This document shows, one piece after another, positions 1-64,000 of a stretch of 64,000 nt of DNA. Every line of letters begins with the position of its first letter. Position 1 is the first letter of the stretch. The position numbers were made by a program, and so were the translations under genes. The notes below the pieces were generated by a model that saw nothing but the letters and a program-made list of their open reading frames with translations, was not told the origin of the DNA and searched no databases. The stretch lies in the IMG/VR virus record IMGVR_UViG_3300028840_008185, positions 186,001 to 250,000 of that record; one strand, given 5' to 3'.

Positions 1-38
1 CCACGCCGTGGCCACCATACTTGTAAACGCCCATCTTT

Positions 39-362
39 TCACCATCCTCTCTCGTGCAGTGCAGTCTCCAGCCGATTCCGCACGCCGTTCCAATAGTCCC
101 AATCCTTCGCCCAGTCTCTGCTCAGTTCCTCGATTGTCGAGTCACCCAGAGGGCTATAGGGATGGTAATTCCAGCGGTTGTCCTCCTCGCCAAAGTCCAC
201 GCCCATACCACCCTCGGTTAGGAGCTTCTGCGCCTCCTCTTTCGAGAGAACGTAGGGGGAGCAGCCGTTGAAGATCATCCAGTCCCAATGGTCAACGTCA
301 ACAGCCCAGACACCACCCGGATGGTTATGGTCACCAGCGAGAAAGATTTTCTTGTCGGACAT
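39..362 (-). CDS. hypothetical protein (107 aa)
   Basis: ORF with GGAGG SD; tightly packed with neighbours. Confidence 0.75.
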   Translation of the reverse strand: MSDKKIFLAGDHNHPGGVWAVDVDHWDWMIFNGCSPYVLSKEEAQKLLTEGGMGVDFGEEDNRWNYHPYSPLGDSTIEELSRDWAKDWDYWNGVRNRLETALHERGW

Positions 363-364
363 GC

Positions 365-703
365 TTATACCTCCTCGACGAAGAACTCGTTGTATATCGC
401 ATCATCATCCCAACGCCCTTGGGCATCAAGACAGGTTCGGCTGTAGAGCACAACCTCATGCTGGGGGAAGCGAGCCTTCCACTTGCGAGCCTGAGCCCTC
501 ATCTCCTCCAACGTCCCCGCGCAAGGTTGGTGCATGTCGCAAGCCCAGTCGAAGTCCTCGTCATTATCGGTCAACGACGGCAGGTGGCAAGGGGAAATAC
601 CATCAGCCTCAAAGGTGTAACGCTGACCGTAGAGCGCGTTATGAGCATGAGCCCACTTCGCCGTGCCCCAGGAATTCATGAGGTCTTCTTGTGTATACTT
701 CAT
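365..703 (-). CDS. hypothetical protein (112 aa)
   Basis: ORF, ATGA overlap with upstream gene, GGAGAG SD. Confidence 0.75.
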   Translation of the reverse strand: MKYTQEDLMNSWGTAKWAHAHNALYGQRYTFEADGISPCHLPSLTDNDEDFDWACDMHQPCAGTLEEMRAQARKWKARFPQHEVVLYSRTCLDAQGRWDDDAIYNEFFVEEV

Positions 704-957
704 TGTCTCTCCTCCCAGAGCTTTACGTGAGCGTCGTAGTAGTCCTCGCGGCGGTGGTGAGAAGTGAATTCCTTCCAGCCGTCCTGGTAGTCACGAGTCA
801 GAGCCTCTCGCCAGGTAATCTCTGGGGGCAGCACTGACCAGTCCACCTTGCCCATAGCGAAAGCACAGTCAGCAAGGCGCACAGCACCAAGTCCATGCCG
901 CGAGTAGCAGATCCCTGCGTGCTTCCATCCCAGCTTGTAGAGGTCAGAACGCATCAT
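700..957 (-). CDS. hypothetical protein (MMRSDLYKLGW...)
   Basis: Start reassigned to ATG 957 (AAGGAG SD, ATGA overlap with upstream stop). Confidence 0.7.
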   Translation of the reverse strand: MMRSDLYKLGWKHAGICYSRHGLGAVRLADCAFAMGKVDWSVLPPEITWREALTRDYQDGWKEFTSHHRREDYYDAHVKLWEERQ

Positions 958-1199
958 TTCTCCTTGATGTCGAACTTGTCGAGAAGGTCGCTGATCAGAC
1001 CATTGCAACCGTGCTCGCCCAAGTCATAGTCCACGAGAATGTCGTAGAGCTTGTTCCGTACTTCGTTGTCCTTGTCACACAAGCAGGACGCTCGCTTGCA
1101 GTCGAGGCAGATGTGCTTCGCTCCACACCAGCACTGTAGACGGGGAGCACTGCAATAGAGGCAGTTTCCCTGCTCGTCGCAAGTCGGGAACCTCATCAC
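954..1199 (-). CDS. small Cys-rich, probable zinc-binding protein
   Basis: CLYC, CWCG, CLDC, CLC motifs; stop/start overlaps. Confidence 0.65.
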   Translation of the reverse strand: MMRFPTCDEQGNCLYCSAPRLQCWCGAKHICLDCKRASCLCDKDNEVRNKLYDILVDYDLGEHGCNGLISDLLDKFDIKEK

Positions 1200-1351
1200 T
1201 CATCCCCGTCCTTCGCGACCTTGTGGTGGTCGCAGATGCACTTGTCACCCACCTTCTTCACCTTCCCCTTGGGGATGGCCTTCCGGCAGATGTAGCAGTA
1301 GGAACCGGACAGCTTGATTCTCAGGCGCTGCTTGTAGGGAACCAGCGGCAT
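1196..1351 (-). CDS. small zinc-finger-like protein (MPLVPYKQ..., 51 aa)
   Basis: GGAGG SD before ATG 1351; CYIC...CICDHH. Confidence 0.65.
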   Translation of the reverse strand: MPLVPYKQRLRIKLSGSYCYICRKAIPKGKVKKVGDKCICDHHKVAKDGDE

Positions 1352-1389
1352 ATCTTTCCTCCGTTGTTTTGGGTTTTGTCCTTCAAACT

Positions 1390-1553
1390 TGGTAGTACGA
1401 GCTGGATTCGAACCTGCATCTCCTAGGATGACTGCCCTCGTCACCACCCCTACCTCCTCCATCAGCTCAGTCCGCAGAACCAATGGGGGTTTCAGAGTAA
1501 TGGCTCAAACAGCCAGCGGACACCTAGGCGTCTTACCATTAGACCATCGCACA
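1390..1553 (-). ncRNA. tRNA-like RNA 1; anticodon loop replaced by a 97-nt insert
   Basis: Acceptor TGTGCGA/TCGTACT plus A-CCA; D arm GTCT-AATGGTA-AGAC; stem CCTAG/CTAGG; T arm GCAGG-TTCGAAT-CCAGC. Confidence 0.85.
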
Positions 1554-1558
1554 TATCT

Positions 1559-1699
1559 TGGCTGCGTGTGTTGGACTCGAACCAACATCTCCCGGAACAG
1601 CCATGCCTACCTCCTCACCTATGCACCCACGACATAGGCAAGGGCTCAGCATGACTGGTGGGTTTCCTCCGGGCGTCTTGCCAATTAGACCACCACGCC
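1559..1699 (-). ncRNA. tRNA-like RNA 2; anticodon loop replaced by a 73-nt insert
   Basis: Acceptor GGCGTGG/ACACGCA plus G-CCA; D arm GTCT-AATTGGCA-AGAC; stem CCCGG/CCGGG; T arm GTTGG-TTCGAGT-CCAAC. Confidence 0.85.
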
Positions 1700-1800
1700 G
1701 TATGTTGCTATACCTCAAAACGAAAACCAAAACACTTCATCGGACTCTCCGTTTCGCTGCCCCCCGACAATGGGCAACGCAGAAAGAGGTTTGAGGTTTG

Positions 1801-1830
1801 GGCTCTCCGAGCCCTGAAGCCCGGAGAGCC
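1801..1830 (-). terminator. GC-rich hairpin downstream of 1840..2070, possible terminator or processing site
   Basis: 9-bp inverted repeat ggctctccg/cggagagcc; no clear U-tract. Confidence 0.35.
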
Positions 1831-1839
1831 ACTGTTCCT

Positions 1840-2070
1840 TTACTCCTTGGCCTCCTTGCTCCCGATGACCGTCAGGTTCAGCCCGAGCTGGAGGGGAACC
1901 ACCACCCCGTCCACCACCACGCTCACCTTGCCGGTGGCGTAGTAGCCCACGGAACCGCTGCTGAACGAGCGGGGGCTGAGGTCGAAGGTCTGACCGGCGA
2001 CCTCCACCGTCATGGACTGCGCACCGCTGAGGAAATCCTTCTTCTTGATGGGACATGCTTTCTTGGCCAT
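1840..2070 (-). CDS. small conserved-looking beta-rich protein (MAKKACPIK...FSSGSVGYYATGK...LNLTVIGSK)
   Basis: AAGGAG SD before ATG 2070; strong coding bias. Confidence 0.8.
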   Translation of the reverse strand: MAKKACPIKKKDFLSGAQSMTVEVAGQTFDLSPRSFSSGSVGYYATGKVSVVVDGVVVPLQLGLNLTVIGSKEAKE

Positions 2071-2098
2071 TTTGCTTCTCCTTTGCTGTTGGTTGATA

Positions 2099-2524
2099 CT
2101 ACAGGTTGATGTCATCACAGCTTCTTACAGCCGTGAACGGAAAACCGTTATAGTCTCTTGGACCGAGTTGCGTATTATATTTGCTGATGCTATAGTTGCC
2201 CCCACGAACCACGACCCACATCACCTTGGACCGAACATACTCAAGTCCAGGGTTCTTCTCGGTGGGGTCAGTCTCGCAGAACTCACCAGTGAGGCCAGGG
2301 TTGGACTCCACGAAGTTCCAGAAGGAATCGCTCTCGGAGAGAACGTAGAACACATCGCCCTCTGGAATCTCCATGCTGATGCGCTGAAGGTCACCACGGC
2401 TCAAGTCACCCCAGCCGATCTTCTCACCCTTGGCGTTATACCAACCGCCGTTGTGGATGAAGTCATCAGCCCGCATCTGACCATCACCACGAAGTCCATA
2501 CTTCTCAAGGTCGCTTGTGTTCAT
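2099..2524 (-). CDS. hypothetical protein (141 aa)
   Basis: ORF packing, SD. Confidence 0.75.
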   Translation of the reverse strand: MNTSDLEKYGLRGDGQMRADDFIHNGGWYNAKGEKIGWGDLSRGDLQRISMEIPEGDVFYVLSESDSFWNFVESNPGLTGEFCETDPTEKNPGLEYVRSKVMWVVVRGGNYSISKYNTQLGPRDYNGFPFTAVRSCDDINL

Positions 2525-2525
2525 C

Positions 2526-2984
2526 TTATGGCTCCATCCTTGAGAGACAATCTGCCATCATCTCTCGGTGTTCGATCCAGTCTTGACTCCACACATGGTC
2601 GGTGAGAGGGCGACATCGATCCGCCAGAGCTTTCAGCCTCTTGGCGTGACCAAAGTTGCGGCTTCGTAGCTCCCACTTGGCCTCGCTGGCAATCTCATCC
2701 ACGCACCACTGGAAGTCTTTTCTCGCTTCCATCGCCTTGATGTGGTTGTCAACCTGACCATGACGCTGCATGATGCGGACCCTCTCCTGGTTGAGAGTGT
2801 CGAGCTTGTCGGAGACGCACATCAGGTTGCTCCAGCCATCACGATCCCTACTGGAGTTGCGCCCAGCGAGATACCACTCGCCGTCGTTACCAACCAGCAA
2901 GTCGCTGTGATCCTTCCAGTCGTAGACGACATGAGCACGAACCTCATCGATAGTCATGCAACTATCGGGATACAGATTGACCAT
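2526..2984 (-). CDS. hypothetical protein with coiled-coil segment
   Basis: GAGGAGGAGG SD before ATG 2984. Confidence 0.75.
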   Translation of the reverse strand: MVNLYPDSCMTIDEVRAHVVYDWKDHSDLLVGNDGEWYLAGRNSSRDRDGWSNLMCVSDKLDTLNQERVRIMQRHGQVDNHIKAMEARKDFQWCVDEIASEAKWELRSRNFGHAKRLKALADRCRPLTDHVWSQDWIEHREMMADCLSRMEP

Positions 2985-2998
2985 GGCTCCTCCTCCTC

Positions 2999-3301
2999 TT
3001 AGTAGTGACCTACGTAAGGCCACCGAGTCTCATTGATGATGTGGATGCTAGTCTCCCAGGTCGGTTGATCAAGCTCGTAGTCCCACTCGGAACCCTCACC
3101 AGTGCTCCGCTTCACCAACCTACCATCGGGCAGAATCCCAATCGCAAACTGGTGAGAAGCATTGTGGCCAACCCGGTGAAACTCCACTTCAACCGCCACG
3201 CCATCTACCACCATAACATCGGTGAGAATGTGGTAGTTGTGGTAGCGCTCCTTGGCGTCTTCAACGAGATGGTCAAATATTTCCTGGGAGGTTTCGCTCA
3301 T
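2999..3301 (-). CDS. hypothetical protein (100 aa)
   Basis: GAGGAG SD. Confidence 0.75.
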   Translation of the reverse strand: MSETSQEIFDHLVEDAKERYHNYHILTDVMVVDGVAVEVEFHRVGHNASHQFAIGILPDGRLVKRSTGEGSEWDYELDQPTWETSIHIINETRWPYVGHY

Positions 3302-3304
3302 TTG

Positions 3305-3463
3305 CTATCTCCTCTTGTCCGTTAGTTTCGGGGGCCACTGGCCAGCCACTCTGTCGTATCCCTGGAAAGGCCACACATCAGCTTCAAGAATGTCCAGAGC
3401 CTCACCCTCCAAGTCCACATCTTTCTCGGGGATAGGGACCAGCTTGTGTTTGGCCTTCTTCAT
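3305..3463 (-). CDS. hypothetical protein (MKKAKHKLVP..., 52 aa; not in ORF track)
   Basis: Hand translation fills the gap between neighbours exactly. Confidence 0.6.
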   Translation of the reverse strand: MKKAKHKLVPIPEKDVDLEGEALDILEADVWPFQGYDRVAGQWPPKLTDKRR

Positions 3464-3466
3464 CTC

Positions 3467-3856
3467 TCAGTCACCGCATTTCGGGCAGGCAGGAGTTATG
3501 TCCGTGAAACCATTGGGCAGTGGGTTATTGGCTCTGGCGACCCAATCACTCACATTCCCATACTTCTCCAACACCTCGGCTGGGGTCATGCACCACTTCG
3601 GGTACCTACAGTCGGAGCAGAGGTAACCGAGCGGTCTGCCGTAGCCAGCAACGATGTCACCGAGAGTGGTGCCGTCTATGAAGGGAAGGATGGCGTCTGG
3701 AAGGCACAAGAACTCTGGGCCATTCTTCACGTAGAGGGAGAGCCCAACCACAACATCCTGAGCCAGATCCTCTTGGTCGTGACCTCTGGTGCCGTACCTA
3801 TCATCGGACAGGATTTGCTGAATCATATCCCTAACGCCGCTTCTTGTGATGAGCAT
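3467..3856 (-). CDS. hypothetical protein with CxxC pairs (CSDC, CPKC)
   Basis: ORF packing; start may be MIQQ at 3826. Confidence 0.7.
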   Translation of the reverse strand: MLITRSGVRDMIQQILSDDRYGTRGHDQEDLAQDVVVGLSLYVKNGPEFLCLPDAILPFIDGTTLGDIVAGYGRPLGYLCSDCRYPKWCMTPAEVLEKYGNVSDWVARANNPLPNGFTDITPACPKCGD

Positions 3857-3859
3857 CTT

Positions 3860-4102
3860 CTACTCCTTGATGTGCATGACGTTGAACATCTGGAACTGCG
3901 GCGGACCCTCACCAACCCAGACGCCATCGAACGGTCGGAGCCAATCCTTCACAGCATCCTCCGTTCCTTCCACCGCGATGTGCTGCCCCGTGATGCGTCG
4001 GTTGCTGTCAGTCACAATGGTCACCTCTTCCCAATCGGCAAGCACCGTAATGTTATCCGGAACGGGAAGCATTTCTGGCATAGCAAGCAAGTGTATTTGC
4101 AT
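3860..4102 (-). CDS. hypothetical protein (MQIHLLAM...)
   Basis: AGGAG SD before ATG 4102. Confidence 0.7.
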   Translation of the reverse strand: MQIHLLAMPEMLPVPDNITVLADWEEVTIVTDSNRRITGQHIAVEGTEDAVKDWLRPFDGVWVGEGPPQFQMFNVMHIKE

Positions 4103-4106
4103 CGTC

Positions 4107-4307
4107 TTAGCTCCTATACCACCACGAGGCATCCACCGTGATTACTCCGTTCTCATCGGGGCCGTTCATCGGGCAGTGCTCAAAGCCACCGTGGAGATCC
4201 ACCAGGGCGTAAGCACGAGTCTTTGCGCCGCCCTTGGTGTCATGTCCATACTCCACTGTCTTCTTTGGTCCCCTGATGAAGACCACCCTGAACGGCTTGT
4301 TGCTCAT
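4107..4307 (-). CDS. hypothetical protein (MSNKPFRVV...)
   Basis: GGAGG SD before ATG 4307. Confidence 0.7.
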   Translation of the reverse strand: MSNKPFRVVFIRGPKKTVEYGHDTKGGAKTRAYALVDLHGGFEHCPMNGPDENGVITVDASWWYRS

Positions 4308-4352
4308 CGTCTTGTCTCCTCCGAAAGCTTCCAGTAGCGACATTTCAATCCC

Positions 4353-4772
4353 CTACTTGTTGTACCAGACTACGTGAGTGAACCGCTCATCCCAGAGCCC
4401 ACCACGGACATCACTTGGATGCACCTTGATGTCGGAGACTTGGAGATCCGTGGCATACTCCCCAAAGCCGTCGTCATCGATGAACATTCCATCGACACAG
4501 TGGCGGGTAAACTCCTCACGGGTCATGTGGTCGCCGTAGTCGGGAATGGACTCCCACTTGATGGGGTCGGGACCAACCTCCACCTTCAAGTTGGTCGCCT
4601 TGAGGAAGAACACAATCTCCTCATCCAGCCGCTTCCACAACTCCAGGGCTGAGGGCACACCACACTCCACCAAGTCCATCACAGACTCGCGCCGCTTCTC
4701 CAGCCACTCCACGGGGTTGATCTCCCCCTCTTTCCAGGTGTCCAGCAGATTCTCACGCAGTCTGTCTTTCAT
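4353..4772 (-). CDS. hypothetical protein (139 aa)
   Basis: ORF, ATGA overlap. Confidence 0.75.
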   Translation of the reverse strand: MKDRLRENLLDTWKEGEINPVEWLEKRRESVMDLVECGVPSALELWKRLDEEIVFFLKATNLKVEVGPDPIKWESIPDYGDHMTREEFTRHCVDGMFIDDDGFGEYATDLQVSDIKVHPSDVRGGLWDERFTHVVWYNK

Positions 4773-4882
4773 TGATCCTCAACCTTTCCCCGACAGGCTT
4801 TCTTGTCGGCTTCTTTCTTTTGGTCCGTATGTCTACCACTTCCGCCGTGCTGAAATGCTGCCACGGCGATATGGTTTCTCAC
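4769..4882 (-). CDS. small basic protein (MRNHIAVAAFQH..., 37 aa; not in ORF track)
   Basis: GTG start, open frame ends in an ATGA overlap with 4353..4772. Confidence 0.5.
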   Translation of the reverse strand: MRNHIAVAAFQHGGSGRHTDQKKEADKKACRGKVEDQ

Positions 4883-4883
4883 G

Positions 4884-5141
4884 TTAGGCTTTCTCTTTCT
4901 CCCACGGCGCTTTCGGCGGCGGTTCCTCTTCTTGGACATCTACCCATCGCTCCTCGTAGTGCTCAATGTCAAACCGCATGTCCCACATTTCAGCGCAACG
5001 CTGACACATCGTCTTGTCGTCACGGATGTAGGCATCGCAGAAAGTCTCAACTCCACAAACCATGCAGGGCTGAAGAGGCTTACGCTGCTTAGCTCGAATC
5101 TGCTCCCGACGCTTCTTGCGGTTGTGCTTGTCCCAAGGCAT
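4884..5141 (-). CDS. basic protein with CxxC zinc ribbon (CMVC...CQRC)
   Basis: Start at MPWD just after upstream stop. Confidence 0.7.
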   Translation of the reverse strand: MPWDKHNRKKRREQIRAKQRKPLQPCMVCGVETFCDAYIRDDKTMCQRCAEMWDMRFDIEHYEERWVDVQEEEPPPKAPWEKEKA

Positions 5142-5142
5142 A

Positions 5143-5304
5143 TTAGCGCAGCTTCTCGCCGTTGAGAGCACGGGCAGCCAGCCTCGCCCTGTCCATCACC
5201 ACGTCAGCCGTATACTCCACGTCGTGGTGATACTGGTCATACGCCGTGTAAGCACCGAACGTTGCCAGAGCCAATACAGTAACCACCAAAAACGTCTTGA
5301 ACAT
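5143..5304 (-). CDS. small membrane-anchored or secreted protein (MFKTFLVVTVLALA...)
   Basis: GAGGAG SD; N-terminal hydrophobic helix. Confidence 0.7.
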   Translation of the reverse strand: MFKTFLVVTVLALATFGAYTAYDQYHHDVEYTADVVMDRARLAARALNGEKLR

Positions 5305-5407
5305 GAGTCTCTCCTCTTGTTGTCTTGGCGCATTGCTCAAGCGCCTTTGGCGCAACCAGCTTGGTCCCAAGACCACCATGCTAGCTGGTTGCTGTGGTGC
5401 GGTGTTG

Positions 5408-5794
5408 CTAGAAACAACTTCGTAGTGCTCCAGTCCCGAAGCACATTGTCCCGTTCGTGTTTGTGTAGACGGTGGAGTTGCTGTCATAGGTCCAGTGGTT
5501 GTAGTCTTTGTCGGTGCCGTATGAAGTGCCATCGTCGTTGTAGGTGCCACTCCACATGCTTCCAGTGTTGAAGTTGTGACCCCTGACTTCGGTCCTGTCG
5601 CTGTACGTGTCCACGTCGTAGAAGTTGCCAGAGTTGTAGTCATACGACGTGCTGTAGAGCGGGGTCGTAGTGGTCGGCACGATGCTGTCACAGCCGATGC
5701 AGGTGGTGCTGAAGCCGTCAAGCCAGTCTGCCTGCACGTTGCCAGCACAGAACACCATTGCCACGAATGCCAGAATTGCCACGATTGCCTTCAT
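5408..5794 (-). CDS. secreted Ser/Thr/Tyr-rich protein
   Basis: Signal peptide MKAIVAILAFVAMVFCAGNVQA; AAGGAG SD. Confidence 0.8.
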   Translation of the reverse strand: MKAIVAILAFVAMVFCAGNVQADWLDGFSTTCIGCDSIVPTTTTPLYSTSYDYNSGNFYDVDTYSDRTEVRGHNFNTGSMWSGTYNDDGTSYGTDKDYNHWTYDSNSTVYTNTNGTMCFGTGALRSCF

Positions 5795-5830
5795 TTGTCT
5801 CTCTCCTTGTTGGTTGTTGACTCCGATATG

Positions 5831-6154
5831 TTACAGCCCCAAACAGGCTGCCGGTAGAATTCCGTTAACTATGTTGCTGCAACTATTATTACGAAGTGCG
5901 TCCAGACATGCATCCCACTCTTCCACTGTAGGCTGGTTTGTCACCATCTGCCCACACTTCCCAGCGTCCATGCAGCAACCACCCATGAACACATTTACGC
6001 ACTCGTCGAAGTTGACAGATGAGTTACACTCCATCACCCGCTGACAAGTTGCCATGCCACTCTCGTAACAGACATCTTGGGCTGTCTCCGGTAGCTCACC
6101 GCCACCACACGCCGAGACTGCGAACACCAGAAGAATTGCTACGATTGCCTTCAT
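5831..6154 (-). CDS. Cys-rich lipoprotein
   Basis: MKAIVAILLVFAVSA-C lipobox; multiple further Cys. Confidence 0.8.
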   Translation of the reverse strand: MKAIVAILLVFAVSACGGGELPETAQDVCYESGMATCQRVMECNSSVNFDECVNVFMGGCCMDAGKCGQMVTNQPTVEEWDACLDALRNNSCSNIVNGILPAACLGL

Positions 6155-6178
6155 CTATCTTCTCCCTGTTTGGGTTGT

Positions 6179-6502
6179 TTAGAACATCCTGATTTCACGG
6201 TTGCCAGACTCATCCACCTCATACACCTTCCAGAAGCCACTTGGGAACACCTCGTAAATTGCGTCGAGAATCTGCTCCCTTGAAGCGTCTACATCCACCT
6301 CAGCCACCTTGTCATCGGGACCGCACATCACTGGACCCAAGTAGACGTTGAAGAACCGCTTGCCAGTCTTAGCCCGAGATGCCGCCATCACATCGTCAGC
6401 CACCACACAACCCTTGGAGTAGGTCACACAACCGGGCTTCACCCAATGACCGTCACCATCCTGCGTGTAACCCTTGGCAATCAACTGGCTTCTCAACGTC
6501 AT
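6179..6502 (-). CDS. hypothetical protein (107 aa)
   Basis: GGAGG SD. Confidence 0.75.
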   Translation of the reverse strand: MTLRSQLIAKGYTQDGDGHWVKPGCVTYSKGCVVADDVMAASRAKTGKRFFNVYLGPVMCGPDDKVAEVDVDASREQILDAIYEVFPSGFWKVYEVDESGNREIRMF

Positions 6503-6505
6503 GGC

Positions 6506-6859
6506 TTACCTCCTCCAATCGGGGTTGATCTCATCACGCAGAGCGTGCCAGTCACCATCCAGCTCCACCAACCGCTCGCACTGTTCTTCCGTGAGCCAGT
6601 TGATGCTGCACTCCCAGGTCACGTCTCCACCCTTGTGGTAGGTGGTGCGAGTCACGAACCGACCGTCGAAGCCCCAGCACACCGTGGTCCGGTTGCCCCA
6701 CACATGGATACGCACCGACTTGTCCATTTCACCAGTGATCCTGCGAACGTCGTTGTTCCAGTAATACTCGACAACCTGGAAGCCCTGCTCTGGTGTGGGC
6801 ATACTGTCGAGAGCCGACTTGAGCGCGTCGATGACTGTGTTGATGGCGTCGTTATCCAT
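6506..6859 (-). CDS. hypothetical protein (117 aa)
   Basis: ORF with SD. Confidence 0.75.
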   Translation of the reverse strand: MDNDAINTVIDALKSALDSMPTPEQGFQVVEYYWNNDVRRITGEMDKSVRIHVWGNRTTVCWGFDGRFVTRTTYHKGGDVTWECSINWLTEEQCERLVELDGDWHALRDEINPDWRR

Positions 6860-6934
6860 GGCACGTAGCTCCGTTTTTGATACGGTGTTTGGTGGAATTT
6901 TTGCTGGTACTTAAGTCAGGATTTGGGTTTCTGG

Positions 6935-7135
6935 CTAGACCTTCTGAAGTCTAGTTCGCCGCAACTTCTTGGGTCGCTTGAACGTCACAATGTAGCAATC
7001 CTCATCGCGGTCCATCTCCACCACTTCCCACCCCTTTGAGCCATAACCATTGAGCCAGTTACGTAGCTTGTGGGTGTCGAGAATGATACGAGACTTGAAC
7101 ATGAACCGCTCTACAGTGTATTCCCACTTGGTCAT
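6935..7135 (-). CDS. DUF4177-like small protein
   Basis: KWEY...LNGYGSKGWEVV...FKR pattern typical of DUF4177. Confidence 0.7.
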   Translation of the reverse strand: MTKWEYTVERFMFKSRIILDTHKLRNWLNGYGSKGWEVVEMDRDEDCYIVTFKRPKKLRRTRLQKV

Positions 7136-7170
7136 TTAGCTCTCCGGTGACACGGTGTTTTGGCAAAAAC

Positions 7171-7316
7171 TGGTCTGGGGTCTGAGCACCCCTGGTCGGC
7201 GCTATTTCCCCAATGATTCCCCAGGTTTCCAGCGCCCCTCCTCGGTTGGGAAACCATAACTACTTGAAACAACAGACCATTCAGGTGGCGCCCAAGTCCA
7301 GGGGACACGGCGCCCA
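7171..7316 (-). ncRNA. candidate structured RNA with H-type pseudoknot
   Basis: Outer stem TGGTCTG/CAGACCA; crossing stems GGTTTCC/GGAAACC and GGCGCT/AGCGCC; extra hairpins; followed by GTTTTT. Confidence 0.5.
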
Positions 7317-7320
7317 TCCC

Positions 7321-7515
7321 TCAGTCCCAAGAGTTGTAGTAAGCGTTGTCCTCACCGTCAGACTCACGCTCCACAACGGGCGGGGAGGAGTGAGTGTTGT
7401 AGAAGTAGTAGTAGCAGAAGTAGTTGTGACACTCCCACATACCACCGATGCTGCACTCCATCCAGACCAGCGGAGTGTCGCACTCACCACAGACCTTGAC
7501 CATCTTCTTGCTCAT
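7321..7515 (-). CDS. small zinc-ribbon protein (MSKKMVKVCGEC...), Tyr-rich C-terminal half
   Basis: AAGGAGGAG SD directly after the mini-tRNA CCA; CGEC, CSIG, CHNYFC. Confidence 0.7.
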   Translation of the reverse strand: MSKKMVKVCGECDTPLVWMECSIGGMWECHNYFCYYYFYNTHSSPPVVERESDGEDNAYYNSWD

Positions 7516-7525
7516 CACTCCTCCT

Positions 7526-7577
7526 TGGTGAACCTTTGTGGACTCGAACCACATACTTCCAAATACAAGTAAGGTTC
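7526..7577 (-). ncRNA. 52-nt minimal tRNA-like RNA lacking an anticodon arm
   Basis: Perfect 7-bp acceptor GAACCTT/AAGGTTC plus A-CCA; hairpin ACTT-GTATTTGG-AAGT; canonical T arm TGTGG-TTCGAGT-CCACA. Confidence 0.8.
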
Positions 7578-7789
7578 ATTACTTAGCCGCCGCTGACTCA
7601 ACCGAAACACGAGGGGTAGATGCCGTTCATGTTGTCTCTCTTGGTGAGGTGGTGGTTGTCAGTCGCGGACCTTTAGGGTGCATTTCAAAGCCCCACTGAC
7701 TCTCCGGGCACCCATCTCCCAGAGCATCTTCTTCTCTCTCCGGTTGCTCCATGTTTACTTCATCTGCTTTTTCCTCCAGTACTGACTCA

Positions 7790-7809
7790 AGGGGCCCCTA
7801 GGGGCCCCT
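7790..7809. repeat. 20-bp perfect palindrome, (AGGGGCCCCT)x2
   Basis: Read directly; lies just past the stop of 7818..8027. Confidence 0.9.
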
Positions 7810-7817
7810 CTTGCTAC

Positions 7818-8027
7818 TTACTTCATCTTCTCCTTGACTTGAGCCAACATCGAGTCCATGGCCAGCGTGTAGACGGCTAACTTCTCGCACATCGCATCCA
7901 CTTCGCTCTTTTGCTCCGATTGCTCTTGCTCTTGGTGCATCAGCCTCCACAACCGCCGCTCACTTGCGTCTCGAACATGATGGTAGCGTGGGGCTGACCT
8001 TCCGCCTCGTGGTCTACACATGGCCAT
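7818..8027 (-). CDS. hypothetical coiled-coil protein (MAMCRPRGG...)
   Basis: GGAGGT SD; start overlaps upstream stop. Confidence 0.65.
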   Translation of the reverse strand: MAMCRPRGGRSAPRYHHVRDASERRLWRLMHQEQEQSEQKSEVDAMCEKLAVYTLAMDSMLAQVKEKMK

Positions 8028-8197
8028 CAGCCCACCTCCAACTTCTTGCCGCGCTCCTTGGCGACATGCAGCGCACCGCGCTGGTCGGTGCCGCGCACCT
8101 TCATCTTCTGCACTGACCCACGACGGCGGGAAGGGGCAAACACCTTGACCTCCACCCACTCACCGTGGACCAGCTTCTTCTCGATACGATAGCTCAT
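8027..8197 (-). CDS. small basic protein (MSYRIEKK...)
   Basis: AGGAGG SD before ATG 8197. Confidence 0.7.
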   Translation of the reverse strand: MSYRIEKKLVHGEWVEVKVFAPSRRRGSVQKMKVRGTDQRGALHVAKERGKKLEVG

Positions 8198-8210
8198 TGT
8201 TCCTCCTGTT

Positions 8211-8429
8211 TTAGAGGTGGCTGAAACCAACGCCGCCGGGACAAATGGTCCGACCGCGCTGCCCAGAAGTAACCCTCTCGATGAGGGCGTTGTAGGTTGA
8301 CTCGGGACAACGAACCTTCCCGTCGTGGTCAACGGGGAGGTAGATGAAGACAGTGTGGTTGACACCACGGCACCAGATGGTAACTGCCGTGAGCCTGTAA
8401 GACAGACGACCCTTCCAAGTCTTACGCAT
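8211..8429 (-). CDS. hypothetical protein (MRKTWKGR...)
   Basis: AAGGAG SD; packing. Confidence 0.65.
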   Translation of the reverse strand: MRKTWKGRLSYRLTAVTIWCRGVNHTVFIYLPVDHDGKVRCPESTYNALIERVTSGQRGRTICPGGVGFSHL

Positions 8430-8430
8430 G

Positions 8431-8703
8431 CTACTCACTCTCCTTCCCCACCCTCAACCAACCCAGCTCATAAGCTCTCTTGGTGAGGTGGACTAGAAGC
8501 CTGGTGTCTCCCTTGGTCGATGCCATGAACTGAGCACGGAGCAAGAGGTGGTAGAAGAACACCAAGTCTTGTGGATACTTACCAGACCTGGTGACCCTTC
8601 TTCTCTGAAGTCCACGCCTCCTACGCCACACTGCATTGCTCAGTGCGTCTCCTACTTCCCACATGAAGGTGGGGTCTTGCACAGACACAGAGAAGGGATA
8701 CAT
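8431..8703 (-). CDS. basic hypothetical protein (MYPFSVSVQ...)
   Basis: AAGGAG SD before ATG 8703; upstream extension in the track is non-coding-like. Confidence 0.7.
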   Translation of the reverse strand: MYPFSVSVQDPTFMWEVGDALSNAVWRRRRGLQRRRVTRSGKYPQDLVFFYHLLLRAQFMASTKGDTRLLVHLTKRAYELGWLRVGKESE

Positions 8704-8724
8704 GACGTTGCTCCTTTGTTGGCC

Positions 8725-8763
8725 TCTCATATACACACGTAGTATATACGTGTGCATATGAGA
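8725..8763 (-). repeat. 17-bp hairpin (one G-U pair on the minus strand), 5-nt loop
   Basis: tctcatat-a-cacacgta / tacgtgtg-c-atatgaga. Confidence 0.8.
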
Positions 8764-8800
8764 AGGGGCTCTGTAGGAGCCCTTGTGAGGAGGGGAGTGT

Positions 8801-9007
8801 TTAGCTGTTGTTGAGGATGGTGAGGGCGAAGTCCCTGGCCTGACCCAGCTCCTTGGCCTTGGGGTCGTTGGGGTCGATGATGCCGGTGGCGTTGGTGAGT
8901 GCAGCGTCGAGGCGCTGCAAGGCCACCTTGGCGAGGGGGGTGTTGAGGTTGTTGAGGCGGGGGTAGAGGGCCTGCACTGCCTTGCGGATGTTGTGCAACA
9001 TTGACAT
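8801..9007 (-). CDS. small helical protein (MSMLHNIRK..., 68 aa), first gene of the high-GC block
   Basis: CAGGAG SD before ATG 9007; strong codon bias. Confidence 0.8.
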   Translation of the reverse strand: MSMLHNIRKAVQALYPRLNNLNTPLAKVALQRLDAALTNATGIIDPNDPKAKELGQARDFALTILNNS

Positions 9008-9086
9008 ATCTCCTGTGAAGGGGTTGAAGAAACAGTGAGAGGATCGTAAGACCACAACCCCATTACTCAAGGATCGTGATCTTCCG

Positions 9087-9116
9087 ACTCTAACTTTCAA
9101 AACTTTCGCCTTTCAA
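9087..9116 (-). promoter_or_regulatory. candidate host sigma70-type promoter TTGAAA-N18-TAGAGT
   Basis: Read on the minus strand upstream of 8801..9007; T-rich upstream element; TTTTGAAAG occurs twice. Confidence 0.4.
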
Positions 9117-9748
9117 AACCACAGAGCGAAAAAAATAAAGTTTCCCAAGTCCACAAAATTATTCAGTTTTTTGTGTTGCAAAAAATATACAGGGTGTATA
9201 CATTCTGCCACGGTACCAGGCGGCGCGGACCCCCGGCGCACGAGGCGACCACCGATTCGGAGAGATTATGTCTATCATATAGTAGAATATAGAGTAATAT
9301 GGAGCTACAGGAAGAGTAATAGTGGATATATGGGGTAGTTTGCTACGTAGAGTGTATCATTAGATTATAGATACATGTATCTATGGGATAGGTAGATGGG
9401 GCTACGCGACATTTTGTCATAGGTCATTTGCTTATTGTGATAGGATTTAGGTGGGTTATGGATCTGGTCTAAGATCCAAGGGAGGGAAGGATTAGAAGAG
9501 CTATGTCTTTCCTATATCGCGCCATTGTATTATGGGATTGGTGGCGTGATGTGGCTTGATTTGACCTACTATAGTATGTCTTATGTATGTTGTGGGTTAT
9601 ACGTGGGGAATGGTGGTAAGAAGTGGGGAGAATATACAGCAATTTGTATCATTTGCTTTACGGTATTTCTTTAATGATATTGGTGTGTTATAGTATGGGA
9701 GAAAGGCAAATAAATTCAGCTATTTCCTTATACTCTTTAGCCCGGAAA
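9101..9748. other. about 650-bp non-coding junction with G>>C skew on the plus strand and an 18-bp palindrome (9367-9384)
   Basis: No ORF of 60 aa or more; spot counts about 20 G to 5 C per 60 nt; atagatacatgtatctat. Confidence 0.75.
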
Positions 9749-12442
9749 TTATAGATTATCCTCGTAGTAATGTAGCTCTCCTATCTCCTCTTCCGTATGA
9801 GGCTCTTTGGTTATATTCTCGTTGATTGTTTCGATTAAGATTCTTATAGCCGGGGCTAGGGATTTCAGTTCATTTAGGTCATATGTCTCAATATCTATCT
9901 GAGTCTGCGGGAAGCCCGCATATATGTCTTGCTTGGCGTATCGCTTTAGAGGTGCTGGGGTTTCTATAGGCTTTTGACAAATAATAAATACCTCCTTCTC
10001 GCGCCCTCTTGATTGGGCTCCGAAGGTCGCCTTGATTCCGATGTTCGCACTTACATCGGAATTCCTGTAGTTTGTGATGTCCCAGCCTTGGAACATCTCT
10101 TTGGGAAACAGTTCAGTTAAATCTGGATCATAGGGCTTCCCTATTGGGACGACGTTTGATGTATCTCCACCCCTTTGGTCCGTTAAATTCATACTCTCCG
10201 CAAAGCCTCCTATCGTAGTAATAATAGGAGCTATTTTCTCGACATCTTTGGGAAAATCGAAATGAAGCGTATAAGTATTCCTATCTATATCCACCTTGAG
10301 ACCTAGGTTAAAATCTCCTATCTGCGATGGCCATGAAAGATGTCCTGCGGGTAATCGGTCTTTTGTCGCATCTATAGAGAAGTATCCATTATTGAAATTA
10401 TTTTGCTTCGGGAAAGAGACCCAAGCCATGAAGTATGCTCCATATAATTCTCCCTCGCGCCCAGTTTTCTCCTGCTCTCTTCCCTCCATAGAGGTCCAAC
10501 CACCGAAAACTGTTATAGACAGTTCGGGAAAGAACTTTTCCAATATCTCTTTTGGCTGGCCATATAGCTTTGCCCGCTTAGATATAGAGAATGTTTGGCT
10601 TTCAAGCTTAATCGCTTGAGCTTTGGCCCCGATGTTCTTTATGACCTGAATAGGCTCCGTGAAGTTTCCACCCACGGGTATGTTATACTGTGATGTTTCA
10701 TCCTGGTTGAATAACTCAAAGAATATGTTGTATGAGACTGGCTTACCTTCGTGGTGGATGAGCATAATTTTAAGATAAATATTTAGTTTTTTACTTCCCG
10801 CTCGTATAACAGTATCTTCATACTTCAGAGTATCCCAACCCTTAAAGATTTCTGGTGGAAACACCTCTTTCATTTCTGGAGGCGCTGGGTCTTTGTCTCC
10901 CTCTTCCTTCTTTAGAGTGAACTCAGCAATCAAATCATGAATCTGTGGGAGTTGTTCTTCGAATTCACCTTTGCTCAGGTTTTCCACCTCAGCGCCGCGA
11001 TATTCATTTGTAAATCCCCAGCGCACTTCTACACCCTCTTTGCCGCTTGGATGAACTTCTTCTGGCCATCCCATAGCCCAGGAGATTTTATCTTGTTCTT
11101 TATCTACACGCAGAAAAACTTCTCCCTGGTGAAACCTCAGATAGGCTTCTATCTCATTGGGTTCATACTTAGTAACAAACCATTGCGGCTTATCACCTCG
11201 CATGGTGCCAAAAACATGGGCTGGGAAGTATTTTCTTAGGTCTACCTCCTGAGCCCGCTTAGATATAGGTAATGATTGATTTCCTATCAACTCTAGCTCT
11301 TCTTCTGGGTATTGCTGCTTTGCTTCTTCGGCAAGATCATTTCCGCTGTCGATTGCCTGTTTGATAGGCTCAATTAGTTTGTCGAACTCTCCCATAGTTT
11401 TTGCTATAACCATTTCGTTGAACACTGGGTCCATCTTCGGCATGTTTAGTTGGATGTGAACCCCGCCGTATGTTAGGCGAATATCCACTGAGTAGTAAGG
11501 TTCAGTTGGATTAGGCGTGAGCGGTGGTAAGTGAGCCTTTATAATGTCTACGTCATAGTTTTCTATTATGAAATTCTTGAATAAGTTCTTTGGGAATAGC
11601 TCCGTGAAGTTTATGTTTTGGACCGCTCCAGTAGGTCTTGGCTTCTGGTATTCTGTTATGCCCCTTTGCTTTAGACTCTTCAGTGTTTCTGCATCTACTC
11701 CAACACTTTCAATAATTTCAAGAATTTTGGGCAGCTTCTCCTTTATCTCCTCGTTTTCCAGCCATATTTTTAGAGGCTTTCCTATCAAGCCGGTATTGAA
11801 GTCTCCTAGCTCTGGATCCCATTTTAAATCCAGTGTCATTTGTTTTCTTCCGCCTTTAAAATGATGTAGTTCTAATCTTATCCTTGGCTCCCACTTTATT
11901 CCTGGAATATGCACGTAGGCTTCAAAGGCGTCTGTCTCCCACGAAGAGCCTCCGCCATATTTTAAAGCTTGAATGTTCCAACCGCCGAAATATCCTGGCG
12001 GAATGAAAGGGAAGTGTTTTCTTAATACCTCCGCTGCTTCGTGTCTCTCTTCCTCTTTCCAGCTTGATCTCTTGGAAATCCTAGGCGTTATTTCTTTAAT
12101 AGTTTCCTGATCTTTCTCGGGAAGCTTCTTGAAGAGCCTGTCTTTAATCACGAAATCTATGTTCTTTTTCGCATCGACAACTTTACCTTTATAATCATAA
12201 TCTTTCTCTAATTGAGACGCAGTTGGATCAAATATGTTTCCCTTCTTATCCTCCGCCCAGAAGTGTGCGGTGTCTTCCTTGTGCTTGCCTTTGCCTTTGT
12301 GTGGCGGCTTGCCTTTCATAAGTTTAAGTTCAGGGAACAGCAGAGACATGGCGGCAGCATAGAAGAAACAATTCCCATGATGCTTCGCCCTCACATTTTC
12401 CTTCATCCATTTCAGGATAGGCTGCCGCTTAGATAGTTTCAT
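9749..12442 (-). CDS. 897-aa modular (poly)protein: N-terminal Cys-His-Asp (transglutaminase/papain-like) domain plus three repeated two-domain cassettes separated by ISKR[AS]
   Basis: GNCF...HFW...DPTASQ; motifs at aa 3, 122, 393, 620; six FP..F.GW-type repeats. Confidence 0.85.
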   Translation of the reverse strand: MKLSKRQPILKWMKENVRAKHHGNCFFYAAAMSLLFPELKLMKGKPPHKGKGKHKEDTAHFWAEDKKGNIFDPTASQLEKDYDYKGKVVDAKKNIDFVIKDRLFKKLPEKDQETIKEITPRISKRSSWKEEERHEAAEVLRKHFPFIPPGYFGGWNIQALKYGGGSSWETDAFEAYVHIPGIKWEPRIRLELHHFKGGRKQMTLDLKWDPELGDFNTGLIGKPLKIWLENEEIKEKLPKILEIIESVGVDAETLKSLKQRGITEYQKPRPTGAVQNINFTELFPKNLFKNFIIENYDVDIIKAHLPPLTPNPTEPYYSVDIRLTYGGVHIQLNMPKMDPVFNEMVIAKTMGEFDKLIEPIKQAIDSGNDLAEEAKQQYPEEELELIGNQSLPISKRAQEVDLRKYFPAHVFGTMRGDKPQWFVTKYEPNEIEAYLRFHQGEVFLRVDKEQDKISWAMGWPEEVHPSGKEGVEVRWGFTNEYRGAEVENLSKGEFEEQLPQIHDLIAEFTLKKEEGDKDPAPPEMKEVFPPEIFKGWDTLKYEDTVIRAGSKKLNIYLKIMLIHHEGKPVSYNIFFELFNQDETSQYNIPVGGNFTEPIQVIKNIGAKAQAIKLESQTFSISKRAKLYGQPKEILEKFFPELSITVFGGWTSMEGREQEKTGREGELYGAYFMAWVSFPKQNNFNNGYFSIDATKDRLPAGHLSWPSQIGDFNLGLKVDIDRNTYTLHFDFPKDVEKIAPIITTIGGFAESMNLTDQRGGDTSNVVPIGKPYDPDLTELFPKEMFQGWDITNYRNSDVSANIGIKATFGAQSRGREKEVFIICQKPIETPAPLKRYAKQDIYAGFPQTQIDIETYDLNELKSLAPAIRILIETINENITKEPHTEEEIGELHYYEDNL

Positions 12443-12732
12443 TCCAGTTCCTCGCTTTTATCTTCCAGCTTGGCAAGTTTTGTTTCAATGTATCGCATAA
12501 CATTCTCTATGCGGGTTCTCGCCAGCACTGAAAAATCGTCATCTCCTGATAACTCTTCAAGAATATCACCAAGTTCGTAGGACACAAGCTTTTTCAGTTC
12601 TGTTAAAAGCCCTCTACGTTCCGCAATTCTTTGATACTTAGAGGAACGGTGAAGAAGATCATATCTTTCTTCGCTCTCCTGTAATTTTTGCAGCAAATCT
12701 TCTTCTTCTGCGGCACGCTTAGATAGTTTCAT
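12439..12732 (-). CDS. small helical protein starting MKLSKRAA
   Basis: ATGA overlaps on both sides; shared N-terminal motif. Confidence 0.85.
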   Translation of the reverse strand: MKLSKRAAEEEDLLQKLQESEERYDLLHRSSKYQRIAERRGLLTELKKLVSYELGDILEELSGDDDFSVLARTRIENVMRYIETKLAKLEDKSEELE

Positions 12733-14741
12733 CTCGCAACCTCTGTTAAAAACTTATTCACTGCATCTCTATATCTCTTCTCCCAGACGCCCATTGGTTT
12801 GGCCTTGAGTTCATTATAGCGACCAACGGCATCTTTCCGCTCAAGATCTGTCTTCTCATATTCCCAGATCAAACGCCGCTTATCTTCTTCTTCACTTGCT
12901 TTTTCTATTTCTTTACGCCTTAAATCCTGAGCATAATCCAGAGCCCCTATGTATTTAAGCAGTTGATTTATTTCTTCAAGCTCTTCGTCCATCTTGGCTC
13001 TCAGGCTCACAAAGAAATGATTTGGCCAAACCCTTGTGGACAATCCCACCTCGGGCATATCTGGCGCTTGTATGAAATATGGTTTGTTCTGCCCGCCGCT
13101 AACGTAATAGGGTGGAGCAGCCATAAAAGCTTTGAGAGCTTCATTTCTTGGGCGCTCATTTCCCCAACGTTCAGGAAACTTTTGATGAAATCTTCTTTTC
13201 CATGCATCAGCAACAGTCCCTATGTTAGAATGATACTCTATATCTCTTAGAGCATGCGGCAATCTGGTCTTCTCCAGTTGCTTCCACTTTTCCTCCACCA
13301 ATGTCTTTCTTTCTTCGGAGGTTGGAGCCCGTCTTATTACCTCATCCCATTGCTTTATATCTTCTGTTTTATAGCCATGAGGTCCATAGCCAGGAGTTTC
13401 TGTTGTTGGGAGCCCTGCTGGTCTGCTCCAGCGATCCTCTTCCGCCCAGTCTTTTTTCGGAAGCTTTCTCGGCAGCTTTTTGCCCCAGCTAATCAAGGTT
13501 TGGACTAGGTGGCGCATCTCGTGCTCGGTAGTTGATTTAAGCTTCTTCCTAAACTTCTCGTATTCATTTGGATCTTTTGGATGTAAAAACTTCTTGGGCA
13601 CAAAAATTCTAAGATTTCGTAGATGGTCATCCCACTCGCCTAGTGGATCTTCTGCTCTCTGTGGTTCCATGCTCACTATAATCTTTACAGGGACTAAGAC
13701 CTGAGGAAGATTGTATTTTTCCCAGCCAGCATAGTCTATAGGTATTGTTGTGTTTTCATAACCCACAAAGACATTTCCCTTCTCATACTTTTCCTCTGGC
13801 GTAGGCTTCTTTTCATATCCTTCATCATCATACCTAAGATCATCTAGCTTAGCGTTTTGAAGAGATTTGCGTCTCATTATTAGATAATCTGGAAGGTCTT
13901 CATCCCACAGAGGCTCTCCCTTCTCGAAAAATTTAGAGGTCTTGTCGGACAACATGTGCAACGCATCTTTGAGCGTCATTTTTGTTTCAAACTTAGGATA
14001 ATCCGCAAAGCCCCAAACCTTTTGAAAAGCTTTACTTTCTGCGTTGGGAATGTATACGTCTTCTATTGGGCCACTGACTTTGGAGACGCCTCTTGGAAGG
14101 GTCACATACAACGTTTTGTATTCATCTACCGCCCCAAGCAGTTCGGGATTCATTATAGGAATTTTGAAATCTTTAAACAATCCGCTGGTCAAGAAAAGCT
14201 CAACCTCTTCTTTAAGAGTCTTTGCGTTATAAATCTTTGGCAACAAATCGTCTATTTTATCTTGAATTTCATCGACTTGGTTCTCAACAGCCTTATATTG
14301 TTTCTGCGTTATTCTTGGTTTCATAATGTCGATGAGTGCCCAACGAGCGTAGTTCTTTTCAACCCACGCCCAAACCTTTTCGGTTTCAGGCGGCAGAGGT
14401 ATAACTGCCGCTTCCTTCTTCATTTTACCTCTGTGCGACAGGTCAATCAACGGCTTAATGTGAATTACCTGGACCTTATCTTTCGGGTCTAATTTCACGA
14501 AATCTTTCATTTTAGCCACTTGTTTGGGCACATGCTTATGTAAATCCTTGAACTTTGTGGTTATTATGGTATTAACCCTAACCTTAAAGCCCCAGTCTTT
14601 TCCTGAATAAGACTGAGCATCATACTCTCTTCCCTTTCTATACTTGCCCATCTCCTTTCCAATACGCACAGTTAGATTCTTCTTGCCCGAAAGCAATTTG
14701 TTCTTATACTGTGATGGGAAGGGCATTACATTCTTTTTCAT
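12729..14741 (-). CDS. 670-aa protein: N-terminal ASCH/PUA-like domain plus HExxH zincin-like region
   Basis: FPSQYKNKLLSGKKNLTVR (ASCH-like); HEMRH at 13509-13523 and a downstream RDIEYH. Confidence 0.75.
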   Translation of the reverse strand: MKKNVMPFPSQYKNKLLSGKKNLTVRIGKEMGKYRKGREYDAQSYSGKDWGFKVRVNTIITTKFKDLHKHVPKQVAKMKDFVKLDPKDKVQVIHIKPLIDLSHRGKMKKEAAVIPLPPETEKVWAWVEKNYARWALIDIMKPRITQKQYKAVENQVDEIQDKIDDLLPKIYNAKTLKEEVELFLTSGLFKDFKIPIMNPELLGAVDEYKTLYVTLPRGVSKVSGPIEDVYIPNAESKAFQKVWGFADYPKFETKMTLKDALHMLSDKTSKFFEKGEPLWDEDLPDYLIMRRKSLQNAKLDDLRYDDEGYEKKPTPEEKYEKGNVFVGYENTTIPIDYAGWEKYNLPQVLVPVKIIVSMEPQRAEDPLGEWDDHLRNLRIFVPKKFLHPKDPNEYEKFRKKLKSTTEHEMRHLVQTLISWGKKLPRKLPKKDWAEEDRWSRPAGLPTTETPGYGPHGYKTEDIKQWDEVIRRAPTSEERKTLVEEKWKQLEKTRLPHALRDIEYHSNIGTVADAWKRRFHQKFPERWGNERPRNEALKAFMAAPPYYVSGGQNKPYFIQAPDMPEVGLSTRVWPNHFFVSLRAKMDEELEEINQLLKYIGALDYAQDLRRKEIEKASEEEDKRRLIWEYEKTDLERKDAVGRYNELKAKPMGVWEKRYRDAVNKFLTEVAR

Positions 14742-14742
14742 A

Positions 14743-15180
14743 TCATTCCTCTGAGTAAGCTAGAACATTCACGGGGAGGTTACTAACATATTCCAACCAC
14801 TTATAGATTTTGCTCAGTAGCATTGGAAAATACTTCATACTCATCCTTGGAAGATCTACAACGTAGTATCTGTCTTTCTTGCCAGCAGGTTTGGCCATTT
14901 TTCCAAAATATACATCTCCAAGCTCGCTTGGCCATACCATCTTTAGTCTGAATGATTTCCCATCTCCTTCTAGCTCAAGAGTAGCAGATAGATATTCATC
15001 CTCTTTCGCGCCCGCAACTGGCCAGAAGGTTGTCTCCAGTGTTATGAATTCACGCTCGGCAGGCTTTCCCTCAGTGGGACCAAACCATTTGAATGGGAAG
15101 TTCTTTATCTTATCCGGAGTGAAATATCTGAATATGCTCCCCTTATCAGCCTCTTCGTGCTTCTTCCTGAATTCGCTCAT
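14743..15180 (-). CDS. hypothetical protein with WPSxLGD domain paralogous to polyprotein segments
   Basis: LKMVWPSELGDVYFG. Confidence 0.8.
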   Translation of the reverse strand: MSEFRKKHEEADKGSIFRYFTPDKIKNFPFKWFGPTEGKPAEREFITLETTFWPVAGAKEDEYLSATLELEGDGKSFRLKMVWPSELGDVYFGKMAKPAGKKDRYYVVDLPRMSMKYFPMLLSKIYKWLEYVSNLPVNVLAYSEE

Positions 15181-18100
15181 CTCGCGTCTCTCTTCTCGAA
15201 CTCATGCAAATCTATTAGTTGCTTTTCAGTCAAGCCTCTTTTCTGTTGCTCTTCGTAATCTTGGGGATACTCAAGAGGGAAAACCTCAGCTTCCTCTCCC
15301 TTTTCTTCCGGCGGCGTCACCTTCTCTGTTGGAAACTCAATCACCTTGGCGGCTCGTCTGGAAAGCTGAAACCCATCACTTATCTCTTCCAAATATTCTC
15401 CCGGCAGCGTGCCACTTTTAATTGTCACAAACGCATGAGGGGTGCCCTGAAATAGAAGGCGGGGGCTCGTGCGTTTGAATCCCTTGGCTTTACTAAGCTC
15501 TTCGAGAAGGGAGCCTTGCTCTACTTCGCGCTGGCTCCGTGGCTTTTCCTCTACAATACTAACACCTTCAATCAGTCCATCCGCTAGAGCACGGCTGTAA
15601 TCAACTGCATACAGCTTTCTGCGCTTTGCGAATGCTTGTTGTTCAGGATCATCTTGTGGTCCTATTGGCCGTAACAATAACGAAACCACACGAGAACCAC
15701 CAGGGCCTCGTAGCTTTTCAAGAGCTTCAATAATTTCTTCTGTAGTTAGAGATTCGGCTTCTTTTCCAAGCTCTTCTGCCGCCCTTCCACGATATTTTTC
15801 TAATACTTCAGGCATATGAGACAAACTAGCGGGAGTCTTCAAGCCCTCTTTTATTAGATCTACTCCTGAGGGTCCGTAGTGATATAGCATAGTGGGCACA
15901 GCGGCTCGTTTAGATATAGCAAAAGAACCCTCGGACTTCATCTTTTTTGATAGGGCGCCTATCTTGCTAATAACTGGCAACAATTTCCTCAAGACACCAT
16001 CAAGCTCGCTATAAGATCCTTCTTTAGCGAATATCATTGTGGGCCCGTCTTCTATGGCATCAAGCTCCATATCCCCAAGTTTAGATGGCCAGTGCAACTC
16101 TAAGCGGTAATCGCCTTCTCTTATGGGTGCGTCCGGTTCCAATACCTTGGAGCGCAGCTTTATGGTGAGTAAGAACCAGCCGTATGCGACCTTGGGCATA
16201 AATTCTTCCTCATAGTGCGTTGGAATATCTGGGAAGCTGGTGCTTAACTCAAGCGTGTATCGAGGGTAACCAGTCTCGGAGTAATCATCAGCCTGAACAT
16301 CCCAACCCTCTATTTTGCTTGGTGGAATTAGCAGCCTGAACTCTCTTTCGTAGACATCATCCTCACCCGCCCTTTTTGATAAAGGGATGCCACCTCCTCC
16401 TCCAGCAAACTTCTCCATCACCATTCTCTTAGCCACATCTTTCGTAAGCTCTTTGCCTTCCTCAGCCAACCCATCCTGAAGCTCAAGCAGATACTTTCCA
16501 ACCTGACCGATGATTGGCCCAGGTTTTACATCAAGGATTTCCATAATTTCTTTGCCGTTAAGTATGGGTTTCCTGGCCACGGGAATCTCTTTGGTCTGCT
16601 CGATGCGCTTTCTTAGTTCTGGGATGTAGTTGCTGGGAGGCATGTTCCCTAGAGCATCGGCCTCCGCAAGATCCAGCACATCATCAACCATGCCTTCGCC
16701 CACGTCGCGCACGAACTTCCTAAGAGCTTTTGGCGAGGCTTTTTCAAGGGAGTGTGGGCGCATGTGGTTCTCGACCATGGATTTCACGCGCTGTATAGTT
16801 TTTCCGTCAAACTTGAGTCTGCGCAAGATGGCCTCAGCAATTTCTGCGCCCGCTTTCTCATGGCCCAAGAACTGAATCTTGTCGCCTATGAACTCTTGGG
16901 TCTCAGGTTTGCCGATGTCGTGGAGTAGGGCAGCCAGCTGCCCGTGAATCGTAGGTGGGGCGTTCGAGAGGACTAATAGAGTGTGCTTATAGACATCTCC
17001 TTCCTGGTGGCTGCGCTTGTCGTGCTTGACACCAATGAGCCCATAGATTTCGGGAAGGACTAAGGGAAGGAGGTTGGTCGCTTTCATTATTTTAATGGCC
17101 TGGGCGGTTTTGCCAAGCTTCATTACTTTTGTGAGTTCTTCTTGTATGCGTTCCCAAGAGATTTTCTGTATCTCTTCGGCGTTTCTCCTGACTGATCTGA
17201 GCATAAACATAGGAATCTTCCAGTCATATTTACATTGGAAGCGAATAAGACGAAGCATGCGCAGTGGGTCATTAGAGAACATCGTGTCGGGATTCACAGC
17301 CGGGTGGCCTCTTAGAATGCCCTTTTCTATATCCTCTTTGCTTGTGCCCGTCAGGTCTTCTATTTCGCCCGATGTGAGGTCTCTGAGCAGCATGTTCACC
17401 GTGAAGTCTCTACGCTCGATGTCATCCTTGAGAGGCGCGTAAACCGTCTCACGCTGCCTTGAGGAGGGATCGGGGTAGTGTTCCTTCTGCGTGTCCGCAA
17501 TATCGATTTCAGCGCCTGTCGTAGCATATCGCTGGCCCTCATAAGTTATATCATCCTTGAAGGCGACGTGCCAGATTGGGTAGGCTGCTCCTAGCTGGCG
17601 AGGGGTTGAGGTCTGCTCGGGGAAACTGTCAGCTATAAACTTGCAGAGGGCTTCAGCCCCGCCACGCATTTCCACAACTATGTCGAGGTCTTTGGACTCC
17701 ATGCCCATCAGCTTGTCTCGCTCGTAGCCTCCTACGGAGAAGGCTTTACCGGCGAAAGGGGTGCCCGGTAGTATCCGGAGTAGAAGTCTTTGAACCTCCT
17801 CCTCCGCGAGCGCAGCTCGCTTTGACAGTTTGACATCACTGGCTGGCTGATCTGCTTTCGCACCGGCTCGTTGCTCCGCCCACCTTATTAGACCATCCAT
17901 GGATCTGGCTGCACTTTCAGCACTCATACCTATAACTGTGCCAGCCTCCTCGGGAACTTTGTATAGAAAGTCTTCTTCTGGATAGTTTCTACCCATACCG
18001 GCGAAGGCTCTATTATCCAAATCCATGGGGTCGCCGGATGGTCTTTCATTTTTTTCGTAGATCGCATATGGCGGCGGCTCAAATCCAGGCTCACTAACTT

Positions 18101-19691
18101 CACTAATTATCATAACTGCCTGCGCAAAATACTCACGCTCATCAATATACACCTGCTGCATATTGGCGTTAAGGAAGTTTATCAACTCAGCTTTTACAGC
18201 CGAATTTTTTATTTGTGGCCAGATGTTTGTAAGTCGGTCACTCACCAATTGGAACAACACAGAATCAGGATCGCCATCAGCAAAATCTTCCGTCAGGCCA
18301 ACTGCCGCATCATCCGCATGGTCAAGCTCTCTGAACCGCCCCAGCCCATGACCGAAAGCAGCCAGCAAATACCATACGGGGGCCTCTTCTTCTACTGGTT
18401 CAGGAGACTCCTCTTTTGGCACCTCAGGAGCCACCGGCTCCTCTGGCGGCGCTTCTCTCTTCTTATGCATCTCCCACATCTCTTCTTCTGGAATAGGCTT
18501 AAGCGGCGTGCCAGCGCCGGGAGGAAGCTTATAGCTCTTCCACTGACCTGGCTGCTGTGTTTCGTAAGGTTCAAACCACTTAATGGCTCGCTTCGAGATA
18601 GGAAAAGATTGAGAGGCAACCTTACCCTTCGTGGTGTAGGATGTTTCCAATCCGGGAACAAGGTATTGATTCTTGAGAGTTCCAGCTTCGTGGCCTACGA
18701 TCTTAGCTGTGTTCTCCAGAGCTTCTTTGAACTCTTCTTTGAGTTTCTTTTCCTTTTCTTTTTGCTCCTTTGGAAGACTTCCCTTTCTCACCTTCTTAAG
18801 CTCTTTGCGCATCTCTTCATTGGCATGAAAACCCCTAATATCTTTGGCGGTGATATCAAATGGCTTCAAATAGGCATTAACAGTATTGTCCGTAATGTAA
18901 TAATTATCTCCCTTGAAGATCGTATCATTATCTTTCTTGCCACTCACCATTTCCCTGAGAACGGGAATGATGCTTTTGTTAGTGATCTTCTTATCTTGTT
19001 CTACGCCAGATTTTCCGGTGTATTTAATCACGGCTGTTCCACCAGTAAATTTTATATGTTTCTTCAGCCAGGTGGTCACGCCGTAATGCTTCATATCCTC
19101 GGCAGAATATCTGTTCCCAACTCTCTCGTATGTATCGTCAATGAGAGCTACAGCCAGAGCGTTATATTTTGTCTTGATGTCGCTAGACTTGAGATCCTTG
19201 CCCACTTCCTTTCTAACTTTGGTAATATTTTTGGACAGCTTGTCCAACTTCTTGGCCTTCTTTTCGTCGCGCTCCTTGACATGCTTTTCGGTGTAAATAT
19301 ATGTAATGTTTCCACTTTCTTCTTTCTTTTTCTCGACGTATTCTGCGGCTCGTTTAGACAAAGGAATCCTCTGCGGAATGCCGCTAAGCTCTTGGAATTC
19401 TTCATAATCTACAAGGATTTCTGTATTGGCGGGAATGTCTCGACTAGCGGCTAAGGCATAGCCTTTCTTGGTGGAAATGGCCAAGGCATTGGGGTCTTTG
19501 GAATGATTGAGGTATTTTCCTATGTCCGTTCTGGAATAGGCAGAATCAGTATCTTTGGCCCCTTTCAACTTCTTCATGATGAGGCCAACTACATCACCCT
19601 TCTTAATTTTTTCTTTAGAAAACACGCCTTTGCCGTGAATCTGTGATTTCTTGATTTCTACGGGAAGATCACGCACCGATATTGCTGCCAT
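15177..19691 (-). CDS. 1504-aa multi-enzyme polyprotein (SET, topoisomerase IB, unknown, CCA-adding/HD, unknown, ART-like, tail)
   Basis: Uninterrupted ORF; six [IL]S[KR]RA motifs at the domain boundaries. Confidence 0.92.
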   Translation of the reverse strand: MAAISVRDLPVEIKKSQIHGKGVFSKEKIKKGDVVGLIMKKLKGAKDTDSAYSRTDIGKYLNHSKDPNALAISTKKGYALAASRDIPANTEILVDYEEFQELSGIPQRIPLSKRAAEYVEKKKEESGNITYIYTEKHVKERDEKKAKKLDKLSKNITKVRKEVGKDLKSSDIKTKYNALAVALIDDTYERVGNRYSAEDMKHYGVTTWLKKHIKFTGGTAVIKYTGKSGVEQDKKITNKSIIPVLREMVSGKKDNDTIFKGDNYYITDNTVNAYLKPFDITAKDIRGFHANEEMRKELKKVRKGSLPKEQKEKEKKLKEEFKEALENTAKIVGHEAGTLKNQYLVPGLETSYTTKGKVASQSFPISKRAIKWFEPYETQQPGQWKSYKLPPGAGTPLKPIPEEEMWEMHKKREAPPEEPVAPEVPKEESPEPVEEEAPVWYLLAAFGHGLGRFRELDHADDAAVGLTEDFADGDPDSVLFQLVSDRLTNIWPQIKNSAVKAELINFLNANMQQVYIDEREYFAQAVMIISEVSEPGFEPPPYAIYEKNERPSGDPMDLDNRAFAGMGRNYPEEDFLYKVPEEAGTVIGMSAESAARSMDGLIRWAEQRAGAKADQPASDVKLSKRAALAEEEVQRLLLRILPGTPFAGKAFSVGGYERDKLMGMESKDLDIVVEMRGGAEALCKFIADSFPEQTSTPRQLGAAYPIWHVAFKDDITYEGQRYATTGAEIDIADTQKEHYPDPSSRQRETVYAPLKDDIERRDFTVNMLLRDLTSGEIEDLTGTSKEDIEKGILRGHPAVNPDTMFSNDPLRMLRLIRFQCKYDWKIPMFMLRSVRRNAEEIQKISWERIQEELTKVMKLGKTAQAIKIMKATNLLPLVLPEIYGLIGVKHDKRSHQEGDVYKHTLLVLSNAPPTIHGQLAALLHDIGKPETQEFIGDKIQFLGHEKAGAEIAEAILRRLKFDGKTIQRVKSMVENHMRPHSLEKASPKALRKFVRDVGEGMVDDVLDLAEADALGNMPPSNYIPELRKRIEQTKEIPVARKPILNGKEIMEILDVKPGPIIGQVGKYLLELQDGLAEEGKELTKDVAKRMVMEKFAGGGGGIPLSKRAGEDDVYEREFRLLIPPSKIEGWDVQADDYSETGYPRYTLELSTSFPDIPTHYEEEFMPKVAYGWFLLTIKLRSKVLEPDAPIREGDYRLELHWPSKLGDMELDAIEDGPTMIFAKEGSYSELDGVLRKLLPVISKIGALSKKMKSEGSFAISKRAAVPTMLYHYGPSGVDLIKEGLKTPASLSHMPEVLEKYRGRAAEELGKEAESLTTEEIIEALEKLRGPGGSRVVSLLLRPIGPQDDPEQQAFAKRRKLYAVDYSRALADGLIEGVSIVEEKPRSQREVEQGSLLEELSKAKGFKRTSPRLLFQGTPHAFVTIKSGTLPGEYLEEISDGFQLSRRAAKVIEFPTEKVTPPEEKGEEAEVFPLEYPQDYEEQQKRGLTEKQLIDLHEFEKRDAR
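15366..15902 (-). other. probable ADP-ribosyltransferase-fold (Tpt1/KptA-like) domain (segment 6)
   Basis: LYHYGPSG...IKEGLKTP at the start and GTLPGEYLEEI at the end resemble YHGT...GL.P and IP.EYI patterns. Confidence 0.45.
16383..17813 (-). other. cca: class II tRNA nucleotidyltransferase (CCA-adding/poly(A) polymerase family) with HD domain (segment 4)
   Basis: VGGYERD...KDLDIVV, RRDFTVN, DPLRMLRLIRF, SWERIQEEL, LLHDIGKP. Confidence 0.92.
18600..19346 (-). other. DNA topoisomerase IB catalytic domain (segment 2)
   Basis: RVGN, GKSG, KDIRG, VGH, KNQYL catalytic residues as in bacterial/viral TopIB. Confidence 0.9.
19362..19691 (-). other. SET domain (polyprotein segment 1)
   Basis: SQIHGKGVF...YLNHSKDPN...RDIPANTEILVDY: GxG, NHS and ExxxDY SET motifs. 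Confidence 0.9.
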
Positions 19692-19721
19692 AATGAATAT
19701 ACCTCGCCAACTTTATGTGGT

Positions 19722-19732
19722 ATTATTAGTAG
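19722..19732 (-). promoter_or_regulatory. candidate phage promoter motif CTACTAATAAT (also 51249-51259; variant CTATTAATAT at 35131-35140)
   Basis: Identical 11-mer in two short intergenic gaps upstream of genes. Confidence 0.3.
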
Positions 19733-19733
19733 G

Positions 19734-19964
19734 TTAGAGCCAGGTATGATAATCATGCGTATCAGCATCCCAAACCACATGAAAAATTCTGGCGCAGGCA
19801 GGACAGTGAGGGTGGAGGACAAAATCATCCTCTTCTGGGTAGTAGATCCAGAGGTATGAAAGGCAGGAGGGACAGTTTGTTTCAAGATGGTAATATCCCT
19901 CGGGTGTTGGCAGATCAAAAAGCGAACAAATGACAGATCTATCGCTAGCATTAAGTATCTTCAT
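19734..19964 (-). CDS. small zinc-finger protein (CPSC...CPAC), N-terminus MKILNA
   Basis: ATGA overlap; two CxxC. Confidence 0.8.
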   Translation of the reverse strand: MKILNASDRSVICSLFDLPTPEGYYHLETNCPSCLSYLWIYYPEEDDFVLHPHCPACARIFHVVWDADTHDYHTWL

Positions 19965-20317
19965 ATCGCACCCACCTCCGCAGCTATTTTTTCTAGCTTT
20001 TTAACAAACCAAGTGGTCATGTCCGTAAGCCACCTGTCGCTTTCGTGGAAATTGGCATTCCTCATTGCTTCTTTGCCATCTCGATTAATCCTAAAAGATG
20101 TTGCGGCTTGCCCATCATCTCCCGATGTTATGTCTATGTATGCATATATGTTCGCAAACGTCATATAGGAAGGTGGATAAACCCAGACAATTTCCATGCC
20201 TCCATTCCACTCGGACATTCTAACTGGAGCCAACTTACATCTATTAACTATGGGCAAAATGATTTCCTTAGCCCGCCCTATCTGTTTGCTAAGGGGAACT
20301 GAATTCAAAACTTTCAT
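19961..20317 (-). CDS. hypothetical protein, N-terminus MKVLNS
   Basis: Start reassigned to ATG 20317 (ATGA overlap). Confidence 0.8.
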   Translation of the reverse strand: MKVLNSVPLSKQIGRAKEIILPIVNRCKLAPVRMSEWNGGMEIVWVYPPSYMTFANIYAYIDITSGDDGQAATSFRINRDGKEAMRNANFHESDRWLTDMTTWFVKKLEKIAAEVGAI

Positions 20318-20616
20318 ACGGGGAACCACCTTTCCAGGAAGTCTATAAGTTCATCCTTGGCGTAATCTTTTGATATAAAATGAACAGCGCCCATCATGTT
20401 GTTGTCCATAATCCTCACGAACAATTCATTCTTAGTGGCACCCTGATCCTCGGCGTCATCACCGACCATCAAAACAACTTTACTAGGCCACCTAAAGGCA
20501 ATCCCACCTAACTTTTCTATAATCTTATCAGGCTGCTCAATACCTTCTTGTGTGCAAAACTCTTCCACAGCTTCTTTAGATCGTTCAAAAAAAGAAATAG
20601 AATTAACCAATATCAT
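20314..20616 (-). CDS. hypothetical protein, N-terminus MILVNS
   Basis: Start reassigned to ATG 20616. Confidence 0.7.
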   Translation of the reverse strand: MILVNSISFFERSKEAVEEFCTQEGIEQPDKIIEKLGGIAFRWPSKVVLMVGDDAEDQGATKNELFVRIMDNNMMGAVHFISKDYAKDELIDFLERWFPV

Positions 20617-21016
20617 TTTGGCCGAAATCTCCTGGTTTGGATTCGACACTGGCCAACCATCGTATAACATCAGCCGCGCCGTTTCTTATCGCTTGAACTA
20701 TCTCTTGCGTCATCGGTCTTCCTAGAAAACCATGAATCATCCACAAAATATTGCACTGAATAATCCATCGCTGGTCATACGTAAGATAAGCGGCATCGTA
20801 GTCGGAGATGGTCACGCCTACCTTTCGCTGCTCGAAATCGGCCTGAACTATCAACCTATTTATCATGTCATCTACACCCACTTTAGCTATGTTTCTACAT
20901 ATGGGCGGATCAGGAAGCCCGTAAAAGGGATACACTTCCCAGCCTTCCGGCGGAGATGTATGAACTTCTCTCGTCGGTAAAATTGATTCTTTAACAAACG
21001 CACCTGGGCGCATCAT
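20603..21016 (-). CDS. hypothetical protein (MMRPGAF...)
   Basis: Start just after upstream stop. Confidence 0.75.
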   Translation of the reverse strand: MMRPGAFVKESILPTREVHTSPPEGWEVYPFYGLPDPPICRNIAKVGVDDMINRLIVQADFEQRKVGVTISDYDAAYLTYDQRWIIQCNILWMIHGFLGRPMTQEIVQAIRNGAADVIRWLASVESKPGDFGQNDIG

Positions 21017-21017
21017 C

Positions 21018-21227
21018 TTAGGCATCTTTCCATCCTTTTGGGAGCTTGGGCTCTTCAATTTTGATAAGATCGTCATTATAGTCTTCTGGGTATTGAAGCC
21101 ACACCTTTTCTATTCTCTTGGATATGGCATCCAGATCCTGCTCACCAATATATCTGTCAAAACTTTTCCGGAAGACTTCACAAACTTTATCCAACAATCT
21201 TTCTTCCTCTGTGTTAAGTATTTTCAT
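21018..21227 (-). CDS. hypothetical protein, N-terminus MKILNT
   Basis: ATGA overlap. Confidence 0.75.
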   Translation of the reverse strand: MKILNTEEERLLDKVCEVFRKSFDRYIGEQDLDAISKRIEKVWLQYPEDYNDDLIKIEEPKLPKGWKDA

Positions 21228-21769
21228 TTTTTACCCACTTCGAATGTTCTAGTAGTAATAGCCTTACTATCCTCTAAAGTAGTAAATGGAATTTCCTCTT
21301 CCCACTCTTCTTGAGCGCCAACATTAAAAGCTCTCGGGCTTCGCACTTCAATGTCTGGTTCCTCTTCCTGGAATCCTTCACCCTGGAACCAAGGGAGCTT
21401 TGTCAATAGCTCAACAAGCCCTGGGTCATTAAGAGCATCGCCTTCCTTGTGCATGGGCATACCTTCCTTCCACTCATACTTGTCGGGAATTACTTCCTTA
21501 TCCCTGATTACTTCTGCGGCTGCCTCTTGAATCTCTCCAAGGTTCTTAATAGTCGTGTCCAGAGTTTCTTTGGGCAGAATATTACCATGAAGCTTTGCCC
21601 ACAGCTTCACCTTCTTTATTTTCTCCACCGCATCCTTCTTCACCGTAGCAGAGAACTTCACAAATTCTTTCCACTCACCTTTGGGGTCCAAAGGATCAAA
21701 CTCTCCACACTTAGCTATTAGCTTAACGATCTCAACTGCTTTCTCTAATTCCATTTTCTTAATCTCCAT
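21224..21769 (-). CDS. acidic hypothetical protein (181 aa)
   Basis: ORF packing. Confidence 0.8.
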   Translation of the reverse strand: MEIKKMELEKAVEIVKLIAKCGEFDPLDPKGEWKEFVKFSATVKKDAVEKIKKVKLWAKLHGNILPKETLDTTIKNLGEIQEAAAEVIRDKEVIPDKYEWKEGMPMHKEGDALNDPGLVELLTKLPWFQGEGFQEEEPDIEVRSPRAFNVGAQEEWEEEIPFTTLEDSKAITTRTFEVGKK

Positions 21770-21971
21770 ATTTTATTTTTCTTACCGCCAGCGTCCATTT
21801 AGATTTCACTGGCAAGAACTTCTTGTAATCTGTTGTGCTCTTTATCTCATAGACTTGTTTGTATTCTTTGGTTGAAGGGGTCCAGTTGTAAATCTTTCCA
21901 ACCGGGAACGCATCTCCATTTAGATTTATTCTCACACCCCAGCCAATCTCACTGGTATTTAGTAGTTTCAT
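21759..21971 (-). CDS. hypothetical protein, N-terminus MKLLNT
   Basis: ORF packing. Confidence 0.7.
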   Translation of the reverse strand: MKLLNTSEIGWGVRINLNGDAFPVGKIYNWTPSTKEYKQVYEIKSTTDYKKFLPVKSKWTLAVRKIKYGD

Positions 21972-21972
21972 T

Positions 21973-22380
21973 TCAACCCCTTTTGACTATTCTCCAAATT
22001 ATTTCCACATCAGCCAATCTCAACATTTCTCGTTTATTTATCAGGCCATGTTTAGGATCCAAGAACTGCCTCCTTTTGCTATCCCAAACAACGTAGTGCC
22101 CAGAAAGATTGGGCTGCCTCCACTGGACAGCTACGAGTGCAGCGCCCTTCTGCGGGAGCCTGCATATCTCGTTGTAGTCGTAACCGAGAGAATCCAAAAT
22201 GTCTAGAACTCTGTGGGGATACAATCCACCACGAGAGCGTTTAAGCTCAGGAAATTGTTCAGTAACTTCCTCGTAGAGATGCTTGGTAAGCATGGCTATG
22301 CAAGCTATACCGCAGTCCGTCTTCCGTCTTTGCTCTACAAATTCAATTTGCCTTGGCCTGTGAGACGGAATTTTACTCAA
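21973..22380 (-). CDS. stand-alone C39-like cysteine peptidase
   Basis: EQRRKTDCGIAC...GHYVVWD...LDP. Confidence 0.85.
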   Translation of the reverse strand: MSKIPSHRPRQIEFVEQRRKTDCGIACIAMLTKHLYEEVTEQFPELKRSRGGLYPHRVLDILDSLGYDYNEICRLPQKGAALVAVQWRQPNLSGHYVVWDSKRRQFLDPKHGLINKREMLRLADVEIIWRIVKRG

Positions 22381-22383
22381 TGA

Positions 22384-22626
22384 TTATTCACCTCGAAGCT
22401 TTTCGTCTAACTCCTTTAATATAAGACCTTTTTCCTGGTCAGTCAACCCCTCGTCTTCAACTTTCATGAGTTTTGAGAGATCATTGGTCTGGTGCTCTAT
22501 CTGCTTCATAAGCCTTTGCAGGGCTCTTTTTCTCTCAGGAGAGGAATTAGCATATGGAGATTTCTGTAGCTTCTCTATAGCCGTTCGCAAAACTTCGGGA
22601 AGCTTCTCAAATAGAATGTTGATCAT
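22384..22626 (-). CDS. small helical hypothetical protein
   Basis: ORF packing. Confidence 0.7.
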   Translation of the reverse strand: MINILFEKLPEVLRTAIEKLQKSPYANSSPERKRALQRLMKQIEHQTNDLSKLMKVEDEGLTDQEKGLILKELDEKLRGE

Positions 22627-23035
22627 TTTTTACACCTATGATTTTATACACGAGCCCATTCTCTGTCGAACATACATTCTTGACAAACCCTCCATCGTTG
22701 CGTGCTTTTTCCAGAACAACCTCCACGAGCTTAACCGACTCCTTGCTTAAGCTATTTGTTTCCATAAAGGCGGTTCGTTGACTGCACACATACAGAGTTA
22801 AAGCGCCGCCTGTCACCATATCTTTATGGACGCGCAAAAGCGGGCAAACCTTAAATCTATCAACTTCTTCAAGCTCACAGAAAGACATTAGCCCTAGTTT
22901 GTAGCCGATCCTTGCGCTTTTGATGTGCTGAAATGTTCCTAGGGAATAGCCCAAAAACAGCATGAATAGCAGCACAAGAGTGCATACAATTATTTTTCCT
23001 ATATTGTTCTTTATCTTTCTCAAAAACCCTATCAT
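22607..23035 (-). CDS. membrane-anchored hypothetical protein
   Basis: Basic N-terminus then hydrophobic helix IIVCTLVLLFMLFLGYSLG. Confidence 0.75.
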   Translation of the reverse strand: MIGFLRKIKNNIGKIIVCTLVLLFMLFLGYSLGTFQHIKSARIGYKLGLMSFCELEEVDRFKVCPLLRVHKDMVTGGALTLYVCSQRTAFMETNSLSKESVKLVEVVLEKARNDGGFVKNVCSTENGLVYKIIGVKNDQHSI

Positions 23036-23331
23036 CTTTGTCCCTTTTTAAGCTCAGTCTTAATGCCATTCACATCGCCTTCTTTAAGCATGCGAATAAA
23101 GTGAACCAGATAATCAATGTCGTTTAAATCGTCTGGGTCAAACAAATCGATGTTAATACGCAGCACCTCTTTCGCATCAATGAGAAAGAGCACAGATTTA
23201 AGCTCGCGGGCGACCTTTACTTCCCAACACGGACTCCTGTAATCCTCCTCGCTATCAAAATCAAAAAATTCGCCGGGATCTGCCTTGTCATCGAGAATTT
23301 CCCCAAGTTCTTTGCTGTTAATCACCTTCAT
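23032..23331 (-). CDS. acidic hypothetical protein, N-terminus MKVINS
   Basis: GAGG SD; ATGA overlap. Confidence 0.8.
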   Translation of the reverse strand: MKVINSKELGEILDDKADPGEFFDFDSEEDYRSPCWEVKVARELKSVLFLIDAKEVLRINIDLFDPDDLNDIDYLVHFIRMLKEGDVNGIKTELKKGQR

Positions 23332-23344
23332 AATCCATCCTCAT

Positions 23345-23545
23345 TTATTCTTCGTTATTTATTAACTCCGTGTAACAAAACTCACACACGTTCCATGCCG
23401 CTTCTGGATCAGACGCGCCTTCTTCATAATGTATTAGGAGCGCTGGGGTCTGGCAGCCGTCGCACTTCCCAAACTTCCTCTTTTTCATATACTTGTCTAT
23501 ATATCGTCTTTGCCCACGTTTTAAAATGGTTGTAAAATCAGACAT
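23345..23545 (-). CDS. small zinc-finger protein (CDGC...CEFC)
   Basis: GAGGAG SD before ATG 23545. Confidence 0.75.
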   Translation of the reverse strand: MSDFTTILKRGQRRYIDKYMKKRKFGKCDGCQTPALLIHYEEGASDPEAAWNVCEFCYTELINNEE

Positions 23546-23546
23546 A

Positions 23547-23975
23547 TTACTCCTCGTCGTCTTTTTTAACACCAACTCCTGGCCAGCGCTTTTTCCATTC
23601 TTCCATCGCCTTACTTACCCTTTCGTTTTTGTTTCCAGCTTTGGGAAATGGACCAAGTGCTTCTTCGCTGCCCTCTACGTTGTGGTGATACAAACCATCT
23701 TCCTTGACCGTAGGATGTTTCTCGGGCGTAGGCAACTGCTCTTTGTCGTGCGTCAACACAACTGGCTCGCCAGTAACCCTTATCTCCACCGGAATTGGTT
23801 GTCCCATGAACTCAATTTTGGGTAAATCATCTACTTCTCTGGTCATACACAACACTAACCTTGGCGGATCTTCTTCGAACTTGAGTTCGTTAAGTTCTGC
23901 AATCTTCGATGTCAGATCCCAGGCATGCAGTTGTAAATAATCCAAAATTAGTTTCTTCACGTCTTGATTTTCCAT
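23547..23975 (-). CDS. hypothetical protein (142 aa)
   Basis: AAGGAG SD. Confidence 0.8.
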   Translation of the reverse strand: MENQDVKKLILDYLQLHAWDLTSKIAELNELKFEEDPPRLVLCMTREVDDLPKIEFMGQPIPVEIRVTGEPVVLTHDKEQLPTPEKHPTVKEDGLYHHNVEGSEEALGPFPKAGNKNERVSKAMEEWKKRWPGVGVKKDDEE

Positions 23976-23981
23976 ATCATT

Positions 23982-25106
23982 TCACTCCTTTAAAATTGTT
24001 CTTGCAGCAATGAGGCCAGAGGCCATGGCTCCAATAAGATTGCTTACCCTGGAAGTGCATTCACCGGCACCATACAAGCCGGGAACACTGCCAATTTTCA
24101 TTGAAGGATCTACAGGCATCACACCTCTAAATCTTACCTCGGGCACATACATCGTTGCATAGCTTATAAATGAGGGGATTATATCTTCAATCGCCTCGAA
24201 TGCTTCTCCTAAGTTTTTGAAAGCATCTATGTGTTCCAGAACGGATTTACCTTCCATGTAGTCTTCAACCCGCTCCTTTTTTATTTTATCGTTAGTGAGC
24301 ACATTAACTATCTGCACATCTCTTATGGCGTCCTGGGAGCTTGACTCAGTGCTCACCATAAAATTGGTTCTGGAGGATTTCTTGCCGGGCATGCAGTGCC
24401 CAAATGCTGACAACACTTTGGCTTCATCCCACTCACCGACAAACGAATCAACTCTGGAATCGTCGCACTCTGCGCTCTCGCAGGAAACTTTCACATCACC
24501 AAGCTCAACTAGCACATCATTTATCCTGAATGTTGGAACCTCAACTCGAACACCAATCTTAATGGTCTCTTCCTCAGGCTCGACGTTGAAAGAAGCACAA
24601 ACATCTTTGGTCCATTCAATAGAGTTTTTGCCCGTGGAAATCAAACATTTGTTAGATCTAAAGATGCCCTTGTTGGTATGCACTTCGAAGTCTTTATCTC
24701 TGTCTATTGCTATAACCTCAGTGTTGAACATGCTCTCGGTTCGTTTGCCCACTTTCATGCGATAATAAGACGCGAGTTTTAGACCAAAGCGATCCGGAAA
24801 ACGACAATATTTACCAGTCTTTTCCCCTTTCAGCTTGAGCGTTTCAATCTTGTGATCTGCGACTCTCCTTATCAGGGCTATTATTTCCCTGACCACCTTG
24901 GCATTCCCTAGCACCGGGTCTTCCAATTCCAGACGATCAACAAGAAACAAGCCTCTTCCAAAAAAACCAGAGGTTAGGCTCCTCCTCTTCTTGAGATCTT
25001 TCCCCTGCTCTATCAGAAGAACGGACATTCCCTTTTCCGAGGCTTTCTTGGCTGCTACTACTCCAGCGGGACCAGCTCCCACTATTATTAGATCATATAT
25101 TTTCAT
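23982..25106 (-). CDS. FAD/NAD(P)-dependent oxidoreductase
   Basis: IIVGAGPAG dinucleotide-binding motif; C-terminal GLYGAGE; IGVRVE. Confidence 0.88.
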   Translation of the reverse strand: MKIYDLIIVGAGPAGVVAAKKASEKGMSVLLIEQGKDLKKRRSLTSGFFGRGLFLVDRLELEDPVLGNAKVVREIIALIRRVADHKIETLKLKGEKTGKYCRFPDRFGLKLASYYRMKVGKRTESMFNTEVIAIDRDKDFEVHTNKGIFRSNKCLISTGKNSIEWTKDVCASFNVEPEEETIKIGVRVEVPTFRINDVLVELGDVKVSCESAECDDSRVDSFVGEWDEAKVLSAFGHCMPGKKSSRTNFMVSTESSSQDAIRDVQIVNVLTNDKIKKERVEDYMEGKSVLEHIDAFKNLGEAFEAIEDIIPSFISYATMYVPEVRFRGVMPVDPSMKIGSVPGLYGAGECTSRVSNLIGAMASGLIAARTILKE

Positions 25107-25750
25107 TTAACTAGTTCATATACATCTCGATAGGCAGGATTCTCGTCTTTTAGACACTCATCCGTGTCTATATACTTCTGGAGAGTCCGCCTTACGGATT
25201 TCTTAAATGGCCACATAAAGTAATAGCCTGGGCCCGTGAAAGCTTCAACTCGGCTGTCCAAATAATCTTCTCTTACCGAACCGTGCCGCCACTTCCTAAC
25301 TTTACAACTCATACCATATCCTCTAAGCTCCGCCCATCCTCTTCCGGGGGATGGAATTGGCGCAAGAAAGACTAGAGCAAAGAGAAACAAAAGGAACCAT
25401 AGGTTTATAAACGCTAAAAAAGCCCCAAGCGATAGGAGCGCGAGGAGCTGCGGCAAAAGATAGATGGTTGGAAAGACTACCGGCGCATTATGGGAATCCC
25501 AAGCATGCACATACTCATGGGCGAGGGTATAAAAATACCTACCGGGATTCGCCTCTACGTCTTTTCTCTTCGGAAAATAAACTGTGGTTCCGATAGTGGT
25601 CGTGTATCGAGTCATGAAAGCCTTGTTGAAGAACAAAACCTTGCCAAGCCTCTTCATAAAAGAGCTTTCATCCTTATACTCAATCTTAAAATCGGGCATA
25701 CGTTCTTTCATTTTAGCCGCGAGCTTGAAATATCTCTCTCGATCATCCAT
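25103..25750 (-). CDS. HExxH metallopeptidase-like protein with internal transmembrane hairpin
   Basis: AHEYVH (25505-25519), hydrophobic stretch, downstream ELRGY. Confidence 0.7.
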   Translation of the reverse strand: MDDRERYFKLAAKMKERMPDFKIEYKDESSFMKRLGKVLFFNKAFMTRYTTTIGTTVYFPKRKDVEANPGRYFYTLAHEYVHAWDSHNAPVVFPTIYLLPQLLALLSLGAFLAFINLWFLLFLFALVFLAPIPSPGRGWAELRGYGMSCKVRKWRHGSVREDYLDSRVEAFTGPGYYFMWPFKKSVRRTLQKYIDTDECLKDENPAYRDVYELVK

Positions 25751-25952
25751 CCGTATCCTCCATGGCCTCAAGTGCTGTGGCCAACCAGACTGCTATTTGT
25801 TCCGTGATTTCCTTGCTCAAAAGAACTGTCGTGGAAGTGTGCTTCCCCTTGTCCCCAATGTGAATAGCTTGGATCTCTACTCTGGGCAACCCGCTCTCCA
25901 AATCCAATCTGATACTGCCCAAGCCTCCTAAATCAATTACCAATGGTTCCAT
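25743..25952 (-). CDS. hypothetical protein (69 aa)
   Basis: GAGGAG SD. Confidence 0.7.
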   Translation of the reverse strand: MEPLVIDLGGLGSIRLDLESGLPRVEIQAIHIGDKGKHTSTTVLLSKEITEQIAVWLATALEAMEDTDG

Positions 25953-25959
25953 GTTCTCC

Positions 25960-26253
25960 TCAAAAATTAACTACCCTCAAGCATTCTACAAAGGGCTCTA
26001 TTTGCCAGAAATCAAGCACACCCCTTACCTCGTGTAAGCTAAAAACAGCATTGTCTTTCTCAAGTTGCTGGATATTGGTTATTTCAAAACAATTGCCGTA
26101 GCGATTAACCCACTCGACAATATCACTAGTGGCGGGCACATGGTCGTCGTCAAACGGTGGGAGACACACATCTCTCACACTAATTTTGTCTCCAATCTTG
26201 TATCCCTGAAAACAATCTATAAACTCTTGAAGCACCCTAACCTCCTCATACAT
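25960..26253 (-). CDS. hypothetical protein (97 aa)
   Basis: ORF packing. Confidence 0.7.
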   Translation of the reverse strand: MYEEVRVLQEFIDCFQGYKIGDKISVRDVCLPPFDDDHVPATSDIVEWVNRYGNCFEITNIQQLEKDNAVFSLHEVRGVLDFWQIEPFVECLRVVNF

Positions 26254-26290
26254 ATAGTAATTACTGCCGACTAGATAATATCGACATCAC

Positions 26291-27133
26291 TTAGCCACTT
26301 ATTTTATCAATAAACTCCTTGAGTTCCAAGCCCTCGAACCCCGATTCTTCAGCAGCTTTCTTTAGTCCGCCGACAGAATTTAGAAAGGTTCTAATTACTT
26401 GCATCTCTTTTGTCGTGAAAGTGCAAGAACCCAGCCTGTAATCCTGGAACGCCTCACAAGCCACTGGAACCACAGGCTTAATTAACTCAAAGATGGCCTC
26501 GGCATATTGTCTCATTTCCCACTGCGCATGCGGATGAAGCCTAAGCCCTAGAAAATGAAAGAGATTGTGGAGATCCATTTTCCAATACCACTGAGTATAC
26601 GAAGAAAGCGGAAGATTGATTCGTGCCATCTCTTTAGCTGTCCCCTGCGCCAGCATACTATCGTAGTCGGTGAAGGCCGCGTTCTGGCCAGCTTCAATAA
26701 TGCCGATTACTTCTTCCTCGTTACTAAGTTTGCCTGTGCTTCCCTGCTTGTTGAACTTGTCCTGAACCCTAATGTGATTAGGTAGATAGGCTCCGTTGTT
26801 CAACTTAGAATACCTACCACTCTGCTCGTTGAGACTGGCTGTTCTATGGCGAACCCACTGTCTGGCCACAAAGATCGGCATTTTGCAATGGAACTTGAAC
26901 TCCACCATCTCGAATGGAGATGTATGCCTGTGTCGCATCAAATACCTGAGAAGTTCTCTATCCTTCTCTGCGCCCTTGGATCCCTTATTGAAACTCACGC
27001 GGGCTGCCTGGACGATAGAGGTGTCGTTACCAAAGAAATCTACAAGTCTTACAAAACCTTGATCCAGTACCTCGATACTCCTACCGCAGTACTCCCGCTT
27101 CATCTTAGCTTCTTCCATATAAATATCTTCCAT
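26291..27133 (-). CDS. thyX: flavin-dependent thymidylate synthase
   Basis: HTSPFEM...FVARQWVRHRTASLNEQSGRY ThyX signature. Confidence 0.97.
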   Translation of the reverse strand: MEDIYMEEAKMKREYCGRSIEVLDQGFVRLVDFFGNDTSIVQAARVSFNKGSKGAEKDRELLRYLMRHRHTSPFEMVEFKFHCKMPIFVARQWVRHRTASLNEQSGRYSKLNNGAYLPNHIRVQDKFNKQGSTGKLSNEEEVIGIIEAGQNAAFTDYDSMLAQGTAKEMARINLPLSSYTQWYWKMDLHNLFHFLGLRLHPHAQWEMRQYAEAIFELIKPVVPVACEAFQDYRLGSCTFTTKEMQVIRTFLNSVGGLKKAAEESGFEGLELKEFIDKISG

Positions 27134-28141
27134 TTATCTTCTCTCTTTCTCGTTGAGTGCGCCCTCCAGCGCCTTGTGGGTATTCCTACCCCAAACGCCA
27201 TCTGCTTTCAATCCGTAGTCCGCTTGAAATTGCTTCAAAGCCCTCTCAGTTTTGGGGCCAAATTTACCATCCAGCGAACCACATTCGTATTCCAACTTCA
27301 GCAGCGTCCATTGGCGCCTTTCCCAATCGTTAAACTCCCTAAAACATCTTGGGTAATTGGGCATTTTAATCTCTACCCCATTTAAAAACCTGTAGTGATC
27401 AAAGGATATTGGATCAATTTTCCCCTTGTTCGAGTTATAATGACAAATAATCCCTTTGTAGGCTTTTGGTTTAGCCAAAACTGACTGAGCTATTAAACCA
27501 TTTTTAGCACGCGGGAAATCGAGTTTGATGTTGGGGAACACCTCTACTAATGCAATACCCAATCTAATAAGTGTCGCATATTGGGCGTCATTATACTCAA
27601 ATCCATTAATCCACATTCCTTGAACCTTATCTCTCCTGATCTCTCTTGGCCCAACTTTATATTTCTTTTGATGTGCCTTGTCATAGGCGTCTGGGCGCTT
27701 TCCAGCGTGAGCCCTAGAGTCTATCTCTATCCCTACCGACATTGGATTGTTCCCTCCGCCGTGCCATGCCTTCTCTTTTAGGTCTAGCGTTTGGTAGAGC
27801 ACCCCGTTGTCATCCAGGATAAAATGAACAGATAGGCGGCGCTGGTTGTGGAGGACATTGAAAGTATCTCTGGCATGATATAGACCAGAGTGATGTAGAA
27901 AGAACTGCGTGATTTTCTTCTGCAACTGAGGCAGTTTCTTAATTGTAAGCAGTTTGTTTCTTTTGCTGTATCTCTTACCCTTTACAACTATCCTCTGGGT
28001 TTTGCCCGTCTTCCTGTCCTCATACTCGGTCACATGCTCCGAAGTGTCATAGCCATTAAGCCCATTGATTTCATCCCACAACACCACTCTTGTCCCGATG
28101 TCGAATTTTTGTCCGCACGCAACGATACTGGTATTAGCCAT
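27134..28141 (-). CDS. N-acetylmuramoyl-L-alanine amidase (Amidase_2) with C-terminal peptidoglycan-binding domain; probable endolysin
   Basis: FFLHHSG, SVHF, AWHGG, SVGIEI, ICHY, KIDP; C-terminal DGKFGPKTERALKQFQ...ADGVWG. Confidence 0.92.
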   Translation of the reverse strand: MANTSIVACGQKFDIGTRVVLWDEINGLNGYDTSEHVTEYEDRKTGKTQRIVVKGKRYSKRNKLLTIKKLPQLQKKITQFFLHHSGLYHARDTFNVLHNQRRLSVHFILDDNGVLYQTLDLKEKAWHGGGNNPMSVGIEIDSRAHAGKRPDAYDKAHQKKYKVGPREIRRDKVQGMWINGFEYNDAQYATLIRLGIALVEVFPNIKLDFPRAKNGLIAQSVLAKPKAYKGIICHYNSNKGKIDPISFDHYRFLNGVEIKMPNYPRCFREFNDWERRQWTLLKLEYECGSLDGKFGPKTERALKQFQADYGLKADGVWGRNTHKALEGALNEKERR

Positions 28142-28805
28142 CTTTCTCTCCTGTTACGCCACTTATCCACAGCTTTTTAGACAGATGCTTGGTAATCTCT
28201 TCATGGATTTCTTCGATGGTCTTAGGCGGAGCGGCATTAACTATCTGGAATCGGTGCTCCTCTTGGATGCTCTCAGCCAGTTTTAGAAAGCCGTGTCGCA
28301 CGTCTTCATGAAACTTAACCTCCGCCTGTTCTATTCTATCACCTGCGCCATTGCTCTTGGCCTTGGCTCTTTCTAATCCAACATCTACAGGAATATCAAG
28401 AATGAAGGTAAGATCGGGGACCAGGTTGCTTGTGGCAAAATCAATAAGAACATCAATCTTGCACCTGCTTAGCCCTCTAGCGCACTGATATACTCTTGTA
28501 GAATCAGCATACCTGTCGCATATAACATGGTTTCCTTTCTCCAACTCTGGCCTGATGAGCCGCTCAACGTGCTGAGCCCTATCAGCCAGAAAAAGAAAAA
28601 GTTCGGACAGGGGAACAATGTCATTCTCCGCATCCAACAATAGATTTCTTATCTTAACACACTCTCTTATGAACGAACTACCTGGTTCCTTTGTGCGAAT
28701 ATACGAAATCTTTCTATTCTTCATCCACTCACAAAGCTTATCAGCCTGGGTGGTCTTCCCACAACCTTCCCCGCCCTCAAGTGTAATGAATAGACCCTTA
28801 CTCAT
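28134..28805 (-). CDS. tmk: thymidylate kinase
   Basis: FITLEGGEGCGKTTQ, TKEPG, FLADRAQH, ICDRYADS. Confidence 0.97.
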   Translation of the reverse strand: MSKGLFITLEGGEGCGKTTQADKLCEWMKNRKISYIRTKEPGSSFIRECVKIRNLLLDAENDIVPLSELFLFLADRAQHVERLIRPELEKGNHVICDRYADSTRVYQCARGLSRCKIDVLIDFATSNLVPDLTFILDIPVDVGLERAKAKSNGAGDRIEQAEVKFHEDVRHGFLKLAESIQEEHRFQIVNAAPPKTIEEIHEEITKHLSKKLWISGVTGEKDG

Positions 28806-29553
28806 ACTTACTCCTATCTGTTAATACCAATGGGCCACTCTCAGTGACCAAAACCGTGTGCTCGCAGTGTGCTGACTTGCCGCTTACAGCCACGGACCAC
28901 TCATCATCAGCAACCGAAGTCGCTGGCTCTCCTATAGCATACATGGGCTCCAGCGCTATTACCATGCCAGGCCTCAGTGAGAAATCGCCGTGTTGATCTG
29001 GCTTATTTGGGACAAACGGCGTTGCGTGCATGCTATTCCTATCTATCCCGTGGCCGCCGTAGTCAGTTATGACCTTGAAATCTTTGCTGCCTTTGTGTAT
29101 AACTTCACTTATGTCGTTTAACTTGTTTCCGGGCACCGCTTTTTCTATAGCACTCTTCAAAGCTTTGCGGCAGTCGCTAATGAGAAGCTCGACATTTGGA
29201 TCTCCTTTCCCGCCAACTATTATAGTCTCAGCCGTATCTCCAATGAAACCATTAAGGGTTACGCCGAGATCTATCCCTAATGCGTCACCCTCTTTGAGTT
29301 TCTCGTCGTTGGGGCAACCATGGACTATAACTTCGTTGTTGGAAGCACAAATGGCTGCCGGAAAACCCTCGTGGCCAAGAAAAGTTGGCTCGACACCATG
29401 CTCTTTGCACTTTTCTCTAGCCATTGCATCAAGTTCCAGCGTGGTCATGCCTGGTTTGGCAGCTTGTAGTAGCTCGTGCAAAATAAGACCAGCGATTTCA
29501 CCAGCCTTTTTAAAACCCTCAATTTCTTCTTCCGTCTTTAAATACACTATCAT
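28798..29553 (-). CDS. map: methionine aminopeptidase type I
   Basis: VHGCP, IDLG...GFIGDTAET, GHGI, ALEPM, HCEHTV. Confidence 0.96.
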   Translation of the reverse strand: MIVYLKTEEEIEGFKKAGEIAGLILHELLQAAKPGMTTLELDAMAREKCKEHGVEPTFLGHEGFPAAICASNNEVIVHGCPNDEKLKEGDALGIDLGVTLNGFIGDTAETIIVGGKGDPNVELLISDCRKALKSAIEKAVPGNKLNDISEVIHKGSKDFKVITDYGGHGIDRNSMHATPFVPNKPDQHGDFSLRPGMVIALEPMYAIGEPATSVADDEWSVAVSGKSAHCEHTVLVTESGPLVLTDRSKYE

Positions 29554-29834
29554 TAATACACCTTAAAACCTTCAACTGTGTCAACTTCAATTACCCACAA
29601 ATCAAAAATACTTCCGTCTCCCAGAAACACGTCATTTTTGTTTTCGCGCATTTCCAACTCGTACATAAGTGAGTCTCCCCAGGGAAGCTCTCTTATAGAT
29701 TCTATCCAGCCGTTTTCTAAAAGTTTGCGCTCTTTTTTTCCTAGTAGGACTATTCTTGGCTTTTTGCCTTGTTTTTCCAGATCGAATTTTTCCGTTAGAA
29801 TTTCCTTCATTAGAAGGTCGGCTTCGCTCATCAT
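29553..29834 (-). CDS. hypothetical protein
   Basis: Start just after upstream stop; upstream starts also possible. Confidence 0.7.
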   Translation of the reverse strand: MMSEADLLMKEILTEKFDLEKQGKKPRIVLLGKKERKLLENGWIESIRELPWGDSLMYELEMRENKNDVFLGDGSIFDLWVIEVDTVEGFKVY

Positions 29835-29835
29835 T

Positions 29836-30108
29836 TTACTGTTCTCCTTCATCAAATTTCCCAGCACTTAAGTCTTCCAATGTTTTGTCAAATTCTTCAT
29901 CCTCAAAAGATAAACTCCTTGGTTTTACTTTCCCCCAGGGAGTTTCGTTTGAGATTAATCTCGACCAGACTTCTTTATCCACCGCCGCGAGCGTGGCATG
30001 TGCGCCTCTAACATGAACACTATCAATGTTGGTCACATTAGAATAAAACACCAAATACTGTCTCGCGAGCAATAGTTCTGTAAGCGTAAGTTTTCCTAAA
30101 TCTTTCAT
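29836..30108 (-). CDS. hypothetical protein (90 aa)
   Basis: TAATG overlap. Confidence 0.75.
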   Translation of the reverse strand: MKDLGKLTLTELLLARQYLVFYSNVTNIDSVHVRGAHATLAAVDKEVWSRLISNETPWGKVKPRSLSFEDEEFDKTLEDLSAGKFDEGEQ

Positions 30109-30947
30109 TAATTTCCTCCATCTATATCTCTTACATCATTGGACGGCAGGAGCCCGGTCGCCTCATTCAGGAAAAGAATTTGCGCGTTTCCTGCAAGCGT
30201 GATCTCCGTGACTCCACCGTTATTACTACTATCATTGGTGCAAACCAAAATTATCGACTTTTCTTCGTTGAACGCAACGGCAACAACCTGGGGCGCCGTG
30301 CCACCGATCACCTCGTTCGTAGCGCCGCTGCCAACGATGCCGTAGTCAATGGCCAGTCCGTAGCCGTCCAAGCCATCACTATATCCATCTACAGTTTGCG
30401 AATCGTATGTTTCTATTCTCGTCATGCCCAGGCTGGTTCCCACGAAAAGCCTAGCACCTCCACTGAGCCGCAGCGAAGCGGCATCAATTACCTCAAGACT
30501 GAGAATCTGTCCTGGGAAAAGAGCGGGGGTGGAGGTAGTGTTGTATATAAAATCAGGAGCCCTAGTGGTGTCTCCCCTGAAGTGAGCACCATAATATACT
30601 TCAACTCGGTTCAATGTCTCGTTTATTACATACAAGATCCCTTTATCACTTAGCCCCGGCTTGTTGCAGCTATAGCCATCCGCATACTGTTCAACACTCG
30701 CCGTGTCGTTCTTAATTACCACAGCACCATGCGAAGGGCCACCATAATCATCAAAGGAAGCTGCCAAGAAATCATCGGAGCCCACGGCATTGCCGGATAT
30801 ATGAGAGACACTATCGGACGGAATGGGCGGAACAGTAGTCGTATCCAGTATGGTCGAGACCACACTTTGACTCTCACCGACCAGATCGGCTAAATCTATC
30901 TTTTTAATTCCATATCCGTCTGAAAAATATAGTGCATTAACTGCCAT
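30108..30947 (-). CDS. probable virion structural beta-rich protein, 4 DGY
   Basis: Composition and context; propeller-like C-terminus. Confidence 0.7.
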   Translation of the reverse strand: MAVNALYFSDGYGIKKIDLADLVGESQSVVSTILDTTTVPPIPSDSVSHISGNAVGSDDFLAASFDDYGGPSHGAVVIKNDTASVEQYADGYSCNKPGLSDKGILYVINETLNRVEVYYGAHFRGDTTRAPDFIYNTTSTPALFPGQILSLEVIDAASLRLSGGARLFVGTSLGMTRIETYDSQTVDGYSDGLDGYGLAIDYGIVGSGATNEVIGGTAPQVVAVAFNEEKSIILVCTNDSSNNGGVTEITLAGNAQILFLNEATGLLPSNDVRDIDGGN

Positions 30948-30961
30948 TTGGTTTGTGCTCC

Positions 30962-33283
30962 TTATCTGCGAATCTTTACTCTTCTTATCAGCATAGAATC
31001 AGAAGTGTCTGGGGTCACGGGTGCGCCAGGAGATCTTCCGATAGTAATTCTATCGACGGCTCTCGGCACCGTTTCAGCTGTCCCAGTGCTTCCAGCAACG
31101 TCATCAACAAAAATCGCGTAGTTGTTGTCTTGGTAGTCAAACCTTAGTTTGTGCTCATATCCGTCCACTATATCAGCAGTTCCCGCCACCGGAACAACCA
31201 ATGGATAAATTCTGTCGATTACCACTGCCTCTCCCTTATCACCGACGGGATCCACATATACCTGAATTCTTTGAAACTTATCTTGACCATTACTTATGCC
31301 CATAATAGTTCTGTCGTAGGCCACCAAATCGTGCTCTGGAATCATACCGTAAGCCTCAATTACACCGTAGCCATCGTATATGTTGTCTGTCGCAAAATAT
31401 GACAAATTGTCAACTGCCTTGACAACTCCACTGATGCCATTTTCCGGAGTAAAGTTAGACGGGTAGCAAGTATCAGATTCAACTTGCGCCATCGCCACAT
31501 CAGTGGTATACATATTGGTTCCAGTATATAAAACCACTCCGTCTTGAGTAGCGGAATAGATTCTTATTTTGTCTGGAAACCAAGGAATCGTTTCCTCAAA
31601 AGGACCAGCCTTCCAAGAAAACCAGCATCTATACCAACCTTCCTTCCAGTCTTCGATTCCAGCTTCTTTCACATTAACAGCAGTTCCCTTTACACCACTC
31701 CCAACGTTGAAGTAGCAAGAGCGATAAATGCGATTAAGGCTGCTAAGCACCTCTAAGCGTATCCAGGCTCTATCTACAGCCTTGGCAAATACGGAAGCCA
31801 CATAGTATTCGGAATCTCTGGCATCAACAGCAATGTCGCTCTGGACGAAATGGATCCCATATGCAGAATTTTCTCTTAGCCTGTCAGCAGTCAGCATGTT
31901 GTCTGGAGCGTAAGTTGCGTTAGGAGAAACCGACATTCGTATGTTTGTCCAAGCATCAAAATTTTCTGGGTTGACAACTTGATTATAAAACCTTCTTTCA
32001 ACCAATAGCCCGTCTTCAGTTGCAACCCCGGAGCCGTTGTATCTGCGGCAGGTTCTAAACCAGTCTTCTCCTACACGGTAGTATTTCCTATATCCAGTTG
32101 ACTCCACTTTATCAAGATAAGCTACAGACGCCCTGGTGTGTAATTCTGGCGTGTAAGTTCCCGCAATTACTGGGTGTGTCTTGGTAATTTCCCTAAACCT
32201 TTGACCCTCGGTTGCAATTATCTCACCAGCGTTGGCGTCAGTGAACCAAGATGTTCTATTCCACAGGCAGACCAAAGCGACTTCAAAGCTGCCACCAGAA
32301 TTCCCAATCGCAAAGCGCTGGGAATTCGTCAAAGACCCAAGCCCAATGATCTCTGTTACTGTGCTGAACTTACCATCAACGAAAGCGTAAGCGTTCCCTC
32401 CCCTATCAACGTAGAAGGATATGTAATACCAAGTGTTTGGCTTCAACTCTCCAGTATAAATCGTGGTTGATCCAAGTGTTCCATACAAAGTAAGCGCTGC
32501 TGTTTGTGGAAAACTAGTGAATCTCAGTATCCAGCCGCCATCAGCATTTCCTTTGGACGCAATATTCCCAGGAGTTAGATAATCTGGAGTCTTAATCATG
32601 GCACTTAAAACAAAATCTTCAGATGTCATATCGCCGGTTACATTTCCCAAAGAATCCCAGAAATATATGCCGTTATTGAAAAGAACACTTTTGTCCGTAG
32701 TGCCAAGCAACGGGGTGTTCCTACCAGCCGTTACATCGGGGACGCTGCCAGCAGCTTCTAACGGCGCACCCCACCCCATATATGAATCCCATGTTGAGGT
32801 TGTTGCAACATCACCATTATAACAAAGTTCTGGGCTCTCATCCAAGGAATTTATTGTTAAGGTCATCTCGGCGTTAAAGATGTTGGTGTCCATATACTCA
32901 ACTAAAAATGTGATTTCGCCAGTTGAAAAAGTCCAACTATCATCCAGGGTATTTCCACCATAGTCATCAGCGACTACCCTAACTGTTATTTCTTCGTTTC
33001 CGTAAGGAACTGTCTTATCTACTACAATATGATACCCATCGTAACCGTCTACGATGGTAGGGGTAATCGCAGAAGAGGGGCCATTGAAGGGCGCTACGAA
33101 ACTGCCATTATATGCATCGGCTCCATCCACCCAAACTCTAAGAGTAGAGAGATCCACAAAGGTCTCGGCGTCCAGAACATCAACAGATATGAGCACACTT
33201 GTAGAAACTCTCGACGCTCCTGGCGCAGGGAACTCATTTCTTAAAAATGGCGGATTACCCGTATCAAAAAACCAGCTAGGCAT
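30962..33283 (-). CDS. probable virion fibre/spike protein: Ig-like, LamG/ConA-like and carbohydrate-binding-like domains
   Basis: N-terminal Ig-like repeat; W.....YVD......FVDG LamG pattern; NQVVNPENF...APDNMLTADRL. Confidence 0.75.
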   Translation of the reverse strand: MPSWFFDTGNPPFLRNEFPAPGASRVSTSVLISVDVLDAETFVDLSTLRVWVDGADAYNGSFVAPFNGPSSAITPTIVDGYDGYHIVVDKTVPYGNEEITVRVVADDYGGNTLDDSWTFSTGEITFLVEYMDTNIFNAEMTLTINSLDESPELCYNGDVATTSTWDSYMGWGAPLEAAGSVPDVTAGRNTPLLGTTDKSVLFNNGIYFWDSLGNVTGDMTSEDFVLSAMIKTPDYLTPGNIASKGNADGGWILRFTSFPQTAALTLYGTLGSTTIYTGELKPNTWYYISFYVDRGGNAYAFVDGKFSTVTEIIGLGSLTNSQRFAIGNSGGSFEVALVCLWNRTSWFTDANAGEIIATEGQRFREITKTHPVIAGTYTPELHTRASVAYLDKVESTGYRKYYRVGEDWFRTCRRYNGSGVATEDGLLVERRFYNQVVNPENFDAWTNIRMSVSPNATYAPDNMLTADRLRENSAYGIHFVQSDIAVDARDSEYYVASVFAKAVDRAWIRLEVLSSLNRIYRSCYFNVGSGVKGTAVNVKEAGIEDWKEGWYRCWFSWKAGPFEETIPWFPDKIRIYSATQDGVVLYTGTNMYTTDVAMAQVESDTCYPSNFTPENGISGVVKAVDNLSYFATDNIYDGYGVIEAYGMIPEHDLVAYDRTIMGISNGQDKFQRIQVYVDPVGDKGEAVVIDRIYPLVVPVAGTADIVDGYEHKLRFDYQDNNYAIFVDDVAGSTGTAETVPRAVDRITIGRSPGAPVTPDTSDSMLIRRVKIRR

Positions 33284-33299
33284 TTATAATTTTGCTCCG

Positions 33300-34073
33300 T
33301 TAGAGATTTTTCTCCCAACCTTTCTCGTCGTATCCAGCCTCCACAACCAGATCTGCAAAATCTGGGTCAGATTTTATAAGGCCCAATATTCGTGTTTTGT
33401 GATATTTCCACTGACCAACAGAATCTCTGTCAACTGGTCTTGGCCCCTTCAGCCAACGCATGGATCGATGACGCAGCTCTTTTTCAGTAAGAGTGTTGGG
33501 CCAATCATTGACATCTTCCATCCCCTTTTCTAAACCAATAGTCTCAAAAAGATTTTCCATAACCTCATTTGGTTGGGACACTAGCTCCTCATACTTTACT
33601 AGCAAGGTTCTATCGGGGTGTATTTCATAAAGTCTTTTGTAAATCGCTTCAGCATTTTTCCACATATACGGCAGACCCACATATCTGTTTGATTTTTGCA
33701 TCCTCGATGTCATGGAATCTCTGGGATCGCGGCGGATATGAATATGCCAAATTCTTTGCCAATTAGCCATCCACTCTACCCAAGGAATTATTTCTTCGCG
33801 ACCTTCAAAAATTGATTCACCAGACAGCACTCTCTCAGAGTTGATAAGGGCGGCATCAATTCCACTCATAGAGGCGCCCCATATATGAGGGGCGCCACAC
33901 CGCTTGCCAACAAAGGAAAGCTTGGGATCATCGTAGTATTGTTCTACGCGAAATAAAATAGGTGGTGGTATTTCCCCCATTATCACTTTAGTATCCTTGG
34001 CACAACGAAACAAGTTTTGTAACAAAGTTGTACCCGACCTGTTACAACCGAGAATAAAAATAAGTTCTCCCAT
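33300..34073 (-). CDS. PAPS-dependent sulfotransferase (Sulfotransfer_3/TPST-like)
   Basis: FILGCNRSGTTLL 5'-PSB loop; RRDPRDSMTS 3'-PB; VKYEELVSQP; PVDRDSVGQW; AAGGAG SD before ATG 34073. Confidence 0.88.
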   Translation of the reverse strand: MGELIFILGCNRSGTTLLQNLFRCAKDTKVIMGEIPPPILFRVEQYYDDPKLSFVGKRCGAPHIWGASMSGIDAALINSERVLSGESIFEGREEIIPWVEWMANWQRIWHIHIRRDPRDSMTSRMQKSNRYVGLPYMWKNAEAIYKRLYEIHPDRTLLVKYEELVSQPNEVMENLFETIGLEKGMEDVNDWPNTLTEKELRHRSMRWLKGPRPVDRDSVGQWKYHKTRILGLIKSDPDFADLVVEAGYDEKGWEKNL

Positions 34074-34084
34074 ACTTTTTCTCC

Positions 34085-35119
34085 TTATCGGGCAGTTATA
34101 TGAGTGCCCCACCCCAAACTGCTGGGCGGTGCTACTCCTAAATTTGTCCACGTTATAGTTTCTGCAGAAGAATTAACAACTCCTTCCCAAGTGTCCGCTC
34201 TCGGAATTGGGTGGAAAGGATCTCCATGCAGCCCTCCCACTATATATATTTTATTATTATCATCATCAACAACACAGTCCACGTATCCTCGCTGAGAAGG
34301 TGGACTATTTATATTGGTAAGTGTCCTGCGCGAATAGGATCCGGGGCTGGTTTCTACAATGGCATAAGTATCATTTAAAAATGTATAGGGTGAGATGTCA
34401 CCACCATATTCGCCCCAACCTGTTCTTCCTTCTACCTCAATGCCACCGAAATATATAAAAGCCCGCGAGCCTTCCCAATTAATCGTATTCGTCGCACAGG
34501 CATACTCCCAACTCTTGTCGGACCAAACATATGTTGTACTCCAGTCAGATGGATCAACCAGACATGCTATCATCATTGGCATGCCACCCCATCTAAAAAA
34601 AACCCAAAGTTTATCTCTAGAAGAATCCCATTCTAAATCTGGCCAATATCCTGATATAGGATATCCAAACCAAGTTCCTGGCGAGTGCGAACTCCATTGC
34701 CCAGATACACCATCCCACGTATAGATGGTGGCATCCTTCCAGAGTGCCATGGTTATCAAAATCATTTGATTATTAGTAGAGTCAAATGTCATAGCTGCCC
34801 AATGGCCTGGATATGTAGAATCTCCAGACCAGGAAGGCTGACTAGGTGCGTGCGTTACATTTGACCAAGTGTTGGTGTCCAAATCTAATTCCCATGTGCC
34901 CAATTCGTCGTAAAAACCACCATTCACATAAACTATTACATTTCTATTGGAATCATACGCAGCAACGCCATATGGATCAGAAAGCAGGTTTGGCCCTGCC
35001 ACTCCGGTTTCAATAGTATATAAATTAGTGCCAGAACTAAATTTAAACCAATCTTGATTTGGACTTTCTTCACCCTCATTTGTCCACTCAAGTGTGTACT
35101 CAGAACCATAGATCGTCAT
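34085..35119 (-). CDS. Kelch-like beta-propeller protein
   Basis: Repeated AYDS...VNGG, FDS, YFGG, IVGG...DTW blades. Confidence 0.75.
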   Translation of the reverse strand: MTIYGSEYTLEWTNEGEESPNQDWFKFSSGTNLYTIETGVAGPNLLSDPYGVAAYDSNRNVIVYVNGGFYDELGTWELDLDTNTWSNVTHAPSQPSWSGDSTYPGHWAAMTFDSTNNQMILITMALWKDATIYTWDGVSGQWSSHSPGTWFGYPISGYWPDLEWDSSRDKLWVFFRWGGMPMMIACLVDPSDWSTTYVWSDKSWEYACATNTINWEGSRAFIYFGGIEVEGRTGWGEYGGDISPYTFLNDTYAIVETSPGSYSRRTLTNINSPPSQRGYVDCVVDDDNNKIYIVGGLHGDPFHPIPRADTWEGVVNSSAETITWTNLGVAPPSSLGWGTHITAR

Positions 35120-35133
35120 ATAAAACTCCTATA

Positions 35134-37119
35134 TTAATAGCCTCTATCCACTTCACCACCATATGAAATAATCTTGGAAGAAACTGGGATCCAGACCATT
35201 CTATGTCCGCATATAGCAACGTTTGGATCCAATTCTGTTCGATGCCAAACTCTATACCATTCGCCAACTCCTCCATCCCATCTCCAACAATCTGCCAGCG
35301 GAAATTTATCACCGGTAATCTGCTCGCATCCGCCAAACATAATTACACCGCCAACTCCAGAATGGTAGGCCATGTCGGCATACTGCCTGGCTGGAGGAGA
35401 AGTTGACGGTGATTGTTGTGTAAAACCAGCTCCATTACCCGTCCAGGTGGTGCCATCTGTTCCAAACAAAACTATATTGCCAGCGGACTCGTCGTAGGCC
35501 ATTGAGGCAGACTCAAACGATGGCGATGAATTAACAAAACTCCAACTGGTGCCATCCCATGTATACACTCCACCTCCAGTTCCACTTCCATAACCAGTTG
35601 GACACACAATAACTGTTACCGAGCCATCAAAAGCCATGCAGAAATGCCACTGCCTCCCAGGATGTGTGCCTCCGAAACCAAAACCGCCTTTCCTGGTCCA
35701 TGTGGGCGGATTGGTCGAGGTATCAAGTTCAAAAATACGACCGTCATCGTCGTCGATAGTCGCTTGCGATCTTCCGCCATATAATACATGTACATTGCGC
35801 ACAGAATCATAAACCATACAATGGCCACCAGAAACGAATGATCTGGTTGGATCGGCATTCGCGTATGGAGGCCTGCTGCCTTGCGAAGTTTCATAAAGCC
35901 AGCCATATCCGTCCGTTGTATAAAACTCAAGAGAGTTGCCCCCAGATATCCACATATAAGCTTTTTGTTTTACAGGATCGTAAGATATCCCACGCATCTG
36001 TGAATAAAAATTTCCTGGAATGGAAGGCACATTCATGTCTTTGCGCCAGTTTATCTTTATGTCTGCTGCAGGGAATGGAGTAATTTCTCCAAACATTCCA
36101 AAAACTGTTACATAGTCCCACTTGGTAAAATTACGGTTTGTCCAACTTGTAAGCGGCGGTTGTGCTGATTGGATTATATTAGCCGTTTGGGAAAAGTGTT
36201 CACCAAAAGCCCACAAATTGTTAGCGCCGCTGCCCAATTGAAGAATTCCGCCGTCAAAAAGGTCTGGCCCTACCGATGGCGAAACAATGGTCCAAGCCGA
36301 TCCGTTCCAGTGTGCCATGCTTCCTGGTATTGGTGGAGAATATGAGCTAACAGCCCATAGATCATTAGAGCTGGTGCCGCCCAAGTGCATAATGCTTTCG
36401 AAACTGTCAATAACGGCATCGGATCTATCTACCCAGCCGGCCCCCGTCCATTGTTGTATGCTGGCTTGTGGACCGGATTCCAGATTACCACCAATCCAAA
36501 CATCATTAGGTCCGAACCCGAACACAGTATTGAGCCATTCATTGCCGCCCGGCGGAGATCCAGTAGGCGGCGTTCTATCAGTCCAAGCCGCTCCGTTGTA
36601 GTGATGTACAAAGCAACCAATTGCAGCATTCGTTTCACCTACAGCCCAAACATCATTGGGGCCGCTAGCCCAAATAGAGTAGACGGCGTAGATCTGAGGA
36701 TCAAGCGCTAGTATTGAGGCGCTTTCGTTAGTCCAAGTAGCTCCATTCCAATGCCACAATAAATAAGCTCCATACCCACTACCAACCCAAACATCATCCG
36801 AGGCTACAGCGAATACCGTGAAGAACCTAGTATTGGAAGGAATACCCCCGACTCCAGGATCCAGCTCTATATTGAAAGCACCGCCCTCCGAGGTTCTATG
36901 AAACAAACCTCGGTTCTGTGCAGCGATATACATATTAGAGGCCGACAGACCATGGAAACGACGATCCCCATGATTGATGAACCCCCAAACGGAACCGGTA
37001 CTCCATGTGTCAAAGAAATTCTCGAAATTCCAGGTGGCTCCATCATCATCTGATCTATATACCTGTGGAAGCCAACTAGTGCCAGATTTGGCTTCAATAT
37101 ATGCCCAAAGTGTAGCCAT
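35134..37119 (-). CDS. double beta-propeller protein (NDVW-type blades plus Kelch blades)
   Basis: Repeats SGPNDVWAVG, GPNDVWIGG, SSNDLWAV; HWNGxxWT; Kelch YDS...LYGG. Confidence 0.8.
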   Translation of the reverse strand: MATLWAYIEAKSGTSWLPQVYRSDDDGATWNFENFFDTWSTGSVWGFINHGDRRFHGLSASNMYIAAQNRGLFHRTSEGGAFNIELDPGVGGIPSNTRFFTVFAVASDDVWVGSGYGAYLLWHWNGATWTNESASILALDPQIYAVYSIWASGPNDVWAVGETNAAIGCFVHHYNGAAWTDRTPPTGSPPGGNEWLNTVFGFGPNDVWIGGNLESGPQASIQQWTGAGWVDRSDAVIDSFESIMHLGGTSSNDLWAVSSYSPPIPGSMAHWNGSAWTIVSPSVGPDLFDGGILQLGSGANNLWAFGEHFSQTANIIQSAQPPLTSWTNRNFTKWDYVTVFGMFGEITPFPAADIKINWRKDMNVPSIPGNFYSQMRGISYDPVKQKAYMWISGGNSLEFYTTDGYGWLYETSQGSRPPYANADPTRSFVSGGHCMVYDSVRNVHVLYGGRSQATIDDDDGRIFELDTSTNPPTWTRKGGFGFGGTHPGRQWHFCMAFDGSVTVIVCPTGYGSGTGGGVYTWDGTSWSFVNSSPSFESASMAYDESAGNIVLFGTDGTTWTGNGAGFTQQSPSTSPPARQYADMAYHSGVGGVIMFGGCEQITGDKFPLADCWRWDGGVGEWYRVWHRTELDPNVAICGHRMVWIPVSSKIISYGGEVDRGY

Positions 37120-37133
37120 TTTTTAATTCTCCT

Positions 37134-38546
37134 TTACTGATATGTTCCAAACAAACCAATACATATTCTTGGATTAGAAATTCCAATATTTCTATTTAAC
37201 CACGCGGTATCAGGGGGCCTATTAGACTGAACACATGTGCTTATGTCTCCAGAATCAGAACCAGCAAACCAAAGCTGCCTTGCAGTAAGATAGTTTGGCT
37301 CACCAAATAGAGTATAAATTTGATCTATACCACCAGAAATGGTTATATTCGTCCAACTAGAACCATCATAACGACTTACAATATTGCCGTTTGGTGATCC
37401 AATCCATACGTCATTAAAATTTTCTTCGCCAGTAATGCTTGTATACGAAGCCTGTGGCGATGATAATGTGGTTCCTAAATTGACAGGTGGCGCCCCGTAT
37501 CGCCATACTTGTGCCACGCCTCCAACAGTAGTACCAGTGGCAATCCATTCATATGGAGCCGCCCAAATGGCATGTCCATCTCCTCCATCATCAAAGCCGT
37601 AAACAGTCCATTGCCCAAACCCTGGCGTAAAAGTCTGGGACCAGACTCCAACAATTCCGCCGCCAGAATCAGAACCAGCAACACAAACATTATATCCGTC
37701 ACGATCCCAATTTATAGCCACCGAACTTAACTTGGTTATAGGAGTTCCATTTCTTGGCACCCCTCGCTGGTCTCCAGCCGGTATCCCCGCATTAAGATTT
37801 GCAGATATATCTGACCAACTAGCACCATAGTCTGGCGAAAACATAGAACAACACGTTCCAGCAAAAGTATGGCCAACTGCAGCTACGTATTGACCATAAG
37901 CATAGACAGAAAGAAACCTGGTGCCAGCAGGTACTCCACCAGCCCCAGGAACAATCACCTGTGTCCAATTAGTTCCATTCCACTTGTATACCCCCTTCTC
38001 TTGAGCAGCAGCAAACATATAATTTGAATTGTTTCCGTGTAAACGCCTAAAACCTTGACCGGCACGACTCTCAGCTATGCCAGCGGCAAGTGTTGAATGT
38101 AAACTCCAAGTAGCTCCATCATTAGATGATTCATAAATTTGAATATTGCTTCCAGTTTGTATTGTGTATGCATACAATTTAAAAGTGCCTGGGAATCCTC
38201 CAATACCTTCAAAGAGGAATGGCTCTGATGGAACTATATCTTCATTTATTATCCTGAACCTAATCTCTGTATCGCGGGGTCTATCTACAGTGCCGGCAGG
38301 AGGAAATAGATTATAAATAATATCTTGGTAGCCTTCTAACAAATCAACATCGACAGTGACTCTACCCAAATCAAGCTCTCCAGCTTTCCTGATAACAAAA
38401 TTATATCCATCATAACTATCAGCATTGCTGTAAATAACAAAGGATCCATTATTATAGGGAGACTGAAAAGTGTATCCGTCCCAAGCCTGATTGTAGCCAG
38501 TGCCATAACCCTCCTCAATATCCACGGTCGCAAAACGTGTAACCAT
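37134..38546 (-). CDS. beta-propeller protein paralogous to N-half of 35134..37119
   Basis: Shared DGATW, RR.HG, PG.GG.P..TRF, PP.T.W.NRN blocks. Confidence 0.8.
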   Translation of the reverse strand: MVTRFATVDIEEGYGTGYNQAWDGYTFQSPYNNGSFVIYSNADSYDGYNFVIRKAGELDLGRVTVDVDLLEGYQDIIYNLFPPAGTVDRPRDTEIRFRIINEDIVPSEPFLFEGIGGFPGTFKLYAYTIQTGSNIQIYESSNDGATWSLHSTLAAGIAESRAGQGFRRLHGNNSNYMFAAAQEKGVYKWNGTNWTQVIVPGAGGVPAGTRFLSVYAYGQYVAAVGHTFAGTCCSMFSPDYGASWSDISANLNAGIPAGDQRGVPRNGTPITKLSSVAINWDRDGYNVCVAGSDSGGGIVGVWSQTFTPGFGQWTVYGFDDGGDGHAIWAAPYEWIATGTTVGGVAQVWRYGAPPVNLGTTLSSPQASYTSITGEENFNDVWIGSPNGNIVSRYDGSSWTNITISGGIDQIYTLFGEPNYLTARQLWFAGSDSGDISTCVQSNRPPDTAWLNRNIGISNPRICIGLFGTYQ

Positions 38547-38606
38547 AAAAAATTTCCTCCAGTTTTTCCATTGTCATAATGTATGGCACAAATTCTTGGT
38601 AGACCA

Positions 38607-39905
38607 TTATACCCCTCCGAATCCGCCGAAGCCAAATGGCATAAAACCAAATGCTAAAGAAGCACTGACGCTAAAAGTATACATGGTATTCAACTCGTTT
38701 CCTAACAGGTCGCTAGCGACCACCCTTACAGAAACTGTTGAACCTAGCACAAGGGGACTAGGAGGCTCAATCACGAACGAAACCTGCTGATAACCAACCG
38801 CAGCAGTTCCTGAATATCCACTTTGCCATCCACCGAAGCCTCCAGCAAAAACGACTATGCCATCAACATAAACAGTAACCGAAGTAGGTTCCACAGAAGT
38901 GATGAGATCGGCAACCGTGAACGCTATGGAATCTGACGGGCTGGCTGTTCCGCCAGGCAGGGGCGACTGGCCTGTAAGATATGGTGGGTCTGTGTCCGTG
39001 ATTACCAAGTCGTTAGGGAAGTTGGCCACAAACATGGCATTTATTCCATAAGCATCAAGTATTTGTGCCCATCTTGCGGGAGTAGATACATTAACTCTTC
39101 TGAATACATCTATGCCCCTAGTGCCGCTTAGATATATTCTTTGGCTGTCGGAGGTAACCAATCTGCTCTCATGCCAACTTCTCACCCTGCCGTTATAATT
39201 GCTCATTGTGGCAGTTGAGTAGAATGGTGATAGTGTGGCAGTTCTAAAGGAAGCCGGTATGCCGTAGCCATCTGCGTCTCGTATGCTGTCTGATAATGTC
39301 AAGGTGAATGACGACTGCTCTTGGAAAAGCTCAACCCATAGCCTAACATTATCAGAATCTACAATATCTACCAACCTGCAATACATCCCTTTATCAAACT
39401 GGTAGCTCGTAGGACTGGTAAGCGCACTATCTATCGTCATCGGGCGCCCGAACTTAATATCAACCGTCACTTCATAAGGATCAACTGTTATTGAGGCGAT
39501 TCCAGTATAAATCTCAAATTCGTAATCGCCAGCCGGATCTACCAAGCCGTTTAGGGTATTACCATAATTGTCGCTCACAACAATAGCTACAACTTGCGTG
39601 CTGCTTTGGGGATAGAGACCGGTGTTGTCCAGCACCAAATGATATCCGTCATAACCATCTACAGTGGTCGGAGTGATGGAAGAGCCGGCGCCATTAAACG
39701 GGGCTATAAAAGTGCTGGGGCCACTAAAAGCCTGAATGCCGTTCACATAGGCGTCTAAGGTGGACAGATTAATAGCAGAGTAGTCATCCAACACGTCCAC
39801 GCTGGTCAGAGTGGCAGGATCTACGGTGCCTACAGGATCCGCATTCCTCAAGAATGGCCCAACATAATCTATGACGCCGAACGTCCAAGTTCCTATTGTT
39901 CCCAT
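38607..39905 (-). CDS. Ig-like repeat structural protein
   Basis: Two P.L....P...SVD/AF repeats; TVDGYDGYH. Confidence 0.75.
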   Translation of the reverse strand: MGTIGTWTFGVIDYVGPFLRNADPVGTVDPATLTSVDVLDDYSAINLSTLDAYVNGIQAFSGPSTFIAPFNGAGSSITPTTVDGYDGYHLVLDNTGLYPQSSTQVVAIVVSDNYGNTLNGLVDPAGDYEFEIYTGIASITVDPYEVTVDIKFGRPMTIDSALTSPTSYQFDKGMYCRLVDIVDSDNVRLWVELFQEQSSFTLTLSDSIRDADGYGIPASFRTATLSPFYSTATMSNYNGRVRSWHESRLVTSDSQRIYLSGTRGIDVFRRVNVSTPARWAQILDAYGINAMFVANFPNDLVITDTDPPYLTGQSPLPGGTASPSDSIAFTVADLITSVEPTSVTVYVDGIVVFAGGFGGWQSGYSGTAAVGYQQVSFVIEPPSPLVLGSTVSVRVVASDLLGNELNTMYTFSVSASLAFGFMPFGFGGFGGV

Positions 39906-39908
39906 TGA

Positions 39909-42900
39909 TTAATAACCATCCTTGTTAAGAGCGTCTATTCTTGTAGTTACTGAATCTCCAGAATGATAGGGCGCAGTTTTATCTATGATTAAATTGTAGG
40001 CATCGTAGCCGTCAACCACAGTTGGCGTGATGTCCGAAGACACGCCATTAAACGGAGCTATAAATGATCCATTGTAAGCCAATTGACCATCCACATAGGC
40101 ATTTATTGTGCTAAAATCTACACCTATTCCCTTGCTAAATATGTCAACACTCAACAGCGTGTTTGGATTGACGCCGCTCGCTCCATCGGGCGGAAACTCA
40201 TTGGCAATTTCTGGAGGGTCTGTATCTATCGTCAGAAAGCTATAATATGCGTCAAGGTAATTCCCAGCAAAATCATACGCATCTACTTCAACCACAACAT
40301 AAGAATACGTGGAAAAATCAGCATCAGGGTTTATCACATATCTATATCCATCCGCTATAGCGAAAGTACCAACAGAAAATCCAGGCTGCGCCATCTCCAT
40401 CTCCCAAGCCGTGTGTCCGTCAATGGCTAATATAACAGAGTAAGCGTCGAGTCCGCTATCATCATCTGTAATATCCAGAGATATATTGGTTTCTATTATC
40501 ACGCCTGTTTGATCCGGCGCTGGATTTTGGTTCGATAAAACTGGAGAGGTTACATCAGCGTCACCTATTTTCGAGATGCCCACCCAAGTTTGGGTAGTGG
40601 GAAGCCAGTTAGTTCCAGTAATCCCCTCAAGCCAGCCAAGACCACTTGCTGCGATGTCATCCCACAATCTATTATTGCTCTCAGCCGACACCGCCATTAC
40701 GGCACTATCATTGAAAGCGCTAATCCCTGTGGGCGTAAGAGTGTCGCCCAGCTTTTGTTGTAGCGACCAGGAGCCAGTAACCAGCTCGTATACGCTGGCA
40801 TCGGATGCAAGGTCATCTGCCGTAAACACCCACCAGTCCCCAGAGCCATCTCTAAACAAAGATCGATCTCCAGCAGCTTCGCTAATATCAGGTGCAGCGA
40901 CACTCCATGACCCGCCCTCAAACTTGGAGAACAGCATCGTGCCACCGAGACCCTGGAGCGCGACCCACGCGCCTTCATTGGTGGTTATCACATCCTTGGC
41001 CAGATTCGCAGGCCCCGTCAGTGCCCCCAGGTATACATTCTGGGAACCGCCGGTCCAGCTACTATCCCTAACGATCTCTGACCAGCTCGCACCGTCGGCG
41101 GTGCGCCGGACAATAAACTCAAAAGTGCCCGACTCGGAGTAGGCCACGTAGCCTACCTCGTCGTTGAACATCCAGATGTCACCACCGAATAGATTGAAGG
41201 GCACTGCGTCCTGCCGCGTGACCGTGGCTCCATCGAAAAATTGCGCCCCAGCCGCTCCGCCATATCCCGAGCTATACCACTGCTTGTTCGCCGCCGTTGC
41301 CGAACTCCTCGCAGGACCGGCGTATGGCCATTCGAATGGGCCAATGTATGACCACGAGACGCCATCCCATTTGCACAAACGCCCACCTGATACAGAGGTG
41401 GCATAGTACAACCAGACGTAGATTTCATTAGCAGATATAGCGTGAATCGCACCCACGTATGATCCGGTAACAACTGTTGGAGCAACATCGGCCACCAGTT
41501 GAGCCCACTGATTGGTCCAGACTCCAGCCCCCCGTGGACTGTTGTCACGGAAGCCGATATACTGGTTTCCGCCCACCACCACATCTTCGATGTTGGGTCC
41601 ATAGACGTAGACATCAAAGAGAAGATTGCCAACTGGAGCAAGGGTGGCATCCGTTACCCAGGTTGAGCCATTCCATTGTTTCAGTACCGGGTCGCTGTTC
41701 CAGGACAGCGCATAGACGTTGTTGTAATCGTAGCCATGAATTCGATCCGCCTTGTTGCCGCCAGTAAAGTTACACGGCCCCTTGTCTACCCAAACCCCAC
41801 CTTCAAGATGCAGGAACTTTTGCGTGGTTCCCGCTGCCTGCCTGGCACCCATAATCAGACGGCTATTGGCATCGCCCCAGATCCCGGCCACGGCGTCATA
41901 GGTGCCCGTGTTAATCTGCGGACTGAACTCAACCAAGTTGAGGCTGCCGTCGAGTGTGTATAGCTTGTCTGTGCCAACGACACTTAGCGATATGACAAGC
42001 TGCTTCGATGACCCATGCAACGCTGCCGCTGCTGCGAAGCGATTAACCCACGAAGTGCCGCCATCGTCGCTGTGCCACAGCTGACTGTTGCTGCTAGTGA
42101 TCCAAATGTCCTGTCCATCTCTACTGGCGCTAATGTTGAGTTCATAACCACCAGTGCTGCCAGGAATCAGTGAGGCTGTCCAAGCAGAGCCGTTCCAGCG
42201 GAAATAATAGATGTTGGTGCCATCTTCACCAACGCCATGGATTCTTTCCGCTACATAATCTGTCCCATACAAACGCTCAATTCTTGCTGGGTTGCTTAAT
42301 TTGTGGGCTGTCCACGAGTCGCTGGTAGGATCATAGTGCCAAGCTATATCTGCTGGAGAACCTCCGGTTCCACCAGAAGAAATGCTGAGAACTACCTCAC
42401 CGCTACTAAAACCTTGAATGTCACTATAGTTGGTCGCAAGTACGGTAAGGTCGTCAGGATCGGCTTTATCTTGACCTCTGCTGGAATTGTCAGCCCATCT
42501 ACACCACGCGGCATACTTAGAGTCACCCTTTGTCCAAAGAGTGTAGTCTGCCACCTTGGTCCCGTATGTGGTCACGATTCTTCTATTTGGATCAGATATT
42601 GGAGCAATAAACCCCTGAGCAGCATAGCCTCCAGAAACAAGATTATTCCAAGTGCTTCCGCCATCTATGGAGATGCGAGAAGTATTAGAGCCGCTTGCCC
42701 ATAGGGTCTGGCTGTCAACGGCAGCAGGTTGGGCAGTCGTTCCCGCCACGCCTGTTGGACCCAAGTTGGTCCAACTATCTGGTCCATTGCGAATCCAGAA
42801 ATCCTGGCCAACAGCATAACATAAGAAAGAGTCGTCTGCGCTGACAGCAAAACAAGGTCGGGTGTCTCCGACAGTGGCCACAGAAAATGGGCCATCAGTC

Positions 42901-44816
42901 GTGTTGTCTTTCACAAAACCACCACTCCAGGTCCCGCGCCAGATGTCCCCATTACCATCGATCAGAAAGGCTTCGCCATCAAACTCGATGATGTTATACA
43001 TGGATACGCTGGTAGGTAAATCCCCGCCAGAATAAACTTCAAAGCCTCCGCCAGTGGTCCAACGCCGAAGCCGTACTGCTCCTGCTCCGGTATTCCATGT
43101 AACAGCGAACAAGCACTCATCAGCACTAATAGCTAGTGGCCAGTCTCGCCCGCCGCGATTAGTCTGTCCCTGTAGAACATCAAACGTAGCACCATTCCAT
43201 CTATAAATATAAGTGTTGGGAGAGCCAATGGCATCTCCACACATGAATACATAGTCTGCCCCTGGAACCTTCGAAATGGCGCAATAGCCCCGATTATTCG
43301 AAGGTGTGGCGTCATAGGTTGTCCATGAATACCCATCCCAGTGGATCATAGAGAACCGGTCGCTGCCCGAGTTGGTCAGCATACCGATCCAAATGTCATC
43401 CATGCTGCTGTTGCGATAATCGAAATTGTGTACCCCGCCAAACGTAAAGCCGGGCGGTACAACAGGGAAGCGTCCTAGACCGCTACCTTCTTCCCAGTGC
43501 CAAAGCTCGTTGTTGGCTGCGGGAGTGAGGTAGCCTATAAAGTGGGCTCCGTCAGAAACTGGAGTGGAAGTGAACGAGCAATACCCGTCTACAAAATTTC
43601 CAGATAAATCCTCAGCATATACTCCCACCGTGAGATACGCATCTGGCCAAGTGCTATCAGCAGGAGGAAGCATCACATATCTGTAGCCATCCCAGTTCCC
43701 ACTACTTATAGCCGTTCTTGAGCCACGATAGCCATCAGTAGGTGCATCATTCTGCCAAATTACATATCCATCCAATGCAACGATGGTGGCAGATCCATCA
43801 ATGTTGCCATATTCATCAAGAACATCAAAAGCTATGCGAACTGTGTCAGGCTGTGTGCTACCATCGGCTGGATATTCTCTAAGTATCTGTGGTGCGTAAG
43901 CATCCGCCGACGTGTCAAAGCTCCACGATCCGTCAAGATGGAGCCCATCAAAATCATCAACTGTAATTCTTGGCGTTATTGTGCTTCCCCACGGAAGCAC
44001 TGTTGTTCTGTCTAAAACAATGTGATATCCGTCGTAGCCATCAACAGTAGTTGGGGTTATGGATGACAGAGGGCCGTCATACGGGGAAACAAATCCCAAG
44101 CCAACCCTGTAAGCATCGGCGCCGCTAACATAAGCATCAAGAGTAGAGAGATCGATGCCAGAGTATTCGTCTATAACATCGACCGAGATGAGCGTTCCTA
44201 TATCAACATTGGAAGCACCTGACGCAGGGAATCTGTTTCTGAGTTCTGGTACAAAATAATCTATAACGCGAAAGCTGTAAGTTGTATCTAGCGCATCAAC
44301 ATAACCATCATGAGCAACAACCCTTACGGAAATAGTGGTAAAGTAATCCCAGTCTGAGGTCTTCTGGATTGCGAAATGATGACCTAGGTCAACAAGCGTG
44401 CGGGAAGAACTCCCACCATTATAGGGTGCAGCAAATGTATCTGTCGATCCCTGATATGCCAAGACTCCTTCAACCTCAATAGACACCGTAGCTAAGTCTA
44501 TATTGTTGTTTATGTCCAGCAAATCAAATTCGACAACCTTATCAATCGCAACACCTGTGGCGTTTGGAAGGGGATCTTGATTGTCTAGATAAGGCGCGGT
44601 GCGATCAAGCCACCAGCCGAAAACCTCATCACGCGCTTCAGTTCTTGGGTCGGAGTAGCCATCAAAACCGAACAAAACTGTACTACCACCCGCCCAATCT
44701 CCCGGTTGATAATTCCGGGGATCGGCATAGCCATCAAAGCCAGATTGTACAGTATTGCCACTAGCCCAGCCGCCTGGGCTAAAGTTTCGAGGGCTGGCAT
44801 ATCCGTCCCAAACCAT
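39909..44816 (-). CDS. 1635-aa fibre/adhesin-like protein: 3 N-terminal DGY repeats, 5 Ig-like domains, central propellers
   Basis: Repeats read directly; at least 14 DGY; ends in DGY-stop. Confidence 0.8.
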   Translation of the reverse strand: MVWDGYASPRNFSPGGWASGNTVQSGFDGYADPRNYQPGDWAGGSTVLFGFDGYSDPRTEARDEVFGWWLDRTAPYLDNQDPLPNATGVAIDKVVEFDLLDINNNIDLATVSIEVEGVLAYQGSTDTFAAPYNGGSSSRTLVDLGHHFAIQKTSDWDYFTTISVRVVAHDGYVDALDTTYSFRVIDYFVPELRNRFPASGASNVDIGTLISVDVIDEYSGIDLSTLDAYVSGADAYRVGLGFVSPYDGPLSSITPTTVDGYDGYHIVLDRTTVLPWGSTITPRITVDDFDGLHLDGSWSFDTSADAYAPQILREYPADGSTQPDTVRIAFDVLDEYGNIDGSATIVALDGYVIWQNDAPTDGYRGSRTAISSGNWDGYRYVMLPPADSTWPDAYLTVGVYAEDLSGNFVDGYCSFTSTPVSDGAHFIGYLTPAANNELWHWEEGSGLGRFPVVPPGFTFGGVHNFDYRNSSMDDIWIGMLTNSGSDRFSMIHWDGYSWTTYDATPSNNRGYCAISKVPGADYVFMCGDAIGSPNTYIYRWNGATFDVLQGQTNRGGRDWPLAISADECLFAVTWNTGAGAVRLRRWTTGGGFEVYSGGDLPTSVSMYNIIEFDGEAFLIDGNGDIWRGTWSGGFVKDNTTDGPFSVATVGDTRPCFAVSADDSFLCYAVGQDFWIRNGPDSWTNLGPTGVAGTTAQPAAVDSQTLWASGSNTSRISIDGGSTWNNLVSGGYAAQGFIAPISDPNRRIVTTYGTKVADYTLWTKGDSKYAAWCRWADNSSRGQDKADPDDLTVLATNYSDIQGFSSGEVVLSISSGGTGGSPADIAWHYDPTSDSWTAHKLSNPARIERLYGTDYVAERIHGVGEDGTNIYYFRWNGSAWTASLIPGSTGGYELNISASRDGQDIWITSSNSQLWHSDDGGTSWVNRFAAAAALHGSSKQLVISLSVVGTDKLYTLDGSLNLVEFSPQINTGTYDAVAGIWGDANSRLIMGARQAAGTTQKFLHLEGGVWVDKGPCNFTGGNKADRIHGYDYNNVYALSWNSDPVLKQWNGSTWVTDATLAPVGNLLFDVYVYGPNIEDVVVGGNQYIGFRDNSPRGAGVWTNQWAQLVADVAPTVVTGSYVGAIHAISANEIYVWLYYATSVSGGRLCKWDGVSWSYIGPFEWPYAGPARSSATAANKQWYSSGYGGAAGAQFFDGATVTRQDAVPFNLFGGDIWMFNDEVGYVAYSESGTFEFIVRRTADGASWSEIVRDSSWTGGSQNVYLGALTGPANLAKDVITTNEGAWVALQGLGGTMLFSKFEGGSWSVAAPDISEAAGDRSLFRDGSGDWWVFTADDLASDASVYELVTGSWSLQQKLGDTLTPTGISAFNDSAVMAVSAESNNRLWDDIAASGLGWLEGITGTNWLPTTQTWVGISKIGDADVTSPVLSNQNPAPDQTGVIIETNISLDITDDDSGLDAYSVILAIDGHTAWEMEMAQPGFSVGTFAIADGYRYVINPDADFSTYSYVVVEVDAYDFAGNYLDAYYSFLTIDTDPPEIANEFPPDGASGVNPNTLLSVDIFSKGIGVDFSTINAYVDGQLAYNGSFIAPFNGVSSDITPTVVDGYDAYNLIIDKTAPYHSGDSVTTRIDALNKDGY

Positions 44817-44829
44817 TTATTGCTCCTCC

Positions 44830-46047
44830 TTATAGTGGCAGGAATTGTGGAGTCACACCTGGCCATGGGATGACAAATCCATCATAAATGTGGAGTTTGT
44901 CTTTCGTACCGACATCATCTATGGTCTGCATATTGTTGAAATTCCTGCGTACCATTTCGAACGGGGCATATTCCCCCATGATCTCATATTTGTCCACCGC
45001 GTTGAATGGATCAATCACAAGTGTTATGCCAGGCTTTAAATCATTTTTACCCGTGCGTGCATTTGCCTCGTTAGATGTCCAATATGTAAAACCATTCCCA
45101 AAATCATTATACGACCATTCCAGAGCATAACAGACATTCACAGAAGAATCAGCTTCTCTCCAGACAAATCCGTTATATTTACTCTGGACAATATTGCGTT
45201 CAAATCCTTGGGCATTCCATGCTTGAGCCTGGTCTGTTCCACCAAGAACCCACAACTCATCATCCGTATGTGCCGGTTCCGTTTCAAAAGGGATCATCTT
45301 TGCCATCGTGAGGCCATTTACTCCCGCCGTACTGCTTGTTGAGTTCAGGTAGATGCACAACTTACTACCATCGTCTGTTCCGTAGGCGTAGTAATATAGC
45401 TCGCTCACTAAGCCTTGGTTAGTTTGACCAAAATGTTTGTGTCTCCAAGTTCCAGATGATAATTCGAGAATCTTATTGCCAACAGCAAAGGTGTCCAGCG
45501 CAACTATACACCGCAAATAATAGTTGCCGATGATGATGAACTTGATCTCCCAGCTGTCAGCATGCGGTGTGCGCAGTTGCCACTCATCGTTGACCGTATT
45601 GGGCGTGTTATTATCTTCCGCCATCATGTAATAACTCATATCATCGCCAGTATTCTGTACTGGATATTCGGCAGCGCCAGATCTATAATCGATAGAAACA
45701 CGATCCGCATCAACATAACCATCAATTGCATACCAACCACTATTCTCTCCATTATTGGGGTCTACAAGGAGAATCCATTTCCCCACATCCCCAGCAGTAA
45801 ACGGACTGTTGGTGTCGTCACGGAAATACCCATCAGTTCCAGAAACATTGATACTGCCAACTCCAGTGGCATAAGTGACACCAGTATAGTCAGTTGGATC
45901 GTAACTGCCGCCGCCGCCAAGACTCTCAGAAAAATTTGTGTATCCAAGAACGTGATACATCCACCAACACAACATCTTAGAGTAGAAACTGATGCCTGCA
46001 CGCGTAGCTGACGAAAACCTTATTTCTCTAAGCCAGTGATTTGCCAT
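44830..46047 (-). CDS. structural protein, paralog B2 (MANHWLREI...)
   Basis: Long near-identical blocks shared with 47353..48576. Confidence 0.85.
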   Translation of the reverse strand: MANHWLREIRFSSATRAGISFYSKMLCWWMYHVLGYTNFSESLGGGGSYDPTDYTGVTYATGVGSINVSGTDGYFRDDTNSPFTAGDVGKWILLVDPNNGENSGWYAIDGYVDADRVSIDYRSGAAEYPVQNTGDDMSYYMMAEDNNTPNTVNDEWQLRTPHADSWEIKFIIIGNYYLRCIVALDTFAVGNKILELSSGTWRHKHFGQTNQGLVSELYYYAYGTDDGSKLCIYLNSTSSTAGVNGLTMAKMIPFETEPAHTDDELWVLGGTDQAQAWNAQGFERNIVQSKYNGFVWREADSSVNVCYALEWSYNDFGNGFTYWTSNEANARTGKNDLKPGITLVIDPFNAVDKYEIMGEYAPFEMVRRNFNNMQTIDDVGTKDKLHIYDGFVIPWPGVTPQFLPL

Positions 46048-46059
46048 TATTAGCCTCCT

Positions 46060-47268
46060 TTAACGATTCCACTGGACGTGGACTCTGCTTCCATTCCATG
46101 GCATAGATATACCACCTTGCAAGTGGAGGAAAAAATCTGGAGTTGTTCCGAACGGAGTAAGATTATCATAACGCCCGCCATTCCATAAAGACTTTGGAAC
46201 GCCCCGAGCCTCCATATGTCCTGCTGCCCGACTCTGTAACATGATCTCTATCCTATAGATGCCGCCAGACCATTGCGACCACATGTTATTTGCGTCAAAA
46301 ATGCTGGTATTGTTTCCCGTACGTATAGACGGAACCAGCAAGTAGGCAGTCACTTCCACGTCGTTTGCTCCGGAATTGTATGCCATCATTCTTCCACCAT
46401 CATCAATGTTGGAAAATGCGGCACCATATCCAAGAGCTTCCCAAGCACCATCATTCTGGCCAGCTATTATAACGCCAGGGTTTGTATCTATTGCAGTTCC
46501 CGCCGTCGTCTCTATCGCCCCGATATAGTACAAAAGAAATTCATTATTGGTCCCAGAATCGTCAAACACACCAACAACGAAGTGGTCATTATCCGTTTCA
46601 TCACCATAAGCAAAAATATACCTATTCGTGGAATTAGCAGTTGATGTAGTCTTATTAGTTGTGTTCCTGGAATCTTCCCAGGCATTAGCAACCCCGTCCC
46701 AAGTGCCGAAGGGTCCAATAGCAACATAGGGGTTCCTCTGATCGCCGCCACCTTCAGTTATTAGGACATCCATATTCGGTTCAGCAGGCGCGTGTAGGTA
46801 TTGCGAGCGGATGACAGCCCAAGTGCTATTAGCTGGTACATCAGTATCATCCCAAATGCGAAAACTTACGCTGCCTTTATTAAGAGGTAGGCCATCTTCA
46901 TGAACACCCCGTTTGATATCAAGATAGGCATACTCGGTCACAGCATCCACATAGGTAATTTTGTACATACCGATGGTCTCCTTTTCAGAAGCAGACCAGC
47001 CAGCATTGCCCAGCATCGTCACGATACTCCCAGTATCTGCCGCCGTCAAAGTATAAGCTGACCCAGAGAAATCAAGAATTGCTGGGTTGCTGGCATGTGT
47101 GGCAGCATCCGCTCCAGATCCCTGCACACTTGTCCACCCAGCATCGTTATTATCATAGCCATCCCATCCAAGAATTTGAGTGGCAAACTCAAACATCCAT
47201 CTGGAAAAATTTTTGCCTGATTTAGAATCACTAGGGCCAAAGTGTAAGCCATTTTGGAAACGTGCCAT
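46060..47268 (-). CDS. structural protein, paralog A2 (MARFQNGLHFGP...)
   Basis: Long near-identical blocks shared with 48590..49801. Confidence 0.85.
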   Translation of the reverse strand: MARFQNGLHFGPSDSKSGKNFSRWMFEFATQILGWDGYDNNDAGWTSVQGSGADAATHASNPAILDFSGSAYTLTAADTGSIVTMLGNAGWSASEKETIGMYKITYVDAVTEYAYLDIKRGVHEDGLPLNKGSVSFRIWDDTDVPANSTWAVIRSQYLHAPAEPNMDVLITEGGGDQRNPYVAIGPFGTWDGVANAWEDSRNTTNKTTSTANSTNRYIFAYGDETDNDHFVVGVFDDSGTNNEFLLYYIGAIETTAGTAIDTNPGVIIAGQNDGAWEALGYGAAFSNIDDGGRMMAYNSGANDVEVTAYLLVPSIRTGNNTSIFDANNMWSQWSGGIYRIEIMLQSRAAGHMEARGVPKSLWNGGRYDNLTPFGTTPDFFLHLQGGISMPWNGSRVHVQWNR

Positions 47269-47304
47269 CAGTTTTGCTCCTTTGGGGACAAATAGTCGGT
47301 CATA

Positions 47305-47349
47305 TCAATCCCCAGGTTGATAATTCCGTGAATCGGCATCCCAAGCCAT
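47305..47349 (-). pseudogene. 14-codon relic of the 5' end of the 1635-aa gene (MAWDADSRNYQPGD*)
   Basis: Matches MVWDGY...DPRNYQPGDW of 39909..44816; same TAAATG start context. Confidence 0.75.
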
Positions 47350-47352
47350 TTA

Positions 47353-48576
47353 TTATGGGGCTGGCGAGAACTGTGGAGTTATGCCTGGCCATGGGATAAC
47401 AAACCCATCATAGATTTGGAGTTTGTCTTTCGTGCCGCCATCGTTTATGGTCGTCATTTTGTTGAAATTTCTGCGTGCCATTTCACACGGGGCATATTCC
47501 CCCATAATCTCATATTTGTGCGCATCGTTGAATGGATCAATCACGAATGTCATGCCAGGTTTTAAATCATTTTTACCAGTACGTGCATTTGGCTCGCCAA
47601 TGCCACCCACCCACGTAAAACCAAGATCATAAGTCGAGTGTGACCACTCCAGGGCATGACAGAAGTTCACAGAAGAATCAGCTTCTCTCCAAACATACCC
47701 GTTCAAATAGCTGTTGCCACTAGCGCCATACCAGCGTTGAAATCCCTCGTGAGAGTCGTCGCCAACGGTTTCCTGTCCAAAAAGAACCCACAGCTCATCA
47801 TCTGTGTGTGCTGGCACCGTTTCAAAAGGCAGCACCTTTGCCATCATGAGACCACTATTCCCTCCACTATCTGTTGTAAACATGTGGATACACAATTTTC
47901 TTCCATCGTCCGTTCCATAGGCGTAGTAATACAGCTCCGATGAAACGGATTGGGAGTTTTGACCAAAATGTTTATACGCTGGAGTTGACATTTGGAGAAT
48001 CTTGTTACCAACAGCAAAGGTATCCAGCGCAACCAAACATCGCAAATAATAGTTGGCTTGGAGAATAAACTTGATTTCCCAAGCATCAGCATGTGGTGTG
48101 CGAAGCTGCCATTCATCGTTAAGTGTGTCAGGCATATTATTATCTACCGCCATCATGTAATAGCTCATGTCATCGTTAGTATTCTGTATTGGGTATTCGC
48201 CGGGAGCAGATTTGTAATCGATAGAAACACGATCCGCATCGACATAACCATCAACTTCATACCAACCACTATTCTCTCCATTGGTGGGATCTACAAGAAG
48301 AATCCACTTCCCTACATCCCCAGCAGTAAATGGGCTGTTGGTATCGTCGCGGAAATATCCGTCAGTGCCAGAAACATTGATACTTCCAACACTAGTGGCA
48401 TAAGTAACCCCAGTATAATCAGTTGGATCATAGCTTCCAGCACCGCCAAGGCTCTCAGCAAAATTCGTATATCCAAGAACATGGTACATCCACCAACACA
48501 ACATCTTGGAGTAGAAACTAATGCCTCCACGCGCAGCTGCCGTAAGCTGTATTTCTCGAAGCCAGTGATTTGCCAC
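47353..48576 (-). CDS. structural protein, paralog B1 (GTG start, ANHWLREI...)
   Basis: AAGGAGG SD before GTG 48576; paralog alignment. Confidence 0.85.
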   Translation of the reverse strand: MANHWLREIQLTAAARGGISFYSKMLCWWMYHVLGYTNFAESLGGAGSYDPTDYTGVTYATSVGSINVSGTDGYFRDDTNSPFTAGDVGKWILLVDPTNGENSGWYEVDGYVDADRVSIDYKSAPGEYPIQNTNDDMSYYMMAVDNNMPDTLNDEWQLRTPHADAWEIKFILQANYYLRCLVALDTFAVGNKILQMSTPAYKHFGQNSQSVSSELYYYAYGTDDGRKLCIHMFTTDSGGNSGLMMAKVLPFETVPAHTDDELWVLFGQETVGDDSHEGFQRWYGASGNSYLNGYVWREADSSVNFCHALEWSHSTYDLGFTWVGGIGEPNARTGKNDLKPGMTFVIDPFNDAHKYEIMGEYAPCEMARRNFNKMTTINDGGTKDKLQIYDGFVIPWPGITPQFSPAP

Positions 48577-48589
48577 TACCAACCTCCTT

Positions 48590-49801
48590 TTAGGGAGAGC
48601 GATTCCACTGAACGTGAACTTCGCTTCCGTTCCATGGCATGGATAGACCGCCATTCAAATGGAGAAAAAAATCTGGAGTTGTTCCAAACGGAATAAGATT
48701 TGAATAAAGCCCACCACCCATCCACAAAGATTTTAGAACACCCCGAGCCTCCATGTGCCCTGCTGTCTGACTCTGTAACATAATCTCTATCCTATATCTG
48801 CTGCCAGACCATGACGACCACATCAGATTGTTGTCAAAAATACTGTTAGCGTCTCTGGGACACACAGATGGAACTATTAAATAGGTCGGGGCTATTTCCA
48901 CATCGTTCCCTCCGCCATTGTACGCCATCATTCTTCCGCCAATATCAATGTCGGAATCGTTGCCATTTCCAAGAGCAGGCTCATCGTCAGAGTTACTACC
49001 AGCCACTATAACACCGGGGTTGGTGTCTGTTAAAGTTCCCGCCGTTGGATCTATCGCCCCGATATAGTACAACACCAGTCTATTCATGGTTCTATCATAC
49101 ACGCCAACAACAAAATGATCGTTGTCCGTTTCATCACCATAAGCAAAAATATATCTGTCCGTGGAACCACTCGTATACGGAGTGCGGTTGGTTGTATTCC
49201 TAGAGTCAGCCCAACTATTACCAACCCCATCCCAAGTACCAAAGGGTCCAATCGCAACAAAGGGGTTATCATCATCTCCGTTGCCTTCAGTTATTAAAAC
49301 ATCCATATTCGGTTCAGCGGGTGCATGTAAATATTGCGAACGAATAACACCCCAGGTGCCGGTGGCTGGTGTATCAGTATCGTCCCAAATGCGCCAGCCT
49401 ACGCTACTTTTACCGAGAGGCAAACCATCTTCATGAACACCTCGTTTAATATCAAGATAAGCATACTCGGTCGCAGCATCCACATAAATGATTTTGTACA
49501 TGCCGATGGTTTCTTTTTCAGAATCAGACCAGCCGGCGTTGCCTAGCATTGTTACAATGCTCCCAACATTTGCTGCCGTCAAAGTATAGGCCGATCCAGA
49601 AAAATCGAGAATTGACGGATCGCTGACGTGTGTAGCAGCATCCACTCCAGATCCCTGCACACTCGTCCACCCAACATCATTATCATCATAGCCATCCCAC
49701 CCAAGAATTTGGGTGGCAAACTCAAACATCCATCTTGAGAGTTGTTTGCCTGATTTAGCGTAACTGGGGCCGAAGTGTAAACCATTTTGGAAACGTGCCA
49801 T
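48590..49801 (-). CDS. structural protein, paralog A1
   Basis: Paralog alignment with 46060..47268. Confidence 0.85.
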   Translation of the reverse strand: MARFQNGLHFGPSYAKSGKQLSRWMFEFATQILGWDGYDDNDVGWTSVQGSGVDAATHVSDPSILDFSGSAYTLTAANVGSIVTMLGNAGWSDSEKETIGMYKIIYVDAATEYAYLDIKRGVHEDGLPLGKSSVGWRIWDDTDTPATGTWGVIRSQYLHAPAEPNMDVLITEGNGDDDNPFVAIGPFGTWDGVGNSWADSRNTTNRTPYTSGSTDRYIFAYGDETDNDHFVVGVYDRTMNRLVLYYIGAIDPTAGTLTDTNPGVIVAGSNSDDEPALGNGNDSDIDIGGRMMAYNGGGNDVEIAPTYLIVPSVCPRDANSIFDNNLMWSSWSGSRYRIEIMLQSQTAGHMEARGVLKSLWMGGGLYSNLIPFGTTPDFFLHLNGGLSMPWNGSEVHVQWNRSP

Positions 49802-49851
49802 CAGTTTTGTTCCTTTGGGGATACATGGTCGGTCATATCGACAATCTCCCT

Positions 49852-49895
49852 AATAAAAATATACCGAACACCTAGATAGAGATGTTCGGTATAAA
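49852..49895 (-). terminator. intrinsic terminator after phoH
   Basis: Stem tataccgaaca/tgttcggtata followed by TTTTT on the minus strand. Confidence 0.75.
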
Positions 49896-49926
49896 TGTGA
49901 GATTATTGATATATTTGAGGTAGGAT

Positions 49927-51204
49927 TTAGAGGATCTCTGCTGCTAGCGTGGCGAGCTTAGAACGCTCACCTTTTCGGAGGGTTACATGGCCAGCAATAG
50001 AGCAATCCTTAAACTTTTCAACTACATGGGTTAGACCATTATCGGAAAAGTCTACATAAGGATTGTCGATTTGTTCAATATCGCCTGTGATGACGATCTT
50101 GCTATTCTCACCCATGCGGGTGATGATAGTTTTAATCTCTGTGGCGCTCAAATTCTGCGCCTCATCGAGAATCATAAACGATCTCGGGATGCTACGACCA
50201 CGGATGTAGGTCAGTGGCTCGACTTGTATAAGACCTTCATATGACTGCGTAGTATGAAAGTTAGAGCCCAAGAGCAACTCAAGGTTGTCGTATATTGGCT
50301 GCATCCAGGGCCTTAGCTTTTCCTCAATATCTCCAGGCAGATAACCAACGTCTCTTCCCATTGGCTGAACTGGACGAGATATCAATAGGCGATCAAAGGT
50401 CTTCGTGTCTTTGAGAACCTGATGTAGAGCGGCTGCGGAAGCCATGAGGGTCTTTCCGCTGCCTGCCTTACCCAGAAGAGTTACGAGACGGACCTCGGGA
50501 TCCAATAGTAGATCCGCAGCCATCTTTTGCTCAACATTACGGGGAGTTATACCCATCAACTCCCTCACACACCTAGGTTTTTGAAGTTTTCCACCTCCAA
50601 CATGTCTGGCCAAACCAGAATGACTGTCGTTTTCTTTAGATTTCAATATGAAGAATTGGTTTGTAAACGCCTGTAATCCTTCAATAATAGTAAAGCCACT
50701 GTTGTAGACCTCATCTATGAGCGGAGATGAAATCTCTAGAGTCTCGACTCCGCTATAGACCAAGTTAACGTCTTCGGCCAACTTGTCTTTAACATAATCT
50801 TGCGCTTCCACCCCAAGAACATCACACTTAACTCTAAGGTTAATATCCTTGGATACTACGATTACTTGCTTGCCTGCTTTTTTAAGACCCAGTGCCGTGC
50901 TTAGAACCTTGTTGTCGGTTTTTTGAGTTGATAAGCCATTGGGAATGTTTCCAGTGTGGTTTATCTCAACTCTAATGGTGGTCTCCCCCAGCTTAACTCC
51001 ATCGCTAAGCGAACCTTCTTTGCGCAGAGAATCCAGTAGACGCACCGCTGACCGGGCGTTACGCCCAGTTTCGTCAACACGATTTTTAGCCATATCCAAT
51101 TCGTCGAGAACCGACAGTGGAATTACGATTTCATTATCGTCAAAGACTTTCAGGCAGGAAGGGTCGTGAAGCAGAACATTTGTGTCCAGCAAAAATGTTT
51201 TCAA
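49927..51204 (-). CDS. phoH: PIN-PhoH protein (PhoH2-type)
   Basis: PIN: LLDTNVLLHD, VLDELD, SKDINLR; PhoH: GKAGSGKT, RGRS, LDEAQN, GDIEQID. Confidence 0.95.
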   Translation of the reverse strand: MKTFLLDTNVLLHDPSCLKVFDDNEIVIPLSVLDELDMAKNRVDETGRNARSAVRLLDSLRKEGSLSDGVKLGETTIRVEINHTGNIPNGLSTQKTDNKVLSTALGLKKAGKQVIVVSKDINLRVKCDVLGVEAQDYVKDKLAEDVNLVYSGVETLEISSPLIDEVYNSGFTIIEGLQAFTNQFFILKSKENDSHSGLARHVGGGKLQKPRCVRELMGITPRNVEQKMAADLLLDPEVRLVTLLGKAGSGKTLMASAAALHQVLKDTKTFDRLLISRPVQPMGRDVGYLPGDIEEKLRPWMQPIYDNLELLLGSNFHTTQSYEGLIQVEPLTYIRGRSIPRSFMILDEAQNLSATEIKTIITRMGENSKIVITGDIEQIDNPYVDFSDNGLTHVVEKFKDCSIAGHVTLRKGERSKLATLAAEIL

Positions 51205-51260
51205 AATAGAACAGCCTCCACAATATTCAGTTTTCTTCTAAATACAAAATTATTAGTAGT

Positions 51261-51731
51261 TTATCTACCTCTTCTGTTTCTTCTGGTGTCGCACCTCTGC
51301 TTTACTTCCATCACTTCTTTGTAATCGCTGACAGTCAAAGGAGTGGGAAGAAACACAACTCCTTTTGTCTTTCCGCGCAGTTGCTCCTTTGCCCTTTTTT
51401 GTAGGGAACCGAGCTTAGATAGGTCGTCATCGGTAGTCACCCTTACGGCAATATACTTCTCACTAAGCTCCTTAAGCTCTCCAAGAGCCTCAAAATCGAG
51501 GGTGTGGGCTGTTATTAAAAAGCTACAATTTTCTAACTTTCTTAAAGCATCTGCTCCCTTCAGCCCCTTGAAGGTGGCCTCAATCTCTGATTCTGGAGCA
51601 GGACACTCATCGCTTCCCACGCGCACCACCACCAACTTGTTGCTCCACTCTTTCGCGGCAATGTCCTTAAACTGGATGGGGATGTATTCCCCCTTGCTGC
51701 TCTTCACATAAAATGGACTGTCATTACTCAT
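51261..51731 (-). CDS. hypothetical protein, paralog of 51724..52020
   Basis: GEYIPI...W.NKL...DALR.L...SFLI shared. Confidence 0.8.
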   Translation of the reverse strand: MSNDSPFYVKSSKGEYIPIQFKDIAAKEWSNKLVVVRVGSDECPAPESEIEATFKGLKGADALRKLENCSFLITAHTLDFEALGELKELSEKYIAVRVTTDDDLSKLGSLQKRAKEQLRGKTKGVVFLPTPLTVSDYKEVMEVKQRCDTRRNRRGR

Positions 51732-52020
51732 CTTTGCTCTCCTCAATCATCATGTATTCCCAATTTACATTATTGGGACCAAGGTTTTCGAACTTTATAG
51801 GCTTTTCTACTATAAGAAAACTCGCACCGTTTAAAGCCCTAAGCGCATCTGCGTCTTGAAAGCTTTCTAGCAATTCCCGACAATCCAAATCACTGGCCAT
51901 GTTTTGTGGGGAACCCATCGTCACAAGAATAAGCTTATTATCCCAACTCTTATCAACAACTTCTTCGAAACTTACGGGGATATATTCCCCATTTTTGTTC
52001 TTCATATACAAATTACCCAT
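51724..52020 (-). CDS. hypothetical protein, paralog of 51261..51731
   Basis: GEYIPV...WDNKL...DADALRALNGASFLI. Confidence 0.8.
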   Translation of the reverse strand: MGNLYMKNKNGEYIPVSFEEVVDKSWDNKLILVTMGSPQNMASDLDCRELLESFQDADALRALNGASFLIVEKPIKFENLGPNNVNWEYMMIEESKDE

Positions 52021-52023
52021 TGT

Positions 52024-52488
52024 CTATCTCCTTTTCTCGGACAGCATATCTCTAAGCCGCCACTCATTTAGCTCAATTTCATAGTAGAAGTTGTCTGGTC
52101 TTTTCTTATATTCTCTCTTGGCTTTGCTGACCTTTCTATTCTTTCTAAAATCTTTTACTATCTTTCTGTCCTCGGCTCTGTCTTTTGCCGCCCCTTTGTC
52201 TTTCTCAACGCGCATAGTAAGTCTGGGCGGTTTCCACTGAGCTATGACTTTATCCTTTCTTATTATGTCCGTGGAGCCGTCGGCATGGTTAAAGATTTCT
52301 ACTTCAAGAGAAGTGAAGTAGGTAATCAGCTCGCTATTATCAAGCTCAACCACCATCTCCTCAGCCACCTCGGGATCTATGTTTTGATCGATTAGGATGG
52401 CCAAAAGTTCCTGGAAGACCCACTCCGCCTTTTCCTCTTCCATGATTTTCTGTTCATCGCCCTTGTCGGCTAGAATTACGGTAGACAT
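52024..52488 (-). CDS. hypothetical protein with basic C-terminus
   Basis: TAATG overlap with nrdJ stop. Confidence 0.8.
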   Translation of the reverse strand: MSTVILADKGDEQKIMEEEKAEWVFQELLAILIDQNIDPEVAEEMVVELDNSELITYFTSLEVEIFNHADGSTDIIRKDKVIAQWKPPRLTMRVEKDKGAAKDRAEDRKIVKDFRKNRKVSKAKREYKKRPDNFYYEIELNEWRLRDMLSEKRR

Positions 52489-54842
52489 TAGTTGCACCCA
52501 CTCCATTGGCAGTCTAAGCAACGCAGGCAACCTTCTTCCATCCTGAGGTTGGCGCTCCTACACATAGGACACACAGCCTTCCTTGCTGTTGCGCTGTCGC
52601 TAAGTATCTGATGGAGCCTGGCTGCAAGCGTTCCCGCGAAAGCATGTTCATCGAGAATATCTAAAGCTCTTTCAAAATTGTCTGTCTTCATAGATAGTGA
52701 AAGAAAACGAGTAAGCTTGGCTAAGGAATTGGAGCTTCTATCTATATACTTTTGGATTCTCTTTTCCGACACCCCTCGCTCACGAAGCATCCTGATTAGA
52801 GAGTTTCCAATCTTAACGAAAGCATCACACTCAGCTCTCTTGTAATTCATAACGAATACTTGGTATGGCTTGCTTATGTCCCTGTTGCGATAAGATATAA
52901 TAATATAGAACTTATCTCCACCCTCGGCACGAACACAGTGGACTATGGAATTCATAGCCGGGATTCCAGCTTGTCTGGCGAACTCGTCGGTGACGAGAAC
53001 TCCCTCGCGGGCGTTCTCCCTGTATACCGTGACGCCTTTCAAGCCTTCTTTCCAAGCTGCCTTGTATATTTGTTCCACTACTTTTACGCCCACATCTTCG
53101 GGCAAATTGATTGTTGAGGAGATGCTGGCGTCTATGTGCTTCTGCATAACGCCCTGAAGTTTAACACGAGCCATGTAATCTATCTCGTGCGACACCACCC
53201 AGTAGTATGGTAGGTTGCTGAGATCTTCGTTAATATCTTCATCATCTTCGTATGCAGCAAACCATCTTGCTAAACCCTGATGGAATACATTAAACTTTCT
53301 TTTCTCCCCTCCCATCTCTACAGAACGAGAATACTCCAAAGCAAATATGGGTTCAACGCCGCTTGAGCATTGAGCTATAACAGACAGGGTGCCGCTGGGA
53401 GCTACTGTGGAAATTGCAACATTCCTGAGCCCATACTCTTTAGCTGCGTCTTTCATATCGGCAGGGAGTGTGGCACAAAAGCCTCTCTTAAAATGCTTGT
53501 CCGCATCGAAGAGGGGGAAGGAGCCTCTTTCCCTGGCCAGATCAATGGAGGCGTGGTATTCTTGAAGCTTCTTGAATTCCATAATGGCGTCCACAAGCTT
53601 CAAGGCTTCGTCGGAGTCATAGCGAATCCCGAGTGCAGCCAGCATGTCAGCCAAACCCGTAACTCCCAGGCCAATCCTTCTGCCCAGCGTAGAAGCTTCC
53701 TCCTGCTCTTTGAGCGCATGCTTGCCGATGTTAAGCTCGATGACATTATCAAGATGTCTTACGCCGCGCCACACCATATCACTGAATAGCTCATAGTCGA
53801 ACTTCGCATCCTCCGTGAATGGATCCTCTACAAACTTGTGAAGCAACAGGGAAGAAAGCACGCAAGTGCCACCCGGCTCCAGAATCTGTTCGCCGCACGG
53901 ATTTGTAGAGTGAACTTTTAACCTATCATAAGTATCCGACGGAGACATCTCTACCATACGATCCCAGAACATAAGCCCTGGTTCAGCAGAGTCCCTAGCG
54001 GATTGTATAATCTTTTTCCATAGTTCGCGGGCTTTCACCGTCCGCTCAAACCTCTCGTGATGTGTAACGAAACTCAGAGTAAAATCATCATTGTTCTCAA
54101 CGGCCTCCATAAACTCGTCAGTCAGCTTGATGCTGATGTTTGCGAATTCAACTTTGTCCTTGTTGTTGTGTTTCATCTCCACGAAGAGTTCCAGGTCTGG
54201 GTGTCCCACCGGAATGGTGATCATAAGAGCGCCACGGCGTCCGTGCTGACCGATAAGCCCTGTGGTAATTGAATATAGCTCCATGAAGCTTGCCGCCCCC
54301 GTAGAGAACTTGGCGCTATTGGAAACCTTTGAGTCTGCTGGGCGCAATTCTCCTATACACAAACCAATGCCACCACCATAAGAGTAGGTCTTTGCAAGTT
54401 TCTTAGCCGCGTCGAATATTCCTTCCAGGCTGTCTTCCTCGATCTTGGTGACATAGCAATTTGTATATGTAGCCTTATCTACATACTCATTGCCCAAGGC
54501 ATACATCTGCCTGCCTGCCGGGAGCAAATAATCATACAGCTCTCTGAAATGTTCATATGGTTTAGCCCTGCGGCCATCAAATAAGCGCTCAGCTTCCGAT
54601 ATTGCTGTGGCCCACCTCTCCTTTGCTTCGTCTAAGGTGAACTCCAATATCTCATTATCTTCGTCCCTGAGTGCATATTTCTTAAGAAAAGCTGCGCAGG
54701 CCAACTCATCTCCCTGGAAAGATTTGAGACACCGTGTAACTTTTCTTTTTCCAAGACCGCAATTTTTAAGCTCATTGTAAGAAAGAATACGCTCAACTAC
54801 ATCGTCAATATCATCGTTTAAGTATATCAAATCAGACATCAC
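52488..54842 (-). CDS. nrdJ: class II (adenosylcobalamin-dependent) ribonucleotide reductase
   Basis: PAGR, TNCY, GGGIG, RRGALM, TNPCGEQ, APSGT, ISSTIN, KGVTVYR; C-terminal CPMC...EEGCLRCLDC; no nrdB nearby. Confidence 0.93.
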   Translation of the reverse strand: MMSDLIYLNDDIDDVVERILSYNELKNCGLGKRKVTRCLKSFQGDELACAAFLKKYALRDEDNEILEFTLDEAKERWATAISEAERLFDGRRAKPYEHFRELYDYLLPAGRQMYALGNEYVDKATYTNCYVTKIEEDSLEGIFDAAKKLAKTYSYGGGIGLCIGELRPADSKVSNSAKFSTGAASFMELYSITTGLIGQHGRRGALMITIPVGHPDLELFVEMKHNNKDKVEFANISIKLTDEFMEAVENNDDFTLSFVTHHERFERTVKARELWKKIIQSARDSAEPGLMFWDRMVEMSPSDTYDRLKVHSTNPCGEQILEPGGTCVLSSLLLHKFVEDPFTEDAKFDYELFSDMVWRGVRHLDNVIELNIGKHALKEQEEASTLGRRIGLGVTGLADMLAALGIRYDSDEALKLVDAIMEFKKLQEYHASIDLARERGSFPLFDADKHFKRGFCATLPADMKDAAKEYGLRNVAISTVAPSGTLSVIAQCSSGVEPIFALEYSRSVEMGGEKRKFNVFHQGLARWFAAYEDDEDINEDLSNLPYYWVVSHEIDYMARVKLQGVMQKHIDASISSTINLPEDVGVKVVEQIYKAAWKEGLKGVTVYRENAREGVLVTDEFARQAGIPAMNSIVHCVRAEGGDKFYIIISYRNRDISKPYQVFVMNYKRAECDAFVKIGNSLIRMLRERGVSEKRIQKYIDRSSNSLAKLTRFLSLSMKTDNFERALDILDEHAFAGTLAARLHQILSDSATARKAVCPMCRSANLRMEEGCLRCLDCQWSGCN

Positions 54843-54848
54843 ATCTCT

Positions 54849-55514
54849 CTATAGTAGTTCATAGAAGAAGCTTTTAACTTGTCTATTCTTTTTCAATTTA
54901 GAAATGGCCTTCTTCTCTATCTGCTCAATTCTTTGTTTAGTGAGCGAGAAAGCTTCCCCAATTTGTCTTAAGGTGTGCTCACTGAAACCGTCCATACCAA
55001 ATCTCATCGTTAGTACCCGGCGGTCTACGTCAGGCAGCCCATCCATAGCTTTCCTGAGAACTCTTGCGCCTTCCATAGTTTCAAAGTAATTCTCGGGGCT
55101 TGGCTCACACTCATCTGGGCAGCGCCCTTCTTCAACAATCTTGCCCCTTCTTTCATCTTCCTTTTTATGGCGGTTCACTAGGCGCGTGATGCGGCTCTGG
55201 ATGTGCCACCTTGCGAACTTGAAAAAGTTGATGCCGCGCAATGGATCAAAATCTTCCACAGCTTTCATGAGGCCAAGCCTACCCTCCTGCAAAAGATCTT
55301 CATAATAAAGCCTGTTTCTGTAGCCCTTGATCTTGGCGTATACCAGATAGTCAAGTCGCTTTAGTATGGTTCCCTTGATCTTCTTCTTCCTCCTATTTGG
55401 AGCTTCTCTATAGATTTTTACGAGAGCCAAGGCCTCATCATTGCTGACGTAATACTTATTCCAAGCGGCCTTTGCTTCTCTAAAATCGTTTCCTATTGCA
55501 GGTTTCTTCTTCAT
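54849..55514 (-). CDS. sigma70-family RNA polymerase sigma factor
   Basis: Region 2 DLLQEGRLGLMKAVEDFDPLRG; region 4 TLRQIGEAFSLTKQRIEQIEKKAISKL. Confidence 0.95.
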   Translation of the reverse strand: MKKKPAIGNDFREAKAAWNKYYVSNDEALALVKIYREAPNRRKKKIKGTILKRLDYLVYAKIKGYRNRLYYEDLLQEGRLGLMKAVEDFDPLRGINFFKFARWHIQSRITRLVNRHKKEDERRGKIVEEGRCPDECEPSPENYFETMEGARVLRKAMDGLPDVDRRVLTMRFGMDGFSEHTLRQIGEAFSLTKQRIEQIEKKAISKLKKNRQVKSFFYELL

Positions 55515-56083
55515 TATATCTCTCCCCTCAGTGTGGGTGGTCTCCAACCTTTAGTTAAATCCTCGTTGACTACGAATCTATTATCAGTAAAGGAGTTTTC
55601 ATCAAGGGCATTGTAGACAAACTTGGATTCTTTTAGAGCATACTTTATGCAATTAAATGTTCCGCCTTTTCTCCTCCCAACCCAGAAAGCCAGAACGAAG
55701 TCTGCGTCATCAACCATGCGCTTGTTTCTTTCCTGGTATTTAGATACGTGGTACCTGCCCGATGGATCTATGATTTCCATTCCGCAGGCTTTTGACATTT
55801 GTCTTTCCAATATTTCCCTATGTTCCTTGGACCAAAACTTAGATTGAACCTCTGGTGGGAAGGGAAGATAAAGCTTGTATCTCACATTTAAAGCAATGCA
55901 AGCTTCGCCCGCCCATTGATCGGCACCAATAGCCCCACCAAGGTTAAGTATGAGGTCATCCTTGTATTGTTTTTGCAACACAAAGATGGTGTCTTCGGCT
56001 ATTCTCTGAACAGTTTCCGGAGAATAGTGAGAAACCAAAAAGGAATCTGGTCTGTGGCCTGTAACTGCTACTGCTGTTGCCAT
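55514..56083 (-). CDS. SLOG family protein (DUF1273/YspA-like)
   Basis: VAVTGHRP, GGAIGADQW, YQERNKRMVD, GGTFNC. Confidence 0.88.
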   Translation of the reverse strand: MATAVAVTGHRPDSFLVSHYSPETVQRIAEDTIFVLQKQYKDDLILNLGGAIGADQWAGEACIALNVRYKLYLPFPPEVQSKFWSKEHREILERQMSKACGMEIIDPSGRYHVSKYQERNKRMVDDADFVLAFWVGRRKGGTFNCIKYALKESKFVYNALDENSFTDNRFVVNEDLTKGWRPPTLRGEI

Positions 56084-56095
56084 TTTCCACTCTCC

Positions 56096-57547
56096 TTACG
56101 GCATAAAAATTAGGCTGCCTTGATCATCATCTTCTTCGTCAAAACTTATCTCTTCATTGAGATTTCGTGTGAAAAATCCTGCTTCGTCAAAGCACAACAC
56201 TATGTCTGTTCCATCATCATCCTTGGCGTGTAACTCAATGGGAGCAGCCCACAAATCCCAAATATATTCAAGTGTTTTCTCGGCATAGCGTTGGTTAAGC
56301 GTTCCGACTTCTTCGCTGTCGTGGCGCATTTGCAGGGCACCCTCCGGACCAATTCCGTAGATTACTATCTTGGGAGCCCCGCCATTATACATGGGCTTTA
56401 CCAAGTGCTCAACAATCTCATCACGCAACCTCTCCTTTATTTCTATGTATCGTTCTCCTTCATAATTGTCTGGATAATCTCTCACATATCCATAAGTAAG
56501 AAGTTTCATATCATCCACCAATTCTGGCGTCAGGTAATTTCTGATGAATGAGATGTCATCATCTTCAGCGCGAACTTCAAAGATCTTGTCTCTGCCCTTA
56601 CCCTTACCATACTTTTCATCCCAGCGCCTCTCTATGTCTTTGAATATCCTGAAACCGAGATAGTAAGGGTTCATCCTGAAGTTATTATAGCCAGGCTGAA
56701 CAACCTTCTCATGATTCCTGGCAAACTCAAGGAAATCCTCGGGAGATAGATCGAGCTTATACATCACCTCTGCGTGCCAGAAGCTCGCCCACCCCTCATG
56801 CATAATTTTGGTGATTCTGTTTGGGTAGAAATAGAAAGCTTCTTCCCTGATAATATCAAGCACATCTCTTTCCCAATCTTCCAAGGGCGCATAGTTAATG
56901 AAGAACCACAAAAGATCTCTCTCGGGATGCGGTGGAATATCTTTGTTCATGATCTGTTTAACTATGTATTCTCGCTTGTTTTTTCTGTAGACCAGATCAT
57001 CAAATTCTCCCTCATCCCTGAAACGAGTAACAACCTTTTTCTTAGGATAAAGCTTCCTGTTAAATCCTTTGTGCCAGTCAATATGATCATCAAGCGCAAA
57101 GCCAATGTCCATCAAGCGTTCCACTTTTTCAAGGCCGTATCTTTCTATATACTTTTCAACCCTGCCTGCGTGCTCAGCAGCGTGCCAAACCATGTTCCTA
57201 TCGGAGTTCTCGAACACGCAGTTATGCTTGAACATGTCAGAGTGGCCCAAGCAATGGGGGACGATGAAAGTATCTTGAATCTCGGTATTAGTGTCAAGCA
57301 TGAACGCATGAGCGGGGTTGTTGTTGATGATAATCTCATAAACTTTTGACAACCCCATCTGTCCGTATTTCTTGGAATGTTCATATGAGCGCCCATAGCT
57401 CCAATGGCGTGGGCGCATTGGCAAGCCATATGAAATCACATTGAACATCGTGCTGGGCTCAACCTCCGTGAATACAACGGGGAAAGGATCCAGCCCCTCA
57501 TTCAGCGCAATCTTTGTGAGCATTTCTACTTTTTCATCATTTATCAT
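56096..57547 (-). CDS. spoVR: SpoVR/YcgB family protein
   Basis: YGLPMRPRHWSYG, YEIIINNNPA, HCLGHSDMF, TKIMHEGWASFWH, NPYYLG. Confidence 0.96.
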   Translation of the reverse strand: MINDEKVEMLTKIALNEGLDPFPVVFTEVEPSTMFNVISYGLPMRPRHWSYGRSYEHSKKYGQMGLSKVYEIIINNNPAHAFMLDTNTEIQDTFIVPHCLGHSDMFKHNCVFENSDRNMVWHAAEHAGRVEKYIERYGLEKVERLMDIGFALDDHIDWHKGFNRKLYPKKKVVTRFRDEGEFDDLVYRKNKREYIVKQIMNKDIPPHPERDLLWFFINYAPLEDWERDVLDIIREEAFYFYPNRITKIMHEGWASFWHAEVMYKLDLSPEDFLEFARNHEKVVQPGYNNFRMNPYYLGFRIFKDIERRWDEKYGKGKGRDKIFEVRAEDDDISFIRNYLTPELVDDMKLLTYGYVRDYPDNYEGERYIEIKERLRDEIVEHLVKPMYNGGAPKIVIYGIGPEGALQMRHDSEEVGTLNQRYAEKTLEYIWDLWAAPIELHAKDDDGTDIVLCFDEAGFFTRNLNEEISFDEEDDDQGSLIFMP

Positions 57548-58733
57548 TATTCTTTCCTTCATCGAGATCGCTAAGAAACTTTCTAAGACACTCGTAAATA
57601 TCCTCACGCTTCTCAACCTTGGCCGTAATAAAGTGCTTGTTTTGGGACAAGTCATCATTGTTCCTCAGAACCTCAGCAAAGTGCGACCAATCGAATGGAT
57701 CGTGTTTTCCAGCGGTGGCTCCCCAATTATAGAAGTAGTTGCTGTATCTCACTTCTCCATACCCAACAGCCTCACACTTCGTAAGAGATTCCTTGATGGC
57801 CTCCACGCACCTGTCATTGTCTTCGGGCCAGTTGTCACCGTCGGACCAAGCGAAAATGTAGTTGTTCCACACGCTGGTAGGGTAGCGATCATCAATAATC
57901 TTGTTGGCCAACCTGAACCCAGAGCTGACATAAGTTCCACCGGACTGAGATATTGTAAAGAACCTTTCCTCCTCTACCTCTTTGGCTTCAGTGTCGTGAG
58001 CGATGAACACCAAATCAACGTTGTCATATTTCTTCTCGATAAACCTAACCATCCACCAAAAGAAAGATTTCACGATATATTTCTTTTCGCTACTCATACT
58101 TCCGGAGCGGTCCATCACAAGAATAACTGCCGCATTGGAGTGTCTCTCTATAACGTTCTCCCAGACCTTATACCGCAAATCCTCAGGAGAGAAGCCACCA
58201 ATCTTCATCTTGCCCTTGCTGGCATTCTTCTTCATGTTCTCCATAATAGTGCGGCGCTTATCTATATTGGCTGGTAAACCACGCTCAGCAATATCCTGAA
58301 AGACTGTTTCCTCTGTCTCGATTTCGTTTACGTCTTCTTTCTCTTTGAGCCAAGGAAGATTGAGATCCTCCAACATCATATCAATGACCTCTTCGTAATC
58401 TACCTCCTCTTCATATATTTCCTCGCCGGCTTCATTGCCGGCTTTACCCTCGCCTTGACCTTCTGGCGGCTCAATATAAACAATATCACCTGGATCCCCA
58501 TCACCAAATCCTACACCCTTAGCGTTCTTGTTCTTGCCGAACTTGAATCTCCACATGTCCAGGTATTTGATGGGAACCTTAATCTTCTTGCCGCCTTTTG
58601 AAGAAATGATAGTTTCCTCGGCAATCAATTCGCGAAGATTCTCCTTAATAGCTTTGCGGATTCTTTCTTTATGGCGCTTCGAATCCCGAGCACCATGCCT
58701 CCGCTTACTCCATATATCCTTAAATGAATCCAT
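57537..58733 (-). CDS. yeaH: YeaH/YhbH (DUF444) vWA-like protein
   Basis: GARDSKRH, MDRSGSM, FIAHDTEAKEV, SGGTYVSSG, SDGDNW. Confidence 0.96.
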   Translation of the reverse strand: MDSFKDIWSKRRHGARDSKRHKERIRKAIKENLRELIAEETIISSKGGKKIKVPIKYLDMWRFKFGKNKNAKGVGFGDGDPGDIVYIEPPEGQGEGKAGNEAGEEIYEEEVDYEEVIDMMLEDLNLPWLKEKEDVNEIETEETVFQDIAERGLPANIDKRRTIMENMKKNASKGKMKIGGFSPEDLRYKVWENVIERHSNAAVILVMDRSGSMSSEKKYIVKSFFWWMVRFIEKKYDNVDLVFIAHDTEAKEVEEERFFTISQSGGTYVSSGFRLANKIIDDRYPTSVWNNYIFAWSDGDNWPEDNDRCVEAIKESLTKCEAVGYGEVRYSNYFYNWGATAGKHDPFDWSHFAEVLRNNDDLSQNKHFITAKVEKREDIYECLRKFLSDLDEGKNNDK

Positions 58734-58741
58734 GATTCTCC

Positions 58742-60682
58742 TTATTGTGCCGCCATAATCTCACTTACATAGCGTAGAAGTTCGTTGGCACTCTCCGCGT
58801 TGTAACCATATTCATCGCAAAGAACTCTTACAACCTCGTTAAGCTTCTTAAGACCTTCGGGGTCAGGACTGCGAGAAGAGACCGTGAGCCTGATCACATC
58901 TTTTCTCTCATCAAAAAGCTGCTTCTGCAGAGCTTCCTTAAGAGTTGGGTGGGATTGGTAATCATATACACCATTTTCATCCTTAGATTTCAGCATCTTG
59001 CGATATACCTCTTCCCTGAATGAATCCTTGCCGGTGCTTGTAATCTCTACCTTTTCCTCAATGTTTCTCATAAGATTCTCATTGGGCTCAACCATGTCGC
59101 CCCATTCATTCTCAAGCTTTTCGTCGTTGAGATAGGCTTCCACATTGTCAAGATAGTTCTCAAGAAGGTTCTTAATCTCGTGTTCGAAATTAAGGAAGAA
59201 TGCCTTCTGCACTTCGTTGCAAGCGATCTTAGTATACTCTTCAATGCACAAAGACGTTAGAGCCTTACACCTTTCAATGCCTTCTTTGTCGAGCTTGGCG
59301 TTAGTTGGCAGGCCATCTTCAACGCTTCTAATAGCAGCAATGGGAGTAATAGCCTTGGCGCCGTGTCTAGCAATACAAGCTTCAATTCTGTTCACGATGT
59401 AGCGCGGGGAGATTCCGTCCAAGCCCTCACGAGCAGATGCTTCCTGAAGCTCCTTGATCTGCTTCTTGGTAAATCCCTCAACAGTCTCACCGTTGTATAG
59501 GCGCATCTTTTGGAGAAGAGTGATGCTCTTATCCTTGGGTTCCTCAAGCCTGGAAAGAACCGCAAACATTGCCGCTACCTTGAGAGTGTGAGGAGCAACG
59601 TGAATTCCCCTGAACTTGATGCTCTGCTTAATGAGCTTCTCGCAGATTCTAACTTCCTCATCTACCTTCAGGTTGTATGGATATTCCACAATAATCACAC
59701 GGTCGTGTAGGGCTTCCTCTTCCTTCTTGGCCAAGAACTTATTGAACTCGGTCTCGTTCGTGTGAGCTACTGGAACCAAGTCGGCGTAAATCAACGGGAA
59801 TCTCTCCACCTTGATTCTCTTCTCCTGGGAAAGCGTAAGTAGGATGTGCCTGAACTTCGGGTCAACTTTAAGAAGCTCGATGAACTCCATCATGCCACGG
59901 TTGGATACGTTAAGCTCGCCGTCAAAGTTATAGGCCAGTGGGTGTGATTCCACACCATATTCCTCAAGCTTCGCGAAGTTCACAGAGCCCGTAAGCTCCG
60001 ACTGGCTCTGGCTCTTGGTGTCTCCTGGCTGGAAGGTTCCAATACCAACACGATTCATCTCCGAGAAGAATACCCTATGCACGGGAAACTTCCAATAGTC
60101 GCCGCCGAACTCTTCTTGTAGGCGGTAAGAGCATCGCGGGCAAAGCTCACCCTCGATATGCAAATCATACTTGTCTCTAAGGGCGGCTCTAGCAGTCCAA
60201 GGAATAGCGTTAAGTGGATTCTCGTGCATGGGGCAACCCTTGATGCCATAAATCCTACCCTCCCATGTCTTGCTGAACTTTTCGAGCCCCTTCTTCAACA
60301 TGGTGGCAAACTGAGACTTTCCGGAACTGGTGGGACCCCATAACAACAGAATACGCCTGCCAACCTCTGAGCCACTCGCAGCACCACGGAAATACTCCAT
60401 GATGTTAGCCAGGGCCGGATCGATTCCAAAAAGTTCTTGTTCAAAGAACTTGTAATGTGGGTTCTTTTTGTTGGGGTCATCATCCTTGAACTCGACTCCT
60501 GCGTGCTCTATCATCCGACAAATGCGAGCGTGAGCAAGTTCATTGAGATTAGGATTATCAAGAACCATGGGCAAATATTCGCGTAGTTCTCCATCCCAAG
60601 GAGTCAGGTCTTCATCACTAGTAGCTTGCTCGATTAGAGAAAAAATGTCTTCTTGGGCTGCGTTTTTCACTTTTGTAGTCAT
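58742..60682 (-). CDS. prkA: PrkA/YeaG family AAA+ / serine kinase
   Basis: LLWGPTSSGKS, CPMHENPL, RVGIGTF, GELNVSNRGMMEFIE, AHTNE. Confidence 0.96.
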   Translation of the reverse strand: MTTKVKNAAQEDIFSLIEQATSDEDLTPWDGELREYLPMVLDNPNLNELAHARICRMIEHAGVEFKDDDPNKKNPHYKFFEQELFGIDPALANIMEYFRGAASGSEVGRRILLLWGPTSSGKSQFATMLKKGLEKFSKTWEGRIYGIKGCPMHENPLNAIPWTARAALRDKYDLHIEGELCPRCSYRLQEEFGGDYWKFPVHRVFFSEMNRVGIGTFQPGDTKSQSQSELTGSVNFAKLEEYGVESHPLAYNFDGELNVSNRGMMEFIELLKVDPKFRHILLTLSQEKRIKVERFPLIYADLVPVAHTNETEFNKFLAKKEEEALHDRVIIVEYPYNLKVDEEVRICEKLIKQSIKFRGIHVAPHTLKVAAMFAVLSRLEEPKDKSITLLQKMRLYNGETVEGFTKKQIKELQEASAREGLDGISPRYIVNRIEACIARHGAKAITPIAAIRSVEDGLPTNAKLDKEGIERCKALTSLCIEEYTKIACNEVQKAFFLNFEHEIKNLLENYLDNVEAYLNDEKLENEWGDMVEPNENLMRNIEEKVEITSTGKDSFREEVYRKMLKSKDENGVYDYQSHPTLKEALQKQLFDERKDVIRLTVSSRSPDPEGLKKLNEVVRVLCDEYGYNAESANELLRYVSEIMAAQ

Positions 60683-60727
60683 TAATTTTACTCCACTTTT
60701 AGTTAAAGCCGCGAGGCACGTATAAAC

Positions 60728-61021
60728 TTATTTAACGAATCTCTTAATGGCACCGGCACTTGCTGCTTTGTCTCCTGCTATGTCCGCAAGCGCATCTTCA
60801 TCACCGCTTTTAATCTTGTCAACTATTTCCTTAACATCTTTCTTTATCACTTTGTCGTAGGTCTCTTTGGCATCTTTGTATTCCACGTTTCCTACAGCCA
60901 CAGATACTATGCGTCTAACATCTGCTTTGCACTCCGGGCAGCATTCAGGCTCATCATCGGCCATTACTACCTCCTCAAAAACATGCTCGCATTCGACGCA
61001 CATATACTCGTAAATGGGCAT
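60728..61021 (-). CDS. FmdB-family zinc-ribbon protein
   Basis: MPIYEYMCVECEHVFE...CPEC. Confidence 0.9.
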   Translation of the reverse strand: MPIYEYMCVECEHVFEEVVMADDEPECCPECKADVRRIVSVAVGNVEYKDAKETYDKVIKKDVKEIVDKIKSGDEDALADIAGDKAASAGAIKRFVK

Positions 61022-61022
61022 C

Positions 61023-61199
61023 TTATTTCTTCTCCTTTTCCTCTATGACGAGCTTGGCGTCTATGTTATTTTCCCAACTATTCCGCAGTATTATCTGTTT
61101 CATAGCTGGATCAACCACTTTCATCTTCAGATATAAATCTCCAGTGTCTGGATCGTAGATCACCTGGCACAGCTTAGCAATCTCTATTTCAATCGCCAT
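61023..61199 (-). CDS. hypothetical protein (MAIEIEIAK...)
   Basis: GGAGG SD before ATG 61199. Confidence 0.7.
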   Translation of the reverse strand: MAIEIEIAKLCQVIYDPDTGDLYLKMKVVDPAMKQIILRNSWENNIDAKLVIEEKEKK

Positions 61200-62619
61200 C
61201 TTCCGCCTCCCCTTCTGTAGCTGCCACCTCTGCATCCGGATTGTCGTATTCGGTTGGGCTCCATCCTGGATCATCATCAAATATTCTCATCATATCCATG
61301 CGCTTGTGTAGCATGAAGGCTCCTCTCTCGCCCTCTCTCATTTTACCTATAATTATCTTCATATCCAGCTTAAGCTCTTCGTCTTTGCGCGTCTCAATTA
61401 TCAACATGATATTGGCATTTTGCGGCATCATTATGCTCCTTCCAACACGGTGCTGGTCGGGAGGTATTGGGGCGCCCTCTTTTGTCTTCTCTGGGCGATT
61501 TAGCTGAACTGGTGAGATGCCAGAGACTTGATAAGCCCTGCAAAACTCGTGCAGCCTCTCAGAAAGCTTTCCGAGGCCCAACCAGTCCGAGCCTTCCTGC
61601 TCAGTATTCATAAGGCTGATGTAATCAACAACGATAAGCTGGGGGTTGAACTCGTGGCTCACCTCTATAAACTTACTCTCGATCTGGCTCATAGTGCAGC
61701 CACGAGGAATATCTATTATGTGGAACTGCTTGTCATATAGACTCTGAAACTTGAGGGCAGCTTGATAGCGTTTAACCTCATCTTCAGTCAGCGTTCCATC
61801 TCTAACCCCGTAGAGCGGCACCCCAGCCACATTGGCATCAACTCTGCGACGGAGAGCCTTGAAGGGCATCTCAATCGTGAAGAATAGAACATCAACTCCG
61901 TCATTCGCAAATTCCTCGGGCATAGCATCTGGCGAGGTGGGTATGTTGTGTCTGTTGCTTCCAAGCCACGCGTTAATGGCCATCTGCATAGCGAGAGCCG
62001 ACTTACCGGAGCTGGACTCGCCGCCGATAAGCATAAGCTCTCCTGGCTGCAATCCGTTGGTAATTCGGTCAAACTCCCTAAGCCCCAGATGGATCCCGCG
62101 TCCAGCTTCTGGGTTGTCTCTTACAGTCTCATAAGTTTTCCAAGCATCTTTGGCTGTAGCGGACAGAGACCCCTCTTGGAAAATCTGGTTTCCATATATG
62201 CTGTCTATGCCCGCAACAGTTCTCTTGAGGAGAAGGTTGGCCTCCCCTAAGTTGCGGAAGTTGTCGCCGTCCCAGTTTTCTTTGTAGATGGTTTTTCCAA
62301 CCATCAGTAAGAGCTGAGAGTTGTAGCGAGTCTTAAGCTTTTCAAGGTCGGACGGAAACTCCCTGGAATTTATTTCAACTTCTTGAGCTGAGGTATAAAT
62401 ATCAGCCATCTGTTCATTCCAGGCATCGCCGCCTTGCTCCTCCATAACTCTGGGGGTTGGTGGCTCCCGAAACTTATCAAAGCAATTCGCAAACAGCTTG
62501 TAGAACGGTTGGGCATCCTTGTGCATGTATTCTGGAGTGATGGCCGTTTGAAGGCTCATAGACAGCCGCTTTTCTGAAATAGCATAAGCTATGATTTTTT
62601 TGTCTAGCTCTGGAATCAT
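61189..62619 (-). CDS. dnaB: replicative DNA helicase
   Basis: GGESSSGKS Walker A, FFTIEM, IVVDYISLM, QLNR, K.REG. Confidence 0.93.
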   Translation of the reverse strand: MIPELDKKIIAYAISEKRLSMSLQTAITPEYMHKDAQPFYKLFANCFDKFREPPTPRVMEEQGGDAWNEQMADIYTSAQEVEINSREFPSDLEKLKTRYNSQLLLMVGKTIYKENWDGDNFRNLGEANLLLKRTVAGIDSIYGNQIFQEGSLSATAKDAWKTYETVRDNPEAGRGIHLGLREFDRITNGLQPGELMLIGGESSSGKSALAMQMAINAWLGSNRHNIPTSPDAMPEEFANDGVDVLFFTIEMPFKALRRRVDANVAGVPLYGVRDGTLTEDEVKRYQAALKFQSLYDKQFHIIDIPRGCTMSQIESKFIEVSHEFNPQLIVVDYISLMNTEQEGSDWLGLGKLSERLHEFCRAYQVSGISPVQLNRPEKTKEGAPIPPDQHRVGRSIMMPQNANIMLIIETRKDEELKLDMKIIIGKMREGERGAFMLHKRMDMMRIFDDDPGWSPTEYDNPDAEVAATEGEAEDGD

Positions 62620-63287
62620 AGTTTCTCCTCGTTCTTGCGGGCATCTTCCCCACCAGCCGGAACAACTTTCGTGAATTGCGAGCCTAGAGACTCGAACGAC
62701 TTCTTGAACTCTCCACCGAATATTTGATTAACATCGGGTGAATTGGAACACAGTATCGTCGGGAGCTTGTTCTGCATCCTACTCCTCAACACATTCTCTA
62801 ATTGGTTTCCGAAAAGCTCCATACTCATCTGCGTGGGGAAGAAGCGCTGATCAACCTCATCTATCACCACAAAATCATAACTTCTAATCCTCATCCTCAG
62901 GGCTGGGTCAGTATTAATCATGTAAGTCACCAGATCGGATAGAGTGATGTAGAAAACACTATATCCAGACAGAATACCCTTCTTAAGAATAGAGCAGGCG
63001 GCCATAGTTTTGCCCCTGCCCCGCTCTCCTACAAGGAAAAGTGTAATGCCTCTTGAGTATTCGCCATCAAGATCTTCAATATATCCAAGTATGAAATCTC
63101 TAAAGTTCTCCTCGCCATAGAAATCTTCCATCCTACGACGCCAATAATCAACGGGAATGCGAGCCTCGGCCATCTGGTCTATAAAAGAGCAATAACTAAG
63201 ACACACGGGGCACCCCAATCCTTTGCACTTTTTACAACCAGATATGATTAATTTCTTTTCTATTTCTATTTTTCTTTCAGGGATCAT
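62616..63287 (-). CDS. DnaC/IstB-like AAA+ helicase loader with N-terminal Cys cluster
   Basis: CKKC...CPVC; GERGRGKT; VIDEVD; RMQNKLPTILCSN; adjacent to dnaB. Confidence 0.88.
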   Translation of the reverse strand: MIPERKIEIEKKLIISGCKKCKGLGCPVCLSYCSFIDQMAEARIPVDYWRRRMEDFYGEENFRDFILGYIEDLDGEYSRGITLFLVGERGRGKTMAACSILKKGILSGYSVFYITLSDLVTYMINTDPALRMRIRSYDFVVIDEVDQRFFPTQMSMELFGNQLENVLRSRMQNKLPTILCSNSPDVNQIFGGEFKKSFESLGSQFTKVVPAGGEDARKNEEKL

Positions 63288-63716
63288 TTACTCTCCGCGT
63301 TTGGTTTTCCTCTCAAAGGTGGGGATCGAACCGCATGGGTTTTGATCTGGCTGAGACATGGGCATCGAAAACTCTGGCTCTCTTGGCCTATTCTTCACTA
63401 TAGCTGCCAAATCTGGTCTGGGGTTTTCGCCCACAAGATAAGCCCCGCCTGCTACAGGAGCCAAATCAACAGGAAGCTCATTTATCTCTTTAATATCAGG
63501 CTTAAGCTGAGCTTTCTTCATGGAAGGATTTCCAGGTGTGCCAACTTTAATGTATGCTACAGCATCGGGGTTCACATAAATTATAGCATTATCATAGTCC
63601 ACCAGCTTTATATAATCTTCCTCTACTACAACTATAAAACCACCCATACTTTCTTTGTTTCTCATACCAATAGTTACGTGCTTCTGCATGAGTTCTTCTT
63701 TAGGTATTTCCATCAA
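63288..63716 (-). CDS. hypothetical protein with possible Sm/Hfq-like N-terminal fold
   Basis: KHVTIGMRN...GFIVVVEEDYIKL...IIYVNPDAVAYI pattern. Confidence 0.5.
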   Translation of the reverse strand: MMEIPKEELMQKHVTIGMRNKESMGGFIVVVEEDYIKLVDYDNAIIYVNPDAVAYIKVGTPGNPSMKKAQLKPDIKEINELPVDLAPVAGGAYLVGENPRPDLAAIVKNRPREPEFSMPMSQPDQNPCGSIPTFERKTKRGE

Positions 63717-64000
63717 TCCTCCAATTTTCTATATTCTGGGCCTTCTAGAAGCATGCCTCTTCTAACGGCCTCTTCAATCACAGCGCCTTCGCCACCAGAC
63801 ATACCGTAAGCTTTTACTAAACCCACCAAGACATTAAGATCGTTCCAGGTTATGAGGTTGTGCTTTACCACTGTTTCGCAGCAATTGTCAACACACCACT
63901 GGATAAAATCCTCTGGTAGTGGCGTGGAGCGTCTAAGCACCTGGCTCCTCGCCTTAGCTGCCTTGAATTCGTTCACAAAGGCCGCATTAGCGAAGAAGCC
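63713..64000 (-). CDS. hypothetical protein, 5'-truncated by the window edge
   Basis: Frame stays open to 64000. Confidence 0.7.
   Translation of the reverse strand, partial: GFFANAAFVNEFKAAKARSQVLRRSTPLPEDFIQWCVDNCCETVVKHNLITWNDLNVLVGLVKAYGMSGGEGAVIEEAVRRGMLLEGPEYRKLED

What the first reader, a model, noticed from the sequence alone, without database searches (positions are those of the whole stretch)
9749..14741. The SKRA motif also starts proteins (MKLSKR...) and is confined to one gene cluster: a targeting tag?
Seen: two ORFs begin MKLSKRQ (12442) and MKLSKRAA (12732) with an identical 17-nt start (ATGAAACTATCTAAGCG). The 897-aa ORF has internal ISKRS (12065-12079), ISKRA (11252-11266) and ISKRA (10571-10585). 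The 670-aa ORF has a degenerate LSHRG (14427-14441) right after its ASCH domain. That gives 11 clear copies plus 1 degenerate in 9.7-19.7 kb; I saw no exact [IL]S[KR]R[AS] copy elsewhere. A motif at residue 3 is not needed to separate domains. Inference: it acts as a per-domain capsid-loading or export signal, analogous to the T4 internal-protein capsid targeting sequence, and is then clipped.
Basis: partly seen in the sequence, partly recalled or inferred. Interest (0 to 1): 0.82.

Follow-up and report, generated by a model that had tools for sequence, protein, structure and literature searches.

The report
Cleavage-site motif in phage polyproteins
A short peptide motif (hydrophobic-x-[I/L]-S-K-R-A) marks every module boundary, and some protein starts, in a jumbo-phage gene cluster that strings many enzymes together; it is most likely the cutting site for a protease the phage itself encodes, not a separate loading tag for each domain.

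Summary
There are 11 in-frame copies of [IL]S[KR]R in 3,313 aa of five coupled minus-strand genes (9749-19691), against 0.18 expected, and none in 17,563 aa of other long minus-strand reading frames in the window. The codons vary, so selection is on the peptide. The 'degenerate LSHRG' is not a copy: the real site at that junction has been deleted here. Rare metagenomic relatives (GC 33-65%) keep the motif at module junctions. Three domain types (a new HExRH zincin-like domain, TopoIB, a YunG/transglutaminase-like domain) sit behind an internal junction in one genome and behind a 6-13-residue N-terminal leader ending in the motif in another. Modules are gained and lost exactly at the motif. Best reading: this is the processing site of a polyvalent-protein-like polyprotein, probably cut by the co-encoded zincin-like domain, which starts just after the site or a decayed form of it in most copies. 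The N-terminal copies are the same site behind a minimal leader. A T4-like capsid-targeting role is not excluded for those copies. It is not supported as a per-domain tag, because two of the five cluster proteins have no copy. No cleavage, packaging or protease activity has been shown. New variant of a known kind; interest moderate to high.

The parts
15177..19691 (-). p1504 polyprotein. Order of modules: SET (aa 20-96), site, topoisomerase IB (139-340), site, unknown 257 aa, site, CCA-adding enzyme with HD domain (651-1064), site, repeat domain of 155 aa, site, unknown 184 aa, site, acidic 58-aa tail.
   Evidence: Pfam hits for SET, Topoisom_I, PolyA_pol and HD. PHROG tRNA nucleotidyltransferase. 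All six motif copies fall between the Pfam domains.
19347..19361 (-). Junction site RIP-LSKRA between SET and TopoIB.
   Evidence: The same junction is present in L003.
18585..18599 (-). Junction site SFP-ISKRA between TopoIB and the unknown 257-aa module.
   Evidence: In L003 this site joins TopoIB directly to the CCA-adding enzyme, so the 257-aa module is missing there exactly from motif to motif.
17814..17828 (-). Junction site DVK-LSKRA between the unknown module and the CCA-adding enzyme.
16368..16382 (-). Junction site GIP-LSKRA between the CCA-adding enzyme and the repeat domain.
   Evidence: In L003 the protein stops two residues after this site (LLSKREQ*).
15903..15917 (-). Junction site SFA-ISKRA.
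15351..15365 (-). Junction site GFQ-LSRRA before the 58-aa tail.
   Evidence: The JGI contig L004 has a 1-nt deletion inside these codons, but three other assemblies do not.
14743..15180 (-). p145: one free-standing copy of the repeat domain, with no motif.
   Evidence: No family hit.
12729..14741 (-). p670: ASCH domain (aa 1-104) fused to a new zincin-like HExRH...E domain (core about aa 315-565, nt 13047-13799; HEMRH at nt 13509-13523). The junction motif has been deleted in this genome.
   Evidence: ASCH rests on structural neighbours and many phmmer hits. H-E-x-x-H, Q, G-x-P and a downstream E are invariant in 13 divergent sequences. AF2 places a beta-sheet before the HExxH helix. Foldseek top hits are zincins but none is significant. 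Loss of the motif is shown.
12439..12732 (-). p97: begins MKLSKR|AA (site at 12712-12726), followed by an acidic 91-aa module rich in charged residues.
   Evidence: The relative L003 has no p97, so this looks like an inserted cassette flanked by the 17-nt repeat.
9749..12442 (-). p897. Order: MKLSKR|Q leader (site 12422-12436), YunG/transglutaminase-like module (aa 7-125), ISKRS (12065-12079), repeat-domain pair, ISKRA (11252-11266), repeat-domain pair, ISKRA (10571-10585), repeat-domain pair.
21973..22380 (-). Free-standing C39-family cysteine peptidase, a conserved upstream neighbour and the alternative candidate protease.
   Evidence: Pfam PF03412 at 28.9 bits against a cut-off of 22. A homologue with 46% identity lies upstream of the cluster in L006. 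One is also called in L077.

Best explanation
The motif, in full hydrophobic(often F)-x-[I/L/F]-S-[K/R]-R-[A/S], is the processing site of a phage polyprotein system.

Five translationally coupled genes (19691 to 9749, minus strand) encode about 3,300 aa of modules strung together. The modules are a SET methyltransferase, topoisomerase IB, a CCA-adding enzyme, ASCH, a YunG/transglutaminase-like domain, eight copies of an unknown domain of about 140 aa, and several unknown pieces.

A protease encoded with them cuts at each site and frees the modules. The most likely protease is the new zincin-like HExRH...E domain of p670. The scissile bond is probably R|A. That is an inference from dibasic-plus-small-residue sites of other viral and secretory proteases. 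A cut before the I/L, as many zincins prefer, is not excluded.

The copies at residue 3 of p97 and p897 are the same site behind the shortest possible leader. They appear when a module that is internal in one genome becomes a gene of its own in another. They are probably kept so that the free-standing protein is trimmed to the same mature N-terminus. The identical 17 nt at the two starts are the footprint of a recent cassette insertion (p97), not a separate signal.

Shown: the motif, its position at junctions and at N-termini, its conservation, and its co-occurrence with the HExRH domain. Inferred: cleavage itself, the identity of the protease, the scissile bond, and where processing takes place (capsid or cytoplasm).
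For: (a) Enrichment and position. All nine internal copies lie between recognised domains or domain-sized segments of 58-482 aa.

(b) Peptide-level selection. Codons vary in the window. The motif persists in relatives with GC from 0.33 to about 0.65.

(c) The same boundary is an internal junction in one genome and an N-terminal leader in another, for three domain types.
- HExRH domain: internal QLSKRA|ALIPPPPE in L003, but MKSLNFPISKRA|IIQLPPE, MKPFNISKRA|LIQLPPE and MTSSPLSRRA|GLMKIPE at protein starts.
- TopoIB: internal in the window, L003, L005 and L006, but MESFYISKRA| in L077 and MSVIKSKFYLSKRE| in P0006.
- YunG-like domain: MKLSKRQ in the window, but an internal degenerate LQIKRAA in L005.

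(d) Modules come and go exactly at the motif. Examples are the 257-aa module (window against L003), a 580-aa module (L006 against L077), and p97.

(e) A candidate protease travels with the motif. An HExxH...E domain is present in every relative found. Most copies start directly after the motif or a decayed form of it; the tandem first copy in P0064 and the copies in motif-less L011 are exceptions. It occurs once or twice per polyprotein, as viral proteases flanked by their own sites do. The AF2 topology and the theme of the top Foldseek hits (selecase, IrrE/PprI, Wss1/SprT, lethal factor, a polyvalent-protein-associated domain) fit a zincin.

(f) The architecture matches the published 'polyvalent proteins', which were predicted to be processed by zincin-like peptidases (PMC5512222).

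(g) The leaders are minimal. All N-terminal copies counted lie within the first 13 residues, and P6 is hydrophobic in 10 of the 11 window copies, with Met taking that place in MKLSKR.
Against: - No experiment or proteomic data shows any cleavage.
- The HExRH domain has no significant sequence or fold match to any peptidase, and the models are of moderate confidence (pLDDT 70).
- Removing 6-13 N-terminal residues has no obvious benefit.
- Some lineages let the N-terminal copy decay (MKSLIKQA in P0047, MRRDAG in P0009). The window itself fused ASCH to the HExRH domain without a site. The site is therefore not always needed.
- A second conserved peptidase (C39) sits nearby.
- Only a handful of relatives exist, several of them close to one another.
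Confidence: 0.55

Rival explanations
1. One reading: the motif is a capsid-loading (or export) tag that is then clipped, like the T4 internal-protein capsid targeting sequence. Tagged proteins would be recruited into the prohead, cut there, and injected with the DNA.
For: N-terminal leaders that end in the site are conserved across lineages, even on small free-standing genes. Examples are MKIFPISKRAS, MRISKRS and MKSLSFYISKRA on three consecutive genes of L076 and L077. The layout matches T4 (a short MK... leader ending in the head-protease site) and the N-terminal packaging signal of P1 DarB (PMC9024508). The cargo (RNA repair, a topoisomerase, a methyltransferase, a ParB-like domain and a 2H domain in relatives) resembles the injected polyvalent proteins (PMC5512222). 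A polyprotein makes most sense if many enzymes have to be delivered as one unit.
Against: p145 and p670 have no copy at all. Internal copies cannot each be a loading tag. C-terminal copies exist (LSKREQ*, LSKRA*). The leader holds no information beyond the site. The candidate protease is a zincin, not an assemblin- or ClpP-type head protease. The large tail-like proteins at 30-49 kb lack the motif. No head genes could be examined.
Confidence: 0.2
2. The motif is a cleavage site, but the protease is not the HExRH domain. It would be the conserved neighbouring C39-family cysteine peptidase, the YunG/transglutaminase-like module, the phage's head protease, or a host enzyme.
For: The C39 peptidase is conserved upstream of the cluster in the three lineages where that region is available. 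C39 enzymes are known for removing N-terminal leaders. The YunG-like module shows a Cys...His...Asp pattern and has transglutaminase-core structural neighbours.
Against: C39 enzymes cut after Gly-Gly, which is absent here. The YunG-like module is missing from the 21 kb of the L006 lineage that was examined. A host enzyme is unlikely given conservation across phages with GC from 0.33 to 0.65. Only the HExRH domain is present in every relative.
Confidence: 0.17
3. The motif is not cut. It would be a docking or modification motif in linkers (for example, binding one common partner), or the peptide shadow of a DNA joint used to shuffle cassettes.
For: Module gain and loss happens at the motif. The two starts share 17 identical nt. 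The Ser codon is always TCN (29 of 29 copies), and the last Arg is CGN in 9 of 11 window copies against a baseline of 41-46%.
Against: The other codon positions vary freely, and the motif survives a GC shift from 0.33 to 0.65, so there is too little DNA identity for recombination. A docking motif would not need to sit at every junction and immediately before the conserved first residues of domains.
Confidence: 0.08

Closest known systems
Polyvalent proteins of phages and conjugative elements (Iyer, Burroughs, Anand, de Souza, Aravind 2017, PMC5512222)
   Same: Very large phage proteins that combine 2-15 unrelated enzymatic domains. They carry one to five zincin-like HExxH...E peptidase domains predicted to release the other domains. 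Pol-beta nucleotidyltransferase, 2H phosphoesterase and ParB-like modules are among the partners.
   Different: No Pfam polyvalent-protein or MPTase model matches here. SET, the CCA-adding enzyme and ASCH are not mentioned in that paper, and topoisomerase occurs once. My term searches of the paper found no sequence-defined junction site ('linker' 0 occurrences, 'cleavage' 3). Here the modules are also spread over five coupled genes.
T4 capsid targeting sequence of internal proteins IPI-III and the (L/I)xE sites of head protease gp21; S/A/G-x-E sites of the phiKZ and SPN3US head proteases
   Same: A short N-terminal MK... leader that ends in the same protease site used at internal positions of other proteins. 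The cargo includes paralogous families of injected proteins.
   Different: The site chemistry differs (dibasic plus Ala instead of Glu). The candidate protease is a zincin, not an assemblin-fold serine protease. There is no evidence of a head location, and not all cluster proteins are tagged.
Polyprotein processing in other viruses: flavivirus NS2B-NS3 ((K/R)R then G/S/A), ASFV pp220/pp62 (GG-X, cysteine protease pS273R), kexin/furin-type L-x-K-R sites (from general knowledge)
   Same: A short conserved site at every module boundary, a basic pair followed by a small residue, and a protease encoded next to or inside its substrate.
   Different: These are unrelated proteases in eukaryotic viruses. 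This is an analogy of mechanism only; no homology was tested or claimed.
Peptidase C39 double-glycine leader processing
   Same: A C39-family peptidase gene is a conserved neighbour, and short N-terminal leaders are present.
   Different: The leaders here are 6-13 residues with K-R rather than 15-30 residues ending in G-G. There is no ABC exporter.

Membership tests
Polyvalent proteins (PMC5512222) | One polypeptide of a phage or plasmid that combines several functionally unrelated catalytic domains. | tested here: met
   SET, Topoisom_I, PolyA_pol and HD in one 1504-aa ORF. Relatives add LigT/2H, ASCH and a YunG-like domain.
Polyvalent proteins (PMC5512222) | A zincin-like MPTase domain: a beta-sheet, a helix with HExxH, and a following helix with the Glu ligand. 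| tested here: inconclusive
   HExxH and a downstream E are invariant in 13 sequences. The AF2 topology fits. Foldseek hits are zincins, but all have E of at least 0.02. No Pfam or PDB sequence hit.
Polyvalent proteins (PMC5512222) | Packaged in the virion and delivered with the DNA. | not testable with these tools
   No proteomic data and no cultured relative. tblastn against GenBank phages found nothing.
T4-type capsid targeting sequence | A short N-terminal leader that ends in the maturation-protease site. | tested here: met
   MKLSKR| in p97 and p897. About 17 N-terminal copies were seen in some 10 lineages, all within the first 13 residues.
T4-type capsid targeting sequence | The same site is cut by the prohead protease in capsid and scaffold proteins. 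| not tested
   No head genes or head protease lie in the 64-kb window, and the rest of the genome could not be fetched.
   p145 and p670 have no copy. p1504 has none at its N-terminus.
Viral polyprotein with a cognate protease | A conserved short site at each module boundary, and a protease bounded by its own site. | tested here: met
Viral polyprotein with a cognate protease | Demonstrated cleavage products. | not testable with these tools
   Only DNA assemblies are available.
Sec/Tat signal peptide | A basic n-region followed by a hydrophobic h-region (for Tat: S/T-R-R-x-F-L-K). | tested here: not met
   Acidic or polar sequence follows the motif, for example AAEEEDLLQ. Most copies have KR, not RR.
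C39 double-glycine leader | Gly-Gly at P2-P1 of the leader. | tested here: not met
   P2-P1 are K/R-R in all copies.

The most novel reading that the evidence does not exclude
The heptad is a two-in-one tag. A new family of zincin-like phage proteases would recognise it to load a multi-enzyme arsenal (SET methyltransferase, topoisomerase IB, tRNA-repair and other modules) into the head, and also to cut that arsenal into free enzymes for injection. A 6-residue leader (MKLSKR) would then be enough to address any protein to the virion. That would be a minimal, portable packaging-and-release signal in huge phages.
Probability: 0.2. Interest if true: 0.85.

Novelty: new variant of a known kind. Interest (0 to 1): 0.62.

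Why it matters
Phage 'polyvalent proteins' were predicted in 2017 to be cut into working pieces, but my term searches of that paper turned up no defined cleavage site. Here the site can be read directly from sequence. It is conserved across phages of very different base composition, and it travels with a candidate protease from an undescribed family. The prediction therefore becomes a simple bench test of one protease, one heptapeptide and defined products.

It also shows how such genes evolve: modules are inserted, lost, fused or split off as separate genes exactly at the site. If the N-terminal copies also direct packaging, a six-residue tag would be a very compact tool for loading proteins into phage heads.

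Tried and rejected
- DNA-level signal: rejected as the main explanation, because codons vary. A residual codon bias (TCN for Ser, CGN for the last Arg) is recorded.
- Close relatives in IMG/VR found only the source contig. GenBank phages gave no near match and no HExRH homologue.
- The best TopoIB hit, LR745208, is not a polyprotein and has no motif.
- Word-based protein searches found almost nothing. The exhaustive phmmer search gave the useful relatives.
- Profile scans of IMG/VR and the metagenome collection added few loci. The first alignment was too divergent to use.
- Foldseek with the 555-aa model was swamped by coiled coils. The core-only model gave zincin-themed but non-significant hits.
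- The MKLSKRA pattern gave 57 hits, about what I estimated for chance, and only one of them in the source contig.
- The two 1-nt deletions in the JGI contig L004, one of them inside the LSRRA codons, looked like a gene fission at the site. Three other assemblies agree with the window instead, so this was not used as evidence.
- Read-through or frameshift fusion of p670 to p97 and of p97 to p897: the frames are open for only 8 and 5 codons upstream, and I saw no good slippery site by eye, so this was not pursued.
- The repeat domain has no recognisable relatives.
Full report
WHAT IS THERE

The window is part of a jumbo-phage contig, IMGVR_UViG_3300028840_008185 (318 kb). A near-identical 452.6-kb JGI contig also exists. 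The long ORFs that match known families are all on the minus strand.

Between 19691 and 9749 lie five genes whose starts and stops overlap or abut (ATGA overlaps, or a 1-nt gap):
- p1504 (15177-19691)
- p145 (14743-15180)
- p670 (12729-14741)
- p97 (12439-12732)
- p897 (9749-12442)

Pfam finds SET, topoisomerase IB and a CCA-adding enzyme with an HD domain in p1504, and nothing in the other four. The N-terminus of p670 is an ASCH domain, supported by structural neighbours and by many phmmer hits. Residues 7-125 of p897 resemble the phage YunG-like / transglutaminase-core fold and show a Cys...His...Asp pattern; this is a lead only. An unknown domain of about 140 aa, with the hallmarks FP..F.GW and WPS.[LI]GD, occurs eight times: once in p1504, once as p145, and as three tandem pairs in p897.

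CHECK OF THE OBSERVATION

A six-frame scan finds [IL]S[KR]R[AS] ten times, all in frame in these genes. MKLSKRQ at the start of p897 brings the count to eleven. The only other exact hit in the 64 kb is on the + strand at 976-990; I did not check whether it lies in a gene.

Composition predicts 0.18 copies of [IL]S[KR]R in the 3,313 aa of the cluster. None of 2,000 shuffles gave more than 3. The 17,563 aa of the other minus-strand frames of at least 100 aa hold none. Long frames of 56 unrelated viral contigs hold 2 in 219,696 aa.

Both N-terminal copies follow a GAGG Shine-Dalgarno sequence at 7 nt, and they share 17 identical nucleotides from the ATG. The codons of the I/L, S, K and R positions differ among copies, so the conserved object is the peptide.

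One item fails. LSHRG in p670 is not a decayed copy. The relative L003 has DLSHK at the same place and a true QLSKRA about 12 residues further on. The window has deleted that segment.

RELATIVES

Relatives are rare and known only from metagenomes. The word-indexed searches and the IMG/VR scans found almost nothing. GenBank phages have no homologue of the C-terminal part of p670.

The exhaustive phmmer search with p670 and contig look-ups gave the loci below.

| Locus | GC or identity | Main features |
|---|---|---|
| L003 | 46-88% identity to the window | SET-site-TopoIB-site-CCA enzyme, ending LLSKREQ* |
| L005 | GC-rich | One 1737-aa polyprotein with junctions LPFSKRAS, PPFSKRAK, PLPLSKRAE, IRLSKRAA and MPLSRRAA |
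| L006 lineage | GC 0.35 | Polyprotein starts MKSFLISKRA and has internal SFYISKRA and DFLISKRA; the HExRH protein starts MKSLNFPISKRA; a small ORF starts MRISKKS |
| L077 | 76% identity to the L006 lineage | Gene starts MESFYISKRA, MRISKRS and MKSLVFPLSKRA |
| L076 | 45% identity to the L006 lineage | MKSLSFYISKRA, MKIFPISKRA, and a degenerate MKSLIKQA |
| L014 / P0006 | GC 0.33 | MSVIKSKFYLSKRE in front of TopoIB |
| L009 / P0011 | not determined | MTSSPLSRRAG |

Stand-alone proteins P0018, P0021 and P0038 add further N-terminal copies.

Three regularities follow.

1. The fuller motif is hydrophobic(often F)-x-[I/L/F]-S-[K/R]-R-[A/S]. In MKLSKR the initiator Met takes the hydrophobic place.
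2. For three domain types, the boundary in front of the domain is an internal junction in some genomes and a 6-13-residue N-terminal leader in others. The residues after the motif stay the same: A-[LI]-I-x-L-P-P-E for the HExRH domain, and ...EY[VI]EKKKEESGNITY for TopoIB.
3. Modules are present or absent exactly from motif to motif. Examples are the 257-aa module of p1504, a 580-aa module of L006, and p97. In L003 two proteins stop 1-2 residues after a motif (LLSKREQ*, QLSKRA*).

p97 has no counterpart in L003, where the p670 homologue is followed directly by the MKLSKRQ gene. The 17-nt identity of the two starts is therefore best read as the flanks of a recently inserted cassette. L003 uses different synonymous codons for the same leader.

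THE CANDIDATE PROTEASES

An HExxH motif (HEMRH in the window) lies in the C-terminal part of p670. In 13 sequences at 21-53% identity, H, E, H, a Q three residues later, G-x-P, and a downstream E in [IV]E[FY]H are invariant. That is the pattern of a glutamate-zincin.

AF2 models (pLDDT 70) place a small beta-sheet directly before the long helix that carries HEMRH, followed by further helices. Foldseek finds nothing significant. Even so, the top of both lists is dominated by minimal zincins and related metalloproteases: selecase, jannalysin, abylysin, PprI/IrrE, Wss1/SprT, lethal factor, and a 'large polyvalent protein associated domain'. Sequence libraries do not recognise the domain.

The domain is present in every relative, once or twice per polyprotein. 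Most copies begin right after the motif or a decayed form of it. The first of the two copies in P0064 carries only a weak IQKSS form, and the two HELRH proteins of L011 have no recognisable motif.

A free-standing C39-family cysteine peptidase (21973-22380; 28.9 bits against a cut-off of 22) is a conserved upstream neighbour in the window, L006 and L077. It is the main alternative.

INTERPRETATION

The simplest account is a polyprotein processing site. The architecture is that of the 'polyvalent proteins' described in 2017, which were predicted to be processed by zincin-like peptidases (PMC5512222). My term searches of that paper found no defined site. SET, the CCA-adding enzyme and ASCH do not occur in its text, and topoisomerase occurs once.

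The N-terminal copies are the same site behind a leader that contains nothing else. They are conserved on free-standing genes at 45-76% identity, which argues for function rather than a mere relic. They can also decay (P0047, P0009), and the window fused ASCH to the HExRH domain after losing the site. The site is therefore useful but not indispensable.

I favour R|A as the scissile bond by analogy with dibasic-plus-small sites (flavivirus NS3, kexin-type sites; general knowledge). Many zincins select the residue after the cut, so a cut before the I/L is possible.

The T4 capsid-targeting analogy is fair for the N-terminal copies. T4 and P1 both use short N-terminal signals, and T4 clips them at the head-protease site (PMC9024508).

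Several points argue against a per-domain tag:
- p145 and p670 have no copy.
- C-terminal copies exist.
- The tail-like proteins at 30-49 kb have none.
- The candidate protease is not of the head-protease kind.

Nothing available here says whether these proteins are in virions. The head genes are outside the window and could not be fetched. I therefore rate a capsid-targeting role as possible (about 0.2) but not supported as stated.

OTHER CHECKS

Two 1-nt deletions in the JGI contig, one of them inside the LSRRA codons, would split p1504 and p670. Three other assemblies, two of them at about 170-180x depth, agree with the window. The intact reading frames therefore stand.

The Ser of the motif is TCN in 29 of 29 copies. 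The last Arg is CGN in 9 of 11 window copies against a baseline of 41-46%, and this is not a general property of K-R pairs in the window. This fits common descent of the copies under strong constraint on Ser. The Arg bias is unexplained.

VERDICT

The finding is a new, sequence-defined variant of a known kind of system, with a candidate protease from an undescribed family, and it can be tested directly.

Noticed in passing
window minus-strand gene starts at 19964, 20317, 21227, 21971, 23331; also L006, L009, L005: A second N-terminal signature, M-[KR]-x-[FLIV]-N-[STA], starts five small and otherwise dissimilar genes just upstream of the polyprotein cluster. It also starts 2-4 small genes in each of three relatives, including a GC-rich one. 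The codons vary. By my estimate chance would give about 0.3 per 100 ORFs. The HExRH proteins of some relatives begin MKSLN-FPISKRA or MKPFN-ISKRA, which combines both signatures. Its function is unknown.
   Followed up: partly
window 13013 and 15355; L004 11728 and 9387: The 452.6-kb JGI contig differs from the window by two 1-nt deletions. One lies inside the LSRRA codons and would split p1504 into 1449 + 55 aa with a GTGA overlap. The other would split p670 into 577 + 87 aa. Three other assemblies match the window, so this is a rare variant or an assembly error.
   Followed up: yes
window 14380-14440 (p670 aa 100-120): The ASCH-to-HExRH junction has lost its motif through a 7-11-residue deletion relative to L003. 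In this genome the two domains are probably not separated.
   Followed up: yes
all motif copies in the window and in L003, L005, L006, L009, L014: Codon bias inside the motif. Ser is always TCN (29 of 29). The last Arg is mostly CGN, even in AT-rich genomes where AGA dominates. This is not a general feature of K-R pairs in the window.
   Followed up: partly
L006 about 8560-8590, L077 polyprotein aa 282-290, P0047 N-terminus: A recurrent variant, [LI]-I-K-Q-A (RIPLIIKQA between TopoIB and the 2H/LigT domain; MKSLIKQA at a protein start), occupies places where the canonical motif would be expected. It may be a weaker or lineage-specific site.
   Followed up: no
window 9749-12067, 14743-15180, 15906-16370: Eight copies of an unknown domain of about 140 aa (FP..F.GW ... 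WPS.[LI]GD in the first type of copy) have no match in Pfam, PHROGs, or the protein atlas. This is a large paralogous family of a kind reminiscent of jumbo-phage internal or ejection proteins.
   Followed up: partly
window 1-8000: This block has GC 0.54-0.56 against 0.42-0.46 for most of the window, and it is full of small ORFs. A similar set of small ORFs follows the cluster in L003.
   Followed up: no
P0007 (L006 lineage): One NCBI record names this phage protein as coming from a 'Patescibacteria group bacterium' MAG. Given the phage gene context, this is probably a phage contig binned into a bacterial genome.
   Followed up: no
L006 polyprotein C-terminus; L076 and L077 equivalents: The last module of the relatives' polyproteins ends with ...GGNTRLAF[AK][AR]..., which looks like a ParB/Srx-type motif. 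ParB-like domains are typical of published polyvalent proteins. This was judged by eye and not tested.
   Followed up: no

What the first reader, a model, noticed from the sequence alone, without database searches (positions are those of the whole stretch)
15177..19691. Multi-enzyme polyprotein punctuated by a conserved [IL]-S-[KR]-R-A motif at domain boundaries
Seen: the 1504-aa ORF contains LSKRA (aa 111; 19347-19361), ISKRA (365; 18585-18599), LSKRA (622; 17814-17828), LSKRA (1104; 16368-16382), ISKRA (1259; 15903-15917) and LSRRA (1443; 15351-15365), with varied codons. These sites bracket a SET domain, a TopIB catalytic domain, an unknown acidic domain, a CCA-adding/HD enzyme, a WPSxLGD domain, an ART-like domain and a short tail. 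Established: these enzymes are normally separate proteins, and prohead proteases of T4 and phiKZ process internal head proteins at short motifs. Inference: this is a polyprotein cut into independent enzymes, probably loaded into the capsid and injected with the DNA as a ready-made toolkit.
Basis: partly seen in the sequence, partly recalled or inferred. Interest (0 to 1): 0.93.

Follow-up and report, generated by a model that had tools for sequence, protein, structure and literature searches.

The report
Motif-delimited enzyme polyprotein of huge phage
A 452-kb uncultured phage strings several unrelated enzymes into one 1504-residue protein, and a short motif marks every junction and recurs in neighbouring genes and related phages, so it looks like a cutting or addressing signal for protein cargo delivered with the phage DNA.

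Summary
The 1504-aa ORF carries six [IL]S[KR]RA motifs, against 0.008 expected by chance. All six lie outside Pfam domains. The two that were modelled fall in pLDDT<50 linkers either side of a confidently folded TopIB.

SET, TopIB and the CCA-adding/HD enzyme are confirmed. The "ART-like" call is not.

The system is larger than reported. Three of the four downstream genes carry the motif or a decayed copy of it. Modules of all four occur inside the TopIB polyproteins of relatives, most starting at or just after a motif.

About 115 related multi-domain TopIB proteins from huge-phage contigs fall into two mutually exclusive classes. One uses LSKRA (48 observed, 1.2 expected). The other uses RVAAR[YWH] (81 observed, 0.76 expected) at the homologous position.

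In most relatives the gene sits between the portal and head-maturation protease genes, which supports capsid loading.

Cleavage is not shown and the protease is not identified. Candidates are:
- a C39 cysteine peptidase found only near LSKRA-type loci;
- a conserved HExxH module in the cluster;
- the prohead protease.

Portal, protease and capsid proteins lack the motif.

This is a new variant of the "polyvalent protein" class (Iyer et al. 2017), with a delimiter code I did not find in the papers I searched.

The parts
15177..19691 (-). Polyvalent polyprotein gene, 1504 aa, seven modules
19362..19691 (-). Module 1 (aa 1-110): SET-domain methyltransferase
   Evidence: Pfam SET scores 36.5 bits against a cutoff of 22.4. 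Foldseek hits SETD8 at E about 5e-4. The NHS motif and the C-terminal Tyr motif are visible.
19347..19361 (-). Motif 1, LSKRA (aa 111-115)
   Evidence: lies in the pLDDT<50 segment 108-114
18600..19361 (-). Module 2 (aa 111-364): type IB topoisomerase
   Evidence: Pfam E=2e-27. AF2 pLDDT is above 90 over about 125-355. Foldseek matches variola TopIB 2h7f at E=9e-14. R190, K227, R286, H334 and Y343 are invariant in 46 sequences.
18585..18599 (-). Motif 2, ISKRA (aa 365-369)
   Evidence: lies in the pLDDT<50 segment 362-401
17829..18599 (-). Module 3 (aa 365-621): acidic, Pro/Glu-rich, unknown function
   Evidence: No Pfam hit. No relatives among the fetched proteins. It is absent from P0002, where TopIB joins CCA directly at a motif.
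17814..17828 (-). Motif 3, LSKRA (aa 622-626)
16383..17828 (-). Module 4 (aa 622-1103): class II CCA-adding enzyme with HD domain
   Evidence: Pfam PolyA_pol, PolyA_pol_RNAbd and HD. PHROG tRNA nucleotidyltransferase at E=1.5e-52. In P0002, P0003 and P0004 the module starts exactly at a motif.
16368..16382 (-). Motif 4, LSKRA (aa 1104-1108)
15918..16382 (-). Module 5 (aa 1104-1258): WPSxLGD domain, unknown function
   Evidence: Iterated HMM places the domain at 1109-1252. Paralogues are in g145 and g897 and in P0003, P0004 and P0022.
15903..15917 (-). Motif 5, ISKRA (aa 1259-1263)
15366..15917 (-). Module 6 (aa 1259-1442): unknown; the 'ART-like' call is not verified
   Evidence: No Pfam hit and no significant PDB sequence hit. 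Homologous modules in P0007 (488-671) and P0009 (261-444) start at a motif and end before the next one, at 742 and 452.
15351..15365 (-). Motif 6, LSRRA (aa 1443-1447)
15180..15365 (-). Module 7 (aa 1443-1504): short acidic tail
14743..15180 (-). g145: stand-alone WPSxLGD-domain protein; its start overlaps the polyprotein stop by 4 nt
   Evidence: a homologous module lies inside P0022
12729..14741 (-). g670: N-terminal module (aa 1-100), decayed motif LSHRG (aa 101-105, 14427-14441), then a zincin-like module with HEMRH (aa 407-411, 13509-13523)
   Evidence: HExxH..Q plus a distal Glu are invariant in 12 sequences. The modules occur inside P0021, P0010, P0025 and an L047 protein. No Pfam hit. 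The fold search was inconclusive.
12439..12732 (-). g97: 97-aa acidic protein beginning MKLSKRA (motif at 12712-12726); ATGA overlap with g670
9749..12442 (-). g897: starts MKLSKRQ. It has an N-terminal Cys..His..Asp-Pro module (aa 1-121), then WPSxLGD-containing modules delimited by ISKRS (12065-12079), ISKRA (11252-11266) and ISKRA (10571-10585).
21973..22380 (-). C39-family cysteine peptidase (135 aa), 2.3 kb upstream; candidate processing enzyme
   Evidence: Pfam Peptidase_C39 scores 28.9 bits against a cutoff of 22. The Cys/His/Asp motifs are conserved in relatives. The gene occurs only near LSKRA-type loci.

Best explanation
The ORF is a phage 'polyvalent' cargo polyprotein. Independent enzymes (SET methyltransferase, TopIB, CCA-adding/HD enzyme) and at least four uncharacterised modules are strung together.

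With the four genes downstream it forms one operon-like set of interchangeable modules.

The [F/L]-P-[L/I]-S-[K/R]-R-A motif lies in flexible linkers or short N-terminal leaders and precedes most of the modules, though not the first (SET) module or g145. It is a lineage-specific recognition element read by a trans-acting phage factor.

The most likely mechanism is as follows.
1. The motif acts as an address tag, and a maturation protease cleaves at or next to it. The T4 capsid-targeting sequence, which the prohead protease removes, works this way.
2. The chain is thereby resolved into separate enzymes.
3. The enzymes are carried in the capsid and delivered with the DNA.

Shown here: the motif statistics, linker location, module shuffling at the motif, the two exclusive motif classes at homologous positions, and the head-module context in relatives.

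Inferred: cleavage itself, the cut position, the protease, packaging, and injection.
For: Motif statistics:
- Six copies against 0.008 expected, with varied codons.
- 89 distinct LSKRA contexts give F at -2 and P at -1, and a variable downstream side.

Linker location:
- 0 of 49 motifs lie inside Pfam domains in 13 proteins.
- AF2 with a 46-sequence alignment puts motifs 1 and 2 in pLDDT<50 coil next to a TopIB with pLDDT above 90.

Module shuffling:
- The CCA module starts at a motif at positions 622, 364, 765 and 28 in four proteins.
- Module 6 starts at a motif in P0007 and P0009.
- Modules of g145, g670 and g897 lie inside relatives' polyproteins.

Two motif classes:
- LSKRA is seen 48 times against 1.2 expected, and RVAAR[YWH] 81 times against 0.76 expected.
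- No protein has both.
- Both sit at the same position in front of TopIB.

N-terminal copies:
- The motif lies 1-11 residues after the start codon of stand-alone genes.

Genomic context:
- The usual order is TerL, portal, TopIB polyvalent gene, head-maturation protease, major head protein.
- LSKRA-type L006 has this order and L032 has the protease-containing ORF downstream.

Candidate proteases:
- A C39 peptidase lies within 10 kb upstream in 11 of 18 LSKRA-type loci and in 0 of 141 others.
- An HExxH module is conserved in clusters of both classes.

Precedents:
- Polyvalent proteins were proposed to be packaged and processed (PMC5512222).
- SPN3US head proteins lose N-terminal propeptides of 20-254 residues at a short motif, and T4 propeptides target proteins to the prohead core (PMC10052503).
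Against: - There is no proteomic or biochemical evidence of cleavage; all relatives are uncultured.
- Portal, prohead protease, major head protein, TerL and two other conserved head-module families lack both motifs. The motif is therefore not a general head-maturation site.
- No candidate protease is universal. The C39 gene is missing within 10 kb of L006, L032 and L164. The zincin-like module was not detected in several LSKRA loci. Known C39 enzymes cut after Gly-Gly, which these sites lack.
- The zincin-like model is of low confidence and has no significant fold match.
- In this phage the cluster is not next to recognisable head genes, and the nearest structural genes are tail-like, more than 11 kb away.
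- The link between C39 and LSKRA may only reflect shared ancestry. I could not build the tree needed to test this.
Confidence: 0.55

Rival explanations
1. The motif is an uncleaved docking or address tag. It binds a capsid-interior, scaffold or portal component, as encapsulin cargo-loading peptides do. Repeats arise because each shuffled module brings its own tag, and the polyprotein is packaged and ejected whole, as N4 vRNAP is.
For: - The motif sits at the extreme N-terminus of stand-alone genes, where there is nothing to cut off.
- Head structural proteins lack it, so it is cargo-specific.
- No universal protease partner was found.
- The f1 family in the head module carries a conserved variant just before a conserved C-terminal domain.
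- N4 vRNAP is reported to be packaged unprocessed (PMC5512222).
Against: - A single tag per polypeptide would suffice, yet up to six are kept under selection in one chain.
- The enzymes have different substrates (chromatin-like proteins, DNA, tRNA), which favours separation.
- Peptidase modules are conserved in the clusters.
Confidence: 0.2
2. The product is a cytoplasmic polyprotein that is never packaged. The operon is translated in the infected cell and cut at the motifs by the C39 or zincin-like peptidase. This gives equimolar enzymes, in the manner of RNA-virus polyproteins.
For: - In this phage the cluster lies among small genes and nucleotide-metabolism genes rather than next to head genes.
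- A dedicated peptidase gene lies 2.3 kb upstream on the same strand.
Against: - In most relatives, and in LSKRA-type L006 and L032, the gene lies in or beside the head module: between portal and head-maturation protease in L122 and L006, and upstream of the protease ORF in L032.
- Bacterial operons already allow co-expression without fusion.
- N-terminal leader motifs on separate genes would serve no purpose.
Confidence: 0.15
3. The motif is a passive linker remnant. Modules descend from genes that shared an N-terminal sequence, and the motif is carried along through gene fusion and recombination, possibly helped by nearby homing endonucleases, without any present function.
For: - Stand-alone genes start with the motif, and adjacent genes overlap by ATGA, so a one-base change would fuse them.
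- HNH and GIY-YIG endonuclease genes lie beside the polyvalent genes in L032 and L164.
- A decayed copy (LSHRG) exists in g670.
Against: - S, R and A are invariant by construction of the search pattern; the informative points are that K is kept in 78 of 89 distinct contexts and that the unconstrained upstream positions show F at -2 and P at -1, while flanks and codons diverge.
- Unrelated folds carry the motif.
- A second clade keeps a different motif at the same position, and the two never mix. This indicates purifying selection by a co-evolving reader.
Confidence: 0.05

Closest known systems
Polyvalent proteins of phages and conjugative elements (Iyer, Burroughs, Anand, de Souza, Aravind 2017; PMC5512222)
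   Same: Both have many unrelated enzymatic or effector domains in one polypeptide of a phage. Both show extensive domain shuffling and a context of virion genes in relatives. Delivery with the DNA and proteolytic release of the domains are predicted for both.
   Different: That paper's text does not discuss TopIB, SET or CCA-adding domains or any linker motif. It attributes processing to an in-chain MPTase. Here no Pfam MPTase is detected. The junctions carry a conserved clade-specific motif, and the candidate peptidases are a separate C39 gene and a novel HExxH module.
T4 internal proteins and Alt: N-terminal capsid-targeting sequence removed by prohead protease gp21 at L/I-x-E
   Same: A short N-terminal leader on cargo proteins serves both for targeting and as the cleavage site. 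The cargo includes host-modifying enzymes injected with the DNA. This rests on established knowledge, and PMC10052503 refers to it.
   Different: The motif here is basic (S-K/R-R-A) and has no Glu. It is repeated inside one chain. It is absent from the major head and portal proteins of relatives, whereas gp21 also cuts the major structural proteins.
phiKZ / 201phi2-1 / SPN3US giant-phage head maturation (gp175 / gp245; cleavage after S/A/G-x-E or A-x-E)
   Same: These are large phages whose heads carry many internal and ejection proteins processed at a short motif, losing propeptides of 20-254 residues (PMC10052503, PMC5694885).
   Different: Their cargo is encoded as separate proteins. Their motif is shared with the portal and capsid proteins. 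The motif chemistry is different.
Phage P1 Dar system and N4 virion RNA polymerase
   Same: Both are large multi-domain proteins packaged in the head and injected. DarA and DdrB are proteolytically processed (PMC5512222).
   Different: No repeated delimiter motif is described for them, and their enzyme content differs.
Viral polyproteins of RNA viruses (for example 3C-protease sites); virion-packaged TopIB and poly(A) polymerase of poxviruses; packaged vSET of chlorella viruses
   Same: In concept, one translation product is cut at short repeated sites into enzymes, and the same enzyme classes are carried in virions. This comparison rests on my own knowledge.
   Different: These are unrelated viruses and proteases. 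This is an analogy only and implies no homology of the system.

Membership tests
Polyvalent proteins (Iyer et al. 2017) | Two to 15 unrelated enzymatic or effector domains in one polypeptide of a phage or conjugative element | tested here: met
   SET, TopIB and CCA/HD plus four further modules. The window is a phage with sigma factor, RNR, PhoH, DnaB and tail genes.
Polyvalent proteins (Iyer et al. 2017) | Mosaic, rapidly shuffled architectures among relatives | tested here: met
   115 TopIB proteins have differing partner domains, and modules are relocated between proteins.
Polyvalent proteins (Iyer et al. 2017) | MPTase (zincin-like) processing domain; frequent in the class but not obligatory | tested here: inconclusive
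   No Pfam MPTase hit. A conserved HExxH..E module is present in g670 and relatives. The model is weak and Foldseek gives E>1.
Polyvalent proteins (Iyer et al. 2017) | Encoded among virion (late) genes | tested here: inconclusive
   Met in relatives, where the gene lies between the portal and head-maturation protease genes. Not seen within 74 kb in this phage.
Type IB topoisomerase | Pfam Topoisom_I above the gathering score, the TopIB fold, and the catalytic R-K-R-H-Y pentad | tested here: met
   96.4 bits against a cutoff of 23.7. 2h7f matches at E=9e-14. R190, K227, R286, H334 and Y343 are invariant, and their spacing matches the vaccinia pentad as I recall it.
SET-domain methyltransferase | SET fold with the NHS motif and the C-terminal Tyr motif | tested here: met
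   36.5 bits against a cutoff of 22.4. SETD8 matches at E about 5e-4. The motifs are visible. The model confidence for the first 60 residues is low.
Class II CCA-adding enzyme with HD domain | PolyA_pol head, RNA-binding part and HD domain | tested here: met
   (PHROG tRNA nucleotidyltransferase at E=1.5e-52)
ADP-ribosyltransferase (module 6) | Recognisable ART fold or motifs | tested here: not met
   No Pfam hit at E<=10. No significant PDB sequence hit.
T4 / phiKZ-type prohead-protease substrates | Cleavage motif ending in Glu, shared with the major capsid and portal proteins | tested here: not met
   The motif has no Glu. Portal, protease and major head proteins of relatives lack both motif types.
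Peptidase C39 (gene 21973..22380) | Pfam above the gathering score and a Cys/His/Asp triad | tested here: met
   28.9 bits against a cutoff of 22. The conserved residues are seen.
Peptidase C39 (gene 21973..22380) | Substrates cut after a double-glycine leader | tested here: not met
   LSKRA sites lack Gly-Gly directly before the motif. Only site 4 has a Gly run two residues upstream.
Actual proteolytic processing and packaging | Neo-termini at the motifs; presence of the modules in virions | not testable with these tools
   All relatives are uncultured.

The most novel reading that the evidence does not exclude
Huge phages use a portable, lineage-specific peptide 'zip code' (LSKRA in one clade, RVAARY in others). 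It both addresses arbitrary enzymes to the capsid interior and marks where they are cut apart. Any module that acquires the tag becomes injectable cargo, which would explain the combinatorial TopIB-centred polyproteins. The reader of the code would be a dedicated peptidase (C39-like or the new HExxH family) and not the classical prohead protease.
Probability: 0.3. Interest if true: 0.85.

Novelty: new variant of a known kind. Interest (0 to 1): 0.72.

Why it matters
If the motif is a cleavage or address code, it gives a sequence rule for predicting the injected proteome of uncultured huge phages from sequence alone.

It would also explain how these phages assemble and exchange "toolkits" of host-takeover enzymes. 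Here the toolkit holds a DNA relaxase, a lysine methyltransferase and a tRNA-repair enzyme, which are classes that poxviruses and chlorella viruses also carry in their virions.

The rule defines about 100 testable substrates and three candidate proteases, two of which (the HExxH module and the g897 N-terminal module) have no Pfam family.

It also suggests a simple tag for loading foreign proteins into phage capsids.

The finding extends the polyvalent-protein concept with a processing signal that I did not find described in the papers I searched.

Tried and rejected
- **Chance or low complexity:** rejected.
- **DNA-level repeat or recombination site:** rejected, because codons differ at every position.
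- **Internal translation starts:** rejected, because no Met or start codon precedes the internal motifs.
- **Signal or Tat peptide:** rejected, because no hydrophobic stretch follows the motif.
- **Cultured relatives:**
  - megablast against INPHARED found nothing.
  - tblastn found only CCA enzymes, one unannotated 485-kb phage and PaBG TopI.
  - The LR745208 TopIB is a 528-aa protein without the motif.
  - No relatives were found in 185,579 reference genomes.
- **Head genes of this phage:** PHROGs, Pfam, NCBIfam and family HMMs found none in the window or the extra 10 kb. The genome is about 452 kb, too large to walk with the look-up cap.
- **Zincin-like module:** there was no PDB sequence hit, the AF2 mean pLDDT was 60, and Foldseek gave E>1. 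The top weak hits were selecase and collagenase.
- **g897 N-terminal module as a peptidase:** only a Cys..His..Asp-Pro pattern is shared with the C39-like proteins, with no PDB or Pfam support.
- **Module 6 as ART:** no support.
- **C39 near P0025:** not found.
- **TopIB tree:** I wanted to test whether LSKRA-type proteins form one clade.
- **Generalised R-motif regex:** it also hits a conserved internal segment of the major head protein, which I take as unrelated.


Full report
**1. The observation**

The minus-strand ORF 15177..19691 is intact and encodes 1504 residues. JGI called the same gene on the source contig.

A regular-expression scan reproduces all six motifs at the stated coordinates: LSKRA 111, ISKRA 365, LSKRA 622, LSKRA 1104, ISKRA 1259 and LSRRA 1443. 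Each motif position uses several synonymous codons, so conservation is at the protein level.

With this protein's composition, 0.008 copies are expected (Poisson P for six or more is about 3e-16). In 20,000 shuffles the maximum was two.

**2. The domains**

| Module | Residues | Assignment | Evidence |
|---|---|---|---|
| 1 | 20-96 (Pfam) | SET | 36.5 bits; SETD8 at E about 5e-4 |
| 2 | 139-340 (Pfam) | TopIB | E=2e-27; pLDDT>90 over about 125-355; variola TopIB 2h7f at E=9e-14 and Deinococcus TopIB |
| 4 | 651-1017 (Pfam) | CCA-adding enzyme with HD | PolyA_pol, RNA-binding part and HD; PHROG tRNA nucleotidyltransferase at E=1.5e-52 |
| 3, 5, 7 | 365-621, 1104-1258, 1443-1504 | unknown | no family hit |
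| 6 | 1259-1442 | unknown; "ART-like" not supported | no family hit; no significant PDB sequence hit |

The TopIB model used a 46-sequence alignment. R190, K227, R286, H334 and Y343 are invariant in it, with the spacing of the poxvirus catalytic pentad as I recall it.

**3. Motifs lie in linkers**

In the model of aa 1-420, the only low-confidence stretches next to TopIB are 108-114, which holds motif 1, and 362-401, which holds motif 2.

I compared motif positions with Pfam stretches in this protein and 12 motif-bearing relatives. None of 49 motifs lies inside a domain, and random placement would give this with P about 9e-7.

**4. The system is larger than the ORF**

- The four genes downstream are tightly packed, with 4-nt start/stop overlaps at three of the four junctions; g145 and g670 are separated by one base.
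- g97 (12439..12732) begins MKLSKRA.
- g897 (9749..12442) begins MKLSKRQ and has ISKRS at aa 122 and ISKRA at aa 393 and 620.
- g670 has a decayed LSHRG exactly where homology to other proteins changes partner.
- A roughly 120-residue WPSxLGD domain recurs in module 5, in g145 and twice in g897. Where a motif is present, the domain follows it by 5-27 residues; g145 has no motif.
- No convincing copy occurs in a called gene elsewhere in the window or in the next 10 kb.

**5. The phage**

The window belongs to an uncultured phage of about 452.6 kb. Near-identical contigs of 452,619 and 452,599 bp occur in two samples. The window encodes a sigma factor, ribonucleotide reductase, PhoH, DnaB, DnaC, tail-like proteins and an endolysin.

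**6. Relatives**

A protein search returned 115 large TopIB-containing multi-domain proteins, many from contigs of more than 100 kb and up to 461 kb. Their partner domains vary widely: SET, 2H phosphoesterase, PolyA_pol, NUDIX, GNAT, RNA ligase, ADP-ribosyl exotoxin-like, PRTase and several polyvalent-protein-associated domains.

Fourteen of them carry two to six LSKRA-type motifs. In 89 distinct contexts the consensus is F(-2) P(-1) [L/I] S [K/R] R A, with a variable downstream side.

Module boundaries coincide with the motif:
- The CCA module begins at the motif at residue 622 here, 364 in P0002, 765 in P0003 and 28 in P0004.
- Module 6 begins at a motif in P0007 and P0009 and ends before the next one.
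- Modules of g897, g670 and g145 lie inside the TopIB polyproteins of P0003, P0004, P0010, P0021, P0022 and P0025.

The operon and the polyproteins of relatives therefore draw on one pool of modules, fused or split in different ways.

**7. A second, exclusive motif**

Most other relatives lack LSKRA and instead carry R-[VIL]-[AL]-A-[RKQA]-[YWHF]. It is seen 81 times against 0.76 expected, and LSKRA 48 times against 1.2 expected. No protein has both.

In front of TopIB the two motifs occupy the same position: S-K-R-A-x-x-Y in one class against S-R-V-A-A-R-Y in the other.

Both types also occur 1-11 residues after the start codon of stand-alone genes or first modules, and occasionally near C-termini.

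Two exclusive variants at homologous positions, each repeated within its own genome, are what one expects of a recognition element that co-evolves with a trans-acting reader.

**8. Genomic context**

I fetched 159 loci from viral and metagenome collections. Neighbour families were clustered and annotated.

- The typical order is large terminase, portal, TopIB polyvalent gene, a 216-aa family (f1), head-maturation protease, two further families, then the major head protein.
- The protease lies downstream in 87 loci and the portal upstream in 59; many loci are too short to show both.
- LSKRA-type L006 has the portal fragment, polyvalent genes and then a protease-containing ORF, and L032 has the protease-containing ORF downstream of its polyvalent genes.
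- This is the position held by minor head or cargo proteins in many phages, and it is the best evidence here for capsid loading.
- Portal, protease, major head protein, terminase and two further conserved families do not carry either motif.
- The f1 family has a conserved R-V-A-x-A-[FY]-[VIL]-K-K just before a conserved C-terminal domain.

**9. Candidate readers**

*C39 peptidase.*
- Gene 21973..22380 passes the Pfam gathering score for Peptidase_C39 and keeps the Cys, His and Asp motifs.
- Homologues lie within 10 kb upstream in 11 of 18 LSKRA-type loci, representing seven distinct phages. They lie in none of 38 RVAARY-type or 103 untyped loci.
- The family is small: 72 clusters among 1.84 billion representatives, nearly all stand-alone proteins of about 100-220 residues.
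- It is absent near L006, L032 and L164.
- Known C39 enzymes cut after Gly-Gly.
- The association may reflect common descent.

*HExxH module.*
- g670 aa 330-560 belongs to a family with invariant HExxH..Q and a distal Glu. It is found as a module in clusters of both motif classes.
- There is no Pfam hit.
- The structure model is weak, and only non-significant zincin hits lead the fold search.

*g897 N-terminal module.* It shares a Cys..His..Asp-Pro pattern with the C39-like proteins. This is suggestive only.

*Prohead protease.* It is adjacent in most relatives. Its usual substrates there lack the motif.

**10. Interpretation**

The protein is a member of the polyvalent-protein class (PMC5512222), which was proposed to be packaged, injected and proteolytically resolved.

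What appears new relative to that paper and to the jumbo-phage survey (PMC7824862) is the following:
- the TopIB-centred architecture with SET and CCA-adding enzymes;
- the short delimiter motif with clade-specific variants;
- the candidate peptidases.

The N-terminal copies argue that the motif is more than a separator. The closest functional analogue is the T4 capsid-targeting sequence, which is removed by the prohead protease. SPN3US head proteins likewise lose N-terminal propeptides at a short motif (PMC10052503).

I rate the explanations as follows:
- address tag plus cleavage site: 0.55;
- uncleaved docking tag: 0.2;
- cytoplasmic processing without packaging: 0.15;
- passive remnant: 0.05.

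**11. Limits**

- All evidence is comparative.
- The cut position, the protease, packaging and injection are inferred.
- The head module of this particular phage was not found.
- A phylogenetic control for the C39 association could not be computed.

Noticed in passing
window 19734-23331 (-): Five small consecutive genes upstream of the polyprotein begin MK[ILV][LI]N[ST] (for example MKLLNT, MKILNT, MKVLNS, MKILNA, MKVINS), and a sixth begins MILVNS. They may be a paralogous family or share an N-terminal signal.
   Followed up: no
window 1-8000: This stretch has 54-56% G+C against about 44% elsewhere. It is filled with small ORFs on the minus strand and has no tRNAs. Its composition is distinct from the rest of the phage.
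   Followed up: no
window 15180-19691: Third-position G+C differs strongly between modules: 0.58 in the CCA module and 0.35 in module 6. This fits a mosaic origin of the modules.
   Followed up: partly
window 26291-29553 (-): The phage encodes a methionine aminopeptidase (Peptidase_M24), a thymidylate kinase, an amidase endolysin with a PG-binding domain, and ThyX.
   Followed up: no
window 33300-35119 (-): A sulfotransferase and a Kelch-repeat protein lie among tail-fibre-like genes with Big_5, BNR and Laminin_G_3 domains.
   Followed up: no
window 9749-16382; P0003, P0004, P0022: A roughly 120-residue domain with a W-P-S-x-L-G-D signature and no Pfam family recurs at least four times in the cluster and in relatives. 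Apart from g145, each copy follows a motif by 5-27 residues.
   Followed up: partly
L011-L161, about 2-4 kb downstream of the TopIB gene: The f1 family (about 216 aa) lies between the polyvalent gene and the head-maturation protease. It carries a conserved R-V-A-x-A-[FY]-[VIL]-K-K followed by a conserved C-terminal domain. It may be another substrate or partner of the same reader.
   Followed up: partly
L047:5033-5821: The C39-like gene is directly followed by a 138-aa ORF that matches only the middle of a major-head-protein profile (PHROG 2522, E=4e-12).
   Followed up: partly
L032:8539-9987 and 14013-14870; L164:6503-7156 and 13123-13794: HNH and GIY-YIG homing-endonuclease genes flank the polyvalent genes. 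They could drive module exchange.
   Followed up: no
P0019 aa 1325-1336; L103:12495-14093: Tandem motifs lie a few residues apart: LSKRSHLISKRA, and MRLSKRDFYLSKRA at an N-terminus.
   Followed up: no
window 19650-19691; L006:9648-9986: SET-first proteins start M-x-x-I-S-V-R-D-L-P without a canonical motif. An L006 gene starts with the same S-I-R-D-L-P leader followed by ISKRA. ISVRD may be a degenerate or variant tag.
   Followed up: no
L002:10604-11005 and 18409-18753: A RadC-like gene and an ankyrin-repeat gene lie downstream of the window in the 452-kb genome.
   Followed up: no

What the first reader, a model, noticed from the sequence alone, without database searches (positions are those of the whole stretch)
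19734..23331. Six otherwise dissimilar small ORFs share an N-terminal M-K-hydrophobic-hydrophobic-N-[ST] tag
Seen: MKILNAS (19964), MKVLNS (20317), MILVNS (20616), MKILNT (21227), MKLLNT (21971) and MKVINS (23331). Codons differ (ATGAAGATACTTAAT, ATGAAAGTTTTGAAT, ATGAAACTACTAAAT, ATGAAGGTGATTAAC), so conservation is at the protein level, and the downstream sequences show no similarity I can see. The cluster lies directly upstream of the SKRA cluster. Inference: a second short N-terminal address or degron tag.
Basis: partly seen in the sequence, partly recalled or inferred. Interest (0 to 1): 0.6.

Follow-up and report, generated by a model that had tools for sequence, protein, structure and literature searches.

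The report
Shared N-terminal tag on phage mini-proteins
In an uncultured huge phage, six otherwise unrelated small proteins encoded side by side all begin with the same six-residue tag (Met-Lys-hydrophobic-hydrophobic-Asn-Ser/Thr). Relatives keep this tag while swapping the proteins behind it, so it looks like a sorting label, possibly for loading small effector proteins into the virus particle.

Summary
In the whole 318 kb phage record, MK[ILVM][ILVM]N[STA] occurs five times in six frames. All five are ORF starts with Shine-Dalgarno sites on the minus strand at window 19964-23331. MILVNS at 20616 is a K2-to-I variant that t2 orthologues also show. About 0.05 matches are expected genome-wide (P about 2e-18 for 5 of 14 cluster genes).

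Beyond residues 1-8 the six proteins share no detectable similarity. Eleven syntenic loci from related huge phages (GC 30-56%) carry the same tag on 40+ small ORFs in at least 24 sequence clusters. Every hit is a gene start. Ser6 uses both AGY and TCN codons, so selection acts on the peptide. In the one universally conserved tagged family, M1, K2, N5 and S6 are 4 of 11 invariant columns at 31-44% identity. AlphaFold models leave the tag outside the fold.

The cluster lies between a C39-like cysteine peptidase and giant multi-domain "polyvalent" proteins (the SKRA proteins). In two relatives those proteins sit in the head-morphogenesis module.

Best reading, inferred and not shown: a recognition tag analogous to the T4 capsid-targeting sequence. 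Rivals are a protease leader and a degron. No partner was identified.

The parts
19734..19964 (-). t1, tagged ORF (76 aa, MKILNA...). The body has two CxxC pairs, so it is zinc-ribbon-like.
   Evidence: Orthologues in L002/L003 keep MK[IM]LNA. Zinc-ribbon tagged proteins recur in relatives.
19961..20317 (-). t2, tagged ORF (118 aa from the ATG at 20317, MKVLNS...).
   Evidence: Four homologues at 68-100% identity start M[KI]VLNS.
20314..20616 (-). t3, tagged ORF (100 aa from the ATG at 20616, MILVNS...), the K2-to-I variant of the tag.
   Evidence: The same start was called in L002 and L003.
20603..21025 (-). Untagged ORF of the variable region (family F12). The likely start is the internal Met, giving about 140 aa.
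21018..21227 (-). t4, tagged ORF (69 aa, MKILNT...). It is predicted as a helical hairpin and belongs to a family ending ...FP.P.LPK.
21224..21769 (-). Untagged ORF (181 or 175 aa) of the variable region.
21759..21971 (-). t5, tagged ORF (70 aa, MKLLNT...). Its start lies 1 nt after the peptidase stop codon.
   Evidence: Weak orthologue in L005 at 5603 (E 3e-4).
21973..22380 (-). C39-like cysteine peptidase (135 aa). The Q-x4-D-C-G and G-H-Y motifs are conserved. It marks the boundary between the conserved and variable parts of the cluster.
   Evidence: Pfam PF03412, E 1.1e-6, above the cut-off. Invariant Cys23 and His95. Weak hits to the ComA and PCAT1 peptidase domains.
22384..23035 (-). Two conserved untagged ORFs: an 80-aa protein and a 142-aa protein with an N-terminal transmembrane helix.
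23032..23331 (-). t6, tagged ORF (99 aa, MKVINS...). It is the only tagged family conserved in all relatives.
23345..25771 (-). Conserved upstream part of the cluster: a CxxC...CxxC mini-protein (23345-23545), a 142-aa ORF, an FAD-dependent oxidoreductase (23982-25106), and a 222-aa membrane protein with an HExxHxxD motif (25103-25771).
15177..19691 (-). 1504-aa multi-domain 'polyvalent' protein (SET, topoisomerase IB, CCA-adding/poly(A) polymerase plus HD) with six [LI]S[KR]RA junctions. It lies directly downstream of the tagged cluster.

Best explanation
M-[KR]-[LVIT]-[LI]-N-[ST] is a short, exposed N-terminal recognition peptide. It marks a fast-turning-over set of small accessory proteins (40-118 aa) for one common phage-encoded reader.

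The most likely use is as a loading signal that brings these proteins into the virion. They would then be delivered with the DNA, together with the neighbouring giant polyvalent effector proteins. This is how the roughly 10-residue capsid-targeting sequence of T4 loads its diverse internal proteins.

Shown:
- The tag exists and is under protein-level selection.
- It sits on unrelated protein bodies.
- It stays outside the predicted folds.
- Tagged genes fill the variable stretch between a C39-like peptidase and the polyvalent protein genes.

Inferred: that a reader exists, that the destination is the capsid, and that the cargo are host-takeover or counter-defence proteins.
For: 1. Specificity. 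There are five strict matches in 318 kb, all gene starts in one 3.6 kb cluster, against 0.05 expected.

2. Conservation across relatives. Syntenic loci with GC from 30 to 56% carry the tag:
- L005: 6 tagged ORFs
- L037: 6
- L041: 6
- L039: 5
- L034: 3, plus variants
- L042/G002: 3-4
- L006/G001: 2
- L044: 5 or more
Every regex hit in six frames is a gene-strand ORF start.

3. Different cargo. The 40 tagged proteins fall into at least 24 BLASTP clusters once the first 8 residues are removed. They include zinc ribbons, helical hairpins and alpha/beta domains, and sets differ between relatives. None matches Pfam or PHROGs.

4. Peptide-level selection. Ser6 is encoded by AGY in 12 cases and TCN in 18, Leu by TTR and CTN, and K/R by AAR, AGR and CGG. 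In the t6 family, M1, K2, N5 and S6 are 4 of only 11 invariant columns at 31-44% identity. Nearly all 42 family representatives keep the tag.

5. The tag is free. In the AlphaFold model of t6, residues 1-30 have pLDDT about 48 while the fold at 31-97 scores 81-91. In t4, residues 1-4 are below 50 and a helix starts at residue 6.

6. Context.
- The downstream proteins belong to a large family of huge-phage multi-domain proteins built around topoisomerase IB plus variable enzymes.
- These fit the polyvalent-protein class, which is proposed to be packaged and delivered with the DNA (PMC5512222).
- In relatives such proteins lie in the head module: L046, two genes upstream of a head maturation protease and five upstream of the major head protein.
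- In G001 they lie next to a 1353-aa ORF with a protease domain and about 20 kb from the capsid gene.

7. Precedents. [quoted passage not shown] The N-terminal 30 residues of P1 DarB suffice for capsid loading (PMC9024508).

8. Tags of non-homologous proteins are more alike within a genome than between genomes (0.371 against 0.287, permutation p about 7e-4). For example, position 6 is Leu only in L044. Base composition may contribute to this.
Against: - There are no virion proteomics, no expression data (no RNA runs) and no cultured relative.
- No reader was identified.
- The tag is only about 6 residues, shorter than the T4 signal (about 10) or the P1 signal (more than 9).
- No protease-cleavage motif follows the tag, unlike the T4 sequence.
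- The polyvalent proteins that should be packaged do not carry this tag. They carry the different SKRA motif.
- In the window's own genome the cluster sits among nucleotide-metabolism genes. No head genes were found in the 318 kb held.
- The tagged proteins are not basic as T4 internal proteins are.
Confidence: 0.35

Rival explanations
1. Leader or propeptide for a cluster-encoded protease. The tag would be read, and perhaps removed, by the adjacent C39-like cysteine peptidase or by the HExxHxxD membrane protein. The layout resembles a bacteriocin or RiPP operon: one peptidase and many precursors with a common N-terminus and variable bodies.
For: - The peptidase is conserved in every locus, with invariant Cys and His.
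- It sits exactly at the start of the variable, tag-rich stretch.
- t5 starts 1 nt after its stop codon.
- The tag is N-terminal and unstructured.
- Asn-Ser/Thr is a chemically plausible scissile pair.
Against: - C39 substrates are defined by a 15-30 residue leader ending in Gly-Gly. No conserved GG, GA or GS exists in the tagged proteins. The GG of t2 and t3 is not kept in orthologues.
- The conserved segment is only 6 residues.
- In G002 and its near-identical copies the peptidase carries an in-frame TAG at the conserved Trp codon, yet the tags persist.
- All loci but L002, L003 and L044 were found with the peptidase or its neighbours as bait, so co-occurrence is not an independent observation.
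Confidence: 0.2
2. N-terminal stability signal (degron). The tag would hand these proteins to a host AAA+ protease such as ClpXP, so that early effectors are short-lived.
For: - The tag is an exposed N-terminal Met-basic-hydrophobic-hydrophobic peptide.
- From my own knowledge, not tested here: ClpX recognises N-terminal motifs of this general type (Flynn et al. 2003), and the lambda O N-terminal degron region contains a similar K-I-L-N stretch.
- Lys2 means the initiator Met is retained.
Against: - Invariant Asn5 and Ser/Thr6 are not features of any described bacterial degron class that I know of.
- A host-read degron would not be expected to stay the same across phages with GC of 30-56%, which presumably have different hosts.
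- It also would not be expected to drift genome by genome.
- It would not explain restriction to one cluster.
Confidence: 0.12
3. Relic of common descent without a separate function. The genes would be serial duplicates whose bodies diverged beyond recognition, while the first codons persisted.
For: The genes are tandem, of similar size, co-oriented and often translationally coupled. Several tagged families have local paralogues.
Against: - Persistence of exactly residues 1-6, when everything else is unalignable, itself requires purifying selection on the tag.
- The bodies have different predicted architectures: zinc ribbon, helical hairpin and alpha/beta.
- Homologous bodies keep the tag across about 30% identity.
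Confidence: 0.08
4. Co-translational effect. The first six codons or the nascent hexapeptide would tune initiation, early elongation or translational coupling in this operon.
For: AAA at codon 2 and AU-rich early codons are common. ATGA stop-start overlaps occur at t1, t2 and t4.
Against: - Variation follows the genetic code. Third positions are free, and Ser switches between AGY and TCN. The GC-rich relative uses CTG-CTG-AAC-AGC. An RNA-level signal is therefore excluded.
- A nascent-peptide effect remains possible, but nothing supports it.
- Other highly coupled genes in the genome lack the tag.
Confidence: 0.07

Closest known systems
Capsid targeting sequence (CTS) of phage T4 internal proteins (IPI, IPII, IPIII, Alt) and the variable internal-protein locus of T4-type phages
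   Same: A short N-terminal peptide beginning Met-Lys is shared by otherwise dissimilar small proteins. These are encoded in a plastic locus whose content differs between related phages. The cargo are delivered effectors (PMC3012670).
   Different: - The sequence is different and shorter (6 residues against about 10).
- It has no terminal protease site of the L/I-x-E type.
- No T4-type prohead protease was detected.
- Packaging has not been shown.
- The proteins are not basic.
- The phage clade is unrelated and uncultured.
N-terminal packaging signal of phage P1 DarB and the Dar system (polyvalent proteins loaded into the head)
   Same: An N-terminal signal directs anti-defence proteins into the capsid. 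It is associated with giant multi-domain polyvalent proteins (PMC9024508; PMC5512222).
   Different: The P1 signal is more than 9 and at most 30 residues long, and it is not a motif shared by many proteins. Here the polyvalent proteins themselves carry another motif (SKRA), not the tag.
Double-glycine leader peptides processed by C39 peptidase domains (bacteriocin, RiPP and competence-peptide precursors)
   Same: A C39-type peptidase lies next to multiple small ORFs that have a common N-terminus and hypervariable remainders.
   Different: - There is no Gly-Gly site.
- The conserved part is 6 residues rather than 15-30.
- The bodies are 40-110-residue folded proteins.
- There is no ABC exporter.
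- The peptidase is stand-alone and phage-encoded.
N-terminal extension of long ribosomal protein bL27 and of phage 80alpha capsid and scaffold proteins, removed by the cysteine protease Prp. Motif: ML-x-x-(D/N)-LQ-(F/L)-F'A-(S/H)-KK (PMC9405229).
   Same: - It is a short N-terminal peptide with Met1, a hydrophobic residue at position 4 and Asn/Asp at position 5, and phages have adopted it.
- The neighbouring SKRA junctions (F-x-[LI]-S-K-R-A) resemble the F-F'A-S-K-K end of that motif.
- One relative has the two joined, as MKSLN-FPI-SKRA.
   Different: - The tagged proteins lack the LQFF'A half.
- Positions 2 and 3 are swapped in character.
- No Prp homologue occurs in the three phage records.
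- The host is unknown.
This is a resemblance only.

Membership tests
T4-type capsid targeting sequence / internal proteins | A short N-terminal peptide shared by otherwise unrelated small proteins of one phage. | tested here: met
T4-type capsid targeting sequence / internal proteins | Sequence similarity to the T4 CTS, with a prohead-protease site (L/I-x-E) ending the signal. | tested here: not met
   The tag is M-[KR]-h-h-N-[ST]. No conserved Glu or other cleavage motif follows it. No Peptidase_S77 or S78 was found.
T4-type capsid targeting sequence / internal proteins | The tag is necessary and sufficient for incorporation into the prohead, and the proteins are present in virions. | not testable with these tools
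   This needs virion proteomics or reporter fusions. There is no cultured relative.
T4-type capsid targeting sequence / internal proteins | A locus whose gene content varies between related phages while the tag is retained. | tested here: met
Double-glycine leader / C39 peptidase substrates | A cognate C39 peptidase with the catalytic Cys and His encoded nearby. | tested here: met
Double-glycine leader / C39 peptidase substrates | A leader of 15-30 residues ending in GG, GA or GS, with conserved hydrophobic positions. | tested here: not met
   No conserved Gly pair. Conservation ends at residues 6-8.
Double-glycine leader / C39 peptidase substrates | Peptidase binds and cleaves the N-terminus. 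| tested here: inconclusive
   The complex prediction gave no verdict. This needs biochemistry.
Prp-cleaved N-terminal extension (long bL27 type) | The full motif ML-x-x-(D/N)-LQ-(F/L)-F'A-(S/H)-KK. | tested here: not met
   Only M1, the hydrophobic position 4 and N5 agree. The LQFF'A part is absent from the tagged proteins.
Prp-cleaved N-terminal extension (long bL27 type) | A Prp (Peptidase_Prp, PF04327) protease is available. | tested here: inconclusive
   None was found in G000, G001 or G002, but these records are incomplete and the host is unknown.
Bacterial N-terminal degrons (ClpX N-motifs, ClpS N-degron) | An N-terminal motif that confers protease-dependent instability. | not testable with these tools
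   The Met-basic-hydrophobic-hydrophobic resemblance rests on recalled literature only.
Polyvalent proteins (for the downstream neighbour, not the tagged ORFs) | Many unrelated enzymatic domains in one giant phage polypeptide, with variable architectures among relatives. | tested here: met

The most novel reading that the evidence does not exclude
The tag is a previously undescribed, portable sorting signal of a clade of uncultured huge phages, read by a dedicated phage factor. Together with the SKRA junction motif of the neighbouring polyvalent proteins, it would form a two-signal system that decides which effectors are loaded, processed and delivered with the genome. Under this reading the tag cluster is a hypervariable arsenal of injected mini-effectors, and the six residues would suffice to load foreign proteins.
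Probability: 0.3. Interest if true: 0.8.

Novelty: new variant of a known kind. Interest (0 to 1): 0.62.

Why it matters
Huge phages are known almost only from metagenomes, and most of their small genes are unannotatable. A six-residue tag that marks a whole class of them gives three things.

1. A way to find these genes in any related genome by their first codons.
2. A concrete, cheap hypothesis to test: fuse the tag to a reporter and look for a reader, a cleavage or a change in stability.
3. If it is a loading signal, a minimal handle for putting foreign proteins into large capsids, as the T4 signal is used.

It also ties the small ORFs to the neighbouring giant multi-enzyme proteins. This suggests that the whole region is one delivered or early-acting counter-defence arsenal that evolves by swapping cargo behind a fixed label.

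Tried and rejected
- **Peptidase-tag complex.** Complex prediction of the C39-like peptidase with t6 gave 0.11 against a mark of 0.32. That is no verdict, and it is not evidence either way.
- **Family scans.** Pfam and PHROGs scans of all 40 tagged proteins gave nothing above noise. Pfam on the window's own cluster proteins found only the C39 hit.
- **Structure and feature look-alikes.** Foldseek of the t6 model against PDB and BFVD gave no match at E <= 0.001. ESM Atlas look-alikes for t2 and t6 gave no usable lead.
- **Longer signal.** A test for an amphipathic helix or strand after the tag found no difference from untagged small ORFs (p 0.09-0.9).
- **Tag as the first half of the SKRA junction.** Asn at -4 or -5 before SKRA occurs in only about a tenth of about 70 sites. 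This is suggestive in a few cases (MKSLNFPISKRA in G002) but is not general.
- **Known proteases.** Prp, T4-type and HK97-type prohead protease families are not found in the three phage records. The head protease and capsid protein of a related clade were not found in the 318 kb held for this genome.
- **Close relatives in public collections.** GenBank phages gave none by DNA or protein. IMG/VR searched with the FAD protein gave none.
- **Expression.** There are no RNA runs, so expression could not be examined.
- **Untagged homologues.** The apparently untagged homologues of tagged families mostly turned out to carry variants my regex missed (MRVLNV, MRLINV, MIINST, MGRIINS) or to have miscalled starts. 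Only one truly untagged paralogue remained (L005 at 5344). I therefore do not claim that the tag is gained and lost freely.
- I repeated it reading the same ORFs from locus L044 by coordinates.
- **Big representative search.** It was not used, because no claim here rests on absence of relatives.

Full report
**What the window is**

The window is bases 186001-250000 of a 318,373-base IMG/VR virus record estimated at 79% complete. An identical copy of one cluster protein lies on a contig of about 452 kb. This is therefore a huge phage known only from sediment and seawater metagenomes. Almost all genes near the finding are on the minus strand.

**Checking the observation**

- A six-frame scan for MK[ILVM][ILVM]N[STA] gives five hits in the window and the same five in the whole 318 kb. 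All five are minus-strand ORF starts between 19964 and 23331.
- From the position-specific composition of the N-termini of 548 crudely called genes, 0.05 matches are expected in the genome. The probability of five or more among the 14 genes of the cluster is about 2e-18.
- The sixth ORF (MILVNS, 20616) lacks Lys2. Orthologues of t2 in close relatives read MIVLNS, so K2-to-I is a tolerated variant.
- All-against-all BLASTP of the 13 cluster proteins shows no similarity beyond the first 6-11 residues.

**Relatives**

I reached syntenic loci from related phages by three routes.
- Homologues of t2 and of the downstream 1504-aa protein, followed by their contigs.
- Scans of the viral and metagenome collections with an alignment of the cluster's peptidase.
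- The most divergent member of the t6 family.

GC content across these loci runs from 30 to 56%. The gene order is conserved:
1. ThyX
2. two small ORFs
3. a membrane protein with an HExxHxxD motif
4. an FAD-dependent oxidoreductase
5. a 140-230-aa ORF
6. a CxxC mini-protein
7. t6
8. a membrane protein
9. an 80-aa ORF
10. a C39-like peptidase
11. a variable stretch of small ORFs
12. one or more giant multi-domain proteins

In every locus the regex M[KRI][ILVMTSA][ILVMA]N[STAC], applied to all six frames, hits only gene-strand ORF starts. The counts per locus are below.

| Locus | Tagged ORFs |
|---|---|
| Window | 6 |
| L005 | 6 |
| L037 | 6 |
| L041 | 6 |
| L039 | 5 |
| L034 | 3 |
| L042 | 3 |
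| L035 | 2 |
| L006 | 2 |
| L038 | 1 |

A looser reading adds MRVLNV, MRLINV, MIINST (three copies) and MGRIINS. The most divergent locus, L044, has MKVINK, MKAVNL, MKIINL (two copies) and MKIVNT.

About half of the ORFs in the variable stretch are tagged. Among the conserved genes only t6 is tagged.

**What kind of conservation this is**

- The 40 regex-defined proteins are 40-118 aa long (median 78). They fall into at least 24 BLASTP clusters once the first eight residues are removed.
- Recognisable groups include CxxC...CxxC zinc ribbons (t1 and others), a helical family ending FP.P.LPK (t4), a GNWVRVYKKP.GR family, and the t6 family.
- Only t5 and t6 have detectable orthologues in the more distant L005. 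Four of its tagged genes match nothing in the window.
- The logo is M1; K29/R9/I2; L17/V8/I6/T5/S3; L18/I16/V4/A2; N; S30/T7/A2/C1; then a weaker preference for K/R/N/S at position 7 and K/D/E at position 8.
- All 40 start at ATG. Ser6 is encoded by AGY 12 times and TCN 18 times, Leu by both TTR and CTN, and position 2 by AAR, AGR and CGG. Selection therefore acts on the peptide, not the RNA.
- In the t6 family (eight sequences, 31-44% identical) M1, K2, N5 and S6 are four of only eleven invariant columns. Nearly all 42 cluster representatives found in the protein collection begin MK[LV][ILVAT]N[ST]. The exceptions are mostly gene-caller starts placed two codons too late.
- AlphaFold2 places the t6 fold at residues 31-97 (pLDDT 81-91) and leaves residues 1-30 at about 48. 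In the t4 family residues 1-4 are below 50 and a helix begins at residue 6.

The tag behaves as a free linear motif on different folds.

**Context**

- The 135-aa ORF at 21973-22380 matches Peptidase_C39 above the curated cut-off (E 1.1e-6). It keeps the Cys and His motifs in all relatives and resembles the ComA and PCAT1 peptidase domains weakly.
- The 1504-aa ORF downstream combines SET, topoisomerase IB and CCA-adding/poly(A) polymerase plus HD domains.
- Its relatives form a large family of 850-2600-aa huge-phage proteins. In these, the topoisomerase IB domain is joined to changing sets of enzymes: 2H phosphoesterase, NUDIX, GNAT, ADP-ribosyltransferase and LPD domains.
- This fits the polyvalent proteins of Iyer et al., which are proposed to be packaged, processed by peptidases and delivered with the DNA (PMC5512222).
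- In this clade their domains are separated by a very specific junction, [NSD]-F-x-[LI]-S-K-R-A, which also occurs at the extreme N-terminus of some proteins.
- In a related clade (L045, L046) such a protein lies two genes upstream of a head maturation protease and five upstream of the major head protein.
- In G001 the SKRA proteins lie beside a 1353-aa ORF with that protease domain and about 20 kb from the capsid gene.
- In the window's own 318 kb no head genes were detected. The cluster's other neighbours are nucleotide-metabolism, MetAP, amidase, PhoH and RNR genes.

**Interpretation**

The closest known arrangement is the T4 internal-protein system. There, diverse small defence-countering proteins share only a short N-terminal capsid targeting sequence (PMC3012670). 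A second precedent is the N-terminal packaging signal of the polyvalent P1 DarB (PMC9024508).

I therefore favour a recognition tag that a common phage factor reads, most likely to load these proteins into the particle alongside the polyvalent proteins (confidence 0.35). The steps from 'tag' to 'reader' to 'capsid' are inferences.

Points against this reading:
- The tag is shorter than the known signals.
- No cleavage site follows it.
- The polyvalent proteins use a different motif.
- There is no proteomic or expression evidence.

**Rivals**

- A leader for the adjacent peptidase (0.2) fits the operon layout. It fails the defining double-glycine feature, and the tags survive in a lineage whose peptidase has an in-frame stop.
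- A degron (0.12) fits an exposed Met-basic-hydrophobic N-terminus. It does not explain the invariant Asn-Ser, the restriction to one cluster, or conservation across phages of very different GC content.
- Pure descent without function (0.08) is contradicted by the selective retention of exactly these residues.
- An RNA-level signal is excluded by the codon pattern. A nascent-peptide effect (0.07) is unsupported.
- Tags of non-homologous proteins are slightly more alike within a genome than between genomes (permutation p about 7e-4). This is what co-evolution with one reader predicts, but base composition may contribute.

**Novelty**

No family, structure or paper in the libraries searched describes this motif. 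The principle is known from T4. The sequence, the phage clade, the link to a C39-like peptidase and to SKRA polyvalent proteins, and the number of cargo families are new. I rate it a new variant of a known kind, with the function still open.

Noticed in passing
window 9749-19691 (-); also G001 208748-224019 and G002 about 9000-14400: The junction motif [NSD]-F-x-[LI]-S-K-R-A is almost exclusive to giant multi-domain ORFs. Counts: six sites in the 1504-aa ORF and two in the 897-aa ORF.

It also occurs at the very N-terminus of some proteins: MKLSKRA at 12732, MKLSKRQ at 12442, and MFYLSKRA, MKSFLISKRA and MKSLNFPISKRA in relatives. It therefore behaves as a module-start signal, not only as a linker.

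It resembles the F-F'A-S-K-K end of the Prp cleavage motif of long bL27 (PMC9405229).
   Followed up: partly
window 25103-25771 (-): A conserved 222-aa protein with an HEYVHAWD (HExxHxxD) motif followed by transmembrane helices. This is the zincin signature described for phage-type polyvalent-protein metallopeptidases. It had no Pfam hit at 1e-3.
   Followed up: no
L007 6296-6298 (G002; same in L042 and L043): The C39-like peptidase gene has an in-frame TAG exactly at the conserved Trp codon of the GHYVVW motif. This is either a nonsense mutation or a recoded stop in this AT-rich lineage.
   Followed up: partly
L007 6386-6784 (G002 17007-17255): A 132-aa ORF just downstream of the peptidase matches residues 60-142 of the major head protein of a related clade (E 4e-9). 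It is a capsid-protein fragment or exon sitting inside the tag cluster.
   Followed up: no
G001 187656-189426 (-): The major head protein homologue appears split into pieces separated by ORFs with helix-turn-helix N-termini. These are probably homing endonucleases or an intron.
   Followed up: no
window 1-9000: This stretch has 54-56% GC against 43-46% elsewhere, with short ORFs on both strands and no tRNA or Rfam hit. It lies inside the record, not at an end, so it is not a host flank. It may be a foreign insertion.
   Followed up: partly
window 26291-29553 and 49927-54842 (-): The phage encodes ThyX, an amidase with a peptidoglycan-binding domain, a likely thymidylate kinase, a methionine aminopeptidase (Peptidase_M24), PhoH and a class I ribonucleotide reductase large subunit.
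   Followed up: partly
window 34085-48654 (-): Nine large ORFs (344-1635 aa) have no PHROG hit at all. They may be structural or fibre proteins.
   Followed up: no
P0129 (t6 family member, identical N-terminus to L042): NCBI names this protein as coming from a Patescibacteria MAG on a 123 kb contig. It is probably a mis-binned phage contig, or a hint at the host.
   Followed up: no
G001 263227-262685 (-) and 63354-63013 (-): Two tag-like starts lie outside the cluster in the AT-rich relative: MRTINSKKK on a 180-aa protein that looks like a sigma factor (from the sequence, not tested), and MKILNSS on a 113-aa ORF. These may be chance matches in a Lys/Ile/Asn-rich proteome.
   Followed up: partly
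P0040-P0110 (other clades of the topoisomerase-IB polyvalent family): Many of these proteins begin with a different shared N-terminal motif (x3-8-[LI]-[RK]-V-A-A-R-Y). It occupies the position of LSKRA-x-x-Y in this clade. Clade-specific N-terminal signatures may therefore be general in these proteins.
   Followed up: no
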